A stretch of DNA of 64,000 nucleotides. Source: Gemmatimonadota bacterium. Lineage in GTDB: Bacteria > Gemmatimonadota > Gemmatimonadetes > Gemmatimonadales > GWC2-71-9. Below the pieces are notes generated by a model. That model did no database searches, was not told the origin of the DNA, and was given only the letters and a program-made list of their open reading frames with translations. This document shows positions 1 through 64,000 of this stretch, in pieces (position 1 is the stretch's first letter; the number at the start of each line of letters is the position of its first letter). The stretch covers positions 37,126 to 101,125 of the forward strand of contig JBBIUN010000006.1 in assembly GCA_037440225.1 (NCBI GenBank), written 5' to 3'. The position numbers and the translations under genes are program-made.

Positions 1-1314
1 CGTCAGCACCGTGTGGGTCAGCGGCACGTTCACCTTCAGGCGCTGGTTGATCTTGTAGCGCCCCACCCGCCCCAGGTCGTAGCGCTTGGGATTGAAGAAC
101 AACCGCTCCAGGGCCGCCCGCGCGGTCTCCAGGTTGGGCGCCTCGCCCGGCCTGAGCAGGGCGTAGATCTGCTCCAGCGCCTCGGCTTCCGACGCCGTGG
201 GGTCCTTGGCCAGGGTGTTCTTGATGAGGTGCGACTCCCCCCGCGCCGAGGTCACCAGCACGTCCACCTTGAAGACGCCCGCCTTGAGCAGCTTCTTCTT
301 TTCCGCCTCGCCCAGCCCGCGGCCTGCCTCCAGCAGGATCTCCCCGGTCTCCGGGTTGGGCACGTCGAACGCCAAGACCGGCAGCTCTTCGCGCTCCCGC
401 ACCGTGACCGGCCGGTCTTCCTCGCGGAGGTCCAGCGTGGTGTAGCGAGCATACACCCGCACTGCCTTGACCCCGGCCCGGCGCAGGGCGTTGTACCGCT
501 CCACCGACAGCTCGTCGCCCTCCCGCGCCAAGGGCTCGCTCTCCGGCGCCTCGGGGTTGGGCACCGGCTCGGCGATGAGCTGCCCGATCACCTCCCGCCG
601 GAGTTCCCGCTCGTCGAACTTCGCGGTGAGATCCAGCGTCTTGGTGGCGTAGAACAACCGCAGAATGTCATTGTTGGTGCCGTAGCCGAACGCCCGCAGC
701 AAGGCCGTGGCCGGAAACTTCTTCTTCTTGTCAATGTGCACGTAGATGACGTCGTGGATGTCCACCGTAAACTCCACCCACGACCCGCGGAACGGGATGA
801 TCCGGGCGCTGTACAGCCGCTGCCCGTTGGGGTGCACCGTTTCCTCGAACACCACTCCCGGCGAGCGGTGCAGCTGCGAGACCACCACCCGCTCGGCGCC
901 GTTGATCACAAAGGTGCCCAGGGGGGTCAAGATCGGCAGCTCCCCCAGGTACACTTCCTTCTCGATGATGTTCTTGGGCCGCCTGCCGCCGCCTTCCAGC
1001 GCCTCCATCACCACCAACCGGAGCGTGGCCTTGAGCGGGGCGGAATAGGTCATGTCCCGCTCGATACACTCTTCCACCGTGTACTTGGGCTCCCCGACCG
1101 CGTACTTCACGAACTCCAACGAGTAGTTCCCGTTGACGTCGGTGATGGGGAACACCTCGCGGAAGACCCGCTCCAGGCTGATGTCGGCCCGCCCCCCCTC
1201 GCCGTCCGGGGACAAGAGCGCGCTGAACGACCGGGTCTGGACGTCCAGCAGGTGCGGCATGGGCATGACCGAGGGCAGCTTCCCAAACGAGATCACCGGC
1301 AGCGTCTTAGCCAT
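1..1314 (-). CDS. rpoB: DNA-directed RNA polymerase beta subunit, N-terminal 438 codons (gene continues beyond window start)
   Basis: Not listed in the ORF track because it is open at the window edge. My minus-strand translation from ATG 1314-1312 reads MAKTLPVISFGKLPSVMPMPHLLDVQTRSF...FPITDVNGNYSLEFVKY...ECIERDMTYSAPLKATLRLV. The codons at 60-1 read RYKINQRLKVNVPLTHTVLT. It follows rplL as in the conserved rplKAJL-rpoBC order. Confidence 0.9.
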   Translation of the reverse strand, partial: MAKTLPVISFGKLPSVMPMPHLLDVQTRSFSALLSPDGEGGRADISLERVFREVFPITDVNGNYSLEFVKYAVGEPKYTVEECIERDMTYSAPLKATLRLVVMEALEGGGRRPKNIIEKEVYLGELPILTPLGTFVINGAERVVVSQLHRSPGVVFEETVHPNGQRLYSARIIPFRGSWVEFTVDIHDVIYVHIDKKKKFPATALLRAFGYGTNNDILRLFYATKTLDLTAKFDERELRREVIGQLIAEPVPNPEAPESEPLAREGDELSVERYNALRRAGVKAVRVYARYTTLDLREEDRPVTVREREELPVLAFDVPNPETGEILLEAGRGLGEAEKKKLLKAGVFKVDVLVTSARGESHLIKNTLAKDPTASEAEALEQIYALLRPGEAPNLETARAALERLFFNPKRYDLGRVGRYKINQRLKVNVPLTHTVLT

Positions 1315-1438
1315 TCAGGACCTCACCCAGCACAAAGGGCCCCGCACCCGACTCCGTCCGCGTGCCGCACGGGAGTCAGTCGGGGCTCGCCAACCAACGC
1401 GTTGTCGCAAACCAGAAGCCAATCCGTCGCCCTTGACC

Positions 1439-1831
1439 CTACTTCAGCTCCACCGTGGCGCCTTGTTCTTCGAGCTTCTTCTTGATGGCCTCGGCTTCCT
1501 GCTTCGAGACGCCTTCCTTCACCGTCCCCGGCGCGTTGTCCACCAGGTCCTTGGCCTCCTTGAGCCCCAGCGAGGTCACCTCGCGAACCGCCTTGATGAC
1601 CTGGATCTTCTTGGGGCCCGCGTCCTTGAGCACCACGGTGAATTCCGTCTGCTCCTCCGCCGCCGCTTGGGCCTCGGCCGCGCCCGCCGCCGCCGGGGCC
1701 GCTGCCACCGGCGCGGTAATGGTCACATTGAACCGCTGCTTGAACGCCTCGATCAGCTCCGCCAGCTCGAACACCGACATGTTGCCGATCGCTTCCAGAA
1801 TCTCGTCTTTGCTCAAGGTCTGCGTTGCCAT
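1439..1831 (-). CDS. rplL: 50S ribosomal protein L7/L12
   Basis: 130 aa: [30 protein letters not shown], an Ala/Pro hinge, and a C-terminal domain ...[10 protein letters not shown]...[14 protein letters not shown]. Confidence 0.95.
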
Positions 1832-1857
1832 GCGTTGCTCTCTCTCGGAAACCGGGG

Positions 1858-2382
1858 TTAGGCAGCGTCACCGCGCTGCGCGCGAAGCGCCTCCAGGGCG
1901 CCCACCAACTGATACAACAGACCGTTCAACACGCCCACCAGGCCCGCCAGCGGCGCCTGCAAGGCGCCGGCCATCTGGCCCAGCAGCTCGGGCCGGGAGG
2001 GCAAATGGGCCAGCCGCTTGACGTCCTCCGGGCTCACCCGCCGGCCCTCCACCAGCCCCGCCTTCAGTGCCGGCCGCTCGAACTCCTTCTGGAACTCCGC
2101 CAGCACCTTGGCCGCCGCCACCGGGTCCTCATGGACGAACACCAGCCCGGTGGGCCCCCGGAAGACGTCTTCCAATCCACCTTTGGACGCCGCCTGGAGC
2201 GCCCGCAGCGCCAAGGTGTTCTTCACCACCACGTACTCGCCGCCCGCTCGACGGAGCCGGCGCCTCAGCTCCGTCATGTTCTTGACCTTCAGCCCGGTGA
2301 AGTCCGTCACGTAGACCGTCCCGGCCCGGCTGAGCCGCTCCGCCAGGCCGGTCACCACGCTCGCTTTTTGGCCCCGGTTCAT
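1858..2382 (-). CDS. rplJ: 50S ribosomal protein L10
   Basis: 174 aa starting [33 protein letters not shown] (L10 family). It sits between rplA and rplL. Its start overlaps the rplA stop (ATGA at 2379-2382). Confidence 0.93.
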
Positions 2383-3068
2383 CGGTACACCGCCACGTCC
2401 ACGGGAACGCCAGGGCCCATGGTGCTCGAAACCGTCACCGAGCGCAGGTAGCCGCCTTTGGCCGCCGCCGGCCGGGCCCGCACGACCGCGTCCATGAACG
2501 CTCCCAAGTTCTCGGCCAACTGGTCCACGGTGAACGACACCTTGCCGATGGGGGCATGCAGGTTGCCCGTCTTGTCCACCCGGAACTCGATCTTGCCCGC
2601 CTTGGCATCGCGTACCGCTTTGGCGACGTCCATGGTCACCGTGCCCGATTTGGGATTGGGCATCAGTCCCCGGGGACCGAGGATCCTGCCCAACGGACCC
2701 ACCTGCCCCATCAGGTCCGGGGTCGCGATGATCACGTCGCAGTCCAGCCAGCCGTCCTTGATGCGCTGGATGAACTCCGGCCCCACGTAATCCGCCCCCG
2801 CGGCTTGCGCCTCTTTGGCCTTGTCGCCCTGCGCCAGCACCAGCACCCGCACCTTGCGGCCGGTGCCGTGGGGCAACACCACCGTGCCGCGCACGATCTG
2901 ATCCGCGTGGCGAGGATCCACCGACAGCCGGACCGCCACGTCCACCGTCTCGTCGAACTTGGCGAAGGCCGCCTGCTTGACCGCCTCGACCGCCTCCCGC
3001 GGCGCGTAGGGCCGGTCCCGGCGGATCTTGGCCGCGGCCGCCCGGAATCGCTTGCCCGCGGTGCTCAT
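2379..3068 (-). CDS. rplA: 50S ribosomal protein L1
   Basis: 229 aa with ...[34 protein letters not shown]...[31 protein letters not shown], typical of L1. Confidence 0.95.
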
Positions 3069-3502
3069 TCGTCCACGATCTCCACGCCCATCGAACGGGC
3101 CGTCCCCGCGATGATGGCCATGGCCGCCTCGAGATCGTTGGCGTTGATGTCCGGCATCTTGAGTTCCGCGATCCGCCGCAACTGCGCTCGGGTCACCTTG
3201 CCCACCTTGTCCCGATTGGGCGTGGCCGAGCCCTTTTCAATCCCGGCCTCCTTGCGGAGCAACACCGCCGCGGGCGGCGTCTTGGTGATGAACGTGAAGC
3301 TCCGATCGGCATAAATGGTCACTTCCGCCGGCACGATCATGCCCGCCTGGGCTTGCGTCCGGGCGTTGAACTGCTTGCAGAACTCCATGATGTTGATGCC
3401 GTGCGGCCCCAGCGCCGTCCCCACCGGCGGCGCGGGCGTTGCCTGTCCCGCCGTCACCTGCAGCTTGACGACGGCCTGAACCTTCTTCTTGGGTGCAGCC
3501 AC
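3065..3502 (-). CDS. rplK: 50S ribosomal protein L11
   Basis: 145 aa: ...[36 protein letters not shown]..., the L11 signature. 4-nt overlap with rplA. Confidence 0.95.
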
Positions 3503-3585
3503 GAAACCCTACCTCCTTGCGCTCAGCCCCCTGAGCTCCCACGTTGCGCCCCGTGGTCGGGCGACGCCGGCCCCACAGGCTCCGG

Positions 3586-4128
3586 CTAATGTGCCTTCAA
3601 CTGCAAATAATCCAGCTCCACGCTGGTCGGCCGGCCAAAGAGACTCACACTCACCCGCACCTTCCCCTTGTCCGGCAGCACTTCCTCGACCGTGCCGCTG
3701 AAGTCGCTGAACGGACCATCGGTGATCTCGACCACCTGGCCCACCAAGAACGGGATCTCCGGCTTGGCCTCCGGCTCCTCGACCGCTTCCTCGATGCCCA
3801 GCAGCCGATTGACCTCCTCCTGCCTGAGCGCCTGCGGCGTCCAGTCTTGCCCCACGAACTTGATCACGCCCTGGATATTGTTGATGATGTGCGCCGTCTC
3901 TTGGTTCATCACCATCTCCACCAGGACATAGCCGGGGAACACCTTGCGCTCCACCGTCACCTTCTTGCCGTTCTTGATCTCCACCACCTGCTGCGTCGGC
4001 ACCAACGCCTGCCGGATGAGCTTCTGCTCCGGCGGCGCGGGATCCTGCTGGATCCGGCGCTCGATCAACGAGCGGACCTTGTTCTCATGCCCCGCGGTGG
4101 TCTGAATGGCGTACCACTTGTGCTCCAT
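3586..4128 (-). CDS. nusG: Transcription termination/antitermination factor NusG
   Basis: Lies inside track ORF 3586..4479. The credible start at ATG 4128 gives 180 aa, MEHKWYAIQTTAGHENKV... (NGN domain), with KOW motif VGQVVEITDGPFSDFSGTVEEV. Confidence 0.93.
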   Translation of the reverse strand: MEHKWYAIQTTAGHENKVRSLIERRIQQDPAPPEQKLIRQALVPTQQVVEIKNGKKVTVERKVFPGYVLVEMVMNQETAHIINNIQGVIKFVGQDWTPQALRQEEVNRLLGIEEAVEEPEAKPEIPFLVGQVVEITDGPFSDFSGTVEEVLPDKGKVRVSVSLFGRPTSVELDYLQLKAH

Positions 4129-4139
4129 CGCCGTCCCAA

Positions 4140-4421
4140 TCACGCGAACAACCGCGCCGGCAAGCTCACCAGCAAGAGCGAGAACACCCAGTCCATGAGC
4201 GCGATCACCAACCCCAAGATCACCACGAAAATGAGGATCACCACGGTGGACTTCTGGAGCTCGTCCCGGCTGGGCCAGGTCACCTTGCGCACCTCCGCGC
4301 GGACCTCGCCCAAGTAGCGCACCACCCGTCCCGTGGCCGCCCCGACCGGCTGCCGCCACCGCACCAGCGCCGCCACCCCCACCAGCGTGAGACCCACCCC
4401 GATCGCCAGCGCCAGCGTCAC
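4140..4421 (-). CDS. secE: Preprotein translocase subunit SecE
   Basis: 93 aa with a GTG start. ...EVRKVTWPSRDELQKSTVVILIFVVILGLVIALMDWVF is the SecE C-terminal TM signature. It occupies the conserved position between rpmG and nusG. Confidence 0.82.
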   Translation of the reverse strand: MTLALAIGVGLTLVGVAALVRWRQPVGAATGRVVRYLGEVRAEVRKVTWPSRDELQKSTVVILIFVVILGLVIALMDWVFSLLLVSLPARLFA

Positions 4422-4574
4422 CTACTTCGACTCCTTGTGCACCGTGTGCTTGCCGCAGCGAGGACAAAACTTCCTCCACTCGGCGCGCTCCGGATGCTTC
4501 CGCCGGTTCTTGGTGGTGAAGTAGTTCCGACTTTTACAGTCGGTGCATTCCATGATGATATTCTCGCGAGCCAT
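4422..4574 (-). CDS. rpmG: 50S ribosomal protein L33
   Basis: Below the ORF-track size cutoff. My translation is [50 protein letters not shown] (50 aa, CxxC...CxxC zinc ribbon). Its stop abuts the secE start. Confidence 0.85.
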
Positions 4575-4664
4575 GCTGACCCGTCATCCCTGGTCCAATA
4601 CCTGCCGTCGCCGCCCGAAGCCGCCTGCCCCCGCCCGCTTCGCCCCCTTCCCAACCTGCTACCA

Positions 4665-4737
<73 letters not shown>

Positions 4738-4742
4738 GGCAA

Positions 4743-4815
4743 AGCGGGCGACGGGACTCGAACCCGCGACCCTCAGCTTGGAAGGCTGATGCTCTACCAA
4801 CTGAGCTACACCCGC
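4743..4815 (-). tRNA. tRNA-Gly (anticodon TCC)
   Basis: Minus-strand cloverleaf of 73 nt. Acceptor GCGGGTG/CGCCCGC, D arm GCTC-AGTTGGTA-GAGC, anticodon arm TCAGC-CTTCCAA-GCTGA, T loop TTCGAGT. Confidence 0.9.
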
Positions 4816-4851
4816 GGAGACCCCGTTTCACCGGCTCGACCGGCCACTCCA

Positions 4852-4934
4852 TGGTGGGGGAAGGATTCGAACCTTCGTAGGCTAACGCCGGCAGATTTAC
4901 AGTCTGCTCCCTTTGACCGCTCGGGCACCCCACC
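4852..4934 (-). tRNA. tRNA-Tyr (anticodon GTA), long variable arm
   Basis: Minus strand, about 83 nt. Acceptor GGTGGGG/CCCCACC, anticodon arm GCAGA-CTGTAAA-TCTGC, long variable arm CGGCGTTAGCCTAC, T arm GAAGG-TTCGAAT-CCTTC. Confidence 0.88.
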
Positions 4935-5021
4935 GTTGCCCGCGCCGCTGCCGCCGGATGGGACCACCCCTCCTAGCCCCACGCCGTCCGTCCCACAAGC
5001 GCGCTCCCGCCCGGGTTACGG

Positions 5022-5094
5022 AGCTGACGAAGGGACTCGAACCCTTAACCTGCTGATTACAAATCAGCTGCTCTACCAGTTGAGCTACGTCAGC
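5022..5094 (-). tRNA. tRNA-Thr (anticodon TGT)
   Basis: Minus strand, 73 nt. Acceptor GCTGACG/CGTCAGC, D arm GCTC-AACTGGTA-GAGC, anticodon arm GCTGA-TTTGTAA-TCAGC, T arm AAGGG-TTCGAGT-CCCTT. Confidence 0.9.
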
Positions 5095-5186
5095 GCAAAG
5101 CCCGTTTTGCGCAGACTTTCATGTTAGCCGGGCTCCGCCGCTAGGTCAACGGGTAAGCCCCCCAACCCCCGCCGAGCCCACCACCC

Positions 5187-6617
5187 TCAGCCCCGCTTCT
5201 TCCACCGCGTGCCGGCGGGCGTGTCCTCCAGCTCCACGCCCCGGGCCACGACCTCGGCACGTATGGCGTCGGCCCGGGCGAAATCCCGCGCCCGCCGGGC
5301 TGCTTCCCGCTCCCGTATCCGTTCCTCGACCCAGACCCTCAACTCGGCGTCCACTCCCCCTGCCGAAGGCAAAAGATCCAGGGTCGCCATCACCCGGTCG
5401 AACACCGCCAGCGCGCCGGCCGCCCCGCCGCCCGCCAGGCGCCCGGCATCCAGTTCCCGATTCACGCTTCGCACAAACGTGAATACCGCCGCCACCGCCT
5501 TCGGCACGTTCAGATCATCGTCCATGCTCCGGCGGAACTCGGCCTCCAACTGCTGAGCCCCCGGCCCCGGCGGGCTCGAGGGATCCGAGGTGCCCGCGGC
5601 CGCGGCAACCAACCGCTCCCGGAACTCGCCCAGCCGCCGCACCCCCTCGGCTGAGGCGGCCAGGGCCTCGTCCGTGAAGTTGAGCTGCTGCCGGTAATGG
5701 GTAGAGCACACCAGCAGGCGAAACGCGGCCGGGTCCACACCTTCAACCCGTAAATCCCTCACCGTCAAGATGTTACCATAACGCTTGGACATCTTGGTTC
5801 CCTGCAACAGCAAATGCTCCCCGTGCACCCAAAACCGGGCAAACGGCTCGCCGGTCGCCCCTTCGGATTGCGCGATCTCGTTTTCGTGATGGGGGAAGAT
5901 CAGGTCCACTCCCCCGGCGTGCAGGTCCAGGGTCCGGACCCCAAAGGGGGCAATCGCTTGCAACGCCATCGCCGAGCATTCGAGGTGCCAGCCCGGGCGG
6001 CCGCGGCCAAAGGGGGCGTCCCAGGCGGCAGCCGCCTGTTCGTCTATGGGTTCGGCGAACTTCCAGAGGGCAAAGTCCCGCGCATCCTCCTTGGCATACT
6101 CGTCGCTCGACACCCTAGCCCCCGCCCTCAGTTCCCGGCGCTCCACCTGGGAGAGCCGCCCGTAGGCGGGGAAGCGCCCGATGGCAAAATACACCCCATC
6201 TTCGCCCCGGTAGGCCAGGCCCCGCTCGAGCAAGCGCGACACCAACTCGACCATGGGGCCTATGGACTCCGTCGCCCGGGGATAGACGTGGGCCGGCTTG
6301 ATGCGCAGGTAGTCCCGGTCTTCGAAGAACGCCCGCACGAAGGGCTCAGTGTGCTGGGCCAAGGGAACCCCGGCCTTGGCGGCGGCCGCGATGGTCCGGT
6401 CGTCCACGTCGGTCAGGTTCATGATGTGGAAGACCTCGTACCCCAGCCACTCGAGGTACCGGCGCAGCAGGTCTTCGAACACGAAGGTGCGGAAGTTGCC
6501 GATGTGGGCGTAGTTGTACACCGTGGGCCCGCAGGTGTACATGGTCACCCGCGGCGGGGCGAGCGGCACAAAAGGCTCCACCCGCCGGGTCAAGGTGTTG
6601 TACAGCGCAAGACTCAT
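5187..6617 (-). CDS. cysS: Cysteine--tRNA ligase
   Basis: 476 aa with the class I HIGH motif (NYAHIGNFR) and KMSKR motif, and CysRS-type N-terminus MSLALYNTLTRRVEPF. Confidence 0.95.
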   Translation of the reverse strand: MSLALYNTLTRRVEPFVPLAPPRVTMYTCGPTVYNYAHIGNFRTFVFEDLLRRYLEWLGYEVFHIMNLTDVDDRTIAAAAKAGVPLAQHTEPFVRAFFEDRDYLRIKPAHVYPRATESIGPMVELVSRLLERGLAYRGEDGVYFAIGRFPAYGRLSQVERRELRAGARVSSDEYAKEDARDFALWKFAEPIDEQAAAAWDAPFGRGRPGWHLECSAMALQAIAPFGVRTLDLHAGGVDLIFPHHENEIAQSEGATGEPFARFWVHGEHLLLQGTKMSKRYGNILTVRDLRVEGVDPAAFRLLVCSTHYRQQLNFTDEALAASAEGVRRLGEFRERLVAAAAGTSDPSSPPGPGAQQLEAEFRRSMDDDLNVPKAVAAVFTFVRSVNRELDAGRLAGGGAAGALAVFDRVMATLDLLPSAGGVDAELRVWVEERIREREAARRARDFARADAIRAEVVARGVELEDTPAGTRWKKRG

Positions 6618-7561
6618 CGGGTTGACGCCGAGGGCTCCTCGCTCCGGGCGCCCATGAGGGCGAGCAGGGCAGAATCTGCCAGGTGCAAGGTGCGCTGCGG
6701 GAAGGGAATTTCAATGCCGTCTTGATCGAACCGGTTCTTGAGCCGCCGCCTCAGTTCGCGTTCCACCTCCCATTGTTTGCCCGGCCGCACCGTGGCCACA
6801 ATCCGGATATTGACCGAACTGTCGGCCAGTTGCTCCACGCCCCAGACGGCGGGTTCCTCCAGCAGCCGATCCTTCCAGCCCGCATCGCGCCAGAACTCGG
6901 ATGCCACCTCCCGCATGACGTGGATGACCTTGTCCACGTTTTCCCGGTAGGCCACTCCCACGTCCACCACCGCACGGGCCCAACCCCGCGTCTTGTTGGA
7001 CACCATGGCAATCGAGCCGTTGGGGATGATGTGCAGCACGCCGCGGACGTCGCGCAGCATCACGACCCGCATCGTCAGGCGCTCGACCACCCCGCTTGCG
7101 CCGTTGATCTCCACCACGTCACCCACGCCAAACTGGTTCTCGAACAGGATGAAGAACCCGGCGATGACGTCCTTCACCAAGCTTTGAGCCCCGAACGAGA
7201 TGGCCAGTCCGGCCACCCCCACACCCGCCAGCAGGGGACCGATCTCGATGAAGAGATTGAGAATGGTGAGTCCAGCCCCGATGCCGATGGCGACGGCCCC
7301 CACGCTGTTGAGCAACTGCGCCAGCGTCCGGCCCCGTTGCTCCCGCTCGGTGAGCGTATTGGGATCGCCATCGTCCACGGCGCGTTCGATCCGTTGGGTG
7401 AGGAGCTTGAGCAGCCGGTAGCCCCCGTACGCCAGCAGCAGAATCCCCAGCACCTGGACAGCCCGCTCGAGGAGCCGGGCCATATCGAGACCCAGGCGTT
7501 CCCCGAGCCGGCTCGCGGAGCTGTTGGTCTGGCTCAGGACCTCGGCAAACCAGAAACGCAT
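6614..7561 (-). CDS. Small-conductance mechanosensitive channel (MscS family)
   Basis: Track ORF 6614..7591 begins at a TTG; ATG 7561 gives MRFWFAEV.... It has TM helices followed by ...GDVVEINGASGVVERLTMRVVMLRDVRGVLHIIPNGS (MscS beta-domain pattern). Its stop overlaps the cysS start (ATGA). Confidence 0.85.
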   Translation of the reverse strand: MRFWFAEVLSQTNSSASRLGERLGLDMARLLERAVQVLGILLLAYGGYRLLKLLTQRIERAVDDGDPNTLTEREQRGRTLAQLLNSVGAVAIGIGAGLTILNLFIEIGPLLAGVGVAGLAISFGAQSLVKDVIAGFFILFENQFGVGDVVEINGASGVVERLTMRVVMLRDVRGVLHIIPNGSIAMVSNKTRGWARAVVDVGVAYRENVDKVIHVMREVASEFWRDAGWKDRLLEEPAVWGVEQLADSSVNIRIVATVRPGKQWEVERELRRRLKNRFDQDGIEIPFPQRTLHLADSALLALMGARSEEPSASTR

Positions 7562-7862
7562 GGATGAGGGCTCCAACCGCAGACAGGACAAGGGGTTCCG
7601 GCAGGAAACCTAGAACCCCCGGGCGCGAGCGTCAACGATGCAGAAGACCACCGTGCATGTCCCCGCGGCGCAGCCTGGCGTTTCTACGCCCCGGACGCGC
7701 TCAGGCTGCCGATGCAAGCCTCGGCGGGATGAGTGGCAGGTTCCTAATCTGGCCACCGGGGTTGTCATCGTGGCGGGCTGGCTCGAAGCAAGCCTCGAAA
7801 GAGCCACGTCGTTTTCGGCGCCGGTCGCGCAGGCGCTCCCGCTAAAGGCCGGGTCACCTGGC

Positions 7863-8669
7863 TCAGGGGCCTCCCAGGAGGAGGCTTGTCACCATAGGCC
7901 CCAGCCACCAGGTGAAAAAGGCGGCAAGCCCTAGGCAGCACACCGGTAGCGCGAGGTGCCAGGCTCGCCAGTGCCGGCCGTCCAGTTCGCGAAGGCCTAT
8001 GCTCCACAGCGCCAAGCTCCACAGGCTCACCAGGTTGAAGCGCTGATTGAAGGAGAGGAGCCAGGGGGGCGAGTCGCCTGCCGGCCAGAACAACAGGGGG
8101 CCGGTGGTGAACCGCTGCGGCAAGCCCACGGCGTCTCCGGGGTGGGGCCTCGGGCCGTAAGCGGCAAGGTAGGTCACGGCCAGTTCGCCCACCCGTTGGA
8201 TCAAGAGGGGGGTAACGCCGAGCAGCAGCACGGCCCAGACGGTGCGCCTTCGCTCTTCGGCTAGGGCCAGAATGGGTTCGGCGGCAAGGGCGAGGATCGC
8301 GGCGGCCAGGACGACGGTCGGGGGAGGGATCAAGCGATCGGCCAGGATGATGCGGAGCAGGCCATCCCTCAGCGCCGAGTAGTGCATGTCTTGCATCACG
8401 TCTCCCGTGGGGGCGAGCGAGGCGCTGAGCAGGGCAAGCTGGCGGGGGAGCGTGCTGGCCCCGGCGAGCACGATCAGCGCCAGGACGCCGGCGGTCCACG
8501 CCATGGGCCGGGGTCGCGCGATGGCCTGCCGCGCGGCCTGGGGCGGATCCACGAGTACCAGACCGAGCAGTTTCATGAGATGACGAGTTCCTCCCAGTGT
8601 GCTTGGTGGTGGCGGAGGCGGTGGTGGCGGCGGCGACGACGTCCTATCTCCCCGGGCGCCAGGGTTCAT
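7863..8669 (-). CDS. Polytopic membrane protein (YIP1-like topology) with an N-terminal run of 10 prolines
   Basis: This is the C-terminal part of track ORF 7863..9593. ATG 8669 overlaps the upstream ABC ATPase stop (ATGA) and gives MNPGARGDRTSSPPPPPPPPPPSTLGG.... An alternative start, ATG 8576 (MKLLGLVLVDPP...), has a GGGAGGA 12 nt upstream. About 5 hydrophobic helices follow. Confidence 0.55.
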   Translation of the reverse strand: MNPGARGDRTSSPPPPPPPPPPSTLGGTRHLMKLLGLVLVDPPQAARQAIARPRPMAWTAGVLALIVLAGASTLPRQLALLSASLAPTGDVMQDMHYSALRDGLLRIILADRLIPPPTVVLAAAILALAAEPILALAEERRRTVWAVLLLGVTPLLIQRVGELAVTYLAAYGPRPHPGDAVGLPQRFTTGPLLFWPAGDSPPWLLSFNQRFNLVSLWSLALWSIGLRELDGRHWRAWHLALPVCCLGLAAFFTWWLGPMVTSLLLGGP

Positions 8670-9562
8670 GGGATCAAGAGATCCTCCAGGGCCCGGTAAC
8701 GCACGCGCGTGGCCGCCACGGGTATGTGCTCGGCGCGGCAGGCAGCCAGGACTTCTTCCAGCGTGAGGCTGTGGATGAGCGGAATGGCGACGCCGTCTCC
8801 GGTGCGCTGGGCGCCGGGGTAGCGGGCCAGCAGCCACTCGATGCGGGCCAGCGCCAAGCCGTTGAGCGAAAGTTCCGCCACGCGCTCTCGGAGCAGCACG
8901 GCGGTGGATACATCGGAGACCACGCGGCCCCGCGAGAGCACCAACACGCGAGTGGCGAGCCGTTCCAAAGTGCCCAGGTCGTGGGAGGCGAGCAGCACGA
9001 CGCGCCCGCCTGCTGCGAAGGCGGCAATAGCGTTCCGCAGGACTTTGGCCACCAGGGGGTCCACTCCGGCGAGCACCTCGTCCAGCAGCAACACCCGCGC
9101 GGCGAGCAGCCCCGCGGCGCCGAGGGCCAGCCGCTGGGCCATGCCCCGGGAGTATTCCCCGATGCGCCGCCCCACGAACTCCTCCAGTTGGCCGAACTCG
9201 ATGGCCCAGCGCACGGCCGCCACCCGTTGGGGCGGGGTGGCCGCCCGGTGGCTGGCGAGATAGGTGAGCCATTCCACCCCGCTCAATTCCGGAGGTGCCA
9301 GGGGAGGATCGGTGGCGAAGCCCACCAGGCGGCGCGCTTCGGCGGTGCCCGCGCGCAGGCCGCCCACCAGCACGGTGCCGGCGGTGGGTTGCAGGTCTCC
9401 GGCCAGCAGGCGGAGCAGCGTGGTCTTCCCCGCCCCGTTGGGCCCCACGATGCCCACGATCTCGCCGGCCTTCGCTTGGAAGGTGCAGGAGTCCAGGGCC
9501 AGCCGCCGTCTCGACCCGGAGCCGTAGGCCCGGCTTGCCGCTTGGCACTCGATCAGGTTCAT
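8666..9562 (-). CDS. ABC transporter ATP-binding protein
   Basis: Lies inside track ORF 8666..10030; ATG 9562 gives 298 aa starting MNLIECQAASRAYG.... Walker A GPNGAGKTT, signature YSRGMAQRL, Walker B VLLLDE. Confidence 0.9.
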   Translation of the reverse strand: MNLIECQAASRAYGSGSRRRLALDSCTFQAKAGEIVGIVGPNGAGKTTLLRLLAGDLQPTAGTVLVGGLRAGTAEARRLVGFATDPPLAPPELSGVEWLTYLASHRAATPPQRVAAVRWAIEFGQLEEFVGRRIGEYSRGMAQRLALGAAGLLAARVLLLDEVLAGVDPLVAKVLRNAIAAFAAGGRVVLLASHDLGTLERLATRVLVLSRGRVVSDVSTAVLLRERVAELSLNGLALARIEWLLARYPGAQRTGDGVAIPLIHSLTLEEVLAACRAEHIPVAATRVRYRALEDLLIP

Positions 9563-10287
9563 GCGCTCTCCGAAGCGGTACCCCGGGCTCCATACGGGCG
9601 CGAGAGCGACCATCCCGCGACCGCCACGCCGATTCCCGCCCACAGGGCGAGCATCAGCGGGTCCGACCACGCTCCGCCGGCCCACCAGCGCTGGGCGCGC
9701 CAAGGCAGCGGCAGCAGGTTCCAGAGCCAGACGACCACGTGTTGGACCGGAGGCCAGCCCGCGAGCACGGCGGCCATCTCCGAGGGCGGAGCGACTCCGA
9801 AGAATGCCGCCAGAAAGCCCAGGGTGGCAGCCGCCGAGGCGCCCATGAAGGCCGAGGCCGCCATGGTGCACGCGGCCATGGTGGTCGCGTACACGCTCGC
9901 GACCGCCATGAGGCGCGCCATTCCTACGTGGCCGGCTCCCAGGGCTGCCAGCCCCAGCGCGGCCACGAGACACACCGGGAGGACAGCGACGAGCGCCCCG
10001 AGCAGGCGGCCGGCCGGAGCCACCCACCAAGGCGATACGGTCATCCGGGCGGCGCCGAACGCCGGTCCCGGACTGATGAGCCGCGAGGCCGCGATGGCCG
10101 CCAAGATCGCACCAATCAATAGGACGGCGTTGGCAATGGCCCGCGGCGTGGGCTCCGTGGCGGCGGCGGTGGCCACGATGGCCAAGGCGAGCAAGGCTGC
10201 CAGCCGGGGGGCGCGGTGGCGCGTGACCAGGGCCAGGCCAAAGAGCACTTCGGCCTTCACGGCAAGCCGTGTCACCACGGCCGGCAC
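9559..10287 (-). CDS. Hydrophobic membrane protein, probable ABC-2-type permease partner
   Basis: 242 aa with about 6 predicted TM segments. Its stop overlaps the ATPase start by 4 nt (translational coupling). I recognise no family motif. Confidence 0.55.
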   Translation of the reverse strand: MPAVVTRLAVKAEVLFGLALVTRHRAPRLAALLALAIVATAAATEPTPRAIANAVLLIGAILAAIAASRLISPGPAFGAARMTVSPWWVAPAGRLLGALVAVLPVCLVAALGLAALGAGHVGMARLMAVASVYATTMAACTMAASAFMGASAAATLGFLAAFFGVAPPSEMAAVLAGWPPVQHVVVWLWNLLPLPWRAQRWWAGGAWSDPLMLALWAGIGVAVAGWSLSRPYGARGTASESA

Positions 10288-10348
10288 CGGCGGGTGGGGG
10301 GCCGTGGGCCCCCCACCCTCGCAGCCCAGTCGGCCGGTGAGCGATGGG

Positions 10349-10558
10349 TTACAAGATCTTGCACAGACCCCAACGAATCAGGTAGCACCATCCGCGAATC
10401 GCAATGACCCTTTCGGAGTTCGAGCTTGGAAAATCCTTGTCACAGGAATGCCAGGCGCTCACCAAGCAATCCCGCGCCGTCGCTGCGTCGGCGGGCGTGG
10501 GGGCCGGCAGGGCCCCCAGCGCGCCGACCAAAGTGGTTGTGAGGATCAGTTTCCGCAT
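10349..10558 (-). CDS. Small secreted cysteine-containing protein (69 aa precursor)
   Basis: MRKLILTTTLVGALGALPAPTPADA is a signal-peptide-like N-terminus. A ~44-aa mature part with 4 Cys follows (DCLVSAWHSCDK...GWCYLIRWGLCKIL). A strong RBS GGAGGGGG lies 7 nt before the ATG. Confidence 0.55.
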   Translation of the reverse strand: MRKLILTTTLVGALGALPAPTPADAATARDCLVSAWHSCDKDFPSSNSERVIAIRGWCYLIRWGLCKIL

Positions 10559-10698
10559 TGATACACCCCCTCCATGCCGAGCATGGTGTGAGGGCCGACC
10601 AGACTACGGTCCCCCTGTGGGACGGGGCTAACGTAGCACCGGGGATTCCGGGGAGCATCACCCTTTTTTACGGGGCCGTAGCGTTTTGTTGCAGCTCC

Positions 10699-10827
10699 TC
10701 ATGGCTTGGGCCCGGAGCGGGCCTCGATCGAGGCCGCCACACACAACGCGACCGAGACGGCCGCGATGCGGGAGAGCACGATGAAGAGCAGGAAAACGGC
10801 GAACCGCGCGACCAGCGCTGCGCCCAA
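10699..10827 (-). CDS. Possible 42-aa hydrophobic peptide just downstream of pspA (TTG start)
   Basis: Below the ORF-track cutoff. My translation is LGAALVARFAVFLLFIVLSRIAAVSVALCVAASIEARSGPKP. Codon third positions are G/C-rich like the real genes. The start codon is uncertain. Confidence 0.25.
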   Translation of the reverse strand: MGAALVARFAVFLLFIVLSRIAAVSVALCVAASIEARSGPKP

Positions 10828-10847
10828 CCTCGGGTCGCCAGGTCGGG

Positions 10848-11654
10848 CTACGGGCGGCCTTCGGACGGGCTGCTCTCGCCCCTAGCGGGCTTTTCTTCGT
10901 CCACCAGCTCGGCTTCCTGAGTGGCGCGATCCGGGCTCTCGCTGGTAGGGAGCTGGCGGGGCTCGACGCTGCCGGCGGCGGGCAGCAGGCCCATCTTCTG
11001 CTTCAACTCCAGGAGCTGTTGCTCGGCGTTGCCCCGGTATTCCAACTGCTCGAATTGCCGGGCCAGGGTGTCGCCGGTGAGTTCGCCCGCCAGTTCGGTG
11101 GCAGCCACCGCTTGGCGCTCCATGTCCTCGATGCGCTCGGCCATGCGTTCGAAGCTCTCGAAGGCCGAGCCGTCCGACATGGTGGACATGGTCTGCTGAA
11201 TCCGACCCTGGGCTTCGGCCCGCCGGGCCCGCGCGATCAGGATGTTCTTGCGCCGCTTGGCTTCCTCGATCTTGTCGTTGAGGTTCCTGAGCTGCTCCTT
11301 GAGCGCCTCGGTGTCCGCCTTGTGCTTGAGCCAGGTCTGGTGCAGTTCCTGGGCGTGCTGGAGATGCTCGTTGTGGCGCATGAGCGCCTGCTTGGCCAGG
11401 TCGTCGCGGTTCTCCTGCACCGCCAGCATGGCCCGGCGCTCCCACTCGTCGGCTTGCTGCTTCTCCCGCTCGACCTGCGCCAGCAGCTTTTTCTCGTCCG
11501 CGATCGCCGCCGCCACGTCCTGCTTCACCCGAGCCAGTTGGCTGCGCATGTCCATGACCAACTGCTCCAGCACCTTCTGAGGGTCCTCCGCGCGACCGAT
11601 TAGCGCGTTGATCCAGGACCGCACGACCAGCGACATCCGTTGGAAGATGCCCAT
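10848..11654 (-). CDS. pspA: Phage shock protein A / IM30 family
   Basis: 268 aa starting MGIFQRMSLVVRSWINALIGRAEDPQKVLEQLVMDMRSQL.... A long coiled coil typical of PspA/Vipp1. Confidence 0.9.
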   Translation of the reverse strand: MGIFQRMSLVVRSWINALIGRAEDPQKVLEQLVMDMRSQLARVKQDVAAAIADEKKLLAQVEREKQQADEWERRAMLAVQENRDDLAKQALMRHNEHLQHAQELHQTWLKHKADTEALKEQLRNLNDKIEEAKRRKNILIARARRAEAQGRIQQTMSTMSDGSAFESFERMAERIEDMERQAVAATELAGELTGDTLARQFEQLEYRGNAEQQLLELKQKMGLLPAAGSVEPRQLPTSESPDRATQEAELVDEEKPARGESSPSEGRP

Positions 11655-11704
11655 ACGACCTCACACTCCCCGTTGGCGTGTGCGCCCGCCGCGCCGGCGC
11701 CGCA

Positions 11705-11989
11705 TCACGCGTGGCCCGCGTCGGGACCCGCCGCCTGCCCCTGTGGCAGCGCGTCCGGCCGGCGCAATTGGAGCAGGGCCCGCTCGGCAAAGTCCATGCG
11801 CTCGGCCAAGTCCGTCAGTTCCGCCCTGAGCGCCGCCAGCTCCTCGGTGGTCTCCGTTTGGAACTCCTCGAATCGCCGGTCCGAGCCGGCACGGCCACCG
11901 GGACCGAACCGAATCCGGTCCGCCAAAGCCATCCCCAGGGGTGAGCGGGCCACCATCACCAGCGCAATGGCCAGAAAGATCCAACTCAT
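11705..11989 (-). CDS. Small membrane-anchored coiled-coil protein, paralog 1 (PspB-like architecture)
   Basis: 94 aa: an N-terminal TM helix (MSWIFLAIALVMVA), PLGMALADRIR, a coiled coil, and the MDFAERALLQLRR motif. GGGAGG lies 8 nt before the ATG. Confidence 0.7.
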   Translation of the reverse strand: MSWIFLAIALVMVARSPLGMALADRIRFGPGGRAGSDRRFEEFQTETTEELAALRAELTDLAERMDFAERALLQLRRPDALPQGQAAGPDAGHA

Positions 11990-12076
11990 AAGCTAACCTC
12001 CCGCACCGGGGGCGCCATCAGGCACCGCTTGCCGCGCAGGATCCCGGCATCCTACCCCGGGGGCCGAGCCCCACGG

Positions 12077-12388
12077 CTATCGTTCCCCCGGATCGGCCGT
12101 GGGGAGCCCGCCGGCCCCTCCTTGGGGGAGCCGGCTCCGCTCGCGCTGCTGGCTCAAGAGCCGTTCGGCAAAGTCGAGCCGCTCCTGCACCTCGGCCACC
12201 TCCTGGCGCAGCGCCTCGAGGTCCTCGAGGAGGGCCTGCTGAGCGTCGTGCACCCGCCGCAGAGATTCCTCCGGCACCACCGCTCCGGAGCGGATGCGAT
12301 CGGCGATCGCCCGGCCGATGGGCGAGATCGCCAGGAGAAAAAGCGACCCGCCGCCGAAAATGAGGACAATGGCGAGAACGCCTTCCAC
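12077..12388 (-). CDS. Small membrane-anchored coiled-coil protein, paralog 2
   Basis: 103 aa with a GTG start: TM helix, PIGRAIADRIR, a coiled coil, and LDFAERLLSQQRER..LPQ. Confidence 0.7.
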   Translation of the reverse strand: MEGVLAIVLIFGGGSLFLLAISPIGRAIADRIRSGAVVPEESLRRVHDAQQALLEDLEALRQEVAEVQERLDFAERLLSQQRERSRLPQGGAGGLPTADPGER

Positions 12389-12435
12389 GGCGCCTCAGCT
12401 CCTCCCGGGGGCAGCGACTCGGCCTCTCGCTCGCA

Positions 12436-12729
12436 TCAACTCTCCGCCGGCAGCTGGCCGCGCTCGCGCTGCTGAATCAGGAGCCGCTCGGCAAAGTCCT
12501 GCCGCTCTTCCAGCTCGACCAAACGCTGTTTCAGCTCCGCCAGCTCGGCCTCCAGCTGTGCCAGGCGCTCGGAGCCCCCCTGCACGCCCTGGGCGCGCGC
12601 CCCGGCGCGGTGCGCGATGGCATCAGCGATCGCCTTGCCCAACGGCCCGCGCAAGACGAGCACGGCCGCTACCACGGCCGCTACCGAGAAAAAGAAGGCG
12701 ATGGGAACCAAGACCTCGGGGCTGTTCAC
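12436..12729 (-). CDS. Small membrane-anchored coiled-coil protein, paralog 3
   Basis: Lies inside track ORF 12436..12783. GTG 12729 is preceded by GGGAGGG at 6 nt and gives 97 aa: VNSPEVLVPIAFFFSVAAVVAAVLVL, PLGKAIADAIA, a coiled coil, and QDFAERLLIQQRER..LP. Confidence 0.65.
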   Translation of the reverse strand: MNSPEVLVPIAFFFSVAAVVAAVLVLRGPLGKAIADAIAHRAGARAQGVQGGSERLAQLEAELAELKQRLVELEERQDFAERLLIQQRERGQLPAES

Positions 12730-12854
12730 GTCTTGCCCTCCCGCATGAGGGGCCGCCCGCGGCCGCCGGGCCAGCCACCGCATCCCCGTACGGCCGCTGT
12801 TTCAAAAAGTGTCACCCGGTTCGCCCCGGCGTAAGGGCATCGAGCGCTGTCGGC

Positions 12855-15806
<2,952 letters not shown>

Positions 15807-15934
15807 AGCCTTGGAAGGTAGGGGAGATCCGAAACCCCGGTCAACGCCGGGTCTCCGCCGGGGATCTCCTTGCCATAGCTCCCGTTACGCCATACTTTGG
15901 GCCTCCCCGTATTCCTTAATGTACCTGTGGGCGG

Positions 15935-16273
15935 ATGGCGATCGGGATGGCGGCTGCTGGCAGCACAGTGGTAGTTCTCACGACGCTCAAGACCGTCTCC
16001 CAGGCCCGGCGGCTGGTGCGACGGCTGGTGGCTCGCCGGCTGATCGCGTGCGGCACCATTCTTCCGGGAGCTTGGTCGCTGTACCGCTGGAAGGCTGGCG
16101 TAGAAGAAGAGCATGAGGTGGTGGTGCTGTTGAAAACGACCGGGCGGCGCTGGCGCGCGCTCGAAGCGGCCATCGTGGCGGAGCATCCGTACCAAGTGCC
16201 CGAGCTGCTGGCGCTGCCGGTGAAGGCGGGACTAGGCCCCTACGTGGCGTGGGTGAGAGCGGAGACGAGATGA
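15935..16273 (+). CDS. cutA: Divalent-cation tolerance protein CutA
   Basis: 112 aa: ...VVLTTLKTVSQARRLVRRLVARRLIACGTILPGAWSLYRWKAGVEEEHEVVVLLKT...HPYQVPELLALPV, the CutA1 pattern. Confidence 0.85.
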   Translation: MAIGMAAAGSTVVVLTTLKTVSQARRLVRRLVARRLIACGTILPGAWSLYRWKAGVEEEHEVVVLLKTTGRRWRALEAAIVAEHPYQVPELLALPVKAGLGPYVAWVRAETR

Positions 16274-17172
16274 ACCCTGCGACCGAGCGCCGCGCGGCGC
16301 GCCGGCGGCTCATGGCGGAGTGGGCGGCCCGGGCCCAGCGCCTGCTGGGGGCCGAGCCGGAGAGCGCAAGGATCGAGGAACGGCCGCCAGGCGGGAGGGT
16401 TTCGGCTCAGGGCAGCGAGACCACCCCAGGGATGGAGGCAGGGAGCCCCGCCCGGCGCTTGCCTTTCGAGCTGCTGGATGCGGCCGGGGAGCCTCAAGCC
16501 TTGCCGGAGCCGCCCGTGGTCCAAGCTGGGGCTGCTCCCGAGCCCCCGGAGCCCGACGAGCGCGAGATGGTACGTCAAGCGGCCCGGGATGCCGCCGAGC
16601 AGCGGGACTGGGCTCGAGCCTTGGAGCTGTACCGGCAGCTGCTGGAGGCCGACCCGGGGGACATGAAGGCGCGCAACAACCTGGCGTTGGTGCTGGAAGC
16701 TGCGGGGGATCACGAAGGAGCGCTAGAGGAGCTGGACCGCTGCCTAGCGCTCGCGCCCTCGAGCCCGGATGTCTTGATCAACCGCAGCGCGGTGTTGGGT
16801 TCGCTGGGCCAATACGCGGAAGCCGAGCGCGACCTCGCGGCCGTCTTGGAGCGGGACCCCGCCAATGCCGATGCCTACTTCAACCTGGGCGTGGTGGCGT
16901 CCCGGCGGGGGCGTTGGCGGGAGGCGGTGCGGTATCTGCGCCGCGCGGTGGAGCTGGACGGCGATCGGGCAGCGGCGCACTTCTACTTGGGCGAAGCGCT
17001 GAACAAGGTGGACGACTTGGCGGGAGCCCTCCAGGCGTATCAGCGCGCCGTCCACCTTCATCCCACGCATGCGCGGGCCTGGTACGGCATGGGGATTGTG
17101 CTCGACCGGATGAACCGGCCGGAGGAGGCCGCGCCGCTGTACCGCCGCTCCCGCGAGCTTTCCCGCCGGTGA
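16270..17172 (+). CDS. TPR repeat protein
   Basis: ATG 16270 overlaps the cutA stop (ATGA). There are at least 5 TPR-like units (...ARNNLALVLEAAGDHEGALEELDRCLALAP..., ...AYFNLGVVASRRGRWREAVRYLRRAVELD..., ...AWYGMGIVLDRMNRPEEA...). Confidence 0.8.
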   Translation: MNPATERRAARRRLMAEWAARAQRLLGAEPESARIEERPPGGRVSAQGSETTPGMEAGSPARRLPFELLDAAGEPQALPEPPVVQAGAAPEPPEPDEREMVRQAARDAAEQRDWARALELYRQLLEADPGDMKARNNLALVLEAAGDHEGALEELDRCLALAPSSPDVLINRSAVLGSLGQYAEAERDLAAVLERDPANADAYFNLGVVASRRGRWREAVRYLRRAVELDGDRAAAHFYLGEALNKVDDLAGALQAYQRAVHLHPTHARAWYGMGIVLDRMNRPEEAAPLYRRSRELSRR

Positions 17173-17672
17173 TCCGCGTGGTGGTGGACGACATCGCGTT
17201 CGTCGAGGCGGACGCGGTGATTCGTCCAGCCACGGCCACGCTGGAGCCCACGTCGGCGGCGCTGCGCCATCTGGAGCACGTGGGTGGGCCCGAGTGGGCG
17301 AGGCAGCTCAAGGTGCAGCAGGCGCTGGCGGTGGGCTCGGCGGTGGTGACCGGCGCGGGCGCCCTTCCGGTAGAGTTCGTCATTCATGCCGTGATCCGCA
17401 GTGCCACCGAGCCGGTCTCGCCGACTGGGATTCGGCGGGCCCTGACCAGTGCCTTGCAGCGGGCGGTGGATTGGCAGCTCAAGCGGGTCACGGTTCCTCC
17501 CTTGGGAACCGGGGCCGGCAACCTCAGTATAGAGGAAGCAGCGCGTATCATGGTGGACGTCTTGGCTCAGCATACTGCGGTCGCGGCCTACCCGGCCGAG
17601 GTGGAAATCGTGGTGGAGCGCGCGGAGGACGGCGCCGTCTTCGAGTCATTGCTCCGGCGGTTGCCGCAGTGA
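17169..17672 (+). CDS. Macro domain (ADP-ribose binding/hydrolase family) protein
   Basis: This is the C-terminal part of track ORF 16320..17672. GTG 17169 overlaps the TPR stop (GTGA) and gives 167 aa: VIRVVVDDIAFVEADAVIRPA...GSAVVTGAGALPVEFVIHAV...VTVPPLGTGAGNLSIEEAARIMV. Confidence 0.78.
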   Translation: MIRVVVDDIAFVEADAVIRPATATLEPTSAALRHLEHVGGPEWARQLKVQQALAVGSAVVTGAGALPVEFVIHAVIRSATEPVSPTGIRRALTSALQRAVDWQLKRVTVPPLGTGAGNLSIEEAARIMVDVLAQHTAVAAYPAEVEIVVERAEDGAVFESLLRRLPQ

Positions 17673-19213
17673 ACCGGCGCCGGCTGGCCGTCGGGATTTT
17701 GGCCGTCTGGCTCGGGACGCTGGGCTTTTGGCTCTGGCGGCAATACCGGCCGTCGCCCGCCGAGGTGGTGGCCGAGGCCGCGCGCTCGCTGGCACCGGGA
17801 GCCACCTACTACACGCTCTCGCTGGGCGGCCAGCAAATCGGATTCGCCTCCAACACGGTGGACACCTTGCCGGACGGCATCCGCGTGGAAGACCAGATGA
17901 CGCTGGAGATCCCGGCCATGGGGGAACTGCACCGGGCCGACGCGCGGACCGAAGCCCGGTTGTCCAGGGCGCTGGCGCTTCAGGCTTTCAGCGCCACCAT
18001 GCGAGGGGATCTGGGTCAGTTCGCGGCCAGTGGCGAGGTGCAGGGGGACACGCTGCTGGTGGTGGACCTCGTGACGGGGGGAAGCACGCAGCGGCTGAGG
18101 GTGGCGCTCAAGCGACCCATCGTGCTCCCCGGGCTGCTGCCGCTTAAGGCCACCTTTGGCCGGCGGCTCCAGGTGGGCAGCCGGTTCACGCTGCGGATGT
18201 TCGATCCCTTGCTGTTGGAGGAGCGCGACATTGCCATGCGGGTGACCGGCGATTCCACGTTCGTGGTGCCCGACAGCGCGGCCTACGACGGCGAGCTGGG
18301 TCGCTGGGTGCCCGCCCGCTGGGATACGGTCCGCGCCTGGCGGCTGGAGCAGAACCTGGGCGGGGTGGAGCTTGCGGCCTGGATTGACGAGCTGGGGCGG
18401 GTGGTGCGGGCGCAGTCGCCCGTGGGATTCACCATGGAGCGATCCGCCTTCGAGATTGCCCACGAGAACTTCAGGCGGCGCGAGGTGCAGGTGCCCGCCC
18501 TGGCCGCCGGGGACGTGATCAGCCAAACCGCCATTCAAGCCAACGTGCGCGTGGAGGGCTCGGCGCTCAGGCGCTTGGCGGTGCGGCTCAAGGGCGTGGA
18601 TCTGGGCGGGTTCGATCTCGCGGGTGGGCGGCAGCGCTTGGCGGGTGACACGCTGTTCGTTCGTTCGGAGACCGAGGGCGAGATGAAGCCCGCCTACCGC
18701 CTGCCGACGGCGGTGCCGTCCACGGATACGGCGCTGGCGGCTGCACTGGAGCCTGAGCCCTTGATCCAGAGCCTGGATCCGCGGATTCAGGCGCAGGCTC
18801 GGCAGATCGCCGGCCGCCGGCGCGATCCCCGGGAGGTGGCGGAGGCGCTCACCCGGTGGGTCTATGAGGAGCTGGACAAGGCCATCACGGTAAGCGTGCC
18901 CAGCGCGGTTCAGGTTTTGGAGTCGCGCCGGGGCGATTGCAACGAACACACCGTGCTCTACGTGGCCCTGGCGCGGGCGCTGGGCCTGCCGGCGCGCACC
19001 GCGGCAGGCTTGGTCTATGTGCGGGGGCGCTTCTACTATCACGCCTGGCCCGAGGTATACTTGAACGGTTGGGTGGCGGTGGATCCCACGTTCGGGCAAT
19101 TCCCGGCGGACGCCTCCCATCTGCGGTTCACGATCGGCGGGTTGGCCCGGCAGGTGGAATTGATCCGGTTGGTCGGCCGGCTCCAACTCGACGTGGTGGA
19201 CGCCAGCCAGTGA
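17669..19213 (+). CDS. Membrane-anchored transglutaminase-like cysteine protease family protein
   Basis: GTG 17669 overlaps the macro-domain stop (GTGA). It has an N-terminal TM helix (LAVGILAVWLGTLGFWLW). The C-terminal core is RRGDCNEHTVLYVALARALGLPAR...YYHAWPEVYLNGWVAVDP, a Cys-His-Asp arrangement. Confidence 0.8.
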   Translation: MNRRRLAVGILAVWLGTLGFWLWRQYRPSPAEVVAEAARSLAPGATYYTLSLGGQQIGFASNTVDTLPDGIRVEDQMTLEIPAMGELHRADARTEARLSRALALQAFSATMRGDLGQFAASGEVQGDTLLVVDLVTGGSTQRLRVALKRPIVLPGLLPLKATFGRRLQVGSRFTLRMFDPLLLEERDIAMRVTGDSTFVVPDSAAYDGELGRWVPARWDTVRAWRLEQNLGGVELAAWIDELGRVVRAQSPVGFTMERSAFEIAHENFRRREVQVPALAAGDVISQTAIQANVRVEGSALRRLAVRLKGVDLGGFDLAGGRQRLAGDTLFVRSETEGEMKPAYRLPTAVPSTDTALAAALEPEPLIQSLDPRIQAQARQIAGRRRDPREVAEALTRWVYEELDKAITVSVPSAVQVLESRRGDCNEHTVLYVALARALGLPARTAAGLVYVRGRFYYHAWPEVYLNGWVAVDPTFGQFPADASHLRFTIGGLARQVELIRLVGRLQLDVVDASQ

Positions 19214-19317
19214 GGCGGCCGGACGGCGGGGGGATGCCAGATCGGGGCCGGGGCCCTGTCCTTGGCCGTTCGATGTCGGGTTGCGGTGAACGGTAGGAGC
19301 AGAGAGCGCGCGCAGCG

Positions 19318-20076
19318 ATGATTCGGCTCGAAGGGCTCACCAAAGCATACGGTTCGTTCGTGGCGGTGGACCATATCGATCTCGAGGTCCCGCGCGGGGA
19401 GCTGTTCGGTTTCCTGGGTCCCAACGGGGCGGGCAAGACCACCACGCTCCGGATGATCGCCGGGATCCTGCGGCCCACGGCGGGCCGGATCTGGCTGGGC
19501 GGCGACGATCTGTTGGAGCAGCCCATGGCGGCCAAGCGCCGCCTCGGGTTCATCCCGGATCGGCCCTTCGTATACGAGAAGTTGACGGGCGCCGAGTTCC
19601 TCAGGTTCGTGGCCGGGTTGTACGGGCAGGACGGTGCGGTGGTGGAGCGCCGGATTGACGAGTTGCTGGAGCTGTTCGAGCTGTCGGTGTGGAAGGATGA
19701 GCTGGTGGAGTCGTACAGCCACGGGATGCGTCAGAAGCTCATCATCTCCAGCGCCCTGATTCACCGGCCTGAGTACATCGTAGTAGACGAACCCATGGTA
19801 GGGCTCGATCCCAAGGCGGCGCGGCTGCTCAAGGACATCTTCCGGCATTTCGTGGAGCGGGGCGGGACGGTCCTGATGAGCACCCACACGCTGGAGGTGG
19901 CGGAGGCCATGTGCGACCGGATCGCCATCATCCAGAACGGGAAGATCGTGGCCCGCGGCACGGTGGACGAGATGCGCCGGCAGACGGCGGCGGGTGACGC
20001 ATCGCTGGAGGAGCTGTTCTTGAGGCTCACCGGCGGCGAGGCAGGCCGGGAACTGGCCAAGGTCCTGGGAGACTGA
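19318..20076 (+). CDS. ABC transporter ATP-binding protein
   Basis: 252 aa with Walker A GPNGAGKTTT, signature YSHGMRQKL, Walker B YIVVDEP. Confidence 0.9.
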   Translation: MIRLEGLTKAYGSFVAVDHIDLEVPRGELFGFLGPNGAGKTTTLRMIAGILRPTAGRIWLGGDDLLEQPMAAKRRLGFIPDRPFVYEKLTGAEFLRFVAGLYGQDGAVVERRIDELLELFELSVWKDELVESYSHGMRQKLIISSALIHRPEYIVVDEPMVGLDPKAARLLKDIFRHFVERGGTVLMSTHTLEVAEAMCDRIAIIQNGKIVARGTVDEMRRQTAAGDASLEELFLRLTGGEAGRELAKVLGD

Positions 20077-21765
20077 GTGGGGCGCAGCATGCTGCGGTTG
20101 ATCCTGTATCCCAAGTGGCGCACGATGCTGGCCCGGATTCGGCAGGAGCGCGGCGGGGGAGGCGGCAAGATCCTGGTGGTGGCCGGCGTGGGGCTGGTCT
20201 TCTGGGTTTTCGTGTTCGGGGTGCTGTACCGAGTTCTGCGCTACTTCCGGGGGGTGGAAGACATCGGGCCCTTGCTGGCCGGGAAGTTGTTGGGGCTGGT
20301 GCTGCTTTCGTTTCTCTCCATCCTCCTGCTGTCCAACGTGATCACCGCATTGTCCTCGTTCTTCCTGGCGAAGGACTTGGACCTGTTGGTCGCGGCGCCG
20401 GTGGACTGGCTCGATCTCTATCTGGCGAAGTTGGGGGAGACTCTGCTCCACAGCTCCTGGATGGTGGCGTTGATGGCGATCCCGATTTTCTCGGCGTTCG
20501 GGGTGGTGTATCAGGGCGGGTGGTGGTTCCCGCTCGAGGCTTTGGCTGCCTTCCTGCCCCTGCTGGTGCTGCCCGCGGTGGTGGGGAGCGCGGTGACCCT
20601 GGTCTTGGTGAACGTGTTCCCGGCCCGGCGCACCCGGGATTTGCTGTCGGTCATCGCGGTGGGGGCCGCCGGAGGCGTGGTCTTGCTGTTCCGCCTGATT
20701 CGGCCGGAACGACTGGCCCGCCCGGAAGGCTTCAACAACCTGCTGGACTTCATCACGGTGCTCCGGACCCCGACGTCTCCCCTTCTGCCGAGCGAGTGGG
20801 CGACCAAGACCGTGATGGGGGTGCTGGTGGGGCCGTTCGACGGATTGCCGCTGGCCCTGCTGTGGAGCACGGCTCTGGCGTTCGTGGTGTTGGGGGCGTG
20901 GGTGCACCAGCGGCTCTATCCCACGGGGTTTACCAAGGCCCAGGAAGGGGCGGAGCGATTCGTGCACGGCTGGATCTGGCGAACCTTGTTGGATCCTGTG
21001 CTCCGGCGGGTGGATGTCTCGCGCCGGGAGTTCGTGATCAAGGACGTCAAGTTGTTCTTCCGCGACACCACGCAGTGGAGCCAGCTCATTCTCCTGGCCG
21101 TGCTGGTGGTGATCTACCTCTTCAACATCCGGGCGCTGCCGCTGTTCACCGGGGAGCGGGTACCGTTTTTCCTGGTCAGCATGGTCTCGTTCCTCAACTT
21201 GGGCTTGGCGGGGTTCGTGCTGGCCTCCATCGCGGCCCGGTTCATCTTTCCCGCCATTTCGTTGGAGGGGCGGCAGATGTGGCTGCTGCGCTCCAGTCCC
21301 CTGGATCTTCGGGCGTTGTTGTGGTCCAAGTACTGGACCGGCACCGTACCCCTCTTGGTGCTGGCGCTGATCATCACGGTGTTCACCAACGTGCTGCTCA
21401 AGGCGTCGCCCTTCATGATGGCCGTGGGGCTGGGCACCATCGTGCTGCTCACCGTAGCCATCAGCGCCTTGGCGCTGGGCTTCGGGGCGCTCTATCCGCA
21501 GTTCGAAACCGAGAACGCTGCCCAGATTCCCACCTCGTTCGGCGGCCTGGTGTTCATGATGACCACGGTGGCGTTGCTGGCCGTCGTGATCGTGATCGAG
21601 GCGGTCCCGGTGTATGCCTATCTCCGGGCGACGTACCGAGGCAACCCGATCCCCGTCAACGCCACCATGGTGGGCGCCTTCGTGGCGGTCGCGGCTCTGT
21701 GCCTTGCGGCCACGGTGATCCCGCTCAAGGTGGGGCTGCGGCGGATGGAGCAATTCGAGTTCTAG
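20077..21765 (+). CDS. Large polytopic membrane protein, putative ABC exporter permease
   Basis: 562 aa with at least 10 hydrophobic segments. It starts (GTG 20077, or ATG 20089) directly after the ATPase stop. Confidence 0.6.
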   Translation: MGRSMLRLILYPKWRTMLARIRQERGGGGGKILVVAGVGLVFWVFVFGVLYRVLRYFRGVEDIGPLLAGKLLGLVLLSFLSILLLSNVITALSSFFLAKDLDLLVAAPVDWLDLYLAKLGETLLHSSWMVALMAIPIFSAFGVVYQGGWWFPLEALAAFLPLLVLPAVVGSAVTLVLVNVFPARRTRDLLSVIAVGAAGGVVLLFRLIRPERLARPEGFNNLLDFITVLRTPTSPLLPSEWATKTVMGVLVGPFDGLPLALLWSTALAFVVLGAWVHQRLYPTGFTKAQEGAERFVHGWIWRTLLDPVLRRVDVSRREFVIKDVKLFFRDTTQWSQLILLAVLVVIYLFNIRALPLFTGERVPFFLVSMVSFLNLGLAGFVLASIAARFIFPAISLEGRQMWLLRSSPLDLRALLWSKYWTGTVPLLVLALIITVFTNVLLKASPFMMAVGLGTIVLLTVAISALALGFGALYPQFETENAAQIPTSFGGLVFMMTTVALLAVVIVIEAVPVYAYLRATYRGNPIPVNATMVGAFVAVAALCLAATVIPLKVGLRRMEQFEF

Positions 21766-21767
21766 CC

Positions 21768-22679
21768 ATGTCGCTACGGCCCGTGCAAAGGATCATCCAG
21801 TCGAGGCCGACCATCGAAGGGGCGGGCGTGCGCTTGCACCGGGCGTTCGGGTTTGGCGAGACCGAGGCCTTCGATCCGTTCTTGCTGTTCGACGACTTCC
21901 GCAACGACAATCCGGAGGACTTCCTAGCGGGTTTCCCCTGGCACCCGCACCGGGGGATCGAGACCATCACCTACGTGCTCAAGGGTACGGTGACCCACGG
22001 CGACAGCCTGGGCAATCGCGGTACGTTGGGGGCCGGCGACGTCCAGTGGATGACGGCGGGGAGCGGGATCCTGCATCAAGAGATGCCCCGGGGAGATCCC
22101 CAGGGACGGATGCACGGGTTTCAGCTTTGGGCCAACCTTCCCGCCTCGCTCAAGATGATGCGCCCGCGCTACCAGGACATTGCGGCGCGCGACATTCCGG
22201 AGATTACCGACGACGACGGGACGCGCGTGCGGGTCATCTGCGGGGAGTTTTGGGGGGCCAGGGGTCCGGTCGAAAAGGTGGCGGCGGACCCTCAGTACCT
22301 CGACGTGTGGGTGCCGCCGGGGAGGAAGCGGCGGCTGCCGGTGGCAACCGACCGGCACGCCTTCGCCTATGTGTTCGAGGGATCGGGCACGTTTCGGGAC
22401 GCTTCGGATCCTCGCGGGGTCATCACGGAGCAGGTGGGCGAGGCGGGTGTGGGGGGGACGGTGCGGGAGCCTGCCGGCAACCGTTCGCTCGTGCTGTTCG
22501 ACCGGGGCGATGAAGTCGTGGTGCAGGCGGGCGAGCCAGGGATCCGGTTCCTCTTGGTCTCCGGCCGGCCGCTGCGGGAGCCGGTGGCGTGGTATGGCCC
22601 GATCGTGATGAACACGCCGGACGAGCTGCGCCAAGCGTATGCCGAACTCCGCGAGGGGACCTTCATCAAGCACACCTGA
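21768..22679 (+). CDS. Pirin family protein
   Basis: This is the C-terminal part of track ORF 20115..22679. ATG 21768 gives 303 aa: ...GAGVRLHRAFGFGETEAFDPFLLFDDF...GFPWHPHRGIETITYVLKGTVTHGDSLGN... Confidence 0.9.
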   Translation: MSLRPVQRIIQSRPTIEGAGVRLHRAFGFGETEAFDPFLLFDDFRNDNPEDFLAGFPWHPHRGIETITYVLKGTVTHGDSLGNRGTLGAGDVQWMTAGSGILHQEMPRGDPQGRMHGFQLWANLPASLKMMRPRYQDIAARDIPEITDDDGTRVRVICGEFWGARGPVEKVAADPQYLDVWVPPGRKRRLPVATDRHAFAYVFEGSGTFRDASDPRGVITEQVGEAGVGGTVREPAGNRSLVLFDRGDEVVVQAGEPGIRFLLVSGRPLREPVAWYGPIVMNTPDELRQAYAELREGTFIKHT

Positions 22680-22724
22680 GGTTGCCTGGCCGGAGCCGGC
22701 CACCGGCGCCGGTGCTCCGGTGGC

Positions 22725-23579
22725 TCAGCGATGGATGACGTGACAGTTCTCGCATGCCGCGCCCGGATAGTGGGACGGGCTGAAGGTCCGGGGCAGCGGT
22801 CTTGCGCTCGAGGCTCGGGCCCAGGCCTCAGGTTCTGCAGCCGCGGCGGCGTTGTGGCAGCGGGCGCAGAGGAACGCCATCGCGGCATCCCGCAGGAGGA
22901 ATGCCTGCGGGGCACCGTGGAGCGCGTGGCAGTCGCCGCAGGAGGCGGCGCTATGCGCTTTCAATCCCGCCAGTTCCGGAGCGTGGCAGGATCCGCACCG
23001 GTCGAGCTGTTGGGCGGCCGAGACGACCTGCATGGTCGGGTCGTGAGGATCGTGACAGGCGGTGCACTCGATGGTGCCCGCCCGAGCCCAGGCTCCGGCT
23101 CCGGGAGCTTGCCAGGGGCGCGCTGCCGGAGCCAAGCGCCGCCCGGCGTGTGCGGCCCCTAGGGGGTGGTCGTCGGAGAGGTCGGGGCCGAGGTAGCGCC
23201 CGGAGCCCTGCGGCAGGCGGTCGGCATCCGGCTGGCGACGGCGCGTGGCCTCGTCGAAGTGACATCGGAGGCAGCTTTCGGTGACCGCTCCGGCGCCGGG
23301 GGCATCCACCGACAGCCAGGCGGTGGGCTGCCGTTCTCGTTCATCGGTTCGGAGGCTGTACTGGCCGGGCCGGCCCGGGTGGGATCGGTGGCAGGCGTTG
23401 CAGAACCCGGCGGGCGAGCCGCGCAGGACCGCGTGGCCGCCGCTGGGGCGCATCTCTTGGGCGGCGAGCCGGCCCGCTGTCGCCAACGCCGCGGCTGCCC
23501 ATGCCAGGCAGCGCAGCCGGGAACGCACCGCGGGGGAGGCGGTGCGCGGTGCCGTCGCGTTACGGGCGGGCTGCGGCAT
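22725..23579 (-). CDS. Heptaheme c-type cytochrome
   Basis: 284 aa with 7 CxxCH motifs: CNACH, CLRCH, CTACH, CGSCH, CGDCH, CARCH, CENCH. It has a hydrophobic signal-like N-terminus and the SDDHPL and CTACHDPH contexts also seen in the paired-CxxCH cytochromes of this locus. Confidence 0.85.
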   Translation of the reverse strand: MPQPARNATAPRTASPAVRSRLRCLAWAAAALATAGRLAAQEMRPSGGHAVLRGSPAGFCNACHRSHPGRPGQYSLRTDERERQPTAWLSVDAPGAGAVTESCLRCHFDEATRRRQPDADRLPQGSGRYLGPDLSDDHPLGAAHAGRRLAPAARPWQAPGAGAWARAGTIECTACHDPHDPTMQVVSAAQQLDRCGSCHAPELAGLKAHSAASCGDCHALHGAPQAFLLRDAAMAFLCARCHNAAAAAEPEAWARASSARPLPRTFSPSHYPGAACENCHVIHR

Positions 23580-24723
23580 CGGCCACGGGCGGTAGAGGCC
23601 CCACGAAGCCGTACACGGCGATCTTGCGTGGGCCGTATTGGTTGGTGACCCAGAGCAGATACTTGACCTCGAAGCCGGGCCGCGCGTACTGCCGGAAGTA
23701 GCTCACGTGGTCGTAGTCCACCACGACTTTGGCGGGCAGCACCATGTCCCCCGGCCCGTTGCCCGGCCCTCCGAAGAACATCAGGAGCCGTCCGTCGGGG
23801 CGAAACACCTGGACGTTCTCGAAGGCGGCATCAACCACATATACCAGGCCCTGGCGATCCACGGCCACGCCTTTGGGGCGCGTGAACGTACTCGGTCCCT
23901 GCCCCGGCCGGCCGATGGTTTGCACGTAGGCTCCCTCCGTGGTGTAGACCAGGACCCGCTGCTTGAGCATGTCGGATGCGTACACCCGGTGACCGGCCAC
24001 GTAGAGGTTGGCCGGAGCCGCCAGGCCGGCGGAGTCGGTGGCCGGGACGTCGGGGAAGTGGAACAGCGGCCGTCGAGTGGCCCGATCGTACACCCGCACC
24101 CCGAGTCCCGCTCCCAGGTGCGACACGTATATCCGCTCGCCGCTCACGAAGACGTCGGCGGGATTGCCGCCGTCTTCGTCGCCGAACGTCCCCTGGTAGC
24201 CGCCATCCGGGCCGTACACCACGACCTGCCTTCGGTGCAGGTCGGTCACATACAGGGTGCCGCGATCGTCCACGAAGCAGTTGGCCGGCCGCCGCAGACC
24301 GTGGGGATCTTTGGGCTGGAAGAAGGCGATCTCCCGGCGGGCCAGGTCCACCACGTCGAGACCTAGGATGTCCTGGTCGCAGACATAGGCCTTGCCGCGG
24401 TGCAGGGCCAGCCCGTAGGGCCGGGCGATGCCTTTGGCGCTGCGAGAGGGCCGCCCCACGATGCGGTCCAGCAGGGACGGTCCCTTGTCGGCAAGATCCA
24501 GCTCGGTGCTGAAGCTGGTCAGAAACTGGATGCGCGCCGTATCGGGCGGTGGTGGGTACACGGGGAGGTGCTCCGGTACCGGAGATCCGGCCCGCCCGCC
24601 GCAGGCCAGTGCCGCGACTGCCAGAGCGAAGGCTGCACCCAGCCGGGCACTGCGGAGGGCGGCCCTCGGGCTCTGGGGAGGAGCCTCGAGCGTTCTTGCC
24701 CGCGCCAGCCGCGTAACGTCCAT
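23560..24723 (-). CDS. NHL-repeat beta-propeller lipoprotein
   Basis: The track ORF starts at TTG 24750; ATG 24723 gives MDVTRLARAR.... Lipobox-like LAVAALAC. Repeated NHL-type units (RPANCFVDDRGTLYVTD, NPADVFVSGERIYVSH, RPKGVAVDRQGLVYVVD). 20-nt overlap with the heptaheme gene. Confidence 0.8.
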   Translation of the reverse strand: MDVTRLARARTLEAPPQSPRAALRSARLGAAFALAVAALACGGRAGSPVPEHLPVYPPPPDTARIQFLTSFSTELDLADKGPSLLDRIVGRPSRSAKGIARPYGLALHRGKAYVCDQDILGLDVVDLARREIAFFQPKDPHGLRRPANCFVDDRGTLYVTDLHRRQVVVYGPDGGYQGTFGDEDGGNPADVFVSGERIYVSHLGAGLGVRVYDRATRRPLFHFPDVPATDSAGLAAPANLYVAGHRVYASDMLKQRVLVYTTEGAYVQTIGRPGQGPSTFTRPKGVAVDRQGLVYVVDAAFENVQVFRPDGRLLMFFGGPGNGPGDMVLPAKVVVDYDHVSYFRQYARPGFEVKYLLWVTNQYGPRKIAVYGFVGPLPPVADAAARP

Positions 24724-24747
24724 GCGTCTTTGGCCTCTGGGACAAGG

Positions 24748-24775
24748 CAAGGGGCGGCCGCGCGGCCGCCCCTTG
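24748..24775 (-). terminator. 28-nt perfect GC-rich palindrome between the tetraheme and NHL genes (hairpin; attenuator or RNA-stability element?)
   Basis: The sequence caaggggcggccgcgcggccgccccttg equals its own reverse complement. It lies in the 81-nt intercistronic gap. No U-tract follows on the transcribed strand, so it is not a canonical intrinsic terminator. Confidence 0.35.
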
Positions 24776-24804
24776 GATCATCTCGAGCTAGGTCCGCCTT
24801 CCCA

Positions 24805-25440
24805 TCACTTGTTGTGGCACACCAAGCAGTTGGTGTCGTAGCCGGTGTAGGGCCGGAAGAACAACCCCGCCGTCCCCGGCTTGTGCGGGTCGTGGCAGGA
24901 ACCGCATTCCACCGTCTTGGTGCCTGTGCCGTACAGCCTCAGTCCGGCCGCAGCCACTTCGGTCGGCGCCCGCAGCCCGGTGTCCACCGTGTTGTCGTAG
25001 ACGATGCTCACCGGGTGATCATTGGACAGGTCCGTGCCGATCACGGCGTCCCCGGTCAGGTACTTGGGGATCGTGTCCTGGCCCGCGATCGTGCCGCCCA
25101 CCGCGTTGATCGCGGTCACCCCATCGTGGCAGCTCAGGCACGCCTTGGAGACGCCACTGGGCTGGCTGATGGTGTTGTCCAGGGTGCTGCTGCTGTACAA
25201 GGTGAAGGTTTGGGTGGTGAGGTCGTGGTTCCACAGTGGAGCGTCGGTGGACAGGGCGCTGTGGGCGGTGTGGCACGAGGAGCAGAGGCCGTACTTCTGG
25301 GTGACGGGATCCCAGAAGTTGTAGCTGCTCGACCCGTTGACGAAGTCGTGCTTGCTGCCGTCAATCTGGGCCCACACCCGCGGAGCCGCCAACGCCGCCA
25401 GTGCCAAGAGAGCGATCCAGCCCTTTGCGAGACGGTTCAT
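24805..25440 (-). CDS. Tetraheme c-type cytochrome (secreted)
   Basis: 211 aa with signal peptide MNRLAKGWIALLALAALAAPRVWAQ and 4 CxxCH motifs (CSSCH, CLSCH, CGSCH, CLVCH). It has SKHDF and SNDHPVS contexts. Confidence 0.85.
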   Translation of the reverse strand: MNRLAKGWIALLALAALAAPRVWAQIDGSKHDFVNGSSSYNFWDPVTQKYGLCSSCHTAHSALSTDAPLWNHDLTTQTFTLYSSSTLDNTISQPSGVSKACLSCHDGVTAINAVGGTIAGQDTIPKYLTGDAVIGTDLSNDHPVSIVYDNTVDTGLRAPTEVAAAGLRLYGTGTKTVECGSCHDPHKPGTAGLFFRPYTGYDTNCLVCHNK

Positions 25441-25531
25441 CTTCCTCCTCTCTCCTTTCGGTCGCGCTGCTGCAAGCAGCCGTACGGGGTCCCTGCGTAC
25501 TCCGAGCGAGGCCTAGTTTGCCATCCCCTGC

Positions 25532-25559
25532 TTGAAGGCGTGGTGAACCGTGGGTGAGA
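25532..25559. promoter_or_regulatory. Three hexamers phased at 11 bp (TTGAAG-n5-GTGAAC-n5-GTGAGA) in a divergent promoter region
   Basis: Read directly: hexamer starts at 25532, 25543 and 25554. The site is 92-119 nt upstream of the tetraheme start and 106-133 nt upstream of the hexaheme start. A related triple repeat lies at 31465-31492. Confidence 0.3.
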
Positions 25560-25664
25560 CGCAACTCACCGAGCGGCGACCTCTTGAGGCGCGCTTGAAT
25601 ACCGCTTCACGCCTGATTTAGCGATGAACCAAGCCGGAGGCAGTAGATTGGCGCACGGTGCGGT

Positions 25665-26570
25665 ATGCGGGCCAGACTCCGCGACATCCGGCTACTCTGC
25701 CAGGAGCATGCCAAGGGGGCTCTCCCCGCCGCCCTGGCGTTGCTTGCGCTCGGGGCCTGTGCCCGGGCCGCAGGCGTCCTGTTCGACCTTCCGCAGAACG
25801 CAGCACCGACCGCAGCGCCCGCGGCGCAGATTTCGCCCCCCGGCGTTCTGCGTGCGCCCGGCGCGCCGGATACCGCGAGGCCCCCTATTGAGGGGACCCT
25901 CGATCCGGACAGCACGCTCGCCCGCCTGCCCAGGCACGCCAACGGCGAGGTGGATTGGACCGCGGCGCTCGAGCAGGGGGTGATCCGGCCCCGCGACGCA
26001 GCTCCGGGGCTCGCACCGCCCGTCTATCTCGAGGGCTTCGGATACGACTTCGTTTTTCCGGGACCGGAACCCGATTTCGATGCCCGATTCCCGCACACCC
26101 GGCACAGCCCGTGGTTGGCCTGTTCCTCCTGCCACGGCGGCCTGATCCGCTACCGCGGCACTCCCATCACCATGGACCAAATTGCGAAGGGGGAATCGTG
26201 CGGCACCTGTCACGGCCCCGTAGCCTTCTCGCGAGAGGCCTGCGGGCGATGCCACCCCGGCATGCCGCCGGGCGAGTTCCGGGCCGAATTGAGCGACGAC
26301 ATCGTGCTGGCCCGGGCCGCCGACTCGGCGGGGGCCGCTGCCGCTTTCCCGCGCAGCCGGTTCGCGCACTGGGTGCACCGGATCCGGTACCGTTGCTCGG
26401 CGTGCCATGATGCCCTGTTTCCGATGCGCGCTGGCGCCGACACGCTGAAAATGGACGACCTCGCCGCGGGACGGAGCTGCGGGACCTGCCATAACGGGAC
26501 CTCTGCGTTCGGCCTGCTGGAGTGCACCCGGTGTCACGCGGCCTCCCGCCGCCAGGAGGGGGAGCGGTGA
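25665..26570 (+). CDS. Hexaheme c-type cytochrome lipoprotein (two c7-type triheme units)
   Basis: 301 aa with lipobox LALGAC and 6 CxxCH motifs arranged as two copies of F.H..H....CxxCH...M....G.sCGtCH....AF....CxxCH (CSSCH/CGTCH/CGRCH and CSACH/CGTCH/CTRCH). Confidence 0.85.
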   Translation: MRARLRDIRLLCQEHAKGALPAALALLALGACARAAGVLFDLPQNAAPTAAPAAQISPPGVLRAPGAPDTARPPIEGTLDPDSTLARLPRHANGEVDWTAALEQGVIRPRDAAPGLAPPVYLEGFGYDFVFPGPEPDFDARFPHTRHSPWLACSSCHGGLIRYRGTPITMDQIAKGESCGTCHGPVAFSREACGRCHPGMPPGEFRAELSDDIVLARAADSAGAAAAFPRSRFAHWVHRIRYRCSACHDALFPMRAGADTLKMDDLAAGRSCGTCHNGTSAFGLLECTRCHAASRRQEGER

Positions 26571-28483
26571 GGAGAGTGCTGGCGATCGCCGCGCTACTCG
26601 CGGCGGGACCTCGGGCCTTTCGGGCCCAGACGGTCTTCGTGTGGGATCGTTCGCGCAGCGAGGTGGGGGCCCGGGGGTCCGGCTCGAGCAGCGCGGAGGC
26701 CAGCCAGAACTCGGCACAGGGGTGGGTGAAGGTACGGGCTTATGGATCGCTTTTCAGCCCGGAGCTGTTGGCCTTCGGCATTGGGCTGCAGCCTGGCTTC
26801 ACCTGGACGCGCTATGCCTTCCCGCTGGGCGGGGGCGGGAGCGACGACCGGCTGCTGGGCACGGACGGGTACCTGGATCTCCTGCGCCACCGCGCGGTAT
26901 CCGGCTCCCTGCGCTGGCTTCGGCTCGCCCACGATCAAAACGGCCGGGGCGGCTACCTCGGCGACGCCACCGGCCGAAGCGCCACGCTCGAGTCCTCGCT
27001 TCGCTACGACAATCGCCTCATGCCGCTCCGATTCGAATACCGGGACGAGAGCTGGAGCCAGCAGTCGGTATTGGGAGGCGACGCGCAGCGCACGACGTCC
27101 TCCATCGAGAGCGTGCGTCTCTCGGGCCGGAACCGCAAGACCGGCTTCCAGCTCGAGCGGCGGGTCACCCGCGAGCCGGAGCCCCTTACCTACCGGCAGG
27201 CCGCGATCGAGAACCGGCAGAGTTGGGGCAAGGGCAGTCAATTCGAAGTCGTGGCCAGCGCGTTGGACCAGCGCAGCGTGCGGCTCGGGACGGCCTCGAA
27301 CACGCAGTGGGGGATGGGGCTCCACCTCCAGCACCTGCGCTCCGTCTGGAGCGACTGGTCGGTGGGCCGTTGGGGGAGCCGTGCGGGAGACCAGCGAACG
27401 GCCCGCACCGTAGCCAGTGGCGGAATCGGGGCCCAAATCTTGACCAACGTCACCGGTGGCATCGCCGGGAGCGTGGTCAGCACCCGCTACGATGGCTTGC
27501 AGGAAGTGAGCCGCCGCATCGAGTCGCGCCTGGCGGCGCGGGTGCGGTTGCCAGCCGGGGCCTGGCTCGGCGCATCGGCCTCCGCAGGGTACGAGCACCT
27601 CGCGATCTCTCGGGGCGAGGCCGCCTGGGTCACGGTGGTGGGCGAATCCCATCGGCCGGATGCCAGCGGGAGCTTCATCCTGAACCGGCCCGAGGTGGAT
27701 CCTGGCAGCATCTTGGTCACCGGGCCGGATGGCAGCGTGCTGGTCCGAGGATTGGACTACGACATCACCGAAGCCGCCGGCATCATACAGGTGGTTCTGC
27801 TCCCGGGAGCCCGGGTTGCGCCCGGGGCGCCGGTTGTCGTCAGCTACCGATTTCGGGTGGCCGCCACCGCGACGGCGCCGTCGTTCGTCGGCTCGTACAG
27901 CGCCGACTTGCAGATTCGCGGGCTCCGCGTCTACCACCGCGGCTTGATGCGCCACCCGCAGACCGAGCAAGCCGCGGATCCGGCCCTAGCCGGCGTGCCC
28001 GAGGTGGACTGGGTGACCACCGGCTCCCAGCTCGTCATCGCGAGCCGGCCGGTTCGCGCCACGGTGCAGGCCGAGCGGAACCGTCGGACCAATGCCGGAG
28101 TCCACGCTACGGTTTCTTCGGTGGGCGCGACCGTGGGCGCCTGGCCCCACCGCCGGGTCCGCGCATCCTTGCAAGGGGGATATCAACTCACCGAGGCGCC
28201 AGCCGGCGCGTACCGCCTCGCGACCGCCCGCTCCGCGGTGGAATGGCTACCAAGCGGGGCCTTGGTGCTCGAAGCAGCCTCGAGCGTCTGGCGCGCGCTC
28301 GAGCGAGACAGTGTGCGGCGGCGGGAGCTGGGGTTGGCCGGACGGCTCACCTGGCAGCCCGGGCTGCTGCGGGTCGTGGTGTCGTACCAAACCCGCGACT
28401 GGCGCGAGACGATCTTCATCGGGCCGGCGCCCCGCGCGGTGGGCAGCAGCCGCTGGGACATCGCCCTCATCCGTACGTTCTGA
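26567..28483 (+). CDS. Predicted outer-membrane beta-barrel protein (638 aa)
   Basis: GTG 26567 overlaps the hexaheme stop (GTGA) and is preceded by AGGAGGGGGAG. Signal peptide VRRVLAIAALLAAGPRAFRAQ. Many alternating-polarity strands rich in Y/W/R/G. The C-terminus is ...WDIALIRTF (terminal aromatic). Confidence 0.65.
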   Translation: MRRVLAIAALLAAGPRAFRAQTVFVWDRSRSEVGARGSGSSSAEASQNSAQGWVKVRAYGSLFSPELLAFGIGLQPGFTWTRYAFPLGGGGSDDRLLGTDGYLDLLRHRAVSGSLRWLRLAHDQNGRGGYLGDATGRSATLESSLRYDNRLMPLRFEYRDESWSQQSVLGGDAQRTTSSIESVRLSGRNRKTGFQLERRVTREPEPLTYRQAAIENRQSWGKGSQFEVVASALDQRSVRLGTASNTQWGMGLHLQHLRSVWSDWSVGRWGSRAGDQRTARTVASGGIGAQILTNVTGGIAGSVVSTRYDGLQEVSRRIESRLAARVRLPAGAWLGASASAGYEHLAISRGEAAWVTVVGESHRPDASGSFILNRPEVDPGSILVTGPDGSVLVRGLDYDITEAAGIIQVVLLPGARVAPGAPVVVSYRFRVAATATAPSFVGSYSADLQIRGLRVYHRGLMRHPQTEQAADPALAGVPEVDWVTTGSQLVIASRPVRATVQAERNRRTNAGVHATVSSVGATVGAWPHRRVRASLQGGYQLTEAPAGAYRLATARSAVEWLPSGALVLEAASSVWRALERDSVRRRELGLAGRLTWQPGLLRVVVSYQTRDWRETIFIGPAPRAVGSSRWDIALIRTF

Positions 28484-28636
28484 CACGTTCCGGCACCGGG
28501 CGGAGGCCCGCGGCGGCTGCCGCGACAGGGACTCCACTCATCTCTCATTGCAGTGCAGCCCGGCGCGAGCCACCGGGCACCGCGCCCGCCGGCGCTTCCG
28601 ACGAAACCCGTGGCTGGGGCGTTTTGACCAATCCGA

Positions 28637-30475
28637 CTAGAACCTGGTTCCGTGGTAATGGCAGGAGAAGCAGTTGGTCTTGGTGCCTCCCATGCTGCCG
28701 GTGTGGCAGGTATTGCACCACTTCCACCCGTTGACGGCGGTGTCTTTCACGTTGTTGTCCGTGATGGCGTAACTCCCACCTCCGTCGGGCGGGATGGGGA
28801 CGGTGCCGCTCTTGGAGTACACGGTATCCACCGCATGGAACAGGTTGCCCGAGACGTGCGCACGGTGGCAGGCCTCGCAGTTCATGAGGTCGCCCGCGCC
28901 CCATCCGTAGCCGCTCTTGAGCGTAGGGCTCCCGGTGGCCGCTCCCATGGCGTCGGTCGCGTGGGTGCTGCGCACGTTGGTTAGAGCCGTACTCGGCGGG
29001 GTGACCGTGGCGGGATAACTCCCGTCGTGACAATCCAGGCAGAACTCGGAGCGGAAGCTGACCCCCGCCATGACCTGTCCGGTTCCCGGCACGCGGCCGT
29101 CAGCGGGATCGGGATCGGTCTTCCAGGGCTGTGCGGCAGTGGCGCGGTGCGGGTCGTGACAGTCGGTGCACTCGATCTTAGCCCCGCTCGTGGTTTGGGC
29201 GGCGTACTGCACGTCGTGGCGGTCGTTCAGCCGCGTGTTGGCGGACGCTCCGACCGGCGCCGTGACCCACCGGACGGAGGTATTGAATTGGGCCGCCACG
29301 TTGGTCGCCGCCGGCCCGTTGCTGTCGTGGCAGTTGAAGCAGAACCCTTCTTCCTGCTCTGCGTTGGCGGGCGGGGTGGGCGCCAGGTCGGGGGGAGCCA
29401 GCAGCTTGCGTTTGAGCGAACCGTGCCCTGTGGCGTGGCAGCCGAAGGTGCCATCTCCGAAACAGCTGCGGTTGCCGGTCGCGTGCGCCGAAGTCGTCCA
29501 GGCCGCCGCGTCGATGGGGGGTCGGGTCACGCCGTCGCCGAATGGCACCAGGTTCCCGTCCGCCCCGTTGGCATCGTGACAGGCGAGGCAAAAGGCGGTG
29601 AGCTTGGCCGCTTGGGTGGAATCGGTGGCGGGGTTGCCAGCCAGCACGATGACCGAGTCGAGGTTCCCCGGGTAGTCCACGTTCCAGAGTCGCACCGAGC
29701 CTTGCTGGTGCCGGCTTTGGTCGTGGCACACCTGGCAGCGGGCCGCGGTCAGCGAATCGGGCGTGGGGACCTGGAGGTGATGGCTCGACCGGCTGAACTC
29801 GCCTACCACGGCGCGCCGCCCGCCCGGCGGGATGCCGTCGCCGTTGTCCTGGACCGTACTGTGGCAGTCGGTGCAGGTCCCGCTGGGCACGAAGCCGGCG
29901 TCGTGCCGGTGGCAGGTCTGGGTGCAGGTGCGGCCTGCCTCGTGCGTGTGATCGCCCTCGCTGGTATTCCGGTGATAGGCCGTTTGGGTGTGGCAGACCT
30001 CGCAGACGCCGTCGTAGACGCTGTCGCCGTCGGCGAAGGAGTGGGCCGTCGGTTGGCCGGCGTCCAGCCCCCGGCTTTCGAAGCGGACGCTCCGGCTCCC
30101 GCTGTGCGGGGTGACGATCACGGCGCGCACCAAGGCGAGATTGGTGAGGCCGGCGCTGTTGCGTTCGTAGTCGTGCGGGCTATGGCAGTCGGTGCACGTG
30201 GCCAGTTTGCCGCCGGCTTGGGTTTTGTGGACTTCGCGCACCGGGGCACCACCGCTGGGACTGTGACAGGTTTGGCAGAGCACTTCGCGCACCGCTTCCT
30301 TGGTCAAGTTCAGCCCCGGCGCCGTATGGACCTGGTGGCAGTTGGAGCAGGGGCTGTGCTGGCTGAAGAGCAGCAACGCCGGCAGGGCTCCGGCAGCCCC
30401 GGGCACGTGCGCGGCGGCTGCGGCGGCAGCGAGCGCTACCACGAGCCCCACCCCGAGGCGCACCGGCCGGGTCAT
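28637..30475 (-). CDS. Large multiheme c-type cytochrome (13 CxxCH plus 2 atypical motifs)
   Basis: Lies inside track ORF 28637..31048. ATG 30475 overlaps the upstream NHL stop (ATGA) and gives 612 aa with signal MTRPVRLGVGLVVALAAAAAAAH. Canonical CxxCH motifs: CSNCH, CQTCH, CTDCH, CEVCH, CTDCH, CQVCH, CLACH, CFNCH, CTDCH, CLDCH, CEACH, CNTCH, CFSCH. Atypical motifs: CTQTCH and CFGDGTFGCH. Confidence 0.85.
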   Translation of the reverse strand: MTRPVRLGVGLVVALAAAAAAAHVPGAAGALPALLLFSQHSPCSNCHQVHTAPGLNLTKEAVREVLCQTCHSPSGGAPVREVHKTQAGGKLATCTDCHSPHDYERNSAGLTNLALVRAVIVTPHSGSRSVRFESRGLDAGQPTAHSFADGDSVYDGVCEVCHTQTAYHRNTSEGDHTHEAGRTCTQTCHRHDAGFVPSGTCTDCHSTVQDNGDGIPPGGRRAVVGEFSRSSHHLQVPTPDSLTAARCQVCHDQSRHQQGSVRLWNVDYPGNLDSVIVLAGNPATDSTQAAKLTAFCLACHDANGADGNLVPFGDGVTRPPIDAAAWTTSAHATGNRSCFGDGTFGCHATGHGSLKRKLLAPPDLAPTPPANAEQEEGFCFNCHDSNGPAATNVAAQFNTSVRWVTAPVGASANTRLNDRHDVQYAAQTTSGAKIECTDCHDPHRATAAQPWKTDPDPADGRVPGTGQVMAGVSFRSEFCLDCHDGSYPATVTPPSTALTNVRSTHATDAMGAATGSPTLKSGYGWGAGDLMNCEACHRAHVSGNLFHAVDTVYSKSGTVPIPPDGGGSYAITDNNVKDTAVNGWKWCNTCHTGSMGGTKTNCFSCHYHGTRF

Positions 30476-31437
30476 GGCTTGCCTCCCAGCAGGTAACGCT
30501 CGATGCGCGCGGTCTTGTAGCTGGTGACCAAGGCTTCGCCTCCCGGGGTCACGACCACGTCGAGGGGCAGGAGGAGCTGCCCCGGCCCGTCGCCGAAACT
30601 GCCCAGGGTCCCGACCCGCGCCAGCGTGCTGCGGTCGAACGCCAGCACCTGACCCAAGAGGCCATCCACCAGATACACCCGTCCCTGGGCGTCCAGCGCG
30701 ACACCCTGGGGGCGCGAGAAGCCGCCGGTGCAACCCAGCATCCCGCAACTCCCCTTGCCGGAAACCGCCGCCACCAGGTGACCCTGGTAATCGAGGATCT
30801 TGAGGCTCGCGTACTCGCCGGCGGCGAGATCGCCGTAGTCGCTCACCAGCACCTGCTGCTGCGCCGAGTCCACTGCAAGGCCCGTGGGATGCCGCAACCC
30901 ACCGAGGGAGCCTCGCGGGCGGCCCTGGTAATCGAATACCTGAACGCTGCCTCCCTTGCCGTCCGCCACAAAAACCAGCTCGCGGGAGGCGTCCACATCC
31001 AGGTCCACCGGATCGCGCAGCAGCCCGTGGCCAAATTCGAAGCGCCACCGCCCGCTGGGGCTGAACACGTCCACCACGCTCCGGCTGGCGTTGCCCACGA
31101 AGATGTGGCCACCGGCCGCCGCGAGTCCCACCGCATGTCCCCGGACCGGGAGCGCACCCACCGGCGCCAGGGAACTCGGGTCCAACCTCACCACCGCCGC
31201 TCCGAAGTAATCGCTGACGAGCAGACTGCCGTCGGGCGTGCGCGCCAAGCGCACGGGGGAGCTGAGTCGGGAGGCAGCACGACTCCAGGCGAGGCGAAAG
31301 CCGAGGTCCGCCGCGGTGGGCGACTCGCTCCCGGCCGATCCCAGCCGTTCATCGCACCCCCAGGTGAGCCCGGCGGCAGCCAAAGCCAGGGCCGCGAGCC
31401 AGCGGATGGGGGACGGACAGCGCGGCGATAGCCTCAT
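30472..31437 (-). CDS. NHL-repeat beta-propeller lipoprotein
   Basis: 321 aa with lipobox LTWGC and NHL-like units (SPVRLARTPDGSLLVSD, DPVDLDVDASRELVFVAD, HPTGLAVDSAQQQVLVSD, RPQGVALDAQGRVYLVD). Confidence 0.8.
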   Translation of the reverse strand: MRLSPRCPSPIRWLAALALAAAGLTWGCDERLGSAGSESPTAADLGFRLAWSRAASRLSSPVRLARTPDGSLLVSDYFGAAVVRLDPSSLAPVGALPVRGHAVGLAAAGGHIFVGNASRSVVDVFSPSGRWRFEFGHGLLRDPVDLDVDASRELVFVADGKGGSVQVFDYQGRPRGSLGGLRHPTGLAVDSAQQQVLVSDYGDLAAGEYASLKILDYQGHLVAAVSGKGSCGMLGCTGGFSRPQGVALDAQGRVYLVDGLLGQVLAFDRSTLARVGTLGSFGDGPGQLLLPLDVVVTPGGEALVTSYKTARIERYLLGGKP

Positions 31438-31464
31438 CCAGAGCGCAAGATGCGCCAGCCTGCG

Positions 31465-31492
31465 GTGAACCCTCAGTGAAGTTGCGGTGAAC
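31465..31492. promoter_or_regulatory. Three direct hexamers phased at 11 bp (GTGAAC-n5-GTGAAG-n5-GTGAAC), candidate response-regulator operator
   Basis: Read directly: hexamer starts at 31465, 31476 and 31487, and TGCGGTGAAC is repeated exactly 22 bp apart. The site is 28-55 nt upstream of the NHL start and 165-192 nt upstream of the response regulator start. Confidence 0.35.
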
Positions 31493-31656
31493 GAGCCTTG
31501 GCGCTCTCGAGGAACGGGCGGGGCTTGCCGCTGCTTCGATCCGGAAGCGCCTTCGGGTCTCTGGCGGATCCAAAGGGAGCGCCCTAGGCTTGAGAGAGCC
31601 AGGGGGACCTGGCGACTCGGGATCGTCAGGAACGCCCTCGGGGTAGCAAGGTCGCG

Positions 31657-32325
31657 ATGCGCATCCTCATCGTCGAAGACGACCCGCAGCTACGCGAGAT
31701 CGTCGCCACCGCCCTCCGGGAGGAGGGCTACGAAGTGGTCACGGCCTCCTCGGTTCGCGAGGGGCGGGAGCGGGCCGTGTTCGGGGCGTACGGGCTCTTC
31801 ATCTTGGACATCATGCTTCCCGACGGGAGCGGCGTCGAGCTGTGCGCCGCGCTGCGCGATGCGGGAATCGCCACGCCGGTCCTGTTGCTCACCGCCCGGA
31901 ACACGGTGGACGACAAGGTCGCGGGGCTGGATGCCGGAGCGGACGACTATCTGCCGAAGCCGTTTGCGCTGCGCGAGCTGTCCGCCCGGGTCCGGGCGCT
32001 CCTGCGCCGTCCGCCCTCGGTGCAGCCCTCGGTCGCCCGCATTGCCGACCTCGAGGTGGACCTCCGCAGCCGCCGCGTGCGGCGTGCCGGCCGGGACATC
32101 GCGCTGACCGCCAAGGAGTTCGCCCTGCTCGAGTGCTTCGTGCTGCACCGGGATGCCGTCCTCGACCGGGCCACGATCACCGCCCACGTGTGGGACGAGA
32201 ACCACGATCCCTTCACCAATACGCTCGAGGTCCTGGTCCGGCGGCTGCGGCAGAAGATTGACGACGACTTTGCCCCCAAGCTGATCCACACCGTGCGCGG
32301 CGCCGGATACCGGTTCGGCCCCTGA
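31657..32325 (+). CDS. OmpR/PhoB-family response regulator
   Basis: 222 aa with a receiver domain (MRILIVEDD..., LFILDIMLPDGSG, ...DDYLPKPF) and a winged-helix C-terminus (...LTAKEFALLECF...IHTVRGAGYRFG). Confidence 0.93.
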   Translation: MRILIVEDDPQLREIVATALREEGYEVVTASSVREGRERAVFGAYGLFILDIMLPDGSGVELCAALRDAGIATPVLLLTARNTVDDKVAGLDAGADDYLPKPFALRELSARVRALLRRPPSVQPSVARIADLEVDLRSRRVRRAGRDIALTAKEFALLECFVLHRDAVLDRATITAHVWDENHDPFTNTLEVLVRRLRQKIDDDFAPKLIHTVRGAGYRFGP

Positions 32326-33644
32326 TGGACCCCCTCAAGCGCCTCCGCCTGCGGCTGACCGCCTGGTACGTGGGGACGTTCACGGTGGTGTTGGTGTTGC
32401 TCGGCTCGGGACTGTTCATCGCGCTGTCGGGCCAACTGTCCGGGGACCTGGACCTGCGGCTCGAAACGGCGGTGGCGGCGGTGCGCCGCACGATGGACGT
32501 CCGGGCGGCCTTCGGCACCGCACCGGAGCAGGCCCTGCGCGAGGCCGTGGCGGAAAACGCGGGGCCGGAGCGCTTGCTCTATCTCTTCGATGGAGCGGGC
32601 AAACCCCTCATCGCACCCAACCCCGTGGATCCGCGCATCGCGGCGGCAGCGGTGGACGCGGTCAACGAAGAGGATGCCGTGAGCGACGAATTCCGCACCT
32701 CCAGCCGCCAGCGCTGGAGGCTCTACGCGGAGCCGATTCTCTTGGGCGACGGCCAGGGCTTCGCCCTGGTGGCATTGGCCGACGCCACCGGATTCCAACG
32801 CCAGTTCAGCCGCCTGGTCCAGACGTTCATCGCCGCCGCGCTCCTCGCCTTGCTCCCGGTGGGCTTGGGCGGCTATCAGATCGCGCGCGTGTCGGCAGCG
32901 AGCGTGGAGCGGGCCATGGAGCGGTTGCGGACGCTCACGGCAGACGCGGCGCACGAGCTGCGGACGCCGGTATCCGTGATCCGGGGTCACGCCGAGCTGG
33001 CGATCCAACGGGAGCGCGATGCCGCATCCTACAGCGCCGCCCTGCAACAGATCGCCGCGGAAGCCCAACGCCTGGGCCAGCTCCTCGACAACCTCCTGAT
33101 GCTCGCCCGCGCCGAGGCCGGCGAGCGGCCCAGGCAACGCCGCCGGCTGTTCCTCGACGACCTTGCCGATCAGGCCGTGACCAGCGCCGCGGTGCTCGGC
33201 ACCGGGCGCGGCGTCCGCGTGTCCCTGGGACGGTTCGAGGAAACCCCCGTCGTCGCCGACCCGGACCTGTTGAGGCAGATGCTCATGATTCTGTTGGACA
33301 ACGGCATCAAGTTCACGCCCAGCGGCGGATCGGTCCAGGTGCACGTGTTCACCGAGCAGCATCATCCGGTGCTCGTGGTCGAGGACACCGGCATCGGGAT
33401 CGCACCCGAACACCTGCCGCACGTCTTCCAGCGATTCTACCGGGGAGATCGCAGCCGAAGCGGCGTGCCCGGAGCCGGGCTGGGATTGGCCATCGCCCGG
33501 TGGATTGCCGATCAGCACGACGCCACGATCAGCATCCACTCGGCGCTCGATCACGGTACCCGCGTCGAGGTCCGATTCCCCCCTCCCCCCGCACCGCCAT
33601 CCGAACAGCCACCAGCAGCCACAGCGCCAAGCAGCCAGGCCTGA
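32325..33644 (+). CDS. Sensor histidine kinase
   Basis: 439 aa with two N-terminal TM segments, the H-box DAAHELRTPVSVIRG, and N/G boxes (LLDNGIKFTP, VEDTGIGI, GAGLGLAI). The start overlaps the regulator stop (TGATG). Confidence 0.9.
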   Translation: MDPLKRLRLRLTAWYVGTFTVVLVLLGSGLFIALSGQLSGDLDLRLETAVAAVRRTMDVRAAFGTAPEQALREAVAENAGPERLLYLFDGAGKPLIAPNPVDPRIAAAAVDAVNEEDAVSDEFRTSSRQRWRLYAEPILLGDGQGFALVALADATGFQRQFSRLVQTFIAAALLALLPVGLGGYQIARVSAASVERAMERLRTLTADAAHELRTPVSVIRGHAELAIQRERDAASYSAALQQIAAEAQRLGQLLDNLLMLARAEAGERPRQRRRLFLDDLADQAVTSAAVLGTGRGVRVSLGRFEETPVVADPDLLRQMLMILLDNGIKFTPSGGSVQVHVFTEQHHPVLVVEDTGIGIAPEHLPHVFQRFYRGDRSRSGVPGAGLGLAIARWIADQHDATISIHSALDHGTRVEVRFPPPPAPPSEQPPAATAPSSQA

Positions 33645-33828
33645 GCGGACCTTGAGGACCGGCGGTGACCGACCCGGGGCGCAACTTCCTGCGCCGCCCG
33701 GTTGGTGCGCCGCTTGCCTCCCGCCATTCGCTGTCAGCCTGCTGTAAGGATGAGCGCGCGACTGTCATCGTAGCGTAAGCTCAGCGGACTATGCTTCGGC
33801 GCGTCATCCCACAGGACCCGCAGCATCC

Positions 33829-34713
33829 ATGCTGGCCGTGAAGCTGTTGAGCCTGAACATCTGGGACCTCCCAATCCCGCTTCCCGGCGTCAATCACCGG
33901 CGGCGCCGGAAGGAGATCTTGCAGCGCGTCCCGCAGCTCGGCGCCGATGTGGTGCTGATCCAAGAAGCCTTCCGGCCAGCCTTCAAGCTCGAGCTGCGCT
34001 GGGCGCTGCCCGACTACTACGCAGATCACTACCTGGCCGGCAGCCAACGCCGCTGGGGTGTACGGTTCGACGCCTCCGGCGGCTTGCTCACGCTCTCCCG
34101 TTGGCCGGTGCTGCGGTCGCGCTACCAGCCGGCCCGCACGTTTCCCGGCATGCGGTGGGACGAACTCCTGGGCTCCAAGGGCTGCCTCCTCACGCTGCTA
34201 CGGACTCCGGCCGGACCGCTTTGGGTCGGCAACGTGCACTTGCACGCGGGAACCGGCCGGAGCGCCCGGCAAGCTCGCGTGCTGCAAGTCCGGCACCTGC
34301 TCCGAGCTTTGCCCCACCACGAGAGCGGCAGGTTGCTACTGGGCGGCGACTTCAACATGGATCCGGCAACCGAGCAGCTCGAAGGGCCAACCGGCTTGGA
34401 CCTGTTGTTCCAGGCCGGCTTTCGCGAGGTGGCCGGTGCGGTGGGAGGTCGCCTTGCCACCGTGGTCCAGCGTCGCAACCGCTACGCACGGTACTGGCCG
34501 GGGCGGCATCCGGATCGCCGGTTGACGCATTTCTTCTGCCGGGGCGGCGGCATTCGGCCGGTGCCCGGCAGCGTCTCTGTGTGTCTCGATGATCCGCCGG
34601 TATCGGACCACTTCGGCTTGATGGCCCACTTCAAGTTGGCACCGGCAGGAGCCGTGCCGCGGACCGCCGGCGTCGAGCGGCAGGCTGCCGGCATCGGGGC
34701 GGGCGCGGAATGA
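33829..34713 (+). CDS. Endonuclease/exonuclease/phosphatase (EEP) family protein
   Basis: 294 aa with SLNIWDL, VVLIQEAF, GNVHLHAG, LLGGDFNMDP and VSDHFGL, the EEP catalytic motif series (sphingomyelinase/inositol-phosphatase-like fold). Confidence 0.8.
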   Translation: MLAVKLLSLNIWDLPIPLPGVNHRRRRKEILQRVPQLGADVVLIQEAFRPAFKLELRWALPDYYADHYLAGSQRRWGVRFDASGGLLTLSRWPVLRSRYQPARTFPGMRWDELLGSKGCLLTLLRTPAGPLWVGNVHLHAGTGRSARQARVLQVRHLLRALPHHESGRLLLGGDFNMDPATEQLEGPTGLDLLFQAGFREVAGAVGGRLATVVQRRNRYARYWPGRHPDRRLTHFFCRGGGIRPVPGSVSVCLDDPPVSDHFGLMAHFKLAPAGAVPRTAGVERQAAGIGAGAE

Positions 34714-35180
34714 TGGACGGGGACGGGGGCCGGGACGGATCGGCTGCCGGACGGCGGCGGGAGCGGTCGTCGCCCGCTCCAGCGGTCGGGGGCTGGCTCG
34801 GGGGTCGCGCCAGTGCCGGCTTGCTCGTGGCAGCCTTGACCATCGCCATTCCCCGCCTGCCGGTCCGGGCCCAGCAAGGCGACACAACCCGGCACGCGGC
34901 GCCCGATACGACCGCCGCCGAAGTCGTGCCCGTCACGGAGGCCTATCCCGGACTGCTGCAGCGCGCCAAGGTCAGTCCCGCCGCGGCGGTACGGGCGGCG
35001 CTGGCCAAGGTCAAGCACGGAAAGGTCGCCGCGGCGCAGATCGAAGAAAGGGGGCAACGTCTGGTGTACGTGCTCACGGTCGAGGATTCCAAGGGGCGAC
35101 CCCGAGAGGTCTTGGTGGACGCCGAGACGGGGCGCGTCTTGTCCAATCGCAAACTGTCGCGCATCGAATCCCAAGGCTAG
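34710..35180 (+). CDS. PepSY domain protein (secreted or anchored)
   Basis: 156 aa. The start overlaps the EEP stop (ATGA). It has a hydrophobic segment LLVAALTIAIP. The C-terminus ...AAVRAALAKVKHGKVAAAQIEERGQRLVYVLTVEDSKGRPREVLVDAETGRVLS fits the PepSY pattern. Confidence 0.6.
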   Translation: MMDGDGGRDGSAAGRRRERSSPAPAVGGWLGGRASAGLLVAALTIAIPRLPVRAQQGDTTRHAAPDTTAAEVVPVTEAYPGLLQRAKVSPAAAVRAALAKVKHGKVAAAQIEERGQRLVYVLTVEDSKGRPREVLVDAETGRVLSNRKLSRIESQG

Positions 35181-35183
35181 CGC

Positions 35184-35873
35184 ATGGCCATTCTCTTCGA
35201 TTTCGGGGGCACGTTGGACGCCGACGGGTTGCGGCTGAGCTTGCGGTTCTACCGCGCGTTCTGCCGCGCGGGCGGGCGGTTGCCGTTCGCCGAGTTCGAG
35301 TCCCTGTTCCGGGAGAGCGACCGGCGGCTGGCCGCGATGCCGGGGATCCGGCAGGCGGGCTGCCGGGACACCTTGGAGCTGCAAAGCGACCTGCTCGCCC
35401 GCCTCCTGGCCGACGCGGGGCACGACGCCGACCGCCGCGCCCTGGTGCAGCCGGTGCACGCCGGCATCCTGAAGATGGCAGCTCGCAACCGGCCCCTGCT
35501 CGAAGGGTTGGCCCGGGAGCACCGCTTGGGCGTGGTGTCCAACTTCACGGGCAACCTGACTGCCTGGCTCCGGGATCTCGATCTGCTCGCGCCCTTCGCC
35601 GTGGTGGCGGATTCCGCCGTGGTGGGCGTGGAGAAACCCGATCCCAGAATCCTCCGCCACGCCCTCGGTGCCCTGAACGCCGAACCCGCCGCGACGTGGA
35701 TGGTGGGCGACAATCCCTGGCACGACTTGATGCCCGCTGCAAAGATGGGGCTTGCGACCTGCTGGCTGGCACCGCCCGAGGACAGCCGCACCTGGCCTGG
35801 TGGCGTGCCCACGGCGCGGATCAGCAGTCTCACGCAACTGCCGGCCCTTCTTACGACCACATGCACGGCCTGA
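35184..35873 (+). CDS. HAD-superfamily hydrolase (phosphatase-type)
   Basis: 229 aa with motif I ILFDFGGTLD, motif II VVSNF, and motif III/IV ...VGVEKPDP...MVGDNPWHDL. Confidence 0.8.
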   Translation: MAILFDFGGTLDADGLRLSLRFYRAFCRAGGRLPFAEFESLFRESDRRLAAMPGIRQAGCRDTLELQSDLLARLLADAGHDADRRALVQPVHAGILKMAARNRPLLEGLAREHRLGVVSNFTGNLTAWLRDLDLLAPFAVVADSAVVGVEKPDPRILRHALGALNAEPAATWMVGDNPWHDLMPAAKMGLATCWLAPPEDSRTWPGGVPTARISSLTQLPALLTTTCTA

Positions 35874-36562
35874 TTTTGGCGGGTGGGCTTGGCAGTCGCC
35901 TCGCGGCGGACGGGGTCGTGGAGCCCAAGGCTTTGGTGCGCATCGGAGGGCGGCCGCAGTTGGCGCGGCTGTGTGACACCTTGGAAGTGCTGGGCTGCTC
36001 GACCATCACGTGCCTGGTCCGTGAGGGCGTCTCCGCGGCGACGGCGGTGGGCTCGAGCCCGGGGAGACGCGTTCTCTCTTGTGCCACCCCATCGTCGCTG
36101 CACACCCTGGTGCTGGGCTTGGAGGCGGTCCCTCCGGGCCCGGTCTTCTGCTCCATGGTGGATACGGTGATGCCGTGGGAGAGCTGGCAGGCTGTTTGGT
36201 CGGGTTGGATCAGGGCCAGCGCCGACGGGGTGCCCGCGATGGTCGCGGTGGCCCCGCGCTCGCCGCGAGAGGAGGCTCCCTTGTGGGTGAAGCTGGACGG
36301 CGCCTGCCGGGTCACCCACATCGGGGCCGGAGCCGCGCCGGCAACGTGGTGTACGGCAGGTGTGTACGGAATCGCGCCCCCGGCCAGGCGGCTTGCCGCC
36401 GTGGCCGCGGCGGAAGGCGTATCGCGCATGCGAGGCTTCCTGGCCCGGTTGGTTCGCGCCGGGCTCGAGATCCTGGCGATCCCGGTCGCCCGGGCGCTGG
36501 ACCTGGATCGCCGCGCCGATCTCGACGAAGCGAACGCCTGGGCGCCCGCGGAGGTGCCGTGA
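35861..36562 (+). CDS. Nucleotidyltransferase (NTP_transferase family)
   Basis: This is the C-terminal part of track ORF 35696..36562. ATG 35861 gives 233 aa starting MHGLILAGGLGSRLAADGVVEPKALVRIGGRP (the GGxGxRL nucleotide-binding signature). Confidence 0.7.
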   Translation: MHGLILAGGLGSRLAADGVVEPKALVRIGGRPQLARLCDTLEVLGCSTITCLVREGVSAATAVGSSPGRRVLSCATPSSLHTLVLGLEAVPPGPVFCSMVDTVMPWESWQAVWSGWIRASADGVPAMVAVAPRSPREEAPLWVKLDGACRVTHIGAGAAPATWCTAGVYGIAPPARRLAAVAAAEGVSRMRGFLARLVRAGLEILAIPVARALDLDRRADLDEANAWAPAEVP

Positions 36563-37413
36563 GACGCGCCGTCGCCCTGTACCGCAGTGCCGCGTATTCC
36601 CCGCGGCAGCACTTGCAGAACGACCGGGCCATCCTGGATGCCGTGGTGGAACAGCTTCGGATGTTCGGATGGAGGGTGCAGCCCGTGGCGGAGGACGAGG
36701 TCGCCTCGGGCCGGCTCCCTCCTGCCGAACTCTATCTCAACATGTGCCAGGGACCGGACGCGGCGCGCCGACTCCAAGCCTTGCTGCCCCGGGGAGCGCC
36801 GTGCATCAACGCCCCGGAGGCGGTGCTGGCGTGCCATCGCCACCGCCTGGTGCGGCGGCTGTCGGCGGCCGGTGTGGCCTTTCCGCCGACGGCGCTGGTG
36901 CGGACCAGCGGGCCGGGCGCGGCGAGCTCGCCCACGCATCTGGTCACCGCCAACGGCCATCCGGTTTGGGTCAAGCGCGGTGACGTGCACGCCCAGGCAC
37001 CCGAAGACGTGGTGTGCGTGCCGGTGAAGGAAGTCGGGCCCGCGATCGCGCGCTTTGCGCGGCGCGGCATCGGCACGGTGGTGATCCAGGCGCACGTGCC
37101 GGGCCCGGTGGTCAAGTTCTACGGCGTCATCGGCCGCCGGTTCTTTCACTGCTACGCCAGCGATCCCCGGGAGGGCGCCCTGAGCGCGGGGGACATCACC
37201 CGGCTTCACGAGCTGGCGGAACACGCCGCGCGCGCCCTCGGCCTTGCGGTCTACGGTGGCGACGCCGTGCTGGCCGCGCCGGGTTCGCCCGTTCTCATTG
37301 ATCTCAACGACTGGCCCAGCTTCGCACCGGTGCGCGCGGCGGCTGCCGCAGCGATCGCCCGCTACGCCCACCAGCGTGCCACGCGAGGGTACTACGCATG
37401 CTCGACACGTTGA
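36559..37413 (+). CDS. ATP-grasp fold protein (ligase or inositol-phosphate-kinase-like)
   Basis: GTG 36559 overlaps the previous stop (GTGA) and gives 284 aa. It shows ...WVKRGDVHA...VVIQAHVPGPVVKFYGV...YGGDAVL...VLIDLNDWPSF, the ATP-grasp strand/loop pattern. The substrate is unknown. Confidence 0.5.
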   Translation: MRRAVALYRSAAYSPRQHLQNDRAILDAVVEQLRMFGWRVQPVAEDEVASGRLPPAELYLNMCQGPDAARRLQALLPRGAPCINAPEAVLACHRHRLVRRLSAAGVAFPPTALVRTSGPGAASSPTHLVTANGHPVWVKRGDVHAQAPEDVVCVPVKEVGPAIARFARRGIGTVVIQAHVPGPVVKFYGVIGRRFFHCYASDPREGALSAGDITRLHELAEHAARALGLAVYGGDAVLAAPGSPVLIDLNDWPSFAPVRAAAAAAIARYAHQRATRGYYACSTR

Positions 37414-38729
37414 CTCGTCTCGAGGTCCCCGGGCCCCGGTCCCGGGCCGTCTTCGACGCCGAAGCACGGTACTTGGCTCCGGGTACGCAGAGTGTGGCCC
37501 TGTTCAGCCGGTTGTGCATCGAGCGTGGCGAGGGTGCCGTGCTCTACGACGTGGACGGCCGGCGCTACATTGACCTGATGGCCGGGGTGGGGGTGGCGAG
37601 CTTGGGCTACGCCCATCCTCGCTACGTGGCCGAGCTGACCCGGCAGCTCGAGCGAACCCACGTCGGGAGCTTCACCACCGAACACCGGGCCGCCCTGGTG
37701 GAGCTCATCGCTGCCATTACGCCGGGCGATCTCAACCGGACCCAGCTCTACAGCAGCGGAGCGGAGGCGGTGGAAGCGTCGCTCCGCCTGGCACGCGCCG
37801 CCACGGGCCGCCGGGAAATCCTGGGATTCTGGGGCGGCTTCCACGGCAAGACCGGCGGCGTGCTGCCGCTCTTGAGCGGCAGCTTCAAACACGGCTTGGG
37901 CCCCCTGGCGCCGGGTGCCTACAGCGCCCCGTATGCAAGCTGCGCGCGCTGCGCGTTCGGCCAAACCTTTCCCGAGTGCGGCTGGCGCTGCGTGGACTTT
38001 CTCCGGCACAAGATCCAGGCCGAGACCACCAACGACGTGGCCGCCATCGTGGTGGAGCCCATTCAGGGGACGGCGGGCAACGTGGTCCCCCCCGACGGAT
38101 ACCTCCGCCAGCTTCGAGCGCTCGCCGACGAGATCGGAGCGCTCTTGATCTGCGACGAAATGATCACCGGGTTCGGGCGAACGGGGCGGATGTTTGCGGT
38201 CGAGCACGACGGGGTCCTGCCCGATGTCCTGCTCGTAGGCAAGGGATTCGGAGGCGGATTTCCGGTCAGCGGCATCGTGGCGCGAGAGGGGATCGCCTTC
38301 GCCAAACCGTGGGCCAATCCCAGCGGCAGCTCGTCCAGTTACGGCGGCAATCCCCTAGCCGCCTGCGCCGCCCGCGTCACCATCCAGACCATCATCGAGG
38401 AAGGGCTGGTGGACCACAGCCGATCCCTGGGCGAACGCCTGCTGGCGGAGATGAAGCGATGGGAGGGAAGCATCCCCATCGTGTCCGCCGTGCGCGGGCG
38501 AGGTCTCTTGATCGGCATGGACTTGGTGGTCCCGGGAACCGACCGCCCGCTCGACCGGCAACATACCCGCCGGATCTTCGACGCCCTACTCGCTCGCGGG
38601 GTGATCGCCATGATCTACCAGCCGCAGGTTCGCATCAACCCGCCGCTGGTGATCACCGAGGAGCAGGCCTTCGAAGCCCTGGCCGCCATGGAGGAGGTCT
38701 TGCGTGAAGCCGCCGACCGCCTGGGCTAG
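37398..38729 (+). CDS. Class III pyridoxal-phosphate aminotransferase
   Basis: 443 aa with ...GFHGKT..., ...LICDEMITGFGRTGRMFA..., and ...LLVGKGFGGGFPVSG (PLP lysine context). Confidence 0.9.
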   Translation: MLDTLTRLEVPGPRSRAVFDAEARYLAPGTQSVALFSRLCIERGEGAVLYDVDGRRYIDLMAGVGVASLGYAHPRYVAELTRQLERTHVGSFTTEHRAALVELIAAITPGDLNRTQLYSSGAEAVEASLRLARAATGRREILGFWGGFHGKTGGVLPLLSGSFKHGLGPLAPGAYSAPYASCARCAFGQTFPECGWRCVDFLRHKIQAETTNDVAAIVVEPIQGTAGNVVPPDGYLRQLRALADEIGALLICDEMITGFGRTGRMFAVEHDGVLPDVLLVGKGFGGGFPVSGIVAREGIAFAKPWANPSGSSSSYGGNPLAACAARVTIQTIIEEGLVDHSRSLGERLLAEMKRWEGSIPIVSAVRGRGLLIGMDLVVPGTDRPLDRQHTRRIFDALLARGVIAMIYQPQVRINPPLVITEEQAFEALAAMEEVLREAADRLG

Positions 38730-39591
38730 CAAGGGACTCGAGATCGAGGAGTGGGCCGACCGGCGGTTCTTCCGCCCCCTCGGCTTCCGCGTGGCCGCCG
38801 CGCTGGCCCCCACCCGCCTGTCCGCCGACCACGTCACGGCGGCCTCTTTGCTGCTCGGCCTCGTGGCGGGCCACCTGTTCGCCTACCAGGCGTGGTGGTG
38901 GAACGCCGCCGGCCTCGCCTTGTTCGTCGGGTCCGACCTGCTCGACAGCGCGGACGGACAACTGGCGCGGATGCGCGAGAGCGCGACCCGCTGGGGCCGC
39001 CTGCTCGATGGCCTCGCGGACAATGCGCGCTTCCTCAACCTCTATCTCCATCTGCTCGTCCGCTTGTGGCGCGCCGGCTGGGGATGGGAAGCAACCGCGC
39101 TGGTGGCCGCGGCGGCGATCAGCCATTCGTTCCAGAGCGCCGCGGTGGATTTCGTGCGTAACGCCTATCTCTCGCTGGGGTTGGGCCGCGCCAGCGAGCT
39201 GGATCTGCCCGGAGAGATCTCGCCCGCCCCCGCGGCGCCGTGGGGACGACGCGCGGCCCGATGGCTCTACGCGGGCTACTTGCAGCGCCAAGCGCTCTTG
39301 TTCCCGCAGACCGTCGCCCTGGCCTCCTCGCTCGGAGAACGGGGCCTGCCGCCATCGCTGGCTGCGGCGTGGCGCCAGGAGCAGGCCGGGGTGCTCGCCG
39401 CCACCGCCTGGATCGGGCAGAACATCCGCTGGGCCCTCCTCGCGGGTACCGCCTGCCTGGGCTGGCCCGCCGGGTTCTGCTGGGCCACGGTGGGACCGCT
39501 GAACGCGGTGCTGGCAGCGATCCTCCTGGCGCACGAGCGGCACGCCCTCCACCTGAGCCATCCGCTCCGGCCCGTGATCTCGGATGCCTGA
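38704..39591 (+). CDS. CDP-alcohol phosphatidyltransferase family membrane protein (copy 1)
   Basis: 295 aa with a GTG start. The motif DLLDSADGQLARMR...GRLLDGLADN matches D-x2-D-G-x2-A-R...G-x3-D-x3-D, and there are multiple TM helices. Confidence 0.8.
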   Translation: MKPPTAWASKGLEIEEWADRRFFRPLGFRVAAALAPTRLSADHVTAASLLLGLVAGHLFAYQAWWWNAAGLALFVGSDLLDSADGQLARMRESATRWGRLLDGLADNARFLNLYLHLLVRLWRAGWGWEATALVAAAAISHSFQSAAVDFVRNAYLSLGLGRASELDLPGEISPAPAAPWGRRAARWLYAGYLQRQALLFPQTVALASSLGERGLPPSLAAAWRQEQAGVLAATAWIGQNIRWALLAGTACLGWPAGFCWATVGPLNAVLAAILLAHERHALHLSHPLRPVISDA

Positions 39592-40633
39592 GCTTGAGCG
39601 CGTGTACCGGGGCGCCATCGTGGGCTTGGGAGGAGTAGCCCGGCACGCTCACCTTCCGGCCTACTTGCACTACCCCGAGGTGCGGCGCCGGCTCCGCCTG
39701 GTGCTGGCCATGGACGAGAGTCCTACCGTATCTCCTCTCGAGGCCCTCGCCCTGGTGCACAGCCGCAGCGCACTCTTGGCCCGCGGGCCGCTGGACTTCG
39801 TAGATATTTGCACGCCCACGGCCACCCACCTCGAGCTGGCGACCTGGGCGCTGGCCCAGGGGTTCCACGTGCTGTGCGAGAAGCCCGTGGCCACCAGCCG
39901 CGCCGAGGCTTCCGTCATTGCCGCCGCGGCCGCCGCCGCCCAGCGGGTCGTGGTGCCCTGCCACCAGTACCGCTACAACCCGGCCTGGCGCACCCTGCGC
40001 CGGTGGCTGGAGGAGGGGCGCATCGGGCGGTGGCACCTGGCGCAATTCGAGGTCCATCGGCCGGCCGCGGACGCCGCTACGGCAGTCTCGGGCACGCCGT
40101 GGCGCGGCCAGCGGTGCCGCGGGCTGGGCGGGGTGCTGCTGGACCATGGCACCCACCTCCTCTACCAGCTCACCGACCTCGCCGGACTGCCGCGCTCGGT
40201 GCGAGCCTGGACCGGGCGCCTGCGCCACCCGGAATACGACGTGGAAGACACGGCGCATCTCTTGCTCGACTTCGGCGACCGGGCAGCGGTGTTGCTGCTG
40301 ACGTGGGCCGGTCACGGGCGCCAGAATCGCATCCGGTTCGTCGGGGACCGGGGAGCTATCGAGTGGTCGGGGGGGCTGTTGGCCCTGGAGGGCGACGGCC
40401 GGAGGGAGGTGCTCGACTTCACCGCGCAGCTCGATAAGAGCGCCTACCACGCCTGGTTTGCCGAACTGTTCGCCATCTTCGCCGACGCCATGGACCGCGG
40501 CGAGGGTGCCAGCCATCTGGCTGACATCGCGCGGGTGGCCACCCTGCTGGAAGCCTGCTACCGGGCGGCCGCACAGCCCGGCGTTCCGGTGCCCACGCCG
40601 GCGATCACGGAACCCGTCCAAGAGGTGGCGTGA
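39584..40633 (+). CDS. Gfo/Idh/MocA family NAD(P)-dependent oxidoreductase
   Basis: 349 aa with an N-terminal Rossmann region (GAIVGLGGVARHAHLPAY), ...VLCEKPVA..., and a C-terminal alpha/beta domain. Confidence 0.85.
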   Translation: MPELERVYRGAIVGLGGVARHAHLPAYLHYPEVRRRLRLVLAMDESPTVSPLEALALVHSRSALLARGPLDFVDICTPTATHLELATWALAQGFHVLCEKPVATSRAEASVIAAAAAAAQRVVVPCHQYRYNPAWRTLRRWLEEGRIGRWHLAQFEVHRPAADAATAVSGTPWRGQRCRGLGGVLLDHGTHLLYQLTDLAGLPRSVRAWTGRLRHPEYDVEDTAHLLLDFGDRAAVLLLTWAGHGRQNRIRFVGDRGAIEWSGGLLALEGDGRREVLDFTAQLDKSAYHAWFAELFAIFADAMDRGEGASHLADIARVATLLEACYRAAAQPGVPVPTPAITEPVQEVA

Positions 40634-40649
40634 GGCGCCGGGCGCTCTC

Positions 40650-41087
40650 ATGACCATCGTCACGCACGTGCTCGGCACCGCCCTCGGCGTCCAGGTGCTC
40701 GGACTACGAGGCCGGGATGCCTACCTCGCCTATGCCTTCGGCGTCGCCGTGGACCTCGACCACGTGATCAAGCTGCCCCGGTACCTCAAGGCGGTGGGAT
40801 GGGCCAACCGGCGGGGCTACTACTGGCGGTCGTCGCTCCAAGAACCGGTGGCGCTGCTCTGGATCGTGCCGCTGTCCTTCCTGTTGGGCACAGCCGTCCC
40901 GACCGTCTTTTTCTTGCTGCACCTGGCCCTGGACTACCTGGTCAGTTACGAGAAGATGCCCTGGTACCCTTACAGCCTGCGCGTCACACGGGGGTGGCTG
41001 GTGGCGCTGCCCGACCGGGTGAAGGAAGGCGTCCTCCTGGCGGTGTTCGCGTGCTCCAACCTTTTCCTGCTCTGGAATCGGCTCTAG
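40650..41087 (+). CDS. Small polytopic membrane protein (YdjM/DUF457-like metal-dependent hydrolase?)
   Basis: This is the C-terminal part of track ORF 40458..41087. ATG 40650 gives 145 aa: [17 protein letters not shown]...[12 protein letters not shown]...LHLALDYLV. His/Asp-rich loops lie between TM helices. Confidence 0.45.
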
Positions 41088-41662
41088 GCCGCGTCCTGCG
41101 ACCGCTGGTTCGCGCGGCGCACCTCAGGGCCGGGCTTTCCCCCAACCAGGTCACCTGGTTGGCGTTCGGCGCCAGTGTCCTGGCGGCCGGGACCATCGCC
41201 ACGGGCCAGGTCCTGCCCGGCCTCGCGCTCATGGCGCTGGGGCAAGTCCTGGATGCGCTGGACGGAGCCATTGCCCGGGAGTTCGATCTGGCCTCGCTCG
41301 CGGGGCACCGGCTGGACACGGTGCTCGATCGGGCATCCGAGATCGCGATTTTCGCAGCATGCGGGTGGTCCGGGCTGGCATCCTGGAAGCTCGTGGCCTT
41401 GGCGAGCTATGCGGTCTTGCTGGTCACCACGGTGGCCGACCGAGCGCGCTGGGATCCCGGCGCCAAGCGCGTGGTGCTGTATCTCGGTCTCTGGTTTCCG
41501 TTCCCCGCCCTGTTCACCGCCATCGTGGTGGCGAACTTGGCAGGCTTCGCGATCGCCCTCCTCCGGCTCGACCTCGAGTTTCAGCACCGCATGGATGCGC
41601 TGGGCGGCGACCTCGATACGGTCGCCTCGCGCGCGGCTCGGTGGAGAGAGGATCGGGGCTGA
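41051..41662 (+). CDS. CDP-alcohol phosphatidyltransferase family membrane protein (copy 2)
   Basis: This is the C-terminal part of track ORF 40799..41662. The motif is [12 protein letters not shown]...[13 protein letters not shown]. The start is uncertain: GTG 41051 gives a 37-nt overlap with the previous gene, and CTG 41096 is an alternative. Confidence 0.68.
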
Positions 41663-41798
41663 ACGACGGGTAGCTACGCGGGTTCGCCCCGGCCCACGGG
41701 CCGAGGTGATGCACCAGACACTTGGCGATGGCAAGCCCTAGACAGCAGAGCCCAGCAGGCGCTGGTGGCCGCGGCGGAGGCTTGGGGGTGGCAGGCTG

Positions 41799-42362
41799 CT
41801 ACGCCGCGATCGCGCCCCCGCACTGGGCACAGAACTTGGCCCCATCCAAGAGCGGGGCCCCGCAGTTGCGGCAGCGCGCGGGAGCCGCCGGCGCCAGCAG
41901 CGATCGGCCGCAGCGGGAACAAAACACCGCGTTGGGCTCCGGCCGAGGCCCGCAGGTGGGACAGGTCCTCGACGCCGATTGCCGAGCCCGGCGAATGAGT
42001 TCCTCGGCGCGCTCGCTCACGGAGGCGGAAGCCCCCCGCCCGGCAGGTCCCGCCGCGGCCGTCCCTCCGGCCGGCGCCTCCTCCTCCGCCCGAATGGCGG
42101 CAATGGCCTCCGATTCGTACTTGGCCTTGAGCCGCCGGTAGTCGTCTTCCGAGAGTTTGCCGGTGGCCCGATCGAACTCGATCTCTCGAAGCGCCAAGAG
42201 CGAGCGCACCTTGGGCGAGTCGGACTCCGCAGGATCGCCGAGGTCCACATCGTCTTCCGCTGCGGGAACGGCCGCGCTCCGGGGCAGGACCAAGGGCTCC
42301 AGCACCAAGGCCAGCGCAGCTAGGGCTACGAGGAGGCCCGCCACCAGCTCCCACATGCTCAC
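41799..42362 (-). CDS. CcmI-like N-terminal module fused to double zinc-ribbon C-terminus
   Basis: 187 aa with an N-terminal TM helix and LALREIEFDRATGKLSEDDYRRLKAKYE (a CcmI/CycH N-terminal-like motif). The C-terminus has CPTCG...CSRCG...CRNCG...CAQCG. 4-nt overlap with ccmH. Confidence 0.5.
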   Translation of the reverse strand: MSMWELVAGLLVALAALALVLEPLVLPRSAAVPAAEDDVDLGDPAESDSPKVRSLLALREIEFDRATGKLSEDDYRRLKAKYESEAIAAIRAEEEAPAGGTAAAGPAGRGASASVSERAEELIRRARQSASRTCPTCGPRPEPNAVFCSRCGRSLLAPAAPARCRNCGAPLLDGAKFCAQCGGAIAA

Positions 42363-43018
42363 AGCTCCAGCCGCTCGAGTTCGGCCTTGAGGCGGGCGGC
42401 ATCTTCCGGTGGCAGCGTGGAGCCCGCCTCGGAGTCTCCGCCCTCCGGAGAGGCGCCTCCAGCCGCCGCCAGCCTAGCCCCACGCTTCCGAAGCAACACC
42501 CACGCCAGCACCGCGCCCACCAGGGTGATCAGGATGCCGGGCACCAAGTAGCCGGCCAAGTTGAAGCCCACCTTGGGCGGGGCCATCAACACGGACTCGC
42601 CGTACTGGGCCACGAAGGCGTCCAGGATCTCCTGCGCCGATTTCCGCTGCTCGACCAGCTCCACCACTCGCCGGTGCATGGCGGGCGAGGTTTCGCAGGT
42701 GAAATCCGTGGTGCGGCAGGTGTACACGCTGAGGTTGCAGCCGCAGGTGCAGCGCAGCTTCTCCTCCACGCCGACCACGAAGGGATCATTCTCGTACTCG
42801 CTCACGCGGGTGCGGAGCTTGCCCGCGCGGCTGGGGTCCCAGAGTTCCCCCACCAGGGTGTCGGGTGCCGCCGGCTGCGGGGACGGCGCGTCTCGAAGAG
42901 CCGCCCTGGCGGCCCCACCGGCCTGGCGCGCCGCTTGCGGGGCAACGAGGACCGGCAGCGCGATCGCCAGCACCCCCCGCACGAGGTCTCGTCGCGACTG
43001 GCTCAGCGACTCACTCAT
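42359..43018 (-). CDS. ccmH: Cytochrome c-type biogenesis protein CcmH-like (atypical Cys motif)
   Basis: 219 aa with a Tat-like N-terminus SRRDLVRGVL. KLRCTCGCNLSVYTC...EILDAFVAQYGESVLMAPP, followed by a TM helix, fits the CcmH family layout. The usual LRCxxCQ motif is replaced by LRCTCGC. Confidence 0.7.
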   Translation of the reverse strand: MSESLSQSRRDLVRGVLAIALPVLVAPQAARQAGGAARAALRDAPSPQPAAPDTLVGELWDPSRAGKLRTRVSEYENDPFVVGVEEKLRCTCGCNLSVYTCRTTDFTCETSPAMHRRVVELVEQRKSAQEILDAFVAQYGESVLMAPPKVGFNLAGYLVPGILITLVGAVLAWVLLRKRGARLAAAGGASPEGGDSEAGSTLPPEDAARLKAELERLEL

Positions 43019-45053
43019 GACCTTCCCAGCCGGTCCCCGTCAGCGTGACGGCGTAGCCGGGAAGGGCCCGCCGCAGCGACGCCTTGGTGGGAGCGGCCCC
43101 AGGCCACATCACGATGACCCCGCCCAGCACCAGGATCGCCCCGCCGAACCAGACCCACCAGACCAGCGGGTTGATGGTGAAGCGATAGACCGCTTCCTCT
43201 GTACCCGCCACGGAGCCGGCGAAGACGATGTAGAGGTCCTCGCGCAGGTCGCTGCGGATGGCGGCCTCGGTGGACGGGTTGAACTGGGGGCGGTTGAACG
43301 AATCCACGTACTGGCGTTTCTCGCTGCTCATCACGCCTAGCCGTTTGCCGTCCCGCTCGACCTCGACGCTGGCCGCGGTCACGAACCGGTTCAGCCGCTC
43401 GTACTGCGAGATCCCCAAATGGGTGAAGGTATATACGTGGCCGTACGGGGAGCGCATGGACGTGGATTCCCCCGGCTTCAGCGAGGCTTCCATTTCCCGC
43501 TTGAAGGCCAGGCCCGAGAAGGCCACGAAGTAGGTGACGATGCCCAAGTGCACCACGTAGCCGCCGTAGCGCCGGCGGTTCCGGGCCACCAGCCGGGCGA
43601 AGGCCAGGGGGTAGGCTTCCCCGTGCAGGCGATGCCGGGCGGACGTGCCCCGCCAGAACTCCTGCACAATGGTGGCCACCACGAAGGCCGCGAGCGAGGC
43701 CGCCACCCCGGCGTAGAAGTCGCTGTAGCGAATCAGCACCAGCACCAGCGCCGTGGCCAGCCCCATACTGACCGGGATGGCGAACTGCCGCTTGAGATTC
43801 TGCGGGCTCGCCTTGCGCCAGGCGATCAAGGGGCCCACGCCGGTCAGCGCCAGCAGGGCCAGGCCGATGGGGATGTTCACCTGATTGAAGAACGGCGGCC
43901 CGACCGTGACCTTGGTCCCCCGCAGCCACTCGGACAAAATGGGGAAGATGGTGCCCCAAAAAATGGAAAACGCCATCCCCACCAGCAGCAGGTTGTTAAA
44001 GTAGAAGCTCGCCTCCCGCGACAACGCGCTTTCCAACTGAGCCTCGCTCTTCAGTTCGGGCAGCCGGGTCCACAGCAGCCAGCCCAGGAAGATCGCGGTG
44101 GTCACCAGGAAGATCAGGAAGAAGTATCCCACGTTCGACTGGGCGAACGAGTGGACGCTGGAGATGATGCCGCTCCGGGTGATGAACGTCCCGAAGATGG
44201 ACAGCATGAACGACAGCGTGATCAGGGAGACGTTCCACTTCTTGAGCATGCCCCGCTTTTCCTGGATCATCACCGAGTGGAGGAACGCGGTCATGGTGAG
44301 CCAGGGGAGGAAGCTCGCGTTCTCTACCGGGTCCCAGGCCCAATATCCGCCCCAGCCGAGTTCCACGTACGCCCACCACATGCCCAGCGTGATGCCGATC
44401 GAGAGGAACGTCCAGGAGAGCAGGGTCCAGCGCCGGATGGCGTGCAACCAGCCGGTGTCCAGCCGCCGCGAGATGAGGGCCGCCACCGCGAAAGCGAACG
44501 GCACCGCGATGCTGATATAGCCGAGGTAGAGCATCGGCGGGTGGACCACCATGCCAGGATTCTGGAGCTGGGGATTGAGACCGTTGCCGTCCTCGGGCGT
44601 AAAGGGCAGCCGAGCGAAGGGGTTCGCGGCAAAGACCATCACCGCGACAAAGAACAGCGTCACCCCAGAGGTCACCGCCGCCACGTAGGGCATCAACGGA
44701 TCGTAGCGCCGGGGCGTGAGCCACTGCGCCGCCGCCGCAAAGATACTGAGCACGAAGGCCCAGAAGAGCAGGCTCCCCGCCTGGCCGCCGTAAAAGGCGG
44801 AGACCGTGTAGACCGCGGGCAGGTTGCGGCTGGTGTACTCGGCCACGTACGCCACGTTGAAGTCGCGGCGCAACAGCGCGGTGAGCAACGAGGCGGCCGC
44901 CACCGACAGCAGACCCAGCAAGGCATAGGTGGCCCGCCTGGCGCTCTGGATCAGTTCCGGCCGGCGGCGAATACCGCCCAGGACGCCGGTGGCCGTCCCC
45001 CACAAGGCCACCAGCAACGCCAGCCACAGAGCGATTTGGCCTAGGGTCGTCAC
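43011..45053 (-). CDS. ccmF: Cytochrome c heme lyase subunit CcmF
   Basis: 680 aa polytopic protein with the WGGYWAWDPVENASFLPWL tryptophan-rich (WWD-like) motif. Confidence 0.93.
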   Translation of the reverse strand: MTTLGQIALWLALLVALWGTATGVLGGIRRRPELIQSARRATYALLGLLSVAAASLLTALLRRDFNVAYVAEYTSRNLPAVYTVSAFYGGQAGSLLFWAFVLSIFAAAAQWLTPRRYDPLMPYVAAVTSGVTLFFVAVMVFAANPFARLPFTPEDGNGLNPQLQNPGMVVHPPMLYLGYISIAVPFAFAVAALISRRLDTGWLHAIRRWTLLSWTFLSIGITLGMWWAYVELGWGGYWAWDPVENASFLPWLTMTAFLHSVMIQEKRGMLKKWNVSLITLSFMLSIFGTFITRSGIISSVHSFAQSNVGYFFLIFLVTTAIFLGWLLWTRLPELKSEAQLESALSREASFYFNNLLLVGMAFSIFWGTIFPILSEWLRGTKVTVGPPFFNQVNIPIGLALLALTGVGPLIAWRKASPQNLKRQFAIPVSMGLATALVLVLIRYSDFYAGVAASLAAFVVATIVQEFWRGTSARHRLHGEAYPLAFARLVARNRRRYGGYVVHLGIVTYFVAFSGLAFKREMEASLKPGESTSMRSPYGHVYTFTHLGISQYERLNRFVTAASVEVERDGKRLGVMSSEKRQYVDSFNRPQFNPSTEAAIRSDLREDLYIVFAGSVAGTEEAVYRFTINPLVWWVWFGGAILVLGGVIVMWPGAAPTKASLRRALPGYAVTLTGTGWEGHE

Positions 45054-45056
45054 GAC

Positions 45057-45461
45057 TCAGGCCTTGGGCACCGACTCATACCGCGAGCCGCACTTGGCCA
45101 ACAGCGTCGTCGCCCGGAACGTGCCATCCGGCATCAGGCGCCCCTCGACCACCACGTCCACGTTGTCCGTGAAGGTGTCGGGCGCGAGCCCCCGGTATAC
45201 GACGGGATAGGTCTGCTGCCCGTCCGTCACCTGAAACGTGATGGTCTGGGAAGCCACGTCGCGCCGAATGCTGCCCGCCACCACTCGGGCGCCGAGTTTG
45301 ACCCCTACGTTGTAGAACGAGGGATCCGCCGCCACCCGGCCGGCCAGTTCGGTGGGCGTCAAGAAATACACCCCGGTGTCCTTGATACCCGAAGCCATGA
45401 GATAGCCCACCGTACCTACCACCAGGGCCGCGCCAATCAGGATGCGAGTGCGTGCGTTCAT
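45057..45461 (-). CDS. ccmE: Heme chaperone CcmE, Cys (CxxxY) variant
   Basis: 134 aa with an N-terminal anchor and an OB-fold body (...GVKLGARVVAGSIRRD...VVVEGRL...). The C-terminal motif LAKCGSRYES sits where classical CcmE has LAKHDE.Y. Confidence 0.88.
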   Translation of the reverse strand: MNARTRILIGAALVVGTVGYLMASGIKDTGVYFLTPTELAGRVAADPSFYNVGVKLGARVVAGSIRRDVASQTITFQVTDGQQTYPVVYRGLAPDTFTDNVDVVVEGRLMPDGTFRATTLLAKCGSRYESVPKA

Positions 45462-45556
45462 AGCTGCCGCTCACAGGTGCCGGACACGCCGGCCATCACG
45501 GTTGACCGTTCTTCCGCCTGCAAGGATACCATGGAGGTCCCCAGCTACGCTAAAGT

Positions 45557-47059
45557 CTACCCCAAGGAAGCTTTATTTGCATCCCTGGCCCAATGCAGCG
45601 CGGTCGCCACCGCCCGCCGCCACTGGCCGTACGCTGCCTCGGGGCGGGGGCCGGGTTCGAACCACTGATACCGGCGCGCCTCGAGGAAGTCCTCCGGACG
45701 CTGCCAGACGCCTCCAGCCAGCCCGGCCAGACCGGCCGCACCCAGCGCGGTCGTTTCCACCACGTCGGGCCGACCCACGGGCACCCCCAAGAGATCCGCC
45801 TGAAACTGCATGAGCCAGGCATTGGCCGCTGCGCCACCATCCGCTTTGAGTTCCCGGAGTTCTACCCCGGAAGCTTGCGCCATGTGCTCCACCACATCCC
45901 GCGTGCTGAAGGCCATGGCCTCCAGCGCGGCGCGAACCAGGTGGCTGCGGGAGGTGCCCCGGGTAAGGCCCACGATCATGCCGCGGGCATCGGCTTCCCA
46001 GTGCGGTGCCCCCAGTCCCACGAAGGCCGGCACAAAGCAGACCCCGCCGGTATCCGGCACGCTTCGAGCCAGCGCCTCGGTTTCGGCCGCGCTGGCGATG
46101 ATCTGAAGGCCGTCGCGGAGCCACTGCACCGCGGCGCCCGCCACAAAGACCGAACCCTCCAAGGCCTCGATGGGCTCGCCGCGAGGCCCCAAGGCCACGG
46201 TACGCAGCACCCGCGCCTGGCCGGCCGGGGTCGGGGCGCCGCCCACCACCATCAACAAGAAGGCGCCGGTTCCGTAAGTGCACTTGGCCTGCCCCGGACT
46301 CCAGCAGCCCTGACCCCACAACGCTGCCTGCTGGTCCCCGGCGATCCCCCCGATGGGCAGTTCCAGCCCAAAGTGCTCCCCTTCCGCGAGCCCCACCACC
46401 CCGGAAGACGGCCTGATGTCGGGCAGGGCGGCCCGCGGCACGCCGAAAAGCGAGAGGAGTTCCGGATCCCAGTCGCGGCGCCCGAGATGGTAGAGCAGGG
46501 TGCGGGAGGCGTTGGTATGATCGGTGGCAACCACCCGGCCGCCGGTCAAGCGGGCGACGAGCCAAGCATCAACCGTGCCGAAGACCACCTCGCCGGCCGC
46601 GGCCCGCTGCCTAAGGTCCGGAACGGCTTCCAGCAGCCACTCGATCTTGGTGGCCGAGAAATAGGGATCCCAGACCAATCCGGTGCGGCGGGCGAGGAAC
46701 GCGTCGCCCAACCGGTCTCGCAGCGCCTGACACCGCCCGGCCGTGCGCCGATCCTGCCAGACCACAGCCCGCTGGAGCGGCCTGCCTGTGGCACGATCCC
46801 AGACCACGACGGTCTCGCGCTGGTTGGTGAGACCCAGGGCCACGGGACGCTGTCCCGCCCGGCCGAGGGCCTCGCGGCCGGCTTCCAGGGTGGCGCGCCA
46901 GATCTCCTCGGGGTCGTGTTCCACCCAACCCGGCCGGGGATAATGCTGGGGCAACTCCCGATACGCCCGCGCCAGCACCTGGCCGTCCTGGCCAACCACC
47001 AGAGCGGTACTGCCCGTGGTGCCTTGGTCCAAGGCGAGCACGCAATCCATGGTCCTCAA
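45557..47059 (-). CDS. glpK: Glycerol kinase
   Basis: 500 aa: ...VLALDQGTTGSTALV...GWVEHDPEEIW...GDQQAALWGQ..., FGGY kinase family and GlpK-type. Confidence 0.95.
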   Translation of the reverse strand: MRTMDCVLALDQGTTGSTALVVGQDGQVLARAYRELPQHYPRPGWVEHDPEEIWRATLEAGREALGRAGQRPVALGLTNQRETVVVWDRATGRPLQRAVVWQDRRTAGRCQALRDRLGDAFLARRTGLVWDPYFSATKIEWLLEAVPDLRQRAAAGEVVFGTVDAWLVARLTGGRVVATDHTNASRTLLYHLGRRDWDPELLSLFGVPRAALPDIRPSSGVVGLAEGEHFGLELPIGGIAGDQQAALWGQGCWSPGQAKCTYGTGAFLLMVVGGAPTPAGQARVLRTVALGPRGEPIEALEGSVFVAGAAVQWLRDGLQIIASAAETEALARSVPDTGGVCFVPAFVGLGAPHWEADARGMIVGLTRGTSRSHLVRAALEAMAFSTRDVVEHMAQASGVELRELKADGGAAANAWLMQFQADLLGVPVGRPDVVETTALGAAGLAGLAGGVWQRPEDFLEARRYQWFEPGPRPEAAYGQWRRAVATALHWARDANKASLG

Positions 47060-47291
47060 GCATCGGCTCCGGGCCGCGAGTACGCAACCCAGCCCGTCAC
47101 GGTGGCTTCACGACGTTTTCATTCTCGAGGGGGTAGGCTGGTCTGGGATTGACCGGAGAGGACGCGGCCAGCGCAGGGCCATGGCGAGCGAGGGCCCGGC
47201 CGGCGGTGTGCGGCGGAGCCCCCAGTGCACCGCCACCCTGGCGGGTTCGTGCCGGCAGTCCCCACGGATCATGAACCAACGGGGGTGGGCA

Positions 47292-47816
47292 ATGCATCCA
47301 CCAAACGAACAGACGGCGATCCCGGCGTCCTGGGAGCGGCGGATCCGATCCCTGGCGCTCGGCATCTTGGTCCTGGCCCTGGGGGTGCTGGCGGGAGCCG
47401 GGGCTCGGGAGTCGAATGCATCGCGGTCCGTGGTGTTCCTCCAGCAAGGCTCGGATGCTCGGCAGCCGATCGCCTTGGCCGGCGCGCAGCGCGACGCTTT
47501 TCTCAAAGAGATGCGGGCCATGCTGGCGGCGATGCAGGGTATGATGGACGGCGCCGCGCGGCTGGACGTGGCGCGCATCCGGGCCATGGCGCAGTCGGTG
47601 GGAATGAGTTCGATTGCGGGCCGCGACACCGCGTTGACGGGGCGCCTGCCGGAGGCTTTTCGGCGGCAGGAGATCGAAGTGCGGTCGGCCTTCGACGCGC
47701 TGGCCGATGCGGTGCGGGGGTTCACCGCGCGGGACACCACGCTGGCCTATCTCTCGCGCATCGCGCAGCAGTGCGTGGCCTGCCATGCGACCTACCGGCT
47801 GACGACAACGCCCTAA
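47292..47816 (+). CDS. Class II (cytochrome c'-like) monoheme cytochrome, membrane-anchored or secreted
   Basis: This is the C-terminal part of track ORF 47016..47816. ATG 47292 gives 174 aa with hydrophobic LALGILVLALGVLAGAGA. The body is predicted helical, with a single heme motif near the C-terminus (QQCVACHATYR). Confidence 0.6.
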   Translation: MHPPNEQTAIPASWERRIRSLALGILVLALGVLAGAGARESNASRSVVFLQQGSDARQPIALAGAQRDAFLKEMRAMLAAMQGMMDGAARLDVARIRAMAQSVGMSSIAGRDTALTGRLPEAFRRQEIEVRSAFDALADAVRGFTARDTTLAYLSRIAQQCVACHATYRLTTTP

Positions 47817-47872
47817 CCGGGTACCTTTGAGCCGGCCCCAACCCTCGGACCGCATTCCGGTCAGGCTGGCTC

Positions 47873-48526
47873 ATGTCCCTGCTCTCGACTATCCGGGCGC
47901 TGCTCACCTTAGGTCGGGGGGTGACCCGGGGTTTACCGGACCTCACCCCCGCCGACGATCCGATCGCCTTCTTCCGGCGCTGGTTCGACGAAGCCAAAGC
48001 CGCGGGGATTTACTTGCCCGAAAGCATGGCCGTGGCCACGGCGACCCCTAGCGGGGCGCCCGCGGCCCGGATGATGCTGCTCAAGGGCGTGGATCAGCGG
48101 GGCTTTGTCTTTTTCACCAACTACGAGTCCCGCAAAGGAGCCGAACTCGCGGCCAACCCGCGTGCGGCGCTGGTGTTCCACTGGGCCGTGCTGGAGCGCC
48201 AGGTGCGGGTAGAAGGAACCGTCGAAAAGCTTTCCCCCGCGGAATCGGAGGCGTACTTCCGCAGCCGGCCGCGCGGCAGCCGGCTGGGCGCCTGGGCCTC
48301 TCGCCAGAGCGCCCCGCTCGCCAGTCGCGCCGAGTTGGACCGGCGCTTTCGAGAGTTCGAGGCCCAGTTCGCCGGCCGGGAGATCCCCCTGCCGCCGTTC
48401 TGGGGCGGGTTCCGGCTCGAGCCCCTGGTGATCGAGTTCTGGCAGGGCCGGCTCAATCGCTTGCACGATCGGCTGCGCTACACCCGGCAGGGCGGCGGTT
48501 GGTTGGTCGAGCGGCTTTATCCCTAG
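47873..48526 (+). CDS. pdxH: Pyridoxamine 5'-phosphate oxidase
   Basis: 217 aa: ...[22 protein letters not shown]...[33 protein letters not shown]...FWQGR.NRLHDRL.Y. Confidence 0.93.
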
Positions 48527-48874
48527 AGCCCTGCACCGGAGCGGCCGCCCGCTCGGCGTCATGGTCCACCCTGCCAAATCAGGCTCCCCCGGCTGCCGCC
48601 CCCGCAGCAGATCGGCCACCCGCTCGGTGTCACGGTCGGGACTCGCCGCGGCGTGGGGCCGGGGGGAAGAGCCTCCTGAACCGCCGCACGCTCAGGTCCA
48701 AGCGGCCGCGCGCCGGGACCGTGCCCCAGGCCGCGCGGACCACATGAGCCGTGCCCAGGGAGGGCCGGAGTGCCAGGCCCGTTCCCAGTCGGCTGCAGGT
48801 GGCGGCGGCGCGGTGTCCAGGGAAGGCCGGAGCGGCAAGGCCCAGTGGAACCCGGACACAGCCCGGGCCCTGCG

Positions 48875-49936
48875 TCAGATGCCTAGCGCCGCGATGGCAG
48901 GGCCGAAGGGCGGCCTGAGCACACCCCGGTCCGTGACGATGGCGGTGACCAACGCTGCCGGCGTGACGTCGAACGCCGGGTTCCAGGCGTTCATGCCCTG
49001 GGGACCGCCGGTGATCTCGCTCGCTCGCCGCTCCTCGATGGGAATGGCCTCGCCGGTGGGGCTCGCCGGATCGAACGTCGAGCGGGGAGCGGCCACATAG
49101 AAGGGGAGGCGGTGGCAGTTGGCCAGCAGCGCCAGGCCGTAGGTGCCGATCTTGTTGGCCACGTCCCCGTTGGCGGCGATGCGATCGGCGCCCACGATCA
49201 CCAGATCCACCTCGTGCCGAGCCATCATCCATGCGGCGGCCCCATCCACGATCACGCGGCAGGGAATCCCGGCCCGGGCAAGCTCCCAGGCGGTAAGCCG
49301 GGCGCCCTGGCCCAGCGGCCGGGTCTCGGTGGCGATCACGCTCACCGCTTTGCCGCGCTGATGGGCCACATACACGGCGCCGAGGGCGGTCCCGATGCCG
49401 CCGGTGGCCAGCATGCCGGCGTTGCAATGGGTGAGGATTCTCGCGCCCGGCGCGATGAGTTCTTGGCCGCACTCGCCGATGGCCTGGCACATGGCGGCAT
49501 CTTCATCCCAGATCGCTTGCGCTTCGGTTCTGAGGCGCTGGGCCAAGGCAGGCCCGGTTGCCCCTGAGCGCATAGCCTCGAGGCCGGCGCGCCGCATCCG
49601 CTCGATGGTATGGCGGAGATTGACCGCGGTGGGGCGAGCCGCGGCCAGCCGTCGGCAGGCAGCCTCGAGCCACTCGGCCGTGGGCCACCCTTGACAACTC
49701 GGCTGCGGCGGTCGAGCCTCGCCTGCCAGGCGGGATGCCTCCGCCGCGAGGCCCATGGCTGCAGCGATGCCGATCAAGGGAGCGCCCCGCACACGCAGCG
49801 AGCGGATGGCCTCGGTCATGGCCTCCACCGAGGCGATGGTGAGCCATCGGGCCTCTGCGGGCAGCGCGGTCTGATCCAACAGGCGCACCGAACCGCCCGG
49901 CCCCCAGGCGATGGCGTCCGTGTGGGAGGCTGGCAT
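48875..49936 (-). CDS. mtnA: Methylthioribose-1-phosphate isomerase (eIF-2B alpha/beta/delta family)
   Basis: 353 aa: ...LLDQTALP...VRGAPLIGIAAA...ILTHCNAGMLATGGIGTALG...VGADRIAANGDVANKIGTY... Confidence 0.9.
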   Translation of the reverse strand: MPASHTDAIAWGPGGSVRLLDQTALPAEARWLTIASVEAMTEAIRSLRVRGAPLIGIAAAMGLAAEASRLAGEARPPQPSCQGWPTAEWLEAACRRLAAARPTAVNLRHTIERMRRAGLEAMRSGATGPALAQRLRTEAQAIWDEDAAMCQAIGECGQELIAPGARILTHCNAGMLATGGIGTALGAVYVAHQRGKAVSVIATETRPLGQGARLTAWELARAGIPCRVIVDGAAAWMMARHEVDLVIVGADRIAANGDVANKIGTYGLALLANCHRLPFYVAAPRSTFDPASPTGEAIPIEERRASEITGGPQGMNAWNPAFDVTPAALVTAIVTDRGVLRPPFGPAIAALGI

Positions 49937-50088
49937 GCTTCCAAAAGTAGGGCCTGAACGAGGCTTCCGCTTGGCTTCATGAATCGCTTAGAACGGCTCG
50001 GCTAGCCTTTCGGCGAAGCGTTTTTGGGCGAGGCGCATGGCCCAGAGACGAGAAGGGCGTTCTCTAAACTCGGGAGGAGCGAGATCTT

Positions 50089-51363
50089 ATGTATGCACTT
50101 GCTGCGATCGGACTTACGGCCCTGGTATCCCTGGCCGCCCCCACGGAAGGAGCGGCCGGCGGCGTTCCCGCCTGGGTGCGGGAGTATGCCAATGCCTACG
50201 CCAGCCGGGTCTCGAGCGCCGCGAGCCACGTGGAAGCGGCGGCGCCCATCCCGGCGTGGGCCCAGAAGTACAACCTGGACTGCTCGGCCTGTCACTGGCC
50301 GGCCGCACCCCGGCTCAACGCCATGGGGATCCGCTTCCGGTGGGCAGGCTATCGCATGCCGGATGAGATCGGCCAGAAGGTGGACGTCAAGGACGTGGGC
50401 CACTACGTGGCGATGCGGGGCCGGATGCAGTACGTCTATGACAAGACCCAGGGCCAGCCGGCCACCAGCGATTTCAATTGGAACGATGCCACCTTGTTCT
50501 TCTCGGGACCGTTCGGGAAGCACTATAGCGCATTCTTCGAGCTGGAACGCGAGGCCGAGGATGCGCTGGGACTGGTGGCGCAGATCGGCGGCCTGTGGGG
50601 CAATCAGGAGTCCTACGGCGGGGTGCGGACCGGCCTGATGCACTGGCTGCTGCGGGACGGCGTGGCGGGCTTCGACCGGCCCACCGGCATCCGCACGCCT
50701 TTGCCGCTGGCCAACCCGCTGACTTCCACCATCCCGTTCCGGTTCTCGAAGGACCAGCTCGGCGCGGAGGGGTTTTTCGTGACCGGGCGCAACCGGGTTT
50801 CGCTCGAGGTGCTGAACGGGATCAACACCGCGGGTGCGGGTGACGAGAAGGATCCCGATACCAACCGCGACTTCGTGGTGACGAACCAGTTCCTGTTCGA
50901 TAACAAGGGTTCGGGGATCACCGCGGTGGGCTATTATGGCCAACTGGTGGGCCTGGCGCCGTCGGATCCCGGCCTCAACTCGCACTTCTGGCGGCTGGGC
51001 GCGAGTGCCAACTGGATCGTCAAGCAGCTGGAGTTGATGGGCGGCGTGGTGTATGGCAAGGACACCGACCTGCCCAGGTCGGTCTCCCCGGCGGATCGCA
51101 CCGGACTGGGGTATTGGGCCTATGGCGGCTACTCCATTCCCGTGCAGCAGTCCCTCTGGACGCTGTATGGTCGCTACGAGTTCCTGGACCCCAACACCGA
51201 TGTCGCCGGTGACGGCAGCAAGCGCTTCGTGTTCGGCACGGTGCTGCCCGTGAACCTACCGGAGTATCTGCGGCTGGCGGTCGAATATGCCCACGATCTC
51301 AAGCAGGCGGCCGCCGCGCCCAAGCGCAACGGCCTGACGGCGGAGGTGATGCTGAACTTCTGA
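50089..51363 (+). CDS. Cyc2-like fused monoheme cytochrome-porin (outer-membrane barrel with N-terminal CxxCH)
   Basis: 424 aa with a signal peptide and a single CSACH in the context PIPAWAQKYNLDCSACHW. About 340 aa of alternating-polarity strands follow, ending ...GLTAEVMLNF. The RBS GGGAGGAG lies upstream of the ATG. Confidence 0.65.
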   Translation: MYALAAIGLTALVSLAAPTEGAAGGVPAWVREYANAYASRVSSAASHVEAAAPIPAWAQKYNLDCSACHWPAAPRLNAMGIRFRWAGYRMPDEIGQKVDVKDVGHYVAMRGRMQYVYDKTQGQPATSDFNWNDATLFFSGPFGKHYSAFFELEREAEDALGLVAQIGGLWGNQESYGGVRTGLMHWLLRDGVAGFDRPTGIRTPLPLANPLTSTIPFRFSKDQLGAEGFFVTGRNRVSLEVLNGINTAGAGDEKDPDTNRDFVVTNQFLFDNKGSGITAVGYYGQLVGLAPSDPGLNSHFWRLGASANWIVKQLELMGGVVYGKDTDLPRSVSPADRTGLGYWAYGGYSIPVQQSLWTLYGRYEFLDPNTDVAGDGSKRFVFGTVLPVNLPEYLRLAVEYAHDLKQAAAAPKRNGLTAEVMLNF

Positions 51364-51480
51364 TCGCCGGGCGGCCGGGCGAACTCAGGCCACGATGGCC
51401 CCTGGGTCGAGGCCCCCGTGGGCCGGCCTGGGTTCGCCCCGGGCGATCCCCCATCCCGTGCAGCATCGGAGCGAAGCCAG

Positions 51481-52215
51481 ATGAAGGTTCCGGAACAGGT
51501 ACCCCGGCTGAGCGCGGTGTTCGCCGTGGCGATAGCCGGATTGGTGGCGGCCCGATCGCTTCTCCTGCCTGAGACCTTCGGCAAGCTCGGTCATTACCGC
51601 GCCGCGGCGATTGACTCCGTCGCGGCCCGCCCTACGAAGTACGCGGGCCAGCAAGCCTGCGCTGCTTGCCATGACGACGTGGCCACGCGCCGGGCGGCCG
51701 GCAATCATCGGGGGGTCTCCTGCGAAGTGTGCCACGGGCCGGAGCAGGCTCACGTGGATGCGCCGCTCGAGGTCAAGCCCCCGGCGCCGCGGGACCGCGG
51801 CTTCTGCCCGTTGTGCCATGCGTACAATCCCTCGCGGCCCACCGGCTTTCCCCAGATTGACCCGGTGGCGCACAACCCGCTCAAGCCGTGCATCACCTGC
51901 CACGATCCCCATGCGCCGGTCCCTCCGGTGGTGCCGGGCGAGTGCAGCGCCTGCCACGGGCAGATCGCCCGCCAGAAGGCGCTCTCGCACCATGCCAACC
52001 TGCCGTGCACCACGTGCCATCAGGCGCCGCAGCAGCATAAGGTGGCGCCGCGCACGGTGCGGCCGACCAAGCCCACGGAACGGAGTTTCTGCGGCCGGTG
52101 CCACGCCGAGGGAAGCAGCGGGCCTCCGGAAGCGCCGCGCATCAACCTGGCCGAGCACAATCCCCGATACCTGTGCTGGCAGTGCCACTACCCTCACTAC
52201 CCAGAGGCTCGATGA
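51481..52215 (+). CDS. Membrane-anchored octaheme c-type cytochrome
   Basis: Lies inside track ORF 51418..52215; ATG 51481 gives 244 aa. It has an N-terminal TM helix (LSAVFAVAIAGLVAARSLLL) and 8 CxxCH motifs: CAACH, CEVCH, CPLCH, CITCH, CSACH, CTTCH, CGRCH, CWQCH. Confidence 0.85.
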   Translation: MKVPEQVPRLSAVFAVAIAGLVAARSLLLPETFGKLGHYRAAAIDSVAARPTKYAGQQACAACHDDVATRRAAGNHRGVSCEVCHGPEQAHVDAPLEVKPPAPRDRGFCPLCHAYNPSRPTGFPQIDPVAHNPLKPCITCHDPHAPVPPVVPGECSACHGQIARQKALSHHANLPCTTCHQAPQQHKVAPRTVRPTKPTERSFCGRCHAEGSSGPPEAPRINLAEHNPRYLCWQCHYPHYPEAR

Positions 52216-53024
52216 TGGCGGACGAAGCACCGCAACCGGACGGCGCTTCACGCGGGCTGCCGGTGGTGGATCGGCGGCAGTTCGTCCAAGAAGCGCTCAA
52301 AGCCTGCGCGGCAGGGTGCCCGGTGATCTTGGCAGTGTTCGCGCTGCCGGCTGCGACGGCTCAGGAGCCGGGCCGCGGCGGCTACGACCCGAGCGAGCAC
52401 TGGTATGGGATGGGGATTGACATCCAGAAGTGCATCGGCTGCGGCCGCTGTGTGGCCGCCTGCAAGGCGGAAAACGAGGTGCCGCCGGATGCCCACCATT
52501 TCAATACCTGGGTGGAACGTTATGTGATCCACGATGACGGCGAGGTCACCGTGGACAGCCCCAACGGCGGTTTTGATGGGTTTCCTCCTCCCGAGAGCGA
52601 GGCGGGCATTCGGCGGACCTTCTTCGTGCCCAAGCTGTGCAACCACTGCGCCAACCCGCCGTGCGTGCAGGTTTGTCCCGTGGGTGCCACGTTCAGTACG
52701 CCCGACGGCGTGGTGCTGGTGGACGAAGCCTACTGTATCGGGTGCCGGTACTGCATTCAGGCCTGTCCCTACGGGGCGCGCTGGTTCCATCCTACCAAGC
52801 ACGTGGCCGCCAAGTGCACCTTCTGCTACCACCGGCTGGTCAAGGGGCTGTTGCCCGCGTGCGTGGAGGCCTGTCCCACAGGGGCGCGGGTCTTCGGCGA
52901 AGTGGCCCAGCGGGCCACCCCGCTGGCCCGCTTCACGCGGATGAACGACATCCAGGTGTTGAAGCCCCATCTCAACACCAAGCCCAAGGTGTACTACGCC
53001 AATCTCGACGTCGAGGTGAGGTAG
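52212..53024 (+). CDS. Tat-exported 4Fe-4S ferredoxin subunit, NrfC/PsrB/DmsB type
   Basis: ATG 52212 overlaps the octaheme stop (ATGA). It has the twin-arginine motif DRRQFV and cluster motifs CIGCGRCVAACKAEN, CNHCANPPCVQVCP, CIGCRYCIQACP and CTFCYHRL...CVEACP. Confidence 0.9.
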   Translation: MMADEAPQPDGASRGLPVVDRRQFVQEALKACAAGCPVILAVFALPAATAQEPGRGGYDPSEHWYGMGIDIQKCIGCGRCVAACKAENEVPPDAHHFNTWVERYVIHDDGEVTVDSPNGGFDGFPPPESEAGIRRTFFVPKLCNHCANPPCVQVCPVGATFSTPDGVVLVDEAYCIGCRYCIQACPYGARWFHPTKHVAAKCTFCYHRLVKGLLPACVEACPTGARVFGEVAQRATPLARFTRMNDIQVLKPHLNTKPKVYYANLDVEVR

Positions 53025-53025
53025 G

Positions 53026-54216
53026 GTGCAAGGCTATATCTACCCCAACGAGTACGAGCTGCAGTGGAGCCTCTTGATCGTGTTGTACCCGTACATCACC
53101 GGTCTGGTGGCTGGCGCGTTCATCCTGGCTTCGCTGGAGCGGGTCTTCAACGTGAAGGAGGTCCAGCCCACCTACCGGCTGGCCTTGCTGACTGCGCTGG
53201 CCTTCCTGCTGGTGGCCCCGCTGCCCCTGCAGGCCCACCTGGGCCACCCCGAGCGCTCCTACGAGATCTTCCTCACGCCCAACCGCAAATCGGCTATGGC
53301 GATGTTCGGGTTCGTGTACGCGTGGTACCTGGCCGTGGTGTTGTTGCTGGAGATTTGGTTCGAGTATCGCCAGGACATGATCACGTGGGCCAGCCGGGCT
53401 TCCGGCCCTCGCCGCTGGCTCTACCGGGTGCTGACCCTGGGCTCCCGAGATCTCTCTCCGGCAGCGCTCCAGTTCGACGACGCGGCCGGGCGCTGGATCA
53501 CCATCATCGGCATCCCGTCGGCGTTCCTGCTGCACGGGTACGTGGGGTTCATCTTCGGATCGGTCAAGGCGAACCCCTGGTGGAGCAGCGTGCTGATGCC
53601 GGTGGTCTTCCTGTTCTCGGCCATCGTGTCGGGCATCGCCCTGGTGCTGATCCTCTATCTGCTCACCAGCCTGTTTCGCTCCCGTCCGGTGGACATGCGC
53701 TGCCTGGACAAGCTGGCCAGCTTCCTGTTCTACGCCATGATCGTGGACGTCTCGCTGGAGATGCTGGACTTCCTGCACCGGCTCTACGAGTCGGAAGAGT
53801 CCATCACCATTCTCTCGCAGATGATCGAGAGCCGGCTGTTCATCAGCCTGATCGTCTTGCAGCTCGTGCTCGGCACGCTCGTTCCCCTAGGCTTCCTCGC
53901 GGTGTTCTCACCGGCGCTGCACCGGGGTCTCGCCCGGGGGTCGGACGAGCTTCGGCGGCTGGTCTATCTGGTTGCGGCCGTGCTGGTGGAAATCGGCATC
54001 TTCAGCATCCGCTGGAACGTGGTGATCGGAGGCCAGTTGTTCTCCAAGAGCCTGCGCGGGCTCACGGTGTACAAGGTGGAGCTGTTGGGCCTCGAGGGCT
54101 TGGCCATGACCATCGCGCTCTTGGCGCTGCCGTTCGTGATCCTCTGGGTCTTGGCCAAGGTGCTGCCGCCGTGGCCGGAGCTGCGCACGGCCCAAGCCGC
54201 CCCCGCGGAGGGGTAG
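53026..54216 (+). CDS. NrfD/PsrC-family polytopic quinone-interacting membrane subunit
   Basis: 396 aa with a GTG start 1 nt after the NrfC-like stop. The N-terminus ...WSLLIVLYPYITGLVAGAFILASL and about 8-10 TM helices are typical of the NrfD family. Confidence 0.85.
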   Translation: MQGYIYPNEYELQWSLLIVLYPYITGLVAGAFILASLERVFNVKEVQPTYRLALLTALAFLLVAPLPLQAHLGHPERSYEIFLTPNRKSAMAMFGFVYAWYLAVVLLLEIWFEYRQDMITWASRASGPRRWLYRVLTLGSRDLSPAALQFDDAAGRWITIIGIPSAFLLHGYVGFIFGSVKANPWWSSVLMPVVFLFSAIVSGIALVLILYLLTSLFRSRPVDMRCLDKLASFLFYAMIVDVSLEMLDFLHRLYESEESITILSQMIESRLFISLIVLQLVLGTLVPLGFLAVFSPALHRGLARGSDELRRLVYLVAAVLVEIGIFSIRWNVVIGGQLFSKSLRGLTVYKVELLGLEGLAMTIALLALPFVILWVLAKVLPPWPELRTAQAAPAEG

Positions 54217-54240
54217 CGGGGGCGCCCGGCCACCGCGCCG

Positions 54241-54582
54241 CTAGGGCTTGGCCAAGCTCCGGATGTACTTGGCGATCGCCACGGCCTGTTCTTTGGTGAG
54301 CTTGCCTTTGAAGCCCTTCATCCCCGGGGCAATGCCGTTCTCGATGACGGCCACCGTGGAGTCCTCAGAAAGACCCTTGAACGTCGCCGGATCGGCGAAC
54401 GACTTGAGGTTCTTGAACATCTTGACCATTCCCGCCGACGGCACCCCTGCCTGGCCGTGGCAGGTCGCGCAGTTCGTCTTGTAGAGCGCCTGGCCGTCCG
54501 GTGCCTGAGCCGCGGCGCTGCGTGCGCTGAGCACGAGGGCCAGGCCCAGACCGAACCCGATAGCGAGCATCTGGCGATTCAC
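54241..54582 (-). CDS. Class I monoheme cytochrome c (c6/c553-like)
   Basis: 113 aa with a signal peptide. GQALYKTNCATCHGQ is the heme motif, and the distal Met region is ...IENGIAPGMKGF.... Confidence 0.85.
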   Translation of the reverse strand: MNRQMLAIGFGLGLALVLSARSAAAQAPDGQALYKTNCATCHGQAGVPSAGMVKMFKNLKSFADPATFKGLSEDSTVAVIENGIAPGMKGFKGKLTKEQAVAIAKYIRSLAKP

Positions 54583-54718
54583 GTGTCCTCCTTGCGGCTC
54601 TTACGTCACGGGTGTCATCGCGGCCTGCCCGAGCCAAGAGCCCCAAGCTCGAGCCTGCCGCCCACGCGGAGCCCGACCCCACCGTTCCACGCCCTGTGGT
54701 CCTTGGATCCGGTCTGGT

Positions 54719-55162
54719 TCACCGGCGGGTGGGCCGCAGCTCCTCGTGACAATTGAAGCACTGGAACACCACTTGCACAAACTGATAGTAGCTGGCGTGG
54801 AGATCGCCGTCCCGGGCGAACTTGGCCAAGAGGGCGGCCCGCCGCTGAAATTCGGCCTCGTTGATCGCCCCGGCCTGCGCCCCGCCCGGCACCACGCTCC
54901 AGTTGGCGCGCGCCGCGATCTCGACCAACTCGTCGGCGGCGCGCTGGACCGCGTTGAGATCCCCCTTGGCCAGGCCCCGGAGGATGATCTCCGCGCGGCT
55001 GACCTTCTCAAGCATCAGCCGGCGGAGCCTGGCCCTGGCCGAGTCCTGCTGTTGCGCGGCGGCCGGCGCGCCTAGGGGCGCGGCCGGCGCCCGAGGTCGA
55101 ACGGCAGCCGTCGCCACGGCCACCGCCGCGGCGAGGCAGATCACCTTAAGCTCGGTTCGCAT
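54719..55162 (-). CDS. Class II-like helical monoheme cytochrome (C-terminal CFNCH)
   Basis: 147 aa with a signal peptide and a helical body. The single heme motif is 10 residues from the C-terminus (FQCFNCHEELR), as in the cytochrome c'/c556 layout. Confidence 0.55.
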   Translation of the reverse strand: MRTELKVICLAAAVAVATAAVRPRAPAAPLGAPAAAQQQDSARARLRRLMLEKVSRAEIILRGLAKGDLNAVQRAADELVEIAARANWSVVPGGAQAGAINEAEFQRRAALLAKFARDGDLHASYYQFVQVVFQCFNCHEELRPTRR

Positions 55163-55226
55163 AGCTCATGCTCCTCAAGCGGTTGCGCCGTCGCGGACGG
55201 CCGCCTGCCATGGGCGTGCCGCGGCC

Positions 55227-55628
55227 CTAGCCGGCCTTGGGCTGGTGGCACAGCAGGCACTGCTTGTCGGTTCGCCCCTGGTGATCGGCCGGCACATCGG
55301 GCACCGCCGGCATCACCCCGACCTTGTGACACACCAGGCACGCGGTACGACCCTGCAACGCGTGCTTGATCTCGGGCGAGGCTTTGGTCTGCACGGCCCC
55401 GTCCTTGGCATGACACCAGAGGCAGGTCTCGTCGCCCCGGTCCTTATGGGTCGCCGGAATGTCTTTCGCATCTTCCGCAGCGCCCACCGCGTGGCAGGTA
55501 AGGCACTTCTCCTTTCCCGCCGCCTCATGGGCCATGACCGGCGGCTTGGCCGCCTGCCCTCGCGCCACCGCGGGTAGCCCCACCAGGGCCGCGATGCCTA
55601 TCAATCTGCCGAGAGTGCGGTTGGTCAT
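55227..55628 (-). CDS. Tetraheme c-type cytochrome, probable c subunit of the Rieske/cytochrome b complex
   Basis: Lies inside track ORF 55227..55823. ATG 55628 overlaps the cytochrome b stop (ATGA) and gives 133 aa with a signal peptide and CLTCH, CLWCH, CLVCH, CLLCH. Confidence 0.85.
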   Translation of the reverse strand: MTNRTLGRLIGIAALVGLPAVARGQAAKPPVMAHEAAGKEKCLTCHAVGAAEDAKDIPATHKDRGDETCLWCHAKDGAVQTKASPEIKHALQGRTACLVCHKVGVMPAVPDVPADHQGRTDKQCLLCHQPKAG

Positions 55629-56980
55629 GCGTTCCTCCCTTTGCTGCCGGATGAACCCGTGTACTCCCCTTTGCCGCCCGGTGCCCCCGCGTACTCGGCG
55701 CCCGCTGCCGCGAGCCCCGGATGCCCCTGGCGCGCTCCGGCGCGCCGCAGCCGCCATCGCGCCGCGCCGTAGGCCGCCCAGCCCGCCGCCAACGGGACCA
55801 CCGCGACCGCGGCGCGCAACCACGCCTTGGAGATCCCCAATTCATCATCGTAGGCCGCCAGGGTGAACACGCCGATCAGCGCCAGGAACCCCACACCCCA
55901 GGCGAGCCGCGCAGGATGCCAAGTGGGCGGCTCCAAGTAGTCCAGCTTAGCTCGGTTGGTGCGGTCCAGCCAGGGCAGCAGCGCGAGCCCCAAGATCACC
56001 AGGGCCGGCAGGAGAATCCCGCCGATCGCCTCCGAGCCGATGGTCGCGCCGAAGAGACGCACCTCCATCCAGCCCGGAACCAGTCGCAAGGCCCCATAAA
56101 TCCACATCAGGTACCAATCGGGCTTGACCGTGGGCGTCTCCGGGGCCGGCGGCCCGTAGAACTCCACCGGGTGGACCGGGAAGACCGTCCCCAGGAGGAC
56201 CAAAGCCCCACCCAGCACCAGCGCCAGCACGGCCATGATGACGGCCTGCTGGGGCCACAGGGGAATACCGATCAAACGCCCGCCGGTGCTGTACGCCCGC
56301 GCTGCCGGCGGCTCGGTGTGCTTCTGTTTGACCAAGATCACCAAGTGCAGCCCGATGCCCGCGAACAGCAACAGCGGCAGGAGCATGATGTGGTAGCCGT
56401 AGAACCTGGGGATGAGCGAGGAGCCGGGGAACTTGCCGGCAAAAACCAGGTCGGCCAGATACCCGCCGACCCAGGGTACCGACTTGGCGATGTTGTAGCC
56501 GATACCCGTGGCCGTCACCGAAAACTGGTCATAGGGGAGCAGGTATCCCACGAAGGCGGCAAAGATCGCGAGCCCCAAAAGGCCCAGCCCCACGATCCAG
56601 TTGATTTCGCGCGGCTTCTTGTACGCGCCGGTGAAGAACACCCGGAGCAGGTGCAGCACCAGGGCAGCCACCATGACGTGCGCCGCCCAGTGGTGAATCT
56701 GCCGGATCAGATAGGCTGCCGGAATCCGATCCAAGAGCATCACGCTGCCGTACGCTGCCGGGACCCGCTGGCCCTCGACTTCCACTTCCGCGGTGGACGG
56801 CTCGTAGAGGAACGCCAAGTAGATCCCGGTGAGCACCAGCACCAGGAAGGCAAACAGGGCGATTTCTCCCAAGAAGAAGGTGGAGTGAATGGGGAAGGCC
56901 TTCCTGAGGTATTTGCGGTAGGCCCGGTCCAGGTCCAGGCGCTCGTTCCACCAGCGCCCCCAGGCGGACTCGCGGCTCAT
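55625..56980 (-). CDS. Cytochrome b (fused b6 plus subunit IV-like) of a Rieske/cytochrome b complex
   Basis: Lies inside track ORF 55625..57247; ATG 56980 gives 451 aa. It shows ...IRQIHHWAAHVMVAALVLHLLRVFFTGAYKKPREINW...FYGYHIMLLPLLL...HLVILV..., the bis-heme His pattern of cytochrome b. Confidence 0.92.
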   Translation of the reverse strand: MSRESAWGRWWNERLDLDRAYRKYLRKAFPIHSTFFLGEIALFAFLVLVLTGIYLAFLYEPSTAEVEVEGQRVPAAYGSVMLLDRIPAAYLIRQIHHWAAHVMVAALVLHLLRVFFTGAYKKPREINWIVGLGLLGLAIFAAFVGYLLPYDQFSVTATGIGYNIAKSVPWVGGYLADLVFAGKFPGSSLIPRFYGYHIMLLPLLLFAGIGLHLVILVKQKHTEPPAARAYSTGGRLIGIPLWPQQAVIMAVLALVLGGALVLLGTVFPVHPVEFYGPPAPETPTVKPDWYLMWIYGALRLVPGWMEVRLFGATIGSEAIGGILLPALVILGLALLPWLDRTNRAKLDYLEPPTWHPARLAWGVGFLALIGVFTLAAYDDELGISKAWLRAAVAVVPLAAGWAAYGAARWRLRRAGARQGHPGLAAAGAEYAGAPGGKGEYTGSSGSKGRNA

Positions 56981-57552
56981 GCGGCGATCACTCCAATGGG
57001 CTCCTGGAAGCTTCCCGCGGCCACCACCTCGCCCGCGGCGTTGATCCGCACGGCGAGCTGCGGCAAGGGCCGCGGGGGCGGGCCGGCGACCACGGCTGCC
57101 CCGTGGCGCGGGTCGAACACCCCGGCATGACAGGGACAGTGCACGTGGGAAAACGGTGCCGCCGCCATGCCTTCGGGAGAAAACCGCACGGTACAGGCGA
57201 GGTGGGTGCAGATGGCGCTGTAGGCCGCGAACCCTTCGGCCGTCCAATCGAGGCGCGTGGGGGGCTCGTAGGCGTTAGGCTCCAGCCGGATCAGCATGAT
57301 GAGGTTGTCGTGGTTGCTCTCCTTCCCCTGCGGAAAGGCTAGCACGCCCTGGCCCACCGGCACGTTCTCCCGGGTGATCGCTTTCCCGGCGTTGGGGCCC
57401 ATGGCGAACACCAGGCGGTCGCCTTCGCTCACCGCAGCCTCGCCGGTGGACCGGCGCACCGCGCGGATAGAGGCGATGACCGAGCCCATGGCCGCGAGGG
57501 CGCCGAGGATGCTGGCGCCCAGCACCGACGTGGCAAACTTTCTCCGATCCAC
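56977..57552 (-). CDS. Rieske [2Fe-2S] iron-sulfur protein
   Basis: 191 aa with a Tat-like N-terminus MDRRKFATSVLG and cluster boxes CTHLACTV and CPCHAGVF. Confidence 0.92.
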   Translation of the reverse strand: MDRRKFATSVLGASILGALAAMGSVIASIRAVRRSTGEAAVSEGDRLVFAMGPNAGKAITRENVPVGQGVLAFPQGKESNHDNLIMLIRLEPNAYEPPTRLDWTAEGFAAYSAICTHLACTVRFSPEGMAAAPFSHVHCPCHAGVFDPRHGAAVVAGPPPRPLPQLAVRINAAGEVVAAGSFQEPIGVIAA

Positions 57553-57577
57553 AATCTCCCTCCCGTCGAAGCCCGAC

Positions 57578-58567
57578 TTACCAAGGCACCTCTTCGTCTC
57601 GATCCTGTTCGATGACCTCGGCGGTCATGAAATACCGGCGGTACAGCGAGACCGCTACAGCCAAGGTCCACATCCACCACGTGCCGGCAAGCCCCAGCAG
57701 GGCCACCGGCCCGGTGCCCAGCACCACCTGCCGGATGAACCACCCGGCGCCGAGCAGGGCGGCCAGCGCAAACACGGCGAGCGCGACCGTCGCCCCCAGA
57801 CCGGCGGCCGGCTCGGTCCGCTCGGGCCGAGGCTCCACGCCTTCGAGCCACACCGAGACCAACCCGATCACGCCGTACACCGCGAGGACCAAGACCCACG
57901 CCAGGAGCCCGATTTGGTACTCCGCCAGGTGCTCGGGTATGGCCCGCCGGCCCGCGGCGCTGGCGGCAAGAAAGTCGATCTGCGCGGTGGCGCGGTGGCT
58001 CTCGTGGTACGTCATGAAATCGTCCGCATCCGAGAAGGCCATCAGCACGGGCATGCTCCCGCGCACGAAGGGCCGATCATAGCGGTCGCCGGTGTCCAGC
58101 TTGCGGCGGAACTCCACGATCGTGCCGCCGGAGGACTCGCCCGCCCGGGCCTCGATCAAGTCGGCCCGTCCTGCCAGCTCCGCATCCGCTACGTGGCCGG
58201 CGGCGTCGTTGGCGAAGTTGTCCTGCACGTGCGAGCCGCCCGAGTCCACGTAGCCGATCACGATGTCGAAGCCCTGCATGATGGGTCCTTCGCCACCCCA
58301 TCCCACGGCCACCCACCCCTTGCCCGGCGCCTCCACCGCCATCCGGATTTCGTCGCCCTGGACCGACCAGCGAATGGTCATCCCGATGTCCTGGGCCCGG
58401 TACTCGTGCTGGTACTCGCCCGAACCCACTTGGCCGTCCACCGCCCAGGCACCCGTGCCGGGCGCGGGGCCCACGCGCAACCAGCCGAGGTCCAGCGCCA
58501 GCGCGGCCATGCCGAGCAGCGCGGCGACCAGCGCCGCCAGCGGCAGCCCGATGCTATTGCGCACCAT
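57578..58567 (-). CDS. DOMON-domain membrane protein
   Basis: 329 aa with a signal/anchor. ...MTIRWSVQGDEIRMAVEAPGKGWVAVGWGGEGPIMQGFDIVIGYVD...TIVEFRRKLDTGDRYDRPF...VLMAFSD matches the DOMON/DoH beta-sandwich pattern. About 4 TM helices lie at the C-terminus. Confidence 0.7.
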   Translation of the reverse strand: MVRNSIGLPLAALVAALLGMAALALDLGWLRVGPAPGTGAWAVDGQVGSGEYQHEYRAQDIGMTIRWSVQGDEIRMAVEAPGKGWVAVGWGGEGPIMQGFDIVIGYVDSGGSHVQDNFANDAAGHVADAELAGRADLIEARAGESSGGTIVEFRRKLDTGDRYDRPFVRGSMPVLMAFSDADDFMTYHESHRATAQIDFLAASAAGRRAIPEHLAEYQIGLLAWVLVLAVYGVIGLVSVWLEGVEPRPERTEPAAGLGATVALAVFALAALLGAGWFIRQVVLGTGPVALLGLAGTWWMWTLAVAVSLYRRYFMTAEVIEQDRDEEVPW

Positions 58568-58582
58568 ACCGCGTCTTTCTCC

Positions 58583-59350
58583 TCAGCGCCGCCGAAAGCC
58601 CGCCAGGATCGAATCCGCCCGGCGGCCGTGGGCCCCTGCGGCGAGCAACATCTGTTCCACCAGGTTCAGGTCGAACGAATGCCAGCCCTGGCGCGCCCGC
58701 TGCATGGTCTGGCGGGCCTGCTGCAACGGAGCCCGAGCCGCATCGCGCAGCCGCTGCTCCGGGGTGCGGTCCAGCAGCGCCTGGACGACGCCGATGGAGA
58801 AATCCGTCTGCTGGAGTAGCACCAAGAGATACCGCGCTTCCACCGGCGGTGTGGTCGGCAACCGCCGTTCGGGGTTGTGACAGGCCGTACAGGTCGCCTC
58901 CATCTCGCTCGGCGAGAGCACCTGGATCGCCATGGACCCATGGCAGGTGACGCAGTTGGGCCCCCGGCCCGTGGTGACCAGTTGGGTGTAATGCCGACTG
59001 CCGGAGAAAAACGCCAGCTCCTGCTGGTGACAGGAGCCGCAGGTTGCCGGAATCCGGGTGTAGTAGACCGTGCTCCGGGATTCGCGCGAGGAGTAAACGC
59101 CCCGGTGGGCCGCTGTTCGGTCGGTGGCGGTGGGGTCGCCGCCGTGACACTTGTCGCAGGTGGCACCCGCGCGCCCGTGCGGCGAGGACCGCCAGTCCCG
59201 GAACGAGTGCCCCGCGGCGGTCGTCGCCGGTAGCCGCTCGTGGCAGGAAACACACGGATTCGGGGCCGCAACCCGGCCGCCTCCTCGAGCGGCCTGAGCC
59301 AGCGACGGAAGAGCCACGAACAGCATGACTACCAGCACGTCCCTCGCCAT
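58583..59350 (-). CDS. Pentaheme c-type cytochrome with C-terminal helical domain (paralog a)
   Basis: Lies inside track ORF 58583..59722. ATG 59350 (MARDVLVVMLFVALPSLAQA) is preceded by GAGGCGAGG; ATG 59389 is an alternative. Heme motifs: CVSCH, CDKCH, CGSCH, CVTCH, CTACH. A heme-free Q/R/L-rich tail of about 90 aa follows. Confidence 0.85.
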   Translation of the reverse strand: MARDVLVVMLFVALPSLAQAARGGGRVAAPNPCVSCHERLPATTAAGHSFRDWRSSPHGRAGATCDKCHGGDPTATDRTAAHRGVYSSRESRSTVYYTRIPATCGSCHQQELAFFSGSRHYTQLVTTGRGPNCVTCHGSMAIQVLSPSEMEATCTACHNPERRLPTTPPVEARYLLVLLQQTDFSIGVVQALLDRTPEQRLRDAARAPLQQARQTMQRARQGWHSFDLNLVEQMLLAAGAHGRRADSILAGFRRR

Positions 59351-59421
59351 AGCACGCCTCGCCTCGTTTGGCCGTTCATCACGATGCATCTCGTCACCTT
59401 CATCACGCGTCGAGAGCCTCC

Positions 59422-60183
59422 TTAGCGCCCAGATCTCGCCGCCAGCGCCGAATCGGCCCGCCGGATGGCGGCCGCGGCATGGCGCAGCGCGTCGTCGAGC
59501 AGCGCCGCGTCGAACGCGTGCCAGCCCTGGCGCGCGCGGGCCAAGGCCTCGCGCGCCTGGCCCAAGGCCTGCGCCGCGACGTTCCGGCGCCTCTGATCCG
59601 GTCCCTGCGCGGCCAGAGGATCGAGCCTCCGGAGGCTGGAGTCGGTCTGCCGCAGCAGGGCCAATCGCTCCCGGGCCGCCCCCACGGCCTCGGCCCCAGC
59701 CACCCCGCCCGAGCGGTGGCACCCACCGCAGGCACTATCCAGCTCGCTTGCCGCGAGCACCCGAATCGCCATGGAGCCATGGCAGGTCACACAGGTGGGA
59801 CCGCGCCGCGTGGTAACGATCTGGCTGAAGTGCCGGCTCTCCATGAAAAACCCCAGTTCCTGCTGGTGGCAGGCCCCGCAGGTGGCCGGGATCCTGGTGT
59901 AGTTGACCAGGCTCCGGTACTCCCGCGACGGGAAGACGCCCTGGTGGGCCTGCGCCACCTCGGCCGCCGTGGTGTCCCCGCCATGGCACCGATCGCAGGT
60001 GACCACGCCCCCATGAGCCGAGGCCCGCCACTCGGCAAAGGAATGCGCCGCGGCTGCCCGTGCCGGCAACTGCTGGTGGCAGGTGACACACGGATTCTGG
60101 CCGGCCCCTTGGATCAGCCAGTCCGCGTCCTTCCCTCCCGGCAGGAGCGCTGCCGCCGCCAGCACAGCACCGAGCACGGTCAC
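59422..60183 (-). CDS. Pentaheme c-type cytochrome with C-terminal helical domain (paralog b)
   Basis: Lies inside track ORF 59422..60597. GTG 60183 is preceded by AGGGGG at 9 nt. Heme motifs: CVTCH, CDRCH, CGACH, CVTCH, CGGCH. It is collinear with paralog a (NPCV.CH..LPA..AA.HSF..WR.S.HG...TCD.CHGGD...YTRIPATCG.CHQQEL.FF..SRH...VTT.RGP.CVTCHGSMAI.VL). Confidence 0.85.
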   Translation of the reverse strand: MTVLGAVLAAAALLPGGKDADWLIQGAGQNPCVTCHQQLPARAAAAHSFAEWRASAHGGVVTCDRCHGGDTTAAEVAQAHQGVFPSREYRSLVNYTRIPATCGACHQQELGFFMESRHFSQIVTTRRGPTCVTCHGSMAIRVLAASELDSACGGCHRSGGVAGAEAVGAARERLALLRQTDSSLRRLDPLAAQGPDQRRRNVAAQALGQAREALARARQGWHAFDAALLDDALRHAAAAIRRADSALAARSGR

Positions 60184-60196
60184 CTGATTCAGCCCC

Positions 60197-60967
60197 CTAC
60201 TCCTCGCCCGGCACGGTCGCGTGGCAAGCCAGGCACATTTCCGCGTTCCGCTGCTTGAGCCGCGCGGCGTCGAAGCCGGGTCCGTGCGGGTTGAAGCGAC
60301 GGCTGCCTTGGGCCGAGTGGCACTGGAGGCAGTCCCGCTCGGCGTGGCAGGCCACACAGCTTTCCAGGCTCTGCCGCGCCGCCTGGCCGTGACCCGCGAG
60401 GAAGAACTGTTTGGCGTCGTGGTAGCCGCCGCGGAGCGTCCTCCCGGACGAGACCAAGCCGGCCGTCTTGTGGCAGGTGGCGCAGAACCCCGTGGTGCTG
60501 TGGCATTCGCTGCACGAGGTTTCGCGCGCGTAAGCCGCCGCCGGGTGCCGCGCGAGGAACTGGGCTGGGTGGAACCCCGGTGTGCCGGACCCCGCATCCG
60601 GCCGGTGGCAGCTCAGGCAATCGGACCGGACGTGGCAGGCAGCGCAGTTCTGCGGGGCGGCCGCGGCTTGGGCGGCGTGGCGGTCGCGAAAACCGCCCTG
60701 GTGCGAGGCGGGCGGGCGGCGCTTGATCTGCGCCAGACCGGGATTGTCCGGTGTCGCCGGCGGAAGCGCATTGGCCACTTCCGGGTTGCCGATGTGGCAC
60801 TCCCGGCAACTGTCCTGCGTGTGGCAGGTGGCGCAGGCTGCGGTGGACTTCCGAGCCTCGCTGCCGTGCCGCGTGAGGTAGTCGGGCTCGTGCTGAGCCA
60901 GGGCCCCCGAGCTTCCGCCCAGGGCCGCGCCGATCACGGCTGCCACTACGGCCACCGTCGCTTTCAT
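60197..60967 (-). CDS. Nonaheme c-type cytochrome (cytochrome c3-type repeats)
   Basis: Lies inside track ORF 60197..61078. ATG 60967 is preceded by GGAGG and gives 256 aa with a signal peptide. 9 CxxCH motifs include three CxxCH-x4-CxxCH pairs: CATCH/CRECH, CAACH/CLSCH, CSECH, CATCH, CVACH/CLQCH, CLACH. Confidence 0.88.
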   Translation of the reverse strand: MKATVAVVAAVIGAALGGSSGALAQHEPDYLTRHGSEARKSTAACATCHTQDSCRECHIGNPEVANALPPATPDNPGLAQIKRRPPASHQGGFRDRHAAQAAAAPQNCAACHVRSDCLSCHRPDAGSGTPGFHPAQFLARHPAAAYARETSCSECHSTTGFCATCHKTAGLVSSGRTLRGGYHDAKQFFLAGHGQAARQSLESCVACHAERDCLQCHSAQGSRRFNPHGPGFDAARLKQRNAEMCLACHATVPGEE

Positions 60968-62472
60968 TGTGGCCTCCTGCCTTCCGGCATGCGAAGGATG
61001 ACGGGGTGCAGGCGGCGGGTGTCGCTGCCCGAGGCGAGTTCGAGAGAGACTCCTACGTCGAGCCGGAGCTGGTTCCACGACAGCGCCCCGGCGTCATCGC
61101 GCCGGCGATCCTCGCTCACGCCCCGGGCGTCGCCGATCAGCCGCAGGCCGCGGGCGGCTTCGTAATCGAGCCGCAGGCCGTAGCTCCAGAGGCGCACGTC
61201 ATCGAACCGGTATTCCAGCGGGCGCGCGAGGCGGGCCCCGTCCACCGTGACCAGCAGGCCGTTCGTGGGGCGGTAGGTCGCTGCCGCTTCGATGGTCTGC
61301 GAGGAGGCGCCGGGCCCCAAGCCGCGCTCATAGGTGGCATCGAAGGACCAATTGGCAAAGCGCACCACGCTGGCGCTCACCGCGCTGCGCCAGCCGCCGC
61401 GCTCGCCGGGCGCCAGCGGGTTCGCCGCGCCGGCCTCGTCGAACCGGAACACCTCGCCCCGGGCCTTGAGGTCGAGACCCGGCAGGGCGCTTACTGCCAG
61501 CGAGCCCATGGCGGCGCTGTAGGCTGCGGGACTGAACGCGCCCCAAATGGTCCACAGATCGAAGTACGGCCGGTAGCGCCGCCCTTGGGCGGCGAGCTTC
61601 ACCTTGCCGTTCGCCGCCAGCACGTTGAGGGTGATGTCGGCCTTGCCCCATTCGCCCTTGGCGATGTCGTAGTCCCCGCCGCCCACCAGGCTGACCTCGG
61701 GCGAGGCCGCAAGCGACCAGTCGGCGCTCACGCGTTCGGAGACGGTGGCCTCGGCTCCGGAGCGGTCCTCTCGCTGGTAGAGCATCTGTCCCCTGAATTC
61801 GGGCAGGAACCACCGGATGCCGCCGGCCGCCACGAGCTGCCGCCGGTTGGGGAGGGAATCGCCCAGAGGATTCAAATCGAGGCTGGTGACGGGCAGGGGG
61901 GAGTTGCGGGCCAGCCCGTAGCCGCCGTAGCCGAACAGCGCGAGGGCTCGACCCAGGGGCCGCAGTTCCAGGCTGCCGCCGTCGAAGCCCACCCACCCCA
62001 ACCGACTGGCTTCATGGAGGCGGCCGGCCGTAAGCGAGACGGGGCCCCGCGTGTAGCCGGCGTACGCTTCGAGCAGTTGCAGACCGGGCTCGCTGGTGGG
62101 CCAATCCGTGCCGGCGAGGTCGGTGTTGGCCCGGGCCACGAGGTTGACCTTGAGGCCCGGCACGCCCAGCCCCCAGACGGTGGCGCTGGCCAGGGTGGAG
62201 ATCGGGGTGGCGGTGGTCGGCGGACCGGGCCGGAAGAAGGTGCAATACGTGGCCGCGGTGGCGCAGGAGACGGCGTAGCCGTCCGCGGTCCTGAGCCCGC
62301 CCGTGGGTGCGGGGGTCACGGCGGCGCGGAGCACGCTGTCGAACGCCAGCCCGCGAAAGCGCACGGCTTGCAGTCGGGTATCGAGACGCACGCGGTAGCT
62401 TTGCGCCGCTAGCGGCGCGGGCCCGACCACGCTCAAGGCCCAGAGTGCCGCGAGCCACTTGCGTCGTGTCAT
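60964..62472 (-). CDS. Predicted outer-membrane beta-barrel protein (502 aa)
   Basis: ATG 62472 is preceded by GAGGAGG. Signal peptide MTRRKWLAALWALSVVGPAPLAAQ. It has many amphipathic strands rich in G/Y/R/D/W. Its stop overlaps the nonaheme start (ATGA). Confidence 0.6.
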   Translation of the reverse strand: MTRRKWLAALWALSVVGPAPLAAQSYRVRLDTRLQAVRFRGLAFDSVLRAAVTPAPTGGLRTADGYAVSCATAATYCTFFRPGPPTTATPISTLASATVWGLGVPGLKVNLVARANTDLAGTDWPTSEPGLQLLEAYAGYTRGPVSLTAGRLHEASRLGWVGFDGGSLELRPLGRALALFGYGGYGLARNSPLPVTSLDLNPLGDSLPNRRQLVAAGGIRWFLPEFRGQMLYQREDRSGAEATVSERVSADWSLAASPEVSLVGGGDYDIAKGEWGKADITLNVLAANGKVKLAAQGRRYRPYFDLWTIWGAFSPAAYSAAMGSLAVSALPGLDLKARGEVFRFDEAGAANPLAPGERGGWRSAVSASVVRFANWSFDATYERGLGPGASSQTIEAAATYRPTNGLLVTVDGARLARPLEYRFDDVRLWSYGLRLDYEAARGLRLIGDARGVSEDRRRDDAGALSWNQLRLDVGVSLELASGSDTRRLHPVILRMPEGRRPQ

Positions 62473-62512
62473 GTCGCCTCCTCGCATCCCGCCGCCGGGG
62501 CGGGGCTCATGG

Positions 62513-64000
62513 TCAGCGATAGCCGAACAGCATCGAGTACACGATCAGCACCGTCAGCGTCAACCCCACGCCGAGCGCCGCGTAGGCGACCATCCGGAAA
62601 ATGCGTTCCACCTGCCACGGGTACGGATCCACCAGATGCTCCTCCAGCCGTCCTTCCCGCATCAGCTCTTCGTACTCGCGCGGTTTGTCGCGCCGCAGTT
62701 CTGCCAGCGATACCTGGCCAGTGAAGATCACCGGATCCATGGGGAACTTGTCCGGCCGGAAATGGGTGTTGAAAAAGTGGACGGTGAAAATGAACCCGAC
62801 CGCCAGCAAGGCTTCGTCGCTGTGGAGGATGGTCGCCACGTTCACCGTCCAACCGGGAAGCACCAGGGTGAAGATCTCCGGAAACCAGAGCATCAGGCCG
62901 GTGGTCCCGATGATCAGCATGCCCCAGAACACCGCGAAGTAATCGAACTTCTCCCAGTACGTGTAGCGGCCGTATCGGGGCCGCGGTCCCCGGCCCAGGA
63001 ACCACCTGACCGACTGGAAGAACTCGCGCAGGTCCTGCCGGTTGAAGACCAGCGAATCCGAAGCGGTGAGGTAGGCCCGCCAGCTCTTGCCCGAGCGCCG
63101 CTTCTTGCGCCAGACGTCCACCAGGTGCACCAGGAACACCGTGATCAGCGTCAGCGCCGCCAAGCGGTGCAACACGCCCGTAGTGGAGAAGCCTCCCAAC
63201 CAGGCCGACAGGCGCTGGGCCCACCCCATGTAGGAGAATTTCAGCACCATGCCCGTGAGCGCCAGGGCAAAGAAGCTCAGCAACATGATCAGGTGCAGCC
63301 GGCGCTCGAACGGTGCGAAGCGCTGATAGCGCTTCTCGGTCGCGGGCGCGGGATCCCGGTGGGGCCGCAGCTCCGGCGTACGCCACAGGCGCCACAACCA
63401 AGCCACGGTGTGCCCGGTGGCGAAGGTGAGCGTGCCCACCAAGAGGCCGGTCATCCCCCAGAAGGCCCAGAACAGATACGGGTACCGCCTGGCGTCGTGG
63501 TGGGTAGCGTGGGTGAGGTAGCCCACGAAGCGCCGGTTCACCCCGGTGTGGCACTGGGAGCACGTGGCCTGGATATTGCGCCGGGACAAGGTGGACCGCG
63601 GATCGGCGGGCGGCAGGATGCTGTGCGTGCCGTGGCAGTCGTAGCACTTGGCCGCGCCGAGGTCGCCTAGCCGGGAGACCTTGCCGTGGAAGGTGTCGAA
63701 GAACGTGGTGGCTTCCACCTGATGGCAGCGGCCGCACTGGTCCATCATCCGCAGCCGGAAATTGGCCAAGTCGGTGCGGCTGATGGTGTGGGACGTATGG
63801 CAGTCCTTGCAGGTCGGCAGCGGTATGTCCCCTTTGGGCTTGCCGATCCCCGGCCAGTGGATCGAAGCCCGGAACTGCTCCTCGATCCCATGGTGGCAGC
63901 GGCCGCAGGTGGCAGCCACGTTGGCCGGATGGACCGTGGAGCGCGGATCCTCGGGCGGCAGCTCGCCGTGGGCGGTGTGGCAGTTGATACACGTCGCCGT
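62513..64000 (-). CDS. Multiheme cytochrome c fused to a membrane cytochrome b domain (CbcL-like quinone oxidoreductase), N-terminus outside window
   Basis: The reading frame is open to position 64000 (TATCINCHTAHGE...). At least 6 CxxCH motifs are visible: CINCH, CGRCH, CKDCH, CGRCH, CYDCH, CSQCH. Then come 5-6 TM helices with conserved His (RRLHLIMLL, GVLHRLAALTLITVFLVHL, ATILHSDEALLAVGFIFTVHF), as in FdnI/HydC-type b cytochromes. Confidence 0.8.
   Translation of the reverse strand, partial: TATCINCHTAHGELPPEDPRSTVHPANVAATCGRCHHGIEEQFRASIHWPGIGKPKGDIPLPTCKDCHTSHTISRTDLANFRLRMMDQCGRCHQVEATTFFDTFHGKVSRLGDLGAAKCYDCHGTHSILPPADPRSTLSRRNIQATCSQCHTGVNRRFVGYLTHATHHDARRYPYLFWAFWGMTGLLVGTLTFATGHTVAWLWRLWRTPELRPHRDPAPATEKRYQRFAPFERRLHLIMLLSFFALALTGMVLKFSYMGWAQRLSAWLGGFSTTGVLHRLAALTLITVFLVHLVDVWRKKRRSGKSWRAYLTASDSLVFNRQDLREFFQSVRWFLGRGPRPRYGRYTYWEKFDYFAVFWGMLIIGTTGLMLWFPEIFTLVLPGWTVNVATILHSDEALLAVGFIFTVHFFNTHFRPDKFPMDPVIFTGQVSLAELRRDKPREYEELMREGRLEEHLVDPYPWQVERIFRMVAYAALGVGLTLTVLIVYSMLFGYR

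Follow-up and report, generated by a model that had tools for sequence, protein, structure and literature searches.

What kind of system is encoded where a heme-rich lipoprotein gene runs directly into the gene of a very large outer-membrane barrel in a member of the Gemmatimonadota? To our knowledge, neither extracellular electron transfer nor cytochrome nanowires are known traits of this ubiquitous soil and sediment phylum. A preliminary description had proposed a porin-cytochrome type conduit of unrecognised composition, with a tandem-c7 lipoprotein as the barrel partner, NHL propellers as extra subunits and a dedicated two-component system next door. We followed up this proposal in the 64,000-nucleotide stretch of DNA that carries the locus (hereafter the window) and in related loci. 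All of the features that had been listed were found in place, among nine genes spanning positions 22725-33644.

22725..23579, minus strand: heptaheme c-type cytochrome, 284 aa, with 7 CxxCH and a Sec signal peptide
23560..24750, minus strand: NHL/DUF5128 six-bladed beta-propeller (NHL1), by Pfam
24805..25440, minus strand: OmcE-family tetraheme cytochrome, 211 aa, with 4 CxxCH and a Sec signal peptide (VWA/Q)
25441..25664, no strand: intergenic region between the divergent tetraheme and c7-barrel operons, from gene coordinates
25665..26570, plus strand: tandem c7-type hexaheme lipoprotein, 301 aa, with 6 CxxCH
26567..28483, plus strand: predicted outer-membrane beta-barrel, 638 aa, about 28 strands, with a signal peptide and the beta-signal ...IRTF at its C-terminus
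27224..27238, plus strand: WGKGS motif of the barrel, residues 220-224, from the family alignment
27611..27868, plus strand: predicted beta-rich inserted domain of the barrel, about 85 aa, residues ~349-434, from AF2
28637..30475, minus strand: 13-heme cytochrome, 612 aa, convergent with the barrel gene, with 13 CxxCH and a Sec signal
30472..31437, minus strand: second NHL beta-propeller (NHL2), 321 aa, NHL E 4e-18
31657..32325, plus strand: OmpR-type response regulator, Pfam Response_reg/Trans_reg_C
32325..33644, plus strand: histidine kinase, Pfam HisKA/HATPase_c

The heptaheme, NHL1 and tetraheme genes form one divergent operon on the minus strand, and a simple scan of the intergenic region found no sigma-70-like promoter. 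In many Gemmatimonadota the order tetraheme, NHL1, c7 hexaheme, barrel and heptaheme runs in a single direction (loci L011, L012, L029, L050 and L084), and the divergent layout of the window therefore looks like a rearranged single operon. The core of the set, consisting of the OmcE-like tetraheme, NHL1, c7 and barrel, is kept across Gemmatimonadota and Alpha- and Gammaproteobacteria, and it occurs in rearranged form in Candidatus Schekmanbacteria.

The hexaheme lipoprotein has two TIGR04257 c7-type triheme domains (NCBIfam, E 6e-36), matches the c7-domain dodecaheme PDB 3OV0 (E 7e-43) and has the lipobox LALGAC. The lipobox Cys and the VLFDLP motif that follows it are kept in 34 of 45 c7 homologs, which is nearly all of those with an intact N-terminus. 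Its stop codon TGA (26568-26570) overlaps the GTG start of the barrel gene (26567-26569) as GTGA, with an AGGAGG Shine-Dalgarno about 8-13 nt 5' of the GTG. A 4-bp overlap or tight spacing of the two genes is seen again in relatives. Wherever the neighborhood could be examined, the gene immediately upstream of the barrel gene encodes a c7-type lipoprotein: a script found this in 45 of 47 informative loci, and the gene tables showed it for the remaining two. This adjacency holds across phyla at barrel identities of 22-36%. The partner is a single fused hexaheme in Gemmatimonadota and is encoded by two to four separate triheme genes in Proteobacteria and Schekmanbacteria. The association is far beyond chance, and the tandem-c7 lipoprotein is the genetic partner of the barrel.

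The 638-aa protein is modeled with high confidence as a 28-strand beta-barrel (AF2 with a 100-sequence alignment, pLDDT 92.3, pTM 0.80, 28 long strands), and the earlier expectation of a barrel, rather than a member of an unrelated outer-membrane protein family, is borne out. It has no sequence match in Pfam, NCBIfam or PDB. Foldseek matched it to large barrels of a generic kind, among them TonB-dependent receptors and LptD, and MtrB (6R2Q_B) was among the structural matches with a TM of ~0.32. The family consists of 861 clusters (50% identity, E<=1e-3), nearly all of 630-650 aa, and the C-terminal F is conserved. Gemmatimonadota account for 38 of 52 confirmed genome matches, a share drawn from a motif-based scan biased towards the barrel family of the window. 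The WGKGS motif sits in the turn joining strands 10 and 11 of the AF2 strand map, on a face that is probably periplasmic; among 100 family members W220 and G221 are invariant, S224 is kept in 99% and H256 in 96%, and a conserved HLQH lies about 30 residues beyond WGKGS. The modeled loops are very short, leaving the barrel otherwise loop-less apart from the single conserved inserted domain. This domain falls between strands 17 and 18, apparently on an extracellular loop, and is modeled at pLDDT 81-92, still reaching 75-82 from a 4-sequence alignment. Many of the family's most conserved residues lie within it; conservation of E360, H362, D397, Y398, R416, G420 and Y427 in the family is at least 88-100%.

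Homology of the secreted tetraheme changes how the barrel is to be viewed. The tetraheme matches, over its full length, 7TFS_A of the Geobacter sulfurreducens OmcE filament (E 3.7e-26) and 9YUQ, the OmcE of D. soudanensis (E 3e-17), both solved OmcE filament structures (bioRxiv 10.1101/2025.10.22.684050). In an alignment of 46 tetrahemes that includes both solved OmcEs, the four CxxCH and H31, H142 and H186 are invariant (46/46) and H60 is present in 45, such that all eight heme-ligand His and all eight Cys are kept in 45-46 sequences. Essentially all barrel loci whose flanks are long enough contain an OmcE homolog. Judged from its sequence, the tetraheme belongs to the OmcE family and is related to the nanowire subunit of Geobacter; it is a candidate nanowire subunit itself and likely the equivalent of UetA. 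OmcE-like tetrahemes are, however, widespread, and the loops of the bundling interface are not conserved among them (bioRxiv 10.1101/2025.10.22.684050). OmcE homology alone is no proof of polymerization. The conduit proposed in the preliminary description stands insofar as the barrel is coupled to the c7 lipoprotein, but that description overlooked this homology. In its light, a simple MtrB-like sleeve becomes a less likely role for the barrel, and the anchoring or export of a cytochrome filament a more likely one.

NHL propellers, in line with the preliminary description, and multiheme cytochromes also travel with the barrel. NHL1 (Pfam DUF5128 E 3e-12, NHL E 2e-7) has a lipobox, VAALAC, and a lipobox-like site occurs in 30 of 48 homologs; it is probably a lipoprotein, and probably starts at the ATG at 24723. 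The NHL2 gene lies upstream of the 13-heme gene, its stop overlapping the 13-heme start (ATGA), and 9 of 12 NHL2 homologs have a lipobox-like site. The 13-heme protein has no PDB relative, and 14-heme homologs of it, together with the upstream NHL2 gene, adjoin the barrel in six Gemmatimonadota loci (L015, L025, L035, L046, L055 and L077). The heptaheme matches Paired_CXXCH_1 (E 2e-15) and the DmsE family TIGR03508 (E 7e-14, 52 bits, below the cut-off of 192); its C-terminal part is MtrA/DmsE-like and resembles the MtrA chain 6R2Q_A weakly (E 8e-4), and its gene is directly downstream of the barrel gene in most Gemmatimonadota relatives. The two-component genes are indeed next door, but they adjoin the cluster only in L001, L003 and L063 (two close relatives and one Gemmatimonas locus), and other relatives have different regulators or none within reach. 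The link of the pair to the cluster is uncertain, and a dedicated role is not supported. At a distance of 20-35 kb from the cluster, further on in the window, lie genes for candidate quinone-linked partners in the inner membrane, namely a multiheme-c/b561 fusion, an octaheme-FeS-NrfD set and a cytochrome b with a tetraheme. The window also encodes a Cyc2-like fused cytochrome-porin candidate at 50089-51363.

Taken together, the locus is a genuine outer-membrane electron-transfer gene cluster, comprising an OmcE-family tetraheme, a tandem c7 hexaheme lipoprotein, a 28-strand barrel, two NHL proteins and 7-heme and 13-heme cytochromes. We think it reasonably likely that it works as a Uet-type/OmcE-type extracellular electron-transfer module, in which the barrel, wired by the c7 lipoprotein, anchors or exports an OmcE-like filament; here we infer filament formation and the topology of the complex. 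All cytochromes would leave the cytoplasm through Sec and acquire their hemes in the periplasm. The c7 hexaheme would be lipid-anchored to the outer membrane, and translational coupling would yield it and the barrel in a fixed ratio. It may occupy or dock to the very wide barrel as a trans-membrane heme wire, comparable to MtrA in MtrB, with the MtrA-like heptaheme as an alternative occupant. The OmcE-like tetraheme would cross or sit on the barrel and polymerize through inter-subunit His-heme ligation into a surface filament, charged or discharged by the c7 wire. The NHL propeller lipoproteins may be assembly or scaffold factors, and the MtrA-like heptaheme and the 13-heme protein could lengthen the path on the periplasmic or outer side. 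A bolder version, which we consider less likely than not, is that the pair of c7 lipoprotein and 28-strand barrel is a distinct and widespread outer-membrane "socket", unrelated to the barrel of the Geobacter omcE cluster and common in Gemmatimonadota, that both anchors OmcE-type filaments and wires them to the periplasm.

The same hardware might face inward, taking up electrons from Fe(II), mineral or cathode oxidation and passing them to a chain that is aerobic or denitrifying; such a direction has been proposed for Uet in Ca. Tenderia electrophaga, Gallionella and Leptothrix. Of the alternatives this is the strongest, although we would not bet on it: the published parts list most similar to this one, Uet, is that of an electroautotroph and of iron oxidizers, the Cyc2-like candidate lies in the same window and Cyc2 homologs are reported in Gemmatimonadota MAGs, whereas Geobacter uses OmcE to reduce Fe(III) oxides. 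Because multiheme conduits are reversible, the locus does not fix the direction of electron flow.

A less probable alternative is a classical conduit without a filament, like MtrCAB or OmaB-OmbB-OmcB, in which the c7 hexaheme or the heptaheme inside the barrel passes electrons to a monomeric outer tetraheme or to the 13-heme protein. Translational coupling of the barrel to multiheme partners, the MtrA/DmsE-like region of the heptaheme and the appearance of MtrB among the structural matches are all consistent with it. However, the tetraheme retains every feature of filament-forming OmcE subunits, the 28-strand barrel is wider than the 26-strand MtrB, and no Pfam MtrB_PioB match or above-cut-off Mtr or Ext NCBIfam match was obtained.

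We find it rather unlikely that the barrel works chiefly as an usher through which folded holo-cytochromes are secreted, carrying no electrons itself and gated by the inserted domain. The idea draws on a literature analogy to chaperone-usher systems and to OscEFG, which have been called channel-like (bioRxiv 10.1101/2025.10.22.684050). It would suit a single conserved beta-rich domain in an otherwise loop-less 28-strand barrel, and the TPR and glycosyltransferase genes that follow the barrel gene in one more distant relative (L005) recall glycosylated-OmcE clusters. Usher plugs are inserted at a periplasmic turn, but the inserted domain here appears to lie on an extracellular loop, and an usher has no obvious need for invariant coupling to a lipid-anchored c7 cytochrome. 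Finally, a chance neighborhood, with the 638-aa protein serving an unrelated task such as polysaccharide export or LPS transport, might be read from the generic Foldseek matches and the lack of annotation in the family, but the synteny, which holds across phyla in every informative locus at 22-36% identity, effectively refutes it, and the translational coupling also speaks against it.

By what means cytochrome nanowires leave the cell, are held in the outer membrane and make contact with periplasmic electron carriers is an acknowledged open question. The family described here offers a compact candidate answer, amenable to alignment and modeling: one lipoprotein cytochrome and one barrel, always encoded together beside an OmcE-like subunit. 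Its few near-invariant barrel motifs could be mutated. It extends OmcE/Uet-type hardware to many Gemmatimonadota, suggesting that electron exchange with minerals or electrodes may be an overlooked trait of the phylum.

The locus is not an unknown kind of system. Its composition, previously unrecognised, matches the parts lists of two published cluster types, Uet in Tenderiales and the minimal omcE nanowire cluster in Desulfuromonadia; the combination of a heme-rich lipoprotein, a very large barrel and an OmcE relative is therefore a new, lineage-specific version of an already described cluster type. Both types are defined bioinformatically only, and their roles in the literature are predictions.

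Other systems are more remote. In the osc (OmcS-companion) study of 2025 by Shen et al., OscD is reportedly propeller-like and OscH is said to contain a prolyl isomerase. As a later paper summarises it, the G. sulfurreducens osc cluster encodes a filament cytochrome with the secretion proteins OscEFG and folding or morphology factors (Shen et al. 2025 in PMC13194489), but the cytochrome, hexaheme OmcS, is of another family and the accessory proteins were compared by description only. The DFE_0448-0451 and DFE_0461-0465 clusters of D. ferrophilus IS5, likewise compared by description only, interleave multiheme cytochromes with NHL beta-propellers (PMC5815863, PMC9769857) but have no apparent porin, whereas the barrel is the conserved center here; deletion of DFE cytochrome genes left Fe(III) oxide reduction unimpaired. 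MtrCAB, MtoAB and PioAB share a wide barrel genetically coupled to a multiheme cytochrome, an outer cytochrome and, through the heptaheme, a weak MtrA/DmsE-like region. They differ in having 26 strands rather than 28, and the window cluster has a c7 lipoprotein partner and no decaheme. No Mtr NCBIfam model reaches its cut-off in the cluster, and the Ext equivalog models gave ExtN/ExtO at E ~2e-3 only, far under cut-offs.

The resemblance to Uet is closer. Uet (undecaheme electron transfer, uetABCDEFGHIJ) was described in Ca. Tenderia electrophaga and Tenderiales and also occurs in Gallionella and Leptothrix (bioRxiv 10.1101/2022.05.06.490989; PMC10734462; PMC13386937). It comprises a tetraheme (UetA), a PPIase (UetB), a barrel (UetC), c7 trihemes (UetD/E/G), a cupredoxin (UetF), NHL proteins (UetH/I) and an undecaheme (UetJ). 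Shared with the window are the tetraheme, two NHL proteins, a large multiheme cytochrome, c7-type triheme units (two TIGR04257 domains here) and a barrel of 28 strands, by AF2 here and as predicted for UetC (ALP54624.1), compared by published description only. A search with a gammaproteobacterial barrel member returned only unnamed MAG proteins. Proteobacterial loci of the barrel family (L062, L085) come nearly identical to Uet in their gene set, with NHL, tetraheme, c7, c7, barrel, NHL and 11-heme and a PPIase nearby. The window differs in its Gemmatimonadota host, in the fusion of the two c7 units and in having 7-heme and 13-heme proteins instead of the OmcE-like undecaheme UetJ; where other loci encode 11-heme OmcE-like proteins, it is the tetraheme that these match and not the 13-heme protein. 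Pfam detected no PPIase or cupredoxin domain in the nine genes at 22725-33644, but some relatives do carry them (a PPIase in L085, a SoxE-like protein in L010).

The omcE clusters encode two beta-propeller lipoproteins and multiheme cytochromes beside the OmcE subunit, and their large barrel is described as "putatively functioning as a secretion or anchor" (bioRxiv 10.1101/2025.10.22.684050); Gemmatimonadota are absent from the five phyla listed in that paper. Common to both are the tetraheme with every heme ligand kept, a homologous NHL propeller lipoprotein next to omcE (NHL1 against the Geobacter-type cluster L088, E 6e-30), further cytochromes of the multiheme type, a gene for a large barrel and, in L005, the TPR and glycosyltransferase genes after the barrel. 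In L088, the one Geobacter-type cluster scanned, the partners are 8- and 9-heme paired-CXXCH proteins rather than c7 lipoproteins, and the flanking genes are purE, resB and ccsB. The heptaheme is weakly similar to the 9-heme protein (E 5.5e-8). Among the L088 genes that begin with the 9-heme gene and end with the barrel, no counterpart of the c7 hexaheme was found. Further upstream, beyond resB/ccsB, a 124-aa ORF with 3 CxxCH matches the hexaheme only weakly (E 1.6e-6). The 746-aa barrel of L088, whose gene lies downstream of omcE, shows no detectable relationship to that of the window (no HMM match at E<=10, no phmmer match, hhalign probability 1.7-2.1%), and functional transfer from the omcE system therefore rests on analogy. 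OmcE-like clusters use at least two barrel families without detectable sequence relationship, which bears on how often such systems arose.

The locus is a real, strongly conserved feature, in a window whose G+C content is about 69%. Four transcription units lie within 22725-33644, with the genes arranged as follows.

24805-25440 (-), tetraheme cytochrome, first gene of its unit
23560-24750 (-), NHL/DUF5128 propeller (NHL1), middle gene of the tetraheme unit
22725-23579 (-), heptaheme cytochrome, last gene of the tetraheme unit
25665-26570 (+), hexaheme c7 lipoprotein, ahead of the barrel gene
26567-28483 (+), 638-aa barrel, after the hexaheme gene
30472-31437 (-), NHL protein (NHL2), ahead of the 13-heme gene
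28637-30475 (-), 13-heme protein, after the NHL2 gene
31657-32325 (+), OmpR-type regulator, fourth unit
32325-33644 (+), histidine kinase, fourth unit

TIGR04257 identifies two c7-type triheme domains in the hexaheme protein (E 6e-36), which also matches PDB 3OV0, a c7-domain dodecaheme (E 7e-43). The hexaheme stop overlaps the GTG start of the barrel gene (GTGA, 26567-26570), and an AGGAGG Shine-Dalgarno sequence precedes the overlap. Every feature that the preliminary description reported in the locus is present.

Pfam, NCBIfam and PDB sequence searches found no relative of the 638-aa protein. A word-index homolog search returned only three relatives, with the single sequence and a 100-sequence profile alike, so an exhaustive profile search was needed. 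This gave 861 clusters at 50% identity with E<=1e-3, 102 of them with E<=1e-30, and full-length members are nearly all 630-650 aa. Using the 100-sequence alignment, AlphaFold2 gave a model with pLDDT 92.3 and pTM 0.80; four sequences yielded an unusable one (pLDDT 41). The model has 28 long antiparallel strands with connections of 3-5 residues on both faces, except for a beta-rich domain of ~85 residues between strands 17 and 18. Conservation across the family is highest in two places, the WGKGS/HLQH region and the inserted domain (E360, H362, D397, Y398, R416, G420 and Y427). The WGKGS turn and the HLQH motif ~30 residues later are among the best conserved, and by the usual topology they would be neighbouring periplasmic turns. 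Foldseek against the PDB retrieved solely generic large barrels (TonB-dependent receptors, LptD, MtrB) at TM 0.23-0.40, with MtrB at rank 47. The protein is thus predicted to be a barrel, as had been proposed, and the model points to no unrelated outer-membrane-protein family. Membership in MtrB/PioB, and assignment of the locus to the Ext conduits, were rejected because no model matches.

The entire gene order is kept in two close relatives (barrel identity 95% and 78%), and in a 32%-identical relative the c7 C-terminus overlaps the barrel gene by 4 bp. In four more relatives, whose barrels are 22-37% identical, the neighbours of the barrel gene include a c7 gene and the gene of a ~210-235-aa multiheme cytochrome that is an OmcE-like tetraheme; an NHL propeller is encoded nearby too, within a few kb in one of them (L007). 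To extend this, a DNA pattern for the WGKGS...HLQH motifs was run over GTDB at one genome per species, and its matches were checked with the family HMM. The pattern reaches about half of the barrel family and is biased to relatives of the query. Two barrel alignments (A2 and A3) proved too varied to yield automatic patterns, and an automatic GTDB scan with another (A1) gave no matches. The HMM confirmed 52 matches: 38 Gemmatimonadota, 11 Alphaproteobacteria (Kiloniellaceae, Rhodospirillales), 2 Gammaproteobacteria, one of them labelled Acidiferrobacterales, and 1 Candidatus Schekmanbacteria. Upstream DNA was sufficient in 47 loci; by script, a c7 gene lies directly upstream of the barrel gene in 45 of them, and inspection revealed one upstream in the other two. 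The adjacency of cytochrome and barrel therefore recurs in related genomes, and because of this conserved synteny the reading of the barrel as an unrelated outer-membrane protein was rejected.

The c7 component is one 6-heme gene in Gemmatimonadota loci and two or three 3-heme genes in Proteobacteria. Its lipobox Cys and the V(F/L)(F/L)D(L/I)P motif that follows are both kept. The Schekmanbacteria locus is rearranged, with barrel, NHL and an 11-heme gene followed by four separate triheme c7 genes downstream, and is the only one seen without c7 genes ahead of the barrel gene. In many Gemmatimonadota the order tetraheme-NHL1-c7x2-barrel-heptaheme runs in one direction, followed by a convergent pair of NHL2 and a 14-heme gene. 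The divergent layout in the window therefore looks like a rearranged single operon. A scan for promoters and terminators gave no usable signal. The two-component genes also adjoin the cluster in the two close relatives and one Gemmatimonas locus; other relatives have different regulators, or none inside 8-kb windows. This adjacency does not establish the dedicated role that had been put forward for the system.

The tetraheme is a full-length match to PDB 7TFS_A, a solved OmcE filament (E 3.7e-26), and also matches 9YUQ (E 3e-17), the bundled OmcE nanowire from Desulfuromonas soudanensis (bioRxiv 10.1101/2025.10.22.684050). In an alignment of 46 sequences (the window protein, both solved subunits and 43 barrel-linked tetrahemes), the four CxxCH motifs are invariant, as are H31, H142 and H186 (window numbering); 45 sequences have H60. 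This conservation is the pattern given for bis-His ligation in OmcE, including the ligand across the subunit interface (bioRxiv 10.1101/2025.10.22.684050). Virtually all barrel loci with sufficient flanking sequence have an OmcE homolog, and the 11-heme proteins of proteobacterial loci also contain OmcE-like sequence. In seven loci (L054, L062, L063, L068, L078, L085 and L091), undecahemes of ~610-690 aa, resembling UetJ of the undecaheme electron transfer (Uet) cluster, lie downstream of barrel and NHL and are similar to OmcE (E 1e-31 to 1e-34). Judged by these matches, the undecahemes appear to hold OmcE-like units inside rather than to form an unrelated cytochrome family. The preliminary description had missed the OmcE identity of the tetraheme. 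Its porin-cytochrome proposal is partly right, in that a barrel is coupled to a c7 cytochrome, and the OmcE identity would move the emphasis to nanowire anchoring or export.

From the observed gene content, domain identities, lipoboxes, signal peptides and conserved coupling, and from the predicted barrel fold, we infer that the c7 hexaheme lipoprotein would be stoichiometric with the barrel and serve as its electrical wire. The OmcE-like tetraheme would polymerise, with the barrel as its export route or its anchor. The NHL propellers may help with assembly, and the MtrA-like heptaheme and 13-heme protein may provide a longer electron path. For a link to quinones, the window offers three candidates outside the locus: an octaheme-FeS-NrfD set, a cytochrome b paired with a tetraheme, and a fusion of multiheme c to b561.

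51418-52215 (+), octaheme cytochrome
52098-53024 (+), 4Fe-4S dicluster protein
53026-54216 (+), NrfD-family membrane protein
57578-58567 (-), DOMON-domain protein
60964-62487 (-), 507-aa signal-peptide protein of no family
62513-63919 (-), CbcL-like fusion of a multiheme c domain and an FdnI/b561-type cytochrome b

The first three genes (51418-54216) could form a quinone-interacting module, linking the inner membrane to periplasmic cytochromes. Directly upstream of them, 50089-51363 (+) encodes a 424-aa protein that has a signal peptide and ends in ...VMLNF; its only CxxCH (LDCSACHW) is close to the N-terminus. Pfam and NCBIfam searches with it found nothing. It resembles Cyc2-type fused monoheme cytochrome-porins and is a candidate for an Fe(II) oxidase. 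At 55227-57247 (-), a 540-aa cytochrome b (petB-like) is followed by an overlapping tetraheme c-type cytochrome (55227-55823), and the pair may be a second quinol-cytochrome c oxidoreductase. The last three genes of the list belong to another cytochrome-rich stretch (57578-63919, -), in which ORFs with 5, 5 and 9 CxxCH overlap at 58583-61078 (-), so gene calls there are ambiguous.

The composition had been put forward as unrecognised, but its parts list is already in the 2022 and 2025 literature, common to the Uet and omcE nanowire clusters, both defined bioinformatically alone. Electrons could flow through the locus in either direction: Geobacter OmcE has a role in Fe(III) oxide reduction, whereas the role proposed for Uet is electron uptake (bioRxiv 10.1101/2022.05.06.490989). 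The barrel of omcE clusters is a proposed secretion pore or anchor, and the five phyla in which porin genes were reported near OmcE homologs do not include Gemmatimonadota (bioRxiv 10.1101/2025.10.22.684050). We examined the Geobacter link on metagenome contigs encoding close OmcE relatives. One contig (L088), whose OmcE is 78% identical to OmcE, reads purE, ResB, CcsB, 9-heme, 8-heme, NHL, OmcE, 746-aa protein, GT2, TPR, GT2, exactly the published layout (bioRxiv 10.1101/2025.10.22.684050). Its NHL protein is homologous to NHL1 (E 6e-30). The 746-aa putative barrel (10178-12418; also in L087, L089 and L090), of Geobacter/Desulfuromonas type, is a family of its own with no Pfam match. Against the barrel family of the window it gave no HMM match at E<=10, no phmmer match and an hhalign probability of 1.7-2.1%. 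Identity of the two barrels was rejected because no homology is detectable, which by sequence comparison argues for at least two barrel families serving OmcE-like clusters. The partner cytochromes of L088 are paired-CXXCH types and not c7. In a relative with 37% barrel identity (L005, 579-10504, and L006), the barrel gene is followed by genes for a TPR protein, a sulfotransferase and several GT4 glycosyltransferases, an arrangement that recalls the glycosylation extension of Geobacter-type clusters (bioRxiv 10.1101/2025.10.22.684050).

Since the 746-aa barrel shows no detectable relationship to that of the window and its partners are of the paired-CXXCH type, we would group the window with the Uet-type arrangement, by parts list and with the Uet barrel, UetC, known here by description. 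The Uet cluster of Ca. Tenderia electrophaga comprises tetraheme UetA, PPIase UetB, 28-strand barrel UetC, c7 trihemes UetD/E/G, cupredoxin UetF, NHL UetH/I and undecaheme UetJ (bioRxiv 10.1101/2022.05.06.490989), and is also reported in Gallionella and Leptothrix (PMC10734462; PMC13386937). Cluster look-ups for a gammaproteobacterial member of the barrel family returned only 'hypothetical protein [Gammaproteobacteria bacterium]' and did not reach UetC. A SoxE/cupredoxin-like protein inside the barrel-family cluster of MAG GCA_041166445.1 (L010, 757-1299) recalls UetF. Two proteobacterial loci (L062 and L085) have NHL, tetraheme, c7, c7, barrel, NHL and 11-heme genes with a divergent PPIase, nearly the Uet list. 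New here are the fused c7 lipoprotein, the 7-heme and 13-heme partners, the probable Gemmatimonadota host and a barrel family apparently distinct from the Geobacter one.

Follow-up and report, generated by a model that had tools for sequence, protein, structure and literature searches.

Two genes for NHL beta-propellers, both predicted lipoproteins, lie beside multiheme cytochrome genes in the 64,000-nucleotide stretch of Gemmatimonadota DNA analysed here (the window), and the question is whether these pairs are copies of one two-gene module or something else. The open reading frames and coordinates of the four genes (NHL1, CYT13, NHL2 and CYT7) are as an earlier note on this DNA had given them, and the propeller gene does come first in both pairs. 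With moderate confidence, we regard both pairs as parts of one conserved seven-gene cassette for extracellular electron transfer, of the OmcE/Uet type, in Gemmatimonadota. The seven members span 22725-31437; they are listed here with two neighbouring genes, named after the Pfam matches of their counterparts in L001, a near-identical locus:

NHL1, 30472..31437, minus strand: six-bladed NHL beta-propeller of 321 aa, probable lipoprotein (LTWGC), opening the conserved propeller-cytochrome pair
CYT13, 28637..30475, minus strand: secreted multiheme cytochrome of 612 aa with 13 CxxCH, a CX3CH and a CX7CH motif, without a lipobox
OMP, 26567..28483, plus strand: large outer-membrane beta-barrel of about 28 strands (longest open reading frame from 26522)
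CYT6, 25665..26570, plus strand: hexaheme cytochrome containing two c7-type triheme domains; predicted to be a lipoprotein (ALGAC), its gene coupled to that of the barrel
CYT4, 24805..25440, minus strand: OmcE-like tetraheme cytochrome, putative nanowire subunit
NHL2, 23560..24723, minus strand: NHL/DUF5128 beta-propeller lipoprotein (AALAC)
CYT7, 22725..23579, minus strand: heptaheme cytochrome with an OmcE-like four-heme domain (aa 53-204) followed by three C-terminal hemes
Response regulator, 31657-32325, plus strand: OmpR type
Histidine kinase, 32325-33644, plus strand

NHL1 matches the Pfam NHL family (E=4e-18; 64.9 bits against a PF01436 cut-off of 20) and, in the PDB, the NHL domains of TRIM71 and Thin (E~1e-15). 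Its family comprises about 109 clusters in which the FSRPQG and SDYGD motifs are invariant. The lipobox of NHL1 in the window is atypical, with W at -2, which runs against the explanation we prefer; many orthologs carry a canonical one. The ATGA coupling of NHL1 to CYT13 reported earlier is borne out: start and stop codons overlap at 30472-30475, with GGGAGG 6 nt upstream. Besides its 13 CxxCH motifs, CYT13 has a CTQTCH and a C-x7-CH where orthologs have CxxCH, and, to judge from these motifs, 13 hemes is a lower bound, with up to 15 sites possible. Its N-terminal pentaheme core of about 200 aa, whose best solved relatives by profile are MtrA (6r2q_A, E=8e-13) and OcwA (6qvm), is found in every cytochrome that partners an NHL1-family protein; these cytochromes range from 204 aa with five hemes to 740 aa with 11 hemes (11-heme forms are present in Aminicenantes), and the core is always kept. 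Outside the window's lineage, an NHL1-family gene is followed by an open reading frame with at least three heme motifs in 25 of 27 instances, 22 of the 27 showing the 4-nt overlap with the multiheme gene. The pairing is conserved across at least seven named phyla. It also stands alone, with no OmcE homolog within the available flanking sequence, and it was duplicated as a unit in the related locus L003. Two other assignments of CYT13 were rejected. As an inner-membrane NapC/NirT quinol dehydrogenase it scores 26.3 bits against PF03264, just over the cut-off, but none of seven orthologs matches (204-aa minimal forms included), and its profile points to MtrA/OcwA, not NapC/NirT; for an internal OmcE-like domain, hhalign gave only a 35-column heme-motif match.

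The second propeller keeps different company. NHL2 falls into Pfam DUF5128/NHL (31.2 bits against the PF01436 cut-off of 20), with the TRIM71 NHL domain as PDB match (E=7e-36), and it aligns with the Geothermobacter propeller encoded after omcE at 30.5% identity over 347 aa (E=4e-40); by sequence, the two are orthologs, NHL2 corresponding to the post-omcE propeller of Desulfuromonadia. In each of 13 instances from outside the window's lineage, the gene immediately upstream of NHL2 is OmcE-like, and the conserved neighbour of NHL2 is this tetraheme gene, not the heptaheme one. CYT4, its representative in the window, matches the OmcE filaments of G. sulfurreducens (7tfs_A, E=3.7e-26) and D. soudanensis (9yuq, E=3.3e-17). 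Aligned with OmcE, it shows all four CxxCH motifs and the histidines of KHD, CHTxH, NDHP and CHDPH, while the motifs KHD, CxxCHTxH, CLSCHDG, LSNDHP, ECxSCHDxH and the C-terminal CLxCHxK are invariant in a 16-sequence family alignment. A GGAGG stands 5-6 nt before its ATG.

CYT7, with seven CxxCH motifs, is related to the same family. Residues 53-204 align with OmcE proteins (hhalign probability 98.9%, E=3.8e-17), BLASTP relates it to CYT4 (E=4e-10), and its C-terminus is MtrA-like in sequence. The heme contexts described earlier (CTDCHDPH, CTDCHSPH, CTACHDPH, LSDDHP, LSNDHP) were all found, and the DDHP/NDHP context linking the heptaheme and tetraheme cytochromes reflects real homology through this domain. 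The reported 20-nt overlap of CYT7 with NHL2 depends on translation starting at the ATG at 23579; with a GTG 17 codons downstream, a gap of about 31 nt results, and no clear ribosome-binding site was found at either candidate start. NHL2 and CYT7 are adjacent only in the window's own lineage, and in all other genomes examined, those of other Gemmatimonadota among them, a CYT7-type gene comes after the barrel gene instead. The NHL2-CYT7 junction is a local, lineage-specific rearrangement in which the hexaheme (CYT6) and barrel (OMP) genes were relocated. The idea of the propeller as a dedicated cytochrome partner, and of an adjacency shared with other genomes, holds for NHL1 and its multiheme neighbours, and it fails for NHL2 with CYT7.

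The relocated genes encode the remaining parts. They overlap by 4 nt as called in L001. CYT6 matches TIGR04257 (nanowire_3heme, E=6e-36 over two stretches) and Pfam Cytochrome_C7 (E=3e-25), and a lipobox is present in seven of nine orthologs. OMP matches no Pfam family and ends in ...IRTF, its last residue being Phe. An exhaustive HMMER search gave 265 representatives at E<=1e-3, and the AF2 model built on a 61-sequence alignment (pLDDT 90.4, pTM 0.77) has 28 long strands and a small beta domain inserted at aa 354-430. An earlier word-index search had returned only three relatives, and the model from the resulting four-sequence alignment was unusable (pLDDT 40.9). Foldseek pairs the model with TonB-dependent receptors and MtrB (6r2q_B); the probability is 1.0, the TM only about 0.3.

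The same parts, mostly in one canonical order, occur in Acidobacteriota (Thermoanaerobaculia), Caldithrix, Kapabacteria, Desulfuromonadia and another lineage. The association of propellers with cytochromes is itself already published, and two propeller lipoproteins are a known hallmark of such clusters: it has been described in D. ferrophilus (PMC5815863), for UetH/UetI (bioRxiv 10.1101/2022.05.06.490989; PMC10734462), in omcE clusters (bioRxiv 10.1101/2025.10.22.684050) and, in the passage of PMC13194489 that cites the work, for OscD of the OmcS cluster. As far as experiments go, the earlier statement that such NHL partners have no established role is still fair.

The closest counterpart is the minimal omcE cluster of Desulfuromonadia (7TFS, 9YUQ; bioRxiv 10.1101/2025.10.22.684050). 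Both have an OmcE-like tetraheme cytochrome with all heme ligands conserved, two beta-propeller lipoproteins, a large beta-barrel and at least two further multiheme cytochromes; the Geothermobacter cluster shows this parts list between ccsB and the barrel, as described for minimal omcE clusters. The orthology of NHL2 with the propeller after omcE extends to the N-terminal linker PxYxPPxPDxxRxQ(F/Y)LT(S/G)F. The differences are several. The five phyla that the study lists do not include Gemmatimonadota; the cytochromes beside CYT4 are CYT13 (13-15 sites), the c7 hexaheme CYT6 and the heptaheme CYT7, whereas the omcE cluster has 24-heme and 8-heme proteins; BLAST detects no similarity between OMP and the Geothermobacter barrel, a point that also counts against the preferred explanation; and the window's cassette lacks a glycosylation island and has a rearranged gene order. 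Only NHL2, not NHL1, is orthologous to a Desulfuromonadia propeller, the upstream propeller of the Geothermobacter, Caldithrix and Kapabacteria clusters belonging to a third family, NHLa. There are at least three distinct propeller families, each with its own cytochrome neighbour. That the two-propeller hallmark is filled by different families in different phyla (NHL1 versus NHLa) likewise goes against the preferred explanation.

By component descriptions, the cassette also resembles the Uet cluster of Ca. Tenderia electrophaga and some Gallionella (bioRxiv 10.1101/2022.05.06.490989; PMC10734462), which has an extracellular tetraheme cytochrome (UetA), a predicted 28-strand barrel (UetC), cytochromes with c7 triheme domains (UetD/E/G) and two NHL proteins (UetH/I), with UetI placed directly ahead of UetJ, the gene for a long multiheme 'heme wire'. 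In contrast to Uet, neither a peptidyl-prolyl isomerase (UetB) nor a cupredoxin (UetF) occurs among the open reading frames at 21.7-34 kb or the Pfam annotations of L001, the heme sites of the long cytochrome number 13-15 instead of 11, and a heptaheme cytochrome is added. In the osc (omcS-companion) cluster of G. sulfurreducens, as the citation of Shen et al. 2025 in PMC13194489 presents it, the nanowire subunit gene likewise lies amid channel-like, chaperone and beta-propeller-like genes, but the subunit here is of the OmcE type, not the hexaheme OmcS, and no peptidyl-prolyl isomerase is encoded; none of the searched cytochromes matched OmcS (6ef8) better than E=0.7, CYT6 having been scanned against Pfam and NCBIfam. 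D. ferrophilus IS5, compared by description, has two multiheme clusters with one NHL propeller each (DFE_0448-0451 and DFE_0461-0465), although the descriptions in PMC5815863 and PMC9769857 do not report an OmcE-like subunit or a large barrel. With the MtrCAB/Pcc conduits, the cassette shares a multiheme cytochrome gene placed before, and coupled to, a large barrel gene, as well as the MtrA-like CYT13 core and CYT7 C-terminus and the match of the OMP model to MtrB among others; it differs in its roughly 28 strands versus 26, in its propellers, which are not part of Mtr, and in its outer cytochromes, which are not lipoproteins, the predicted lipid anchors lying instead on the propellers and the c7 cytochrome.

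What, then, do the propellers do? Most likely, they are membrane-tethered docking or assembly partners, one per cognate cytochrome. A lipobox was found in none of 21 CYT13-family proteins and in no member of the CYT4 or CYT7 families; it is present in nearly all NHL2-family proteins and in about half of the NHL1 family (missing, for example, in Aminicenantes and Nitrospirota). The idea of a tether stems from this absence in the cytochromes and presence in the propellers, yet tethering is not a universal role, since about half of the NHL1 family lacks the lipobox. Lipid-tethered, non-catalytic propellers would bind their cognate secreted cytochromes, themselves without a lipid anchor, and may position or stabilise them at the outer-membrane barrel. 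The partner of NHL1 would be the long heme-rod cytochrome, in a complex of roughly 1:1, and NHL2 would act on the OmcE-like filament subunit during its polymerisation or anchoring. Roles of this kind have been proposed in the literature: an NHL propeller as stabiliser of an outer-membrane cytochrome complex (PMC5815863), and OscD in nanowire morphology (PMC13194489, citing Shen et al. 2025).

It is possible, if clearly less probable, that the propellers act transiently, as periplasmic folding, maturation or quality-control chaperones for heme-rich cytochromes or as filament-shaping factors. Reportedly, Shen et al. in 2025 assigned the accessory proteins of the OmcS companion cluster to folding, secretion and morphology. 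The beta-propeller-like OscD of that cluster is implicated in nanowire morphology where PMC13194489 cites Shen et al. 2025, nanowire secretion and assembly are stated as open questions in bioRxiv 10.1101/2025.10.22.684050, and a lipobox that half of the NHL1 family can dispense with would also suit a chaperone. A 4-nt coupling retained in at least seven phyla fits stoichiometric co-production better, and the correspondence of one propeller family to one cytochrome family argues for stable, specific recognition, although neither point is decisive.

A docking role can be carried further, into a scheme that we offer tentatively and hold slightly less probable than transient chaperoning. The propellers would be cytochrome-specific adaptors of a chaperone-usher-like assembly of heme wires, NHL2 handing OmcE-like subunits to the 28-strand barrel and CYT7 serving as adaptor for the filament base or cap, for which no candidate is encoded in omcE operons (bioRxiv 10.1101/2025.10.22.684050). 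NHL1 and its pentaheme-core cytochrome would together be an electron-transfer module of two proteins, autonomous and as yet unnamed, spread over at least seven phyla.

A propeller lipoprotein can bind a ligand on a barrel, as BtuG does on BtuB. This precedent (8blw, among the Foldseek matches of OMP), a likeness to other beta-propeller redox enzymes or the SGL/lactonase-like fold, weak Pfam matches to SGL, DUF5128 and arylesterase-like propellers, and the mineral binding suggested in the earlier note would favour propellers that are the functional heads (substrate-, mineral- or metal-binding, or catalytic), with the cytochrome as their electron wire. Such a function is unlikely: the SGL scores lie under the Pfam cut-offs, the cassette is found in organisms of very different lifestyles, and the NHL1-family alignment contains no conserved His or Cys cluster or metal- or cofactor-binding residues, its invariants being NHL blade positions plus FSRPQG and SDYGD.

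As first proposed, the pairs would be paralogous copies of a module duplicated in this genome and doing the same job. Both propellers are NHL proteins, both pairs have the propeller first with tight junctions, and such duplications do exist elsewhere: the tandem pairs of L003 have propellers 45% and cytochromes 39% identical, and the paralogous five-gene blocks of L015 are 27-49% identical. In the window, however, the identity between NHL1 and NHL2 is 29% over 168 aa, which is generic NHL similarity between anciently diverged families; each scores about 35 bits with the other family but 150-350 bits with its own orthologs. All that CYT13 and CYT7 have in common is a 43-aa match at the level of heme motifs, and, with CYT7-type genes lying elsewhere in other genomes, a duplication is very improbable. 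More improbable still is a fortuitous clustering of secreted-protein genes without functional link, for which nothing speaks except that NHL proteins are generally abundant in bacteria: chance adjacency of NHL1 and CYT13 is excluded by conservation of the pair in at least seven named phyla, synteny and overlap are kept across phyla at 30-45% protein identity, and two remote NHL genes that the scan also brought up (L030, L031) lack a multiheme gene beside them.

For this window, the outcome is less a novel type of system than a correct annotation. It widens the known range of the OmcE/Uet-type cassette to Gemmatimonadota, Acidobacteriota, Caldithrix (Calditrichota) and Kapabacteria, identifies one propeller-cytochrome pairing that retains 4-nt translational coupling across phyla, and flags CYT7, a heptaheme protein with an OmcE-like domain, as a candidate filament adaptor. 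The secretion, nucleation and anchoring of cytochrome nanowires are an open question (bioRxiv 10.1101/2025.10.22.684050), and within this machinery the propeller lipoproteins are conserved but still unexplained.

A promoter and terminator scan returned nothing above chance, and Rfam and tRNA scans found nothing at the locus, only a tRNA cluster far away. By Pfam, the flanks of L001 encode pirin and an ABC transporter at one end, the response regulator and histidine kinase at the other. In the window, these last two genes (31657..33644, plus strand) are divergent from NHL1 and could possibly encode a regulator of the cluster. Pairs of a histidine kinase and a sigma54 response regulator lie inside or beside the cassettes of the related loci L033, L034 and L036.

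The open reading frames named in the earlier note were all recovered where it had placed them, in a chromosome segment with a GC content of 69%, and every sequence context that it quoted is present. The cassette comprises the following genes:

22725-23579: CYT7, cytochrome of 284 aa with seven CxxCH motifs
23560-24723: NHL2, propeller lipoprotein of 387 aa with Pfam DUF5128 and NHL matches and lipobox AALAC
24805-25440: CYT4, tetraheme cytochrome lying between the two pairs (PDB 7TFS, E = 3.7e-26; 9YUQ, E = 3.3e-17)
25665-26570, plus strand: CYT6, hexaheme cytochrome with two c7-type triheme domains (TIGR04257, E = 6e-36)
26567-28483, plus strand: OMP, barrel protein of 638 aa without a Pfam match
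28637-30475, minus strand: CYT13, cytochrome of 612 aa with 13 CxxCH motifs
30472-31437, minus strand: NHL1, propeller of 321 aa scoring 64.9 bits on Pfam NHL

The two propeller-cytochrome pairs had been read as copies of a duplicated two-gene module, a reading that we reject. NHL1 and NHL2 are 29% identical over 168 residues (E = 4e-9), which is an ordinary level between any two NHL propellers. CYT13 and CYT7 share a heme-motif match of 43 residues and nothing more, and their profile-profile alignment covers 70 columns containing the paired-CxxCH motif only. When phmmer was used to sort 57 propeller ORFs taken from 36 related loci, NHL1-type proteins scored 80-260 bits against NHL1 and 20-77 bits against other types, while NHL2-type proteins scored 230-356 bits against NHL2 and 27-56 bits against NHL1. 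Duplications found elsewhere look different: locus L003 carries tandem NHL1-CYT13 pairs that are 45% (propeller) and 39% (cytochrome) identical, and locus L015 holds two five-gene blocks 27-49% identical over their whole lengths. L003 also encodes, at 1-4887 and a few kb upstream of its tandem pairs, a molybdopterin oxidoreductase, 4Fe-4S and NrfD membrane-subunit set with a c7-like cytochrome, a possible quinone-pool link for the NHL1-CYT13 module.

That a propeller is a dedicated cytochrome partner, as also proposed, is supported for NHL1 and CYT13. NHL1 resembles solved six-bladed NHL domains. Its stop codon and the CYT13 start overlap in the four bases ATGA, and GGGAGG lies six bases before the CYT13 ATG. 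When one genome per GTDB species was scanned with the motif FSRPQGLAV, 28 loci were recovered; once the window's own lineage (L001 and L002, proteins 91-98% identical) was left out, 27 NHL1-family instances were considered. A same-strand ORF with 3-15 heme motifs directly follows the propeller gene in 25/27, the other two having at most 400 nt of sequence left downstream, and in 22 of the 27 the two genes show the 4-nt stop-start overlap of the window's pair. Among the lineages represented are Gemmatimonadota, Aminicenantes, Terriglobia, Nitrospirota, Nitrospinota, Myxococcales, Acidiferrobacterales, Desulfuromonadales and one alphaproteobacterium. The smallest partner cytochrome has 204 aa and 5 hemes and the largest 740 aa and 11 hemes, and every one retains the N-terminal pentaheme core of CYT13, whose closest solved relatives are MtrA and OcwA. 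Within the sequence fetched, several genomes have no OmcE homolog around the pair.

The description of CYT13 as a 13-heme protein is correct for canonical motifs but gives a lower bound, because two further non-canonical candidate sites occupy positions at which orthologs have a CxxCH. CTQTCH (CX3CH; aa 184-189, window 29909-29926, minus strand) aligns with a plain CxxCH in 8/8 aligned orthologs, and CFGDGTFGCH (CX7CH; aa 338-347, window 29435-29464, minus strand) with a plain CxxCH in L005 and L019. CYT13 may thus carry up to 15 hemes, and the CX7CH site might need special maturation. The pentaheme core also has a conserved acidic loop, SFADGD(EDGDG)xYDG, immediately ahead of its fourth heme motif. 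The loop looks like a Ca-binding one and is present in the window's CYT13 in a short form (aa ~146-162, window 29990-30040, minus strand).

For the second propeller the idea of a dedicated partner is supported with a different cytochrome, the conserved neighbour of NHL2 being the OmcE-like gene and not CYT7. Outside the window's lineage, an OmcE-like gene lies directly upstream of the NHL2-family gene in 13/13 instances, and a CYT7-type gene directly follows it in 0/13. Over its full length NHL2 shares 30.5% identity (E = 4e-40) with the propeller that follows omcE in Geothermobacter, and the two have an N-terminal linker motif in common. The common gene order, [propeller A, long cytochrome] ... 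[OmcE-like, NHL2-type, small cytochrome, barrel, cytochrome C], is seen in Gemmatimonadota in L010, in L017 and inside the L015 blocks, and also in L034-L036, which include Caldithrix and Kapabacteria; in L033 (Thermoanaerobaculia) these parts are ordered differently. Outside Gemmatimonadota, the propeller A position is taken by a third family, NHLa, whose partner cytochrome contains an OmcE-like domain. In the window, CYT6-OMP is inverted and placed between CYT13 and CYT4, leaving 224 bp between the divergent CYT4 and CYT6 genes (25441-25664) and 153 bp between the convergent OMP and CYT13 genes (28484-28636). As a result of this relocation CYT7 now adjoins NHL2, and the second "pair" is therefore a lineage-specific by-product of rearrangement. 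The 20-nt overlap reported between the two genes holds if the ATG at 23579 is the CYT7 start; a downstream GTG is also conceivable, and neither candidate start has a clear ribosome-binding site.

CYT7 itself is related to OmcE. The DDHP/NDHP likeness pointed out in the earlier note reflects homology, the CYT7 family aligning with the whole mature OmcE family at 98.9% probability (E = 3.8e-17; BLASTP, E = 4e-10). By hhalign, the OmcE-like domain is the N-terminal four-heme part (aa 53-204, window 22968-23423, minus strand), and the C-terminal three hemes are MtrA-like. In other genomes the CYT7-type gene directly follows the barrel gene. CYT7 is thereby a candidate filament base, tip or cap adaptor, which we offer as a lead and not as a result. 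A 2025 preprint stated that it could find no base or tip candidate in omcE operons (bioRxiv 10.1101/2025.10.22.684050), and CYT7, with an OmcE-like domain, extra hemes and a gene placed after the barrel, is a candidate of that kind.

By sequence, CYT4 is clearly homologous to the OmcE nanowire subunit, with all four CxxCH motifs and the four distal histidines aligned. CYT6 is a predicted lipoprotein (lipobox ALGAC; lipobox in 7/9 orthologs) with a conserved, heme-free N-terminal region of ~120 aa (IDWVAA...FPHSxH), and its gene overlaps OMP by 4 nt, taking the OMP start as called in L001. An exhaustive HMMER search with 50% clustering put the OMP family at 265 representatives, almost all of them 630-660 aa long. 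The AlphaFold2 model of OMP, built from 61 family sequences (pLDDT 90.4), has about 28 long antiparallel strands and a small, confidently predicted beta domain inserted between strands 17 and 18 (~27626-27856); the protein ends in ...IRTF. Foldseek matched it to large outer-membrane barrels, MtrB among them. On this predicted fold, the family (~640 aa, about 28 strands) is one of uncharacterised outer-membrane barrels without a Pfam model. The OmcE homology, barrel model, propellers and hemes together define a cluster in which an OmcE-like subunit and a large barrel are encoded alongside two propeller lipoproteins and three more multiheme cytochromes.

By its gene content, the window's locus is an extracellular electron-transfer cluster of the OmcE/Uet kind, which is already known. 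It probably comes from a Gemmatimonadota genome: the nearest loci among species representatives are Gemmatimonadota MAGs. A barrel and a propeller lipoprotein have been used as criteria for genuine nanowire loci (bioRxiv 10.1101/2025.10.22.684050), and the Geothermobacter locus has the parts of the minimal omcE cluster, downstream of resB/ccsB. The Uet cluster of Ca. Tenderia, also found in some Gallionella, encodes the tetraheme UetA, a predicted 28-strand barrel UetC, c7 triheme cytochromes and the NHL proteins UetH and UetI, with the undecaheme UetJ directly after UetI (bioRxiv 10.1101/2022.05.06.490989; PMC10734462); compared by published description, it has the same parts as the window cluster. 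Two cytochrome clusters of D. ferrophilus contain one NHL propeller each, a proposed complex stabiliser (PMC5815863; PMC9769857), and the OmcS companion cluster encodes the beta-propeller-like OscD, tied to nanowire morphology according to primary work cited in PMC13194489. Given these precedents, the propeller-cytochrome association is already published, together with proposals for its function. A full-text search turned up a single paper that mentions Gemmatimonadota as well as OmcE.

Each propeller family thus pairs specifically with one cytochrome family, in an arrangement that is conserved and often translationally coupled. Lipid anchors are predicted on the propellers and the c7 cytochrome, and signal peptides alone on the long, the OmcE-like and the heptaheme cytochromes. 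We infer that the propellers, tethered to the membrane and non-catalytic, would dock or help assemble their cognate cytochromes, keeping them at the outer-membrane barrel. About half of the NHL1-family members lack a lipobox, which limits the tethering idea, and the main rival is that the propellers are transient chaperones or morphology factors. Ligand- or mineral-binding heads are less likely; the propeller alignments reveal no conserved residues suited to binding a metal or a cofactor.

Divergent from NHL1 lie genes for an OmpR-type response regulator and a histidine kinase (31657-33644, plus strand). Loci from other phyla (L033, L034 and L036) have histidine kinase and sigma54-type regulator pairs inside or beside the cassette, which suggests dedicated regulation. 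Four tRNA genes on the minus strand (4665-5094; Thr-GGT, Gly-TCC, Tyr-GTA and Thr-TGT) fit an ordinary chromosomal context and are unrelated to the cytochrome cassette.

What the first reader, a model, noticed from the sequence alone, without database searches (positions are those of the whole stretch)
33829..41662. A ten-gene coupled operon with two CDP-alcohol phosphatidyltransferases, a nucleotidyltransferase, oxidoreductase, aminotransferase, ATP-grasp, HAD and EEP phosphatases may make an aminated polyol or inositol-type head group or solute
Seen: all ten genes are on the plus strand with overlaps or gaps of at most 16 nt.
- EEP/PepSY: ATGA overlap.
- PepSY to HAD: 3-nt gap.
- HAD/nucleotidyltransferase: 13-nt overlap.
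- Nucleotidyltransferase/ATP-grasp: GTGA overlap.
- ATP-grasp/aminotransferase: 16-nt overlap.
- Aminotransferase/transferase 1: 26-nt overlap.
- Transferase 1/oxidoreductase: 8-nt overlap.
Established:
- A nucleotidyltransferase plus a CDP-alcohol transferase (plus a phosphatase) is the logic of CDP-inositol/di-myo-inositol-phosphate synthesis and of alternative phosphatidylinositol routes.
- A Gfo/Idh/MocA dehydrogenase plus a class III aminotransferase is the standard way to turn a sugar or cyclitol hydroxyl into an amine (for example inosamine formation).
- The ATP-grasp fold covers both carboxylate-amine ligases and inositol-phosphate kinases.
- The EEP fold includes inositol-phosphate phosphatases and sphingomyelinase-type lipid phosphodiesterases.
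Inference: the operon could build a CDP-activated, aminated (possibly acylated or aminoacylated) polyol and attach it to a lipid or a second alcohol. I cannot match the full set to a described pathway, and no inositol-phosphate synthase is present in the window.
Basis: partly seen in the sequence, partly recalled or inferred. Interest (0 to 1): 0.6.

Follow-up and report, generated by a model that had tools for sequence, protein, structure and literature searches.

The report
Conserved inositol-lipid head-group operon with amination module
This Gemmatimonadales operon is a real, widely conserved and still uncharacterised gene set that most likely builds a CDP-activated, probably aminated, inositol head group for a membrane phospholipid or sphingolipid, which would be a lipid class nobody has described.

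Summary
Ten tightly coupled plus-strand genes occupy 33829-41662 and all have the stated families. Two junction details are off: one overlap is 26 nt, and the true start of the last gene gives a 37-nt overlap.

Only eight genes form the conserved core: HAD, NTP transferase, ATP-grasp, class-III aminotransferase, CDP-alcohol transferase 1, Gfo/Idh/MocA, a small membrane protein and CDP-alcohol transferase 2. The EEP and PepSY genes are lineage-specific additions.

The ATP-grasp family occurs in at least 590 species genomes of Gemmatimonadota, Verrucomicrobiota, Ignavibacteria, Bacteroidota and Chlorobiota, always with the NTP transferase, HAD and transferase 1. A Bacteroides locus lacking the aminotransferase and dehydrogenase matches the unconfirmed 'alternative inositol lipid cluster' of Heaver et al. 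2022.

- **Inositol link:** myo-inositol-phosphate synthase sits in or beside 13 related loci.
- **Lipid link:** MlaEFD, MprF-type flippase genes and a putative ceramide cassette (Spt-like, GNAT, reductase, PAP2_3) are linked in relatives.
- **ATP-grasp:** its best sequence matches are ITPK inositol-phosphate kinases, and it is found fused to the NTP transferase and HAD.

Best reading: a kinase, phosphatase and cytidylyltransferase activate inositol phosphate, a dehydrogenase plus aminotransferase aminate it, and it is transferred to a lipid. The chemistry is inferred, not shown.

The parts
31657..32325 (+). OmpR-type response regulator, upstream on the same strand; a candidate regulator of the operon
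   Evidence: Pfam Response_reg plus Trans_reg_C. The same regulator and kinase pair precedes the cluster in L003, L084 and L086.
32325..33644 (+). Membrane histidine kinase, overlapping the regulator gene by 1 nt
   Evidence: Pfam HisKA plus HATPase_c; hydrophobic segments.
33731..33779 (+). Imperfect direct repeat (CTGTCAGCCTGCTGTAAG / CTGTCATCGTAGCGTAAG, 31-nt spacing) in the 184-nt gap before the first gene. It may be a regulator-binding site; this was not tested.
   Evidence: the repeat finder family D1. No sigma-70 consensus was found.
33829..34713 (+). EEP-fold phosphodiesterase, sphingomyelinase-C-like; a lineage-specific addition
   Evidence: Pfam Exo_endo_phos 1.9e-16. The only PDB sequence hit is sphingomyelinase C 7cne, E 2.8e-4. 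Present in L084 and L086 only.
34710..35180 (+). PepSY-domain protein with one N-terminal membrane segment; a lineage-specific addition
   Evidence: Pfam PepSY 6.8e-10; membrane-like segment at residues 29-48. Found in L084 and L085, absent from L086.
35184..35873 (+). HAD-IA hydrolase with an atypical motif I (D-F-G-G-T, so the Asp+2 position is Gly). Inferred to be the head-group phosphate phosphatase.
   Evidence: Pfam Hydrolase and HAD_2. The D-x-G-G-T motif is present in all sampled homologues across phyla. Fused to NTP-ATPgrasp or to ATP-grasp in P0194 and P0261.
35861..36562 (+). MobA-like nucleotidyltransferase. Inferred to be a CTP:inositol-phosphate cytidylyltransferase.
   Evidence: Pfam NTP_transf_3 9.2e-12. 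Weak N-terminal hits to G1P cytidylyltransferase and IPCT/DIPPS. 24% identity to the NTP transferase of the Bacteroides locus L082. Fused to the ATP-grasp in six representative clusters.
36559..37413 (+). ATP-grasp enzyme of an unnamed family. Inferred to be an ITPK-like inositol(-phosphate) kinase.
   Evidence: No Pfam or NCBIfam hit. AlphaFold pLDDT 81.6. Foldseek matches RimK, Ddl and LysX at E about 1e-12. The cross-phylum profile's best PDB hits are ITPK4 at 1.3e-5 and ITPK1 at 0.003-0.008, against RimK at 0.045. Invariant residues include K139, K186, D235 and D248-x-N250.
37398..38729 (+). Class-III (GabT-like) PLP aminotransferase. Inferred to aminate a keto-inositol intermediate.
   Evidence: Pfam Aminotran_3 2e-92. 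Closest PDB entries are GabT and related enzymes. 51-57% identical to cluster orthologues in other phyla.
38704..39591 (+). CDP-alcohol phosphotransferase 1 (295 aa), the transferase conserved in every version of the cluster
   Evidence: Pfam CDP-OH_P_transf. The intact motif DSADGQLAR-x8-GRLLDGLAD is read directly from the translation. Best NCBIfam hits are AIPS 48 bits, PIPS 39 and DIPPS 29, against PgsA 19. Closest PDB entry is AF2299.
39584..40633 (+). Gfo/Idh/MocA NAD(P) dehydrogenase. Inferred to oxidise an inositol hydroxyl to a ketone.
   Evidence: Three Pfam GFO domains. NCBIfam hits include IolG inositol 2-dehydrogenase at 8e-19. EKP and D-x-G-x-H motifs are conserved.
40650..41087 (+). 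145-aa polytopic membrane protein, always paired with transferase 2. It may be a membrane metal-dependent hydrolase; the evidence is weak.
   Evidence: YdjM hit at E 0.0013-0.005, below threshold, in 3 of 10 members. Invariant H6, D35-x-D37-H38, H91, D95 and E101. 37-nt overlap with transferase 2, here and in L001.
41051..41662 (+). CDP-alcohol phosphatidyltransferase 2 (203 aa), PIPS-like. Start revised to GTG 41051.
   Evidence: Pfam CDP-OH_P_transf. Motif DALDGAIAR-x8-GHRLDTVLD. NCBIfam AIPS 61 bits and PIPS 54. Closest PDB entries are the M. tuberculosis and M. kansasii PIP synthases 6h53 and 6wm5, at 1.8e-8.

Best explanation
The operon makes the polar head group of an inositol-containing membrane lipid and attaches it.

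**Shown**
- The gene families, and the fact that the genes form a conserved functional unit.
- The link of that unit to myo-inositol-phosphate synthase and to lipid-handling genes in relatives.

**Inferred mechanism**
1. Inositol-3-phosphate comes from an unlinked MIPS gene.
2. The soluble trio processes it: ATP-grasp as an ITPK-like kinase, HAD as a phosphatase, and the NTP transferase as a cytidylyltransferase. The product is a CDP-activated inositol. This is the same kinase, phosphatase, nucleotidyltransferase logic as ADP-heptose synthesis.
3. The Gfo/Idh/MocA dehydrogenase and the class-III aminotransferase convert one ring hydroxyl to an amine at some soluble stage, giving an inosamine-type head group.
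4. CDP-alcohol transferase 1 joins this head group to a lipid, either diacylglycerol or ceramide.
5. The PIPS-like transferase 2, with its partner membrane protein, makes ordinary phosphatidylinositol via PIP.
6. The sphingomyelinase-like EEP enzyme and the PepSY protein are lineage-specific remodelling or regulatory extras.
7. The adjacent two-component system probably controls expression.

The net effect would be to replace an anionic inositol lipid with a zwitterionic one. That is functionally comparable to lysyl-PG or aminoarabinose modification.
For: - **Synteny.** The core order is conserved in about 60 Gemmatimonadota loci and permuted in Verrucomicrobiota, Ignavibacteria, Bacteroidota and Chlorobiota.
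- **Known relative.** L082 reads TetR-NTP-ATPgrasp-CDPOH-LPG_synthase_TM-HAD-MIPS-DUF4833-CarboxypepD_reg. This is the gene content Heaver et al. describe for the B. vulgatus-type alternative inositol lipid cluster. Species carrying that cluster make inositol-phosphoryl-dihydroceramide without the PIPS route.
- **Inositol link.** MIPS is adjacent in 11 FCB-group loci and in L090, including 9 loci with the aminotransferase and dehydrogenase, and lies about 5 kb away in Gemmatimonadales L020. MIPS is common in Gemmatimonadota.
- **Transferases.** Both score best against AIPS, PIPS and DIPPS, and against PIPS and AF2299 in the PDB.
- **ATP-grasp.** The fold is confirmed. The best sequence-profile hits are ITPK4 and ITPK1, and Ins134_P3_kin gives the best weak Pfam E-value.
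- **Fusions.** NTP-ATPgrasp occurs in six representative clusters, and HAD-NTP-ATPgrasp and ATPgrasp-HAD occur once each, inside intact clusters. A CDP-alcohol transferase-HAD fusion is reported in P. veroralis.
- **Lipid context.**
  - LPG_synthase_TM is in most relatives.
  - MlaEFD is embedded in the operon in eight Ignavibacteria-type loci and lies downstream in seven Gemmatimonadales loci.
  - A PAP2_3, reductase, GNAT and Spt-like cassette abuts the cluster in 17 Gemmatimonadales loci, and GNAT plus Spt-like genes flank it in Verrucomicrobiota, three of which also carry a sphingolipid desaturase.
  - The EEP protein is closest to sphingomyelinase C.
Against: - There are no experimental data for any protein of this family. 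Even the Bacteroides core cluster is unconfirmed.
- No MIPS, flippase, Mla or ceramide gene lies in this 64-kb window.
- By structure, the ATP-grasp is closest to ligases (RimK, Ddl, LysX), and no ITPK entry appears in the top 50. It misses the ITPK Pfam threshold.
- The HAD lacks the Asp+2 general acid/base typical of phosphatases.
- Known inosose aminotransferases belong to the DegT family, not class III. This rests on my own knowledge.
- The substrate of the dehydrogenase and aminotransferase pair is unknown.
- I found no amino-inositol lipid in the literature searched.
Confidence: 0.55

Rival explanations
1. Same pathway, but the ATP-grasp is a ligase and not a kinase. It would attach a carboxylate, such as an amino acid, to the inositol or inosamine head group as an ester or amide. 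The result would be an aminoacylated inositol lipid, which the MprF-like flippase then exports.
For: Foldseek's top hits are all carboxylate-amine or carboxylate-thiol ligases (RimK, Ddl, LysX/ArgX, DcsG, PsnB). A stand-alone LPG_synthase_TM gene, the flippase domain of MprF, is linked in most relatives. ATPgrasp_ST gives a weak hit in 5 of 13 members.
Against: The ATP-grasp is retained in cluster variants with no aminotransferase or dehydrogenase, so no amine would be available there. Its sequence profile prefers ITPK kinases over RimK, 1.3e-5 against 0.045. Fusions to the NTP transferase and HAD fit consecutive steps on a small phosphorylated molecule.
Confidence: 0.2
2. The product is a soluble compatible solute of the di-myo-inositol-phosphate type, possibly aminated, made by IPCT/DIPPS-like logic: CDP-inositol plus inositol phosphate, followed by a phosphatase.
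For: NTP transferase, CDP-alcohol transferase and phosphatase together are exactly the DIP logic. Both transferases have DIPPS among their NCBIfam hits. Transferase 1 is closest to AF2299 and IPCT-DIPPS in the PDB. DIPPS is itself a membrane protein acting on soluble substrates (my own knowledge).
Against: Flippase, MlaEFD, ceramide-synthesis and PAP2_3 genes are linked in relatives. The homologous Bacteroides cluster correlates with inositol sphingolipid production. Carriers are mesophilic soil and sediment taxa rather than hyperthermophiles. DIPPS scores are lower than the AIPS and PIPS scores.
Confidence: 0.1
3. The activated alcohol is not inositol but another polyol or sugar phosphate, for example an aminopentitol or serinol-type head group. 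Under this reading the MIPS linkage in other phyla reflects a different substrate in those lineages.
For: No MIPS lies in the window, and most Gemmatimonadales and all Verrucomicrobiota loci lack an adjacent MIPS. Class-III aminotransferases typically act on aldehydes and omega-amines. Aminopentanetetrol phospholipids exist, and the papers I found describe no biosynthetic genes for them.
Against: The four core proteins are orthologous across all loci, at 24-57% identity with conserved order. MIPS sits inside nine clusters that carry the aminotransferase and dehydrogenase. MIPS is common in Gemmatimonadota. Both transferases fall in the inositol-phosphate clade. The taxa known to have aminopentanetetrol lipids are not the carriers seen here.
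Confidence: 0.12
4. The genes belong to separate ordinary pathways (housekeeping PgsA/Pss, an unrelated aminotransferase and so on) that merely lie next to each other.
For: None beyond the generic family names.
Against: Synteny is conserved across four phyla. Translational coupling is seen at nine junctions. Domain fusions occur between three of the genes. Scores against PgsA and PssA are poor.
Confidence: 0.02

Closest known systems
Bacteroides vulgatus / Prevotella-type 'putative alternative inositol lipid cluster' (Heaver et al. 2022, PMC9246714)
   Same: [quoted passage not shown] The ATP-grasp gene lies between the NTP transferase and the transferase in L082, and an LPG-synthase-TM gene and MIPS are adjacent.
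   Different: The published description names three genes and does not mention the ATP-grasp (0 occurrences). It has no aminotransferase, Gfo/Idh/MocA, second transferase, 145-aa membrane protein, EEP or PepSY gene. Its function is itself unconfirmed. The window lacks the adjacent MIPS and the flippase gene.
Mycobacterial / Bacteroides thetaiotaomicron PIPS route (MIPS, then PIP synthase, then PIP phosphatase)
   Same: Transferase 2 is closest to the M. tuberculosis and M. kansasii PIP synthases and to the AIPS and PIPS NCBIfam models. It is paired with a membrane protein that could be the phosphatase; that role is inferred.
   Different: Scores are far below the equivalog cut-offs (54-61 bits against 170-180). 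The partner is YdjM-like, whereas I recall the PIP phosphatase of the Bacteroides route being PgpA-type. This pair is only part of the operon and is restricted to Gemmatimonadales.
IPCT/DIPPS di-myo-inositol-phosphate synthesis of hyperthermophiles
   Same: A cytidylyltransferase makes a CDP-alcohol, a CDP-alcohol transferase of the same clade uses it, and a phosphatase finishes. Transferase 1 hits AF2299 and IPCT-DIPPS structures.
   Different: The genes are separate and not fused as in IPCT/DIPPS. The NCBIfam score is 29-31 against a cut-off of 580. An extra kinase-like ATP-grasp and an amination module are present. The context points to lipid, not solute.
ADP-heptose pathway (GmhA, HldE kinase/adenylyltransferase, GmhB HAD phosphatase): an analogy of logic only
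   Same: An isomerase- or cyclase-made sugar phosphate is phosphorylated at a second position. A HAD phosphatase removes the original phosphate, and a nucleotidyltransferase activates the product. Kinase-nucleotidyltransferase fusions exist in both systems (and my own knowledge of HldE).
   Different: The enzyme families for the kinase (ATP-grasp against PfkB) and the nucleotidyltransferase are unrelated. The order of steps here is hypothetical.
Dehydrogenase-plus-aminotransferase amination modules (NtdC/NtdA kanosamine-6-phosphate; ArnA/ArnB aminoarabinose; inosamine formation in aminocyclitol pathways)
   Same: A Gfo/Idh/MocA or related dehydrogenase makes a keto sugar or cyclitol, often phosphorylated or nucleotide-activated, and a PLP enzyme aminates it. 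In the Arn case the product lowers membrane negative charge and is controlled by a two-component system (my own knowledge).
   Different: Those aminotransferases are DegT/AHBA-type, whereas this one is class III and GabT-like. No sequence orthology was found.

Membership tests
B. vulgatus-type alternative inositol lipid cluster | [quoted passage not shown] | tested here: met
   Tested indirectly through the Bacteroides sp. locus L082, whose gene content matches the published cluster. Window proteins hit the L082 NTP transferase, transferase and HAD at E 4e-23, 5e-30 and 8e-23. The BVU sequences themselves were not available.
B. vulgatus-type alternative inositol lipid cluster | MIPS gene in the immediate vicinity | tested here: not met
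   No MIPS hit anywhere in the 64-kb window. The feature is met in 13 related loci, and MIPS is common elsewhere in Gemmatimonadota genomes.
B. vulgatus-type alternative inositol lipid cluster | The organism makes inositol-phosphoryl lipid (PI-DHC or PI) | not testable with these tools
   Requires lipidomics.
CDP-alcohol phosphotransferase superfamily | Motif D-x2-D-G-x2-A-R-x8-G-x3-D-x3-D on a polytopic membrane protein | tested here: met
   Both proteins carry it: DSADGQLAR...GRLLDGLAD and DALDGAIAR...GHRLDTVLD, read. Pfam PF01066 is above threshold for both.
PIP synthase / archaetidylinositol-phosphate synthase equivalogs | Score above the NCBIfam equivalog cut-off (170-180 bits) | tested here: not met
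   Transferase 1 scores 48 and 39 bits; transferase 2 scores 61 and 54 bits. These are the best-scoring families, but the proteins are not members by the curated threshold.
IPCT/DIPPS | Fused cytidylyltransferase and transferase, scoring at least 580 bits | tested here: not met
   The genes are separate. Scores are 18.5, 28.8 and 31.1 bits.
ATP-grasp superfamily | Three-domain ATP-grasp fold with ATP-binding lysines and a D/E...D/E-x-N magnesium site | tested here: met
   Foldseek E of 1e-12 and TM 0.6-0.7 to RimK, Ddl and LysX. K139, K186, D235 and D248-x-N250 are invariant across phyla.
ITPK1 / Ins(1,3,4)P3 5/6-kinase family | Sequence membership (Pfam PF05770 gathering score) and inositol-phosphate kinase activity | tested here: inconclusive
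   The cross-phylum profile hits ITPK4 at E 1.3e-5 and ITPK1 at 0.003-0.008, ahead of RimK. PF05770 is reached only weakly, by 3 of 13 members with a best E of 0.0015 and below threshold. Activity is untestable here.
HAD phosphatases | Motif I D-x-D-x-T (nucleophile plus Asp+2 acid/base) with motifs II-IV | tested here: not met
   Motif I is D-x-G-G-T here and in all sampled homologues. Motifs II (SN), III (KP) and IV (GD-x3-D) are conserved. The Pfam HAD domains are above threshold.
Gfo/Idh/MocA oxidoreductases | N-terminal Rossmann domain, C-terminal alpha/beta domain and the EKP motif | tested here: met
   PF01408, PF22725 and PF02894. C98-E-K-P101 and D187-x-G-x-H191 are conserved. IolG scores 67.7 bits against a cut-off of 355, so it is not an IolG equivalog.
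Class-III aminotransferases | PF00202 domain with the PLP-lysine region | tested here: met
   310 bits. No NCBIfam equivalog cut-off is reached; the best is PRK05769 at 360 against 552.
Bacterial ceramide synthesis locus (Spt, bCerS, CerR) | Spt-like AOS, acyltransferase and NDUFA9-like reductase genes present | tested here: not met
   Absent from the window. Present next to the cluster in at least 22 Gemmatimonadales loci and in part in 6 Verrucomicrobiota loci. The gene set is as described in PMC11087976.

The most novel reading that the evidence does not exclude
Soil and sediment bacteria of at least four phyla (Gemmatimonadota, Verrucomicrobiota, Ignavibacteriota and some Bacteroidota relatives) make a previously undescribed lipid class. 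It would be an amino-inositol (inosamine) phosphoglycerolipid or phosphosphingolipid, built through a bacterial ITPK-like inositol-phosphate kinase and a CDP-inosamine intermediate, and used to tune membrane surface charge under two-component control.
Probability: 0.3. Interest if true: 0.8.

Novelty: new variant of a known kind. Interest (0 to 1): 0.65.

Why it matters
- **Bacterial inositol lipids.** They are regarded as rare, and the 'alternative' route proposed for Bacteroidota has never been confirmed. This analysis shows that the route's core has a fourth, overlooked gene: an ATP-grasp with ITPK-like sequence features.
- **Breadth.** The core is widespread outside the gut, in at least 590 species genomes and more than 1,200 clusters at 50% identity.
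- **Amination module.** Most environmental versions carry an oxidation and transamination module that predicts an aminated inositol head group.
- **Unexpected sphingolipid producers.** The linkage to ceramide-synthesis-like genes flags Gemmatimonadota and Chthoniobacterales as likely sphingolipid producers.
- **If the chemistry holds.** It would add a new zwitterionic lipid class and a new biomarker for abundant soil phyla. It would also give a bacterial precedent for ITPK-type kinases, and concrete gene roles for the unconfirmed Bacteroides/Prevotella pathway, which matters for host-microbe inositol-lipid signalling.

Tried and rejected
**Literature searches that found nothing on this gene set**
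- Searches for the gene combination, for follow-ups of the alternative inositol pathway, for inosamine lipids, for aminopentanetetrol biosynthesis and for Gemmatimonadota sphingolipids returned nothing beyond Heaver et al. 2022. Two of these searches were too loosely specified and were swamped by unrelated papers.

- The promoter and terminator scan was uninformative: 0 promoters, and terminators at the chance level.
- Pfam and NCBIfam give no family for the ATP-grasp or the 145-aa protein at normal thresholds.

**Ideas considered and rejected**
- Ordinary PgsA or PssA identity for the transferases: scores are only 19-21 bits.
- A LysW-type amino-acid pathway (ATP-grasp LysX plus class-III LysJ): it offers family-level resemblance only, and the context is wholly different.
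- Aminopentanetetrol as the product: the carrier taxa do not match and MIPS is linked, so I kept it only as a minor rival.
- The ten-gene unit as the conserved entity: EEP and PepSY are confined to the closest relatives.

**Not attempted**
- I did not predict structures for the 145-aa protein, because its alignment contains sequences the tool does not accept.

Full report
**Observation**

The window has about 69% GC. Homologues of its proteins are labelled Gemmatimonadales. Between 33829 and 41662 there are ten plus-strand genes.

Pfam assigns nine of them:
- Exo_endo_phos
- PepSY
- HAD
- NTP_transf_3
- Aminotran_3
- CDP-OH_P_transf (two genes)
- Gfo/Idh/MocA
- a weak YdjM-like hit for a 145-aa membrane protein

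The tenth gene (36559-37413) has no Pfam or NCBIfam hit. An AlphaFold model with pLDDT 81.6 matches RimK, D-Ala-D-Ala ligase and LysX at Foldseek E of about 1e-12 and TM 0.6-0.7.

The junctions are -4, +3, -13, -4, -16, -26, -8, +16 and -37 nt. The last gene starts at GTG 41051, not at the ATG at 40799. This gives the same 37-nt overlap with the upstream gene as in relatives. All ten ORFs have GC3 of 0.82-0.89.

An OmpR-type response regulator and a histidine kinase lie directly upstream on the same strand. Convergent zinc-ribbon and ccm genes lie downstream.

**A conserved unit, but of eight genes**

I used the ATP-grasp as a probe. There are 2,747 homologues at E of 1e-3 or better among the candidates scored. 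An exhaustive HMMER search finds 1,234 clusters at 50% identity. A scan of one genome per species returned at least 590 loci.

A tblastn map of the 80 best loci shows the following arrangements:
- **Gemmatimonadota (about 60 loci):** HAD-NTP-ATPgrasp-AT3-CDPOH1-GFO, usually followed by LPG_synthase_TM, the 145-aa protein and CDPOH2. Often an alpha/beta hydrolase, a GT4 glycosyltransferase and a polysaccharide deacetylase follow as well.
- **Chthoniobacterales / 'Spartobacteria':** CDPOH1-HAD-NTP-ATPgrasp-AT3-GFO.
- **Ignavibacteria, Melioribacteraceae and some Bacteroidota:** NTP...ATPgrasp-AT3-CDPOH1-GFO-LPGTM-HAD.
- **Four loci (L065, L073, L081, L082):** NTP, ATP-grasp, CDPOH1 and HAD are kept (with LPGTM in all but L081), but the aminotransferase and dehydrogenase are missing.

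EEP and PepSY occur only in the nearest relatives, L084 at 95% identity and L086 at 68%. The window's lineage has lost the flippase, hydrolase, GT4 and deacetylase genes.

The invariant core is therefore NTP transferase, ATP-grasp, transferase 1 and HAD. The aminotransferase and Gfo/Idh/MocA form an optional but very common module. Transferase 2 and the 145-aa protein form a Gemmatimonadales module.

**Link to inositol**

L082, from a Bacteroides MAG, reads TetR-NTP-ATPgrasp-CDPOH-LPG_synthase_TM-HAD-MIPS-DUF4833-CarboxypepD_reg. This is the gene content Heaver et al. (PMC9246714) describe for the 'putative alternative inositol lipid cluster' of B. vulgatus and Prevotella. [quoted passage not shown] Those species make inositol-phosphoryl-dihydroceramide without the PIPS cluster, and the gene functions are explicitly unconfirmed. 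The paper never mentions the ATP-grasp gene.

Further evidence for inositol:
- MIPS follows the HAD gene in 11 FCB-group loci and lies in the operon of L090.
- Nine of these loci carry the aminotransferase and dehydrogenase.
- MIPS is about 5 kb away in Gemmatimonadales L020.
- The window has no MIPS, but MIPS is common in Gemmatimonadales, Gemmatimonadaceae and Longimicrobiales.

Both CDP-alcohol transferases have intact catalytic motifs. NCBIfam scores:

| Protein | AIPS | PIPS | DIPPS | PgsA | PssA |
|---|---|---|---|---|---|
| Transferase 1 | 48 bits | 39 bits | 29 bits | 19 bits | about 21 bits |
| Transferase 2 | 61 bits | 54 bits | 31 bits | no hit | about 19 bits |

All of these scores are below the equivalog cut-offs.

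In the PDB, transferase 2 is nearest to the mycobacterial PIP synthases (1.8e-8). Transferase 1 is nearest to AF2299 and IPCT-DIPPS. The two share only the catalytic motif.

**Link to lipids**

- A stand-alone MprF-type flippase domain is in most relatives.
- MlaE-MlaF-MlaD are embedded between the NTP transferase and the ATP-grasp in eight Ignavibacteria-type loci, and lie just downstream in seven Gemmatimonadales loci.
- In 17 Gemmatimonadales loci the cluster is followed, convergently, by PAP2_3, an NAD-dependent epimerase-family reductase, a GNAT acyltransferase and an alpha-oxoamine synthase.
  - The best NCBIfam match of that synthase is serine palmitoyltransferase, at 505 bits against a cut-off of 640, ahead of BioF.
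  - Five more loci have three of the four genes.
  - This matches the bacterial ceramide set of Spt, bCerS (acyltransferase) and CerR (NDUFA9-like reductase) described in PMC11087976.
  - PAP2_3 is, to my knowledge, the family of AUR1-type inositol-phosphorylceramide synthases.
- In Verrucomicrobiota the cluster is flanked by the GNAT and the Spt-like gene. Three loci add a sphingolipid delta-4-desaturase. A third, DIPPS-like CDP-alcohol transferase is also present.
- The window's EEP protein has sphingomyelinase C as its only PDB sequence hit.

None of these lipid genes is in the window itself.

**The soluble trio**

A cross-phylum profile of the ATP-grasp (alignment A2) hits these PDB entries:

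| PDB match | E-value |
|---|---|
| Arabidopsis ITPK4 | 1.3e-5 |
| Entamoeba ITPK1 | 0.0026 |
| Human ITPK1 | 0.0075 |
| RimK | 0.045 |

The aligned region covers Q-x-H...KFY, GGD and I-D-L-N-D-W-P-S-F, against 'vvDlNylPSF' in ITPK. Ins134_P3_kin gives the best weak Pfam E-value.

Among the representative clusters:
- six encode NTP_transf_3-ATPgrasp fusions;
- one encodes a HAD-NTP-ATPgrasp triple fusion;
- one encodes ATPgrasp-HAD.

Two of these fusions were checked and sit in intact clusters. Heaver et al. also report a transferase-HAD fusion.

These fusions argue that the three soluble enzymes act consecutively on one small molecule. The simplest scheme is:
1. MIPS makes Ins3P.
2. The ATP-grasp phosphorylates another position.
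3. The HAD removes a phosphate.
4. The NTP transferase makes the CDP-alcohol.
5. Transferase 1 uses it.

This is analogous to GmhA, HldE and GmhB in ADP-heptose synthesis, and it is inference.

Two facts weaken the scheme. By structure the ATP-grasp resembles ligases most. The HAD has D-x-G-G-T in place of D-x-D-x-T in every sampled homologue.

**Amination**

The aminotransferase is GabT-like and is the best-conserved protein of the cluster: 67-81% identity within Gemmatimonadota and 51-57% between phyla. The dehydrogenase has the EKP and D-x-G-x-H motifs and counts IolG among its weak matches.

A Gfo/Idh/MocA enzyme followed by an aminotransferase is the standard hydroxyl to ketone to amine conversion. 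NtdC/NtdA act this way on glucose-6-phosphate, and the Gfo/Idh/MocA family is named partly after MocA of inosamine metabolism. Both points rest on my own knowledge.

The ATP-grasp persists where this module is absent. It is therefore unlikely to be dedicated to acylating the new amine. Which intermediate is aminated cannot be decided here.

**Verdict**

- the unit is an inositol-lipid head-group pathway;
- it is related to an unconfirmed Bacteroidota cluster;
- it is extended by an amination module and a PIPS-like module;
- in relatives it is physically tied to flippase, Mla and ceramide genes.

I found no description of this extended cluster, or of an amino-inositol lipid, in the literature searched. 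I rate it a new variant of a known kind, of good interest, with all the chemistry still to be demonstrated.

Noticed in passing
window 33731-33779: Imperfect 18-nt direct repeat with 31-nt spacing in the 184-nt gap between the histidine kinase gene and the first operon gene. It could be a response-regulator binding site. Conservation in relatives was not checked.
   Followed up: no
window 35184-35873 and HAD homologues in loci L001-L083: HAD motif I reads D-x-G-G-T in every sampled homologue across four phyla, so the Asp+2 acid/base residue is Gly. This is unusual for a phosphatase and may indicate a modified mechanism or a transferase role.
   Followed up: partly
P0122, P0171, P0190, P0196, P0213, P0255, P0194, P0261; loci L088 and L090: Natural fusions NTP-transferase-ATPgrasp, HAD-NTP-ATPgrasp and ATPgrasp-HAD occur in unidentified groundwater MAG lineages, with the rest of the cluster intact. 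In L090, MIPS is in the same operon.
   Followed up: partly
L017 16098-20408, with equivalents in 16 other Gemmatimonadales loci; L074 5262-7726 and 13090-15713: A putative ceramide-synthesis cassette (Spt-like AOS, GNAT acyltransferase, NDUFA9-type reductase) plus a PAP2_3 enzyme abuts the cluster. This suggests that Gemmatimonadota and Chthoniobacterales make inositol sphingolipids. I found no report of this.
   Followed up: partly
L067 7365-9865, and L065, L069, L070, L076, L077, L079, L080: MlaE-MlaF-MlaD lipid-transport genes are inserted inside the operon, between the NTP transferase and the ATP-grasp, in Ignavibacteria and Melioribacteraceae.
   Followed up: partly
L061 (contig labelled Hyphomicrobiales MAG): This contig carries a Gemmatimonadales-like cluster: ATP-grasp 52% and aminotransferase 75% identical to the window's. 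It is probably a mis-binned contig rather than an alphaproteobacterial occurrence.
   Followed up: no
P0253 (691 aa): A PAS-HisKA-HATPase_c histidine kinase is fused to the ATP-grasp domain. It is either a gene-call read-through of the adjacent sensor kinase or a genuine regulatory fusion.
   Followed up: no
L001 16031-18623, L003, L086: Many Gemmatimonadales versions continue with an alpha/beta hydrolase, a GT4 glycosyltransferase and a NodB-type deacetylase. This hints at a GlcNAc to GlcN decoration of the inositol lipid, similar to GPI or mycothiol logic. The window lacks these genes.
   Followed up: no
window 28637-31437 (- strand): A large multihaem c-type cytochrome (ORF up to 803 aa; the close relative L084 calls it at 612 aa) and an NHL-repeat protein lie divergent from the two-component system. 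The same neighbours occur in the 95% relative L084.
   Followed up: no
window 4665-5094 (- strand); 41799-45461 (- strand): A tRNA cluster Thr-Gly-Tyr-Thr lies at 4665-5094. A double zinc-ribbon protein followed by ccmH, ccmF and ccmE lies convergent to the operon end. Both are ordinary context.
   Followed up: no
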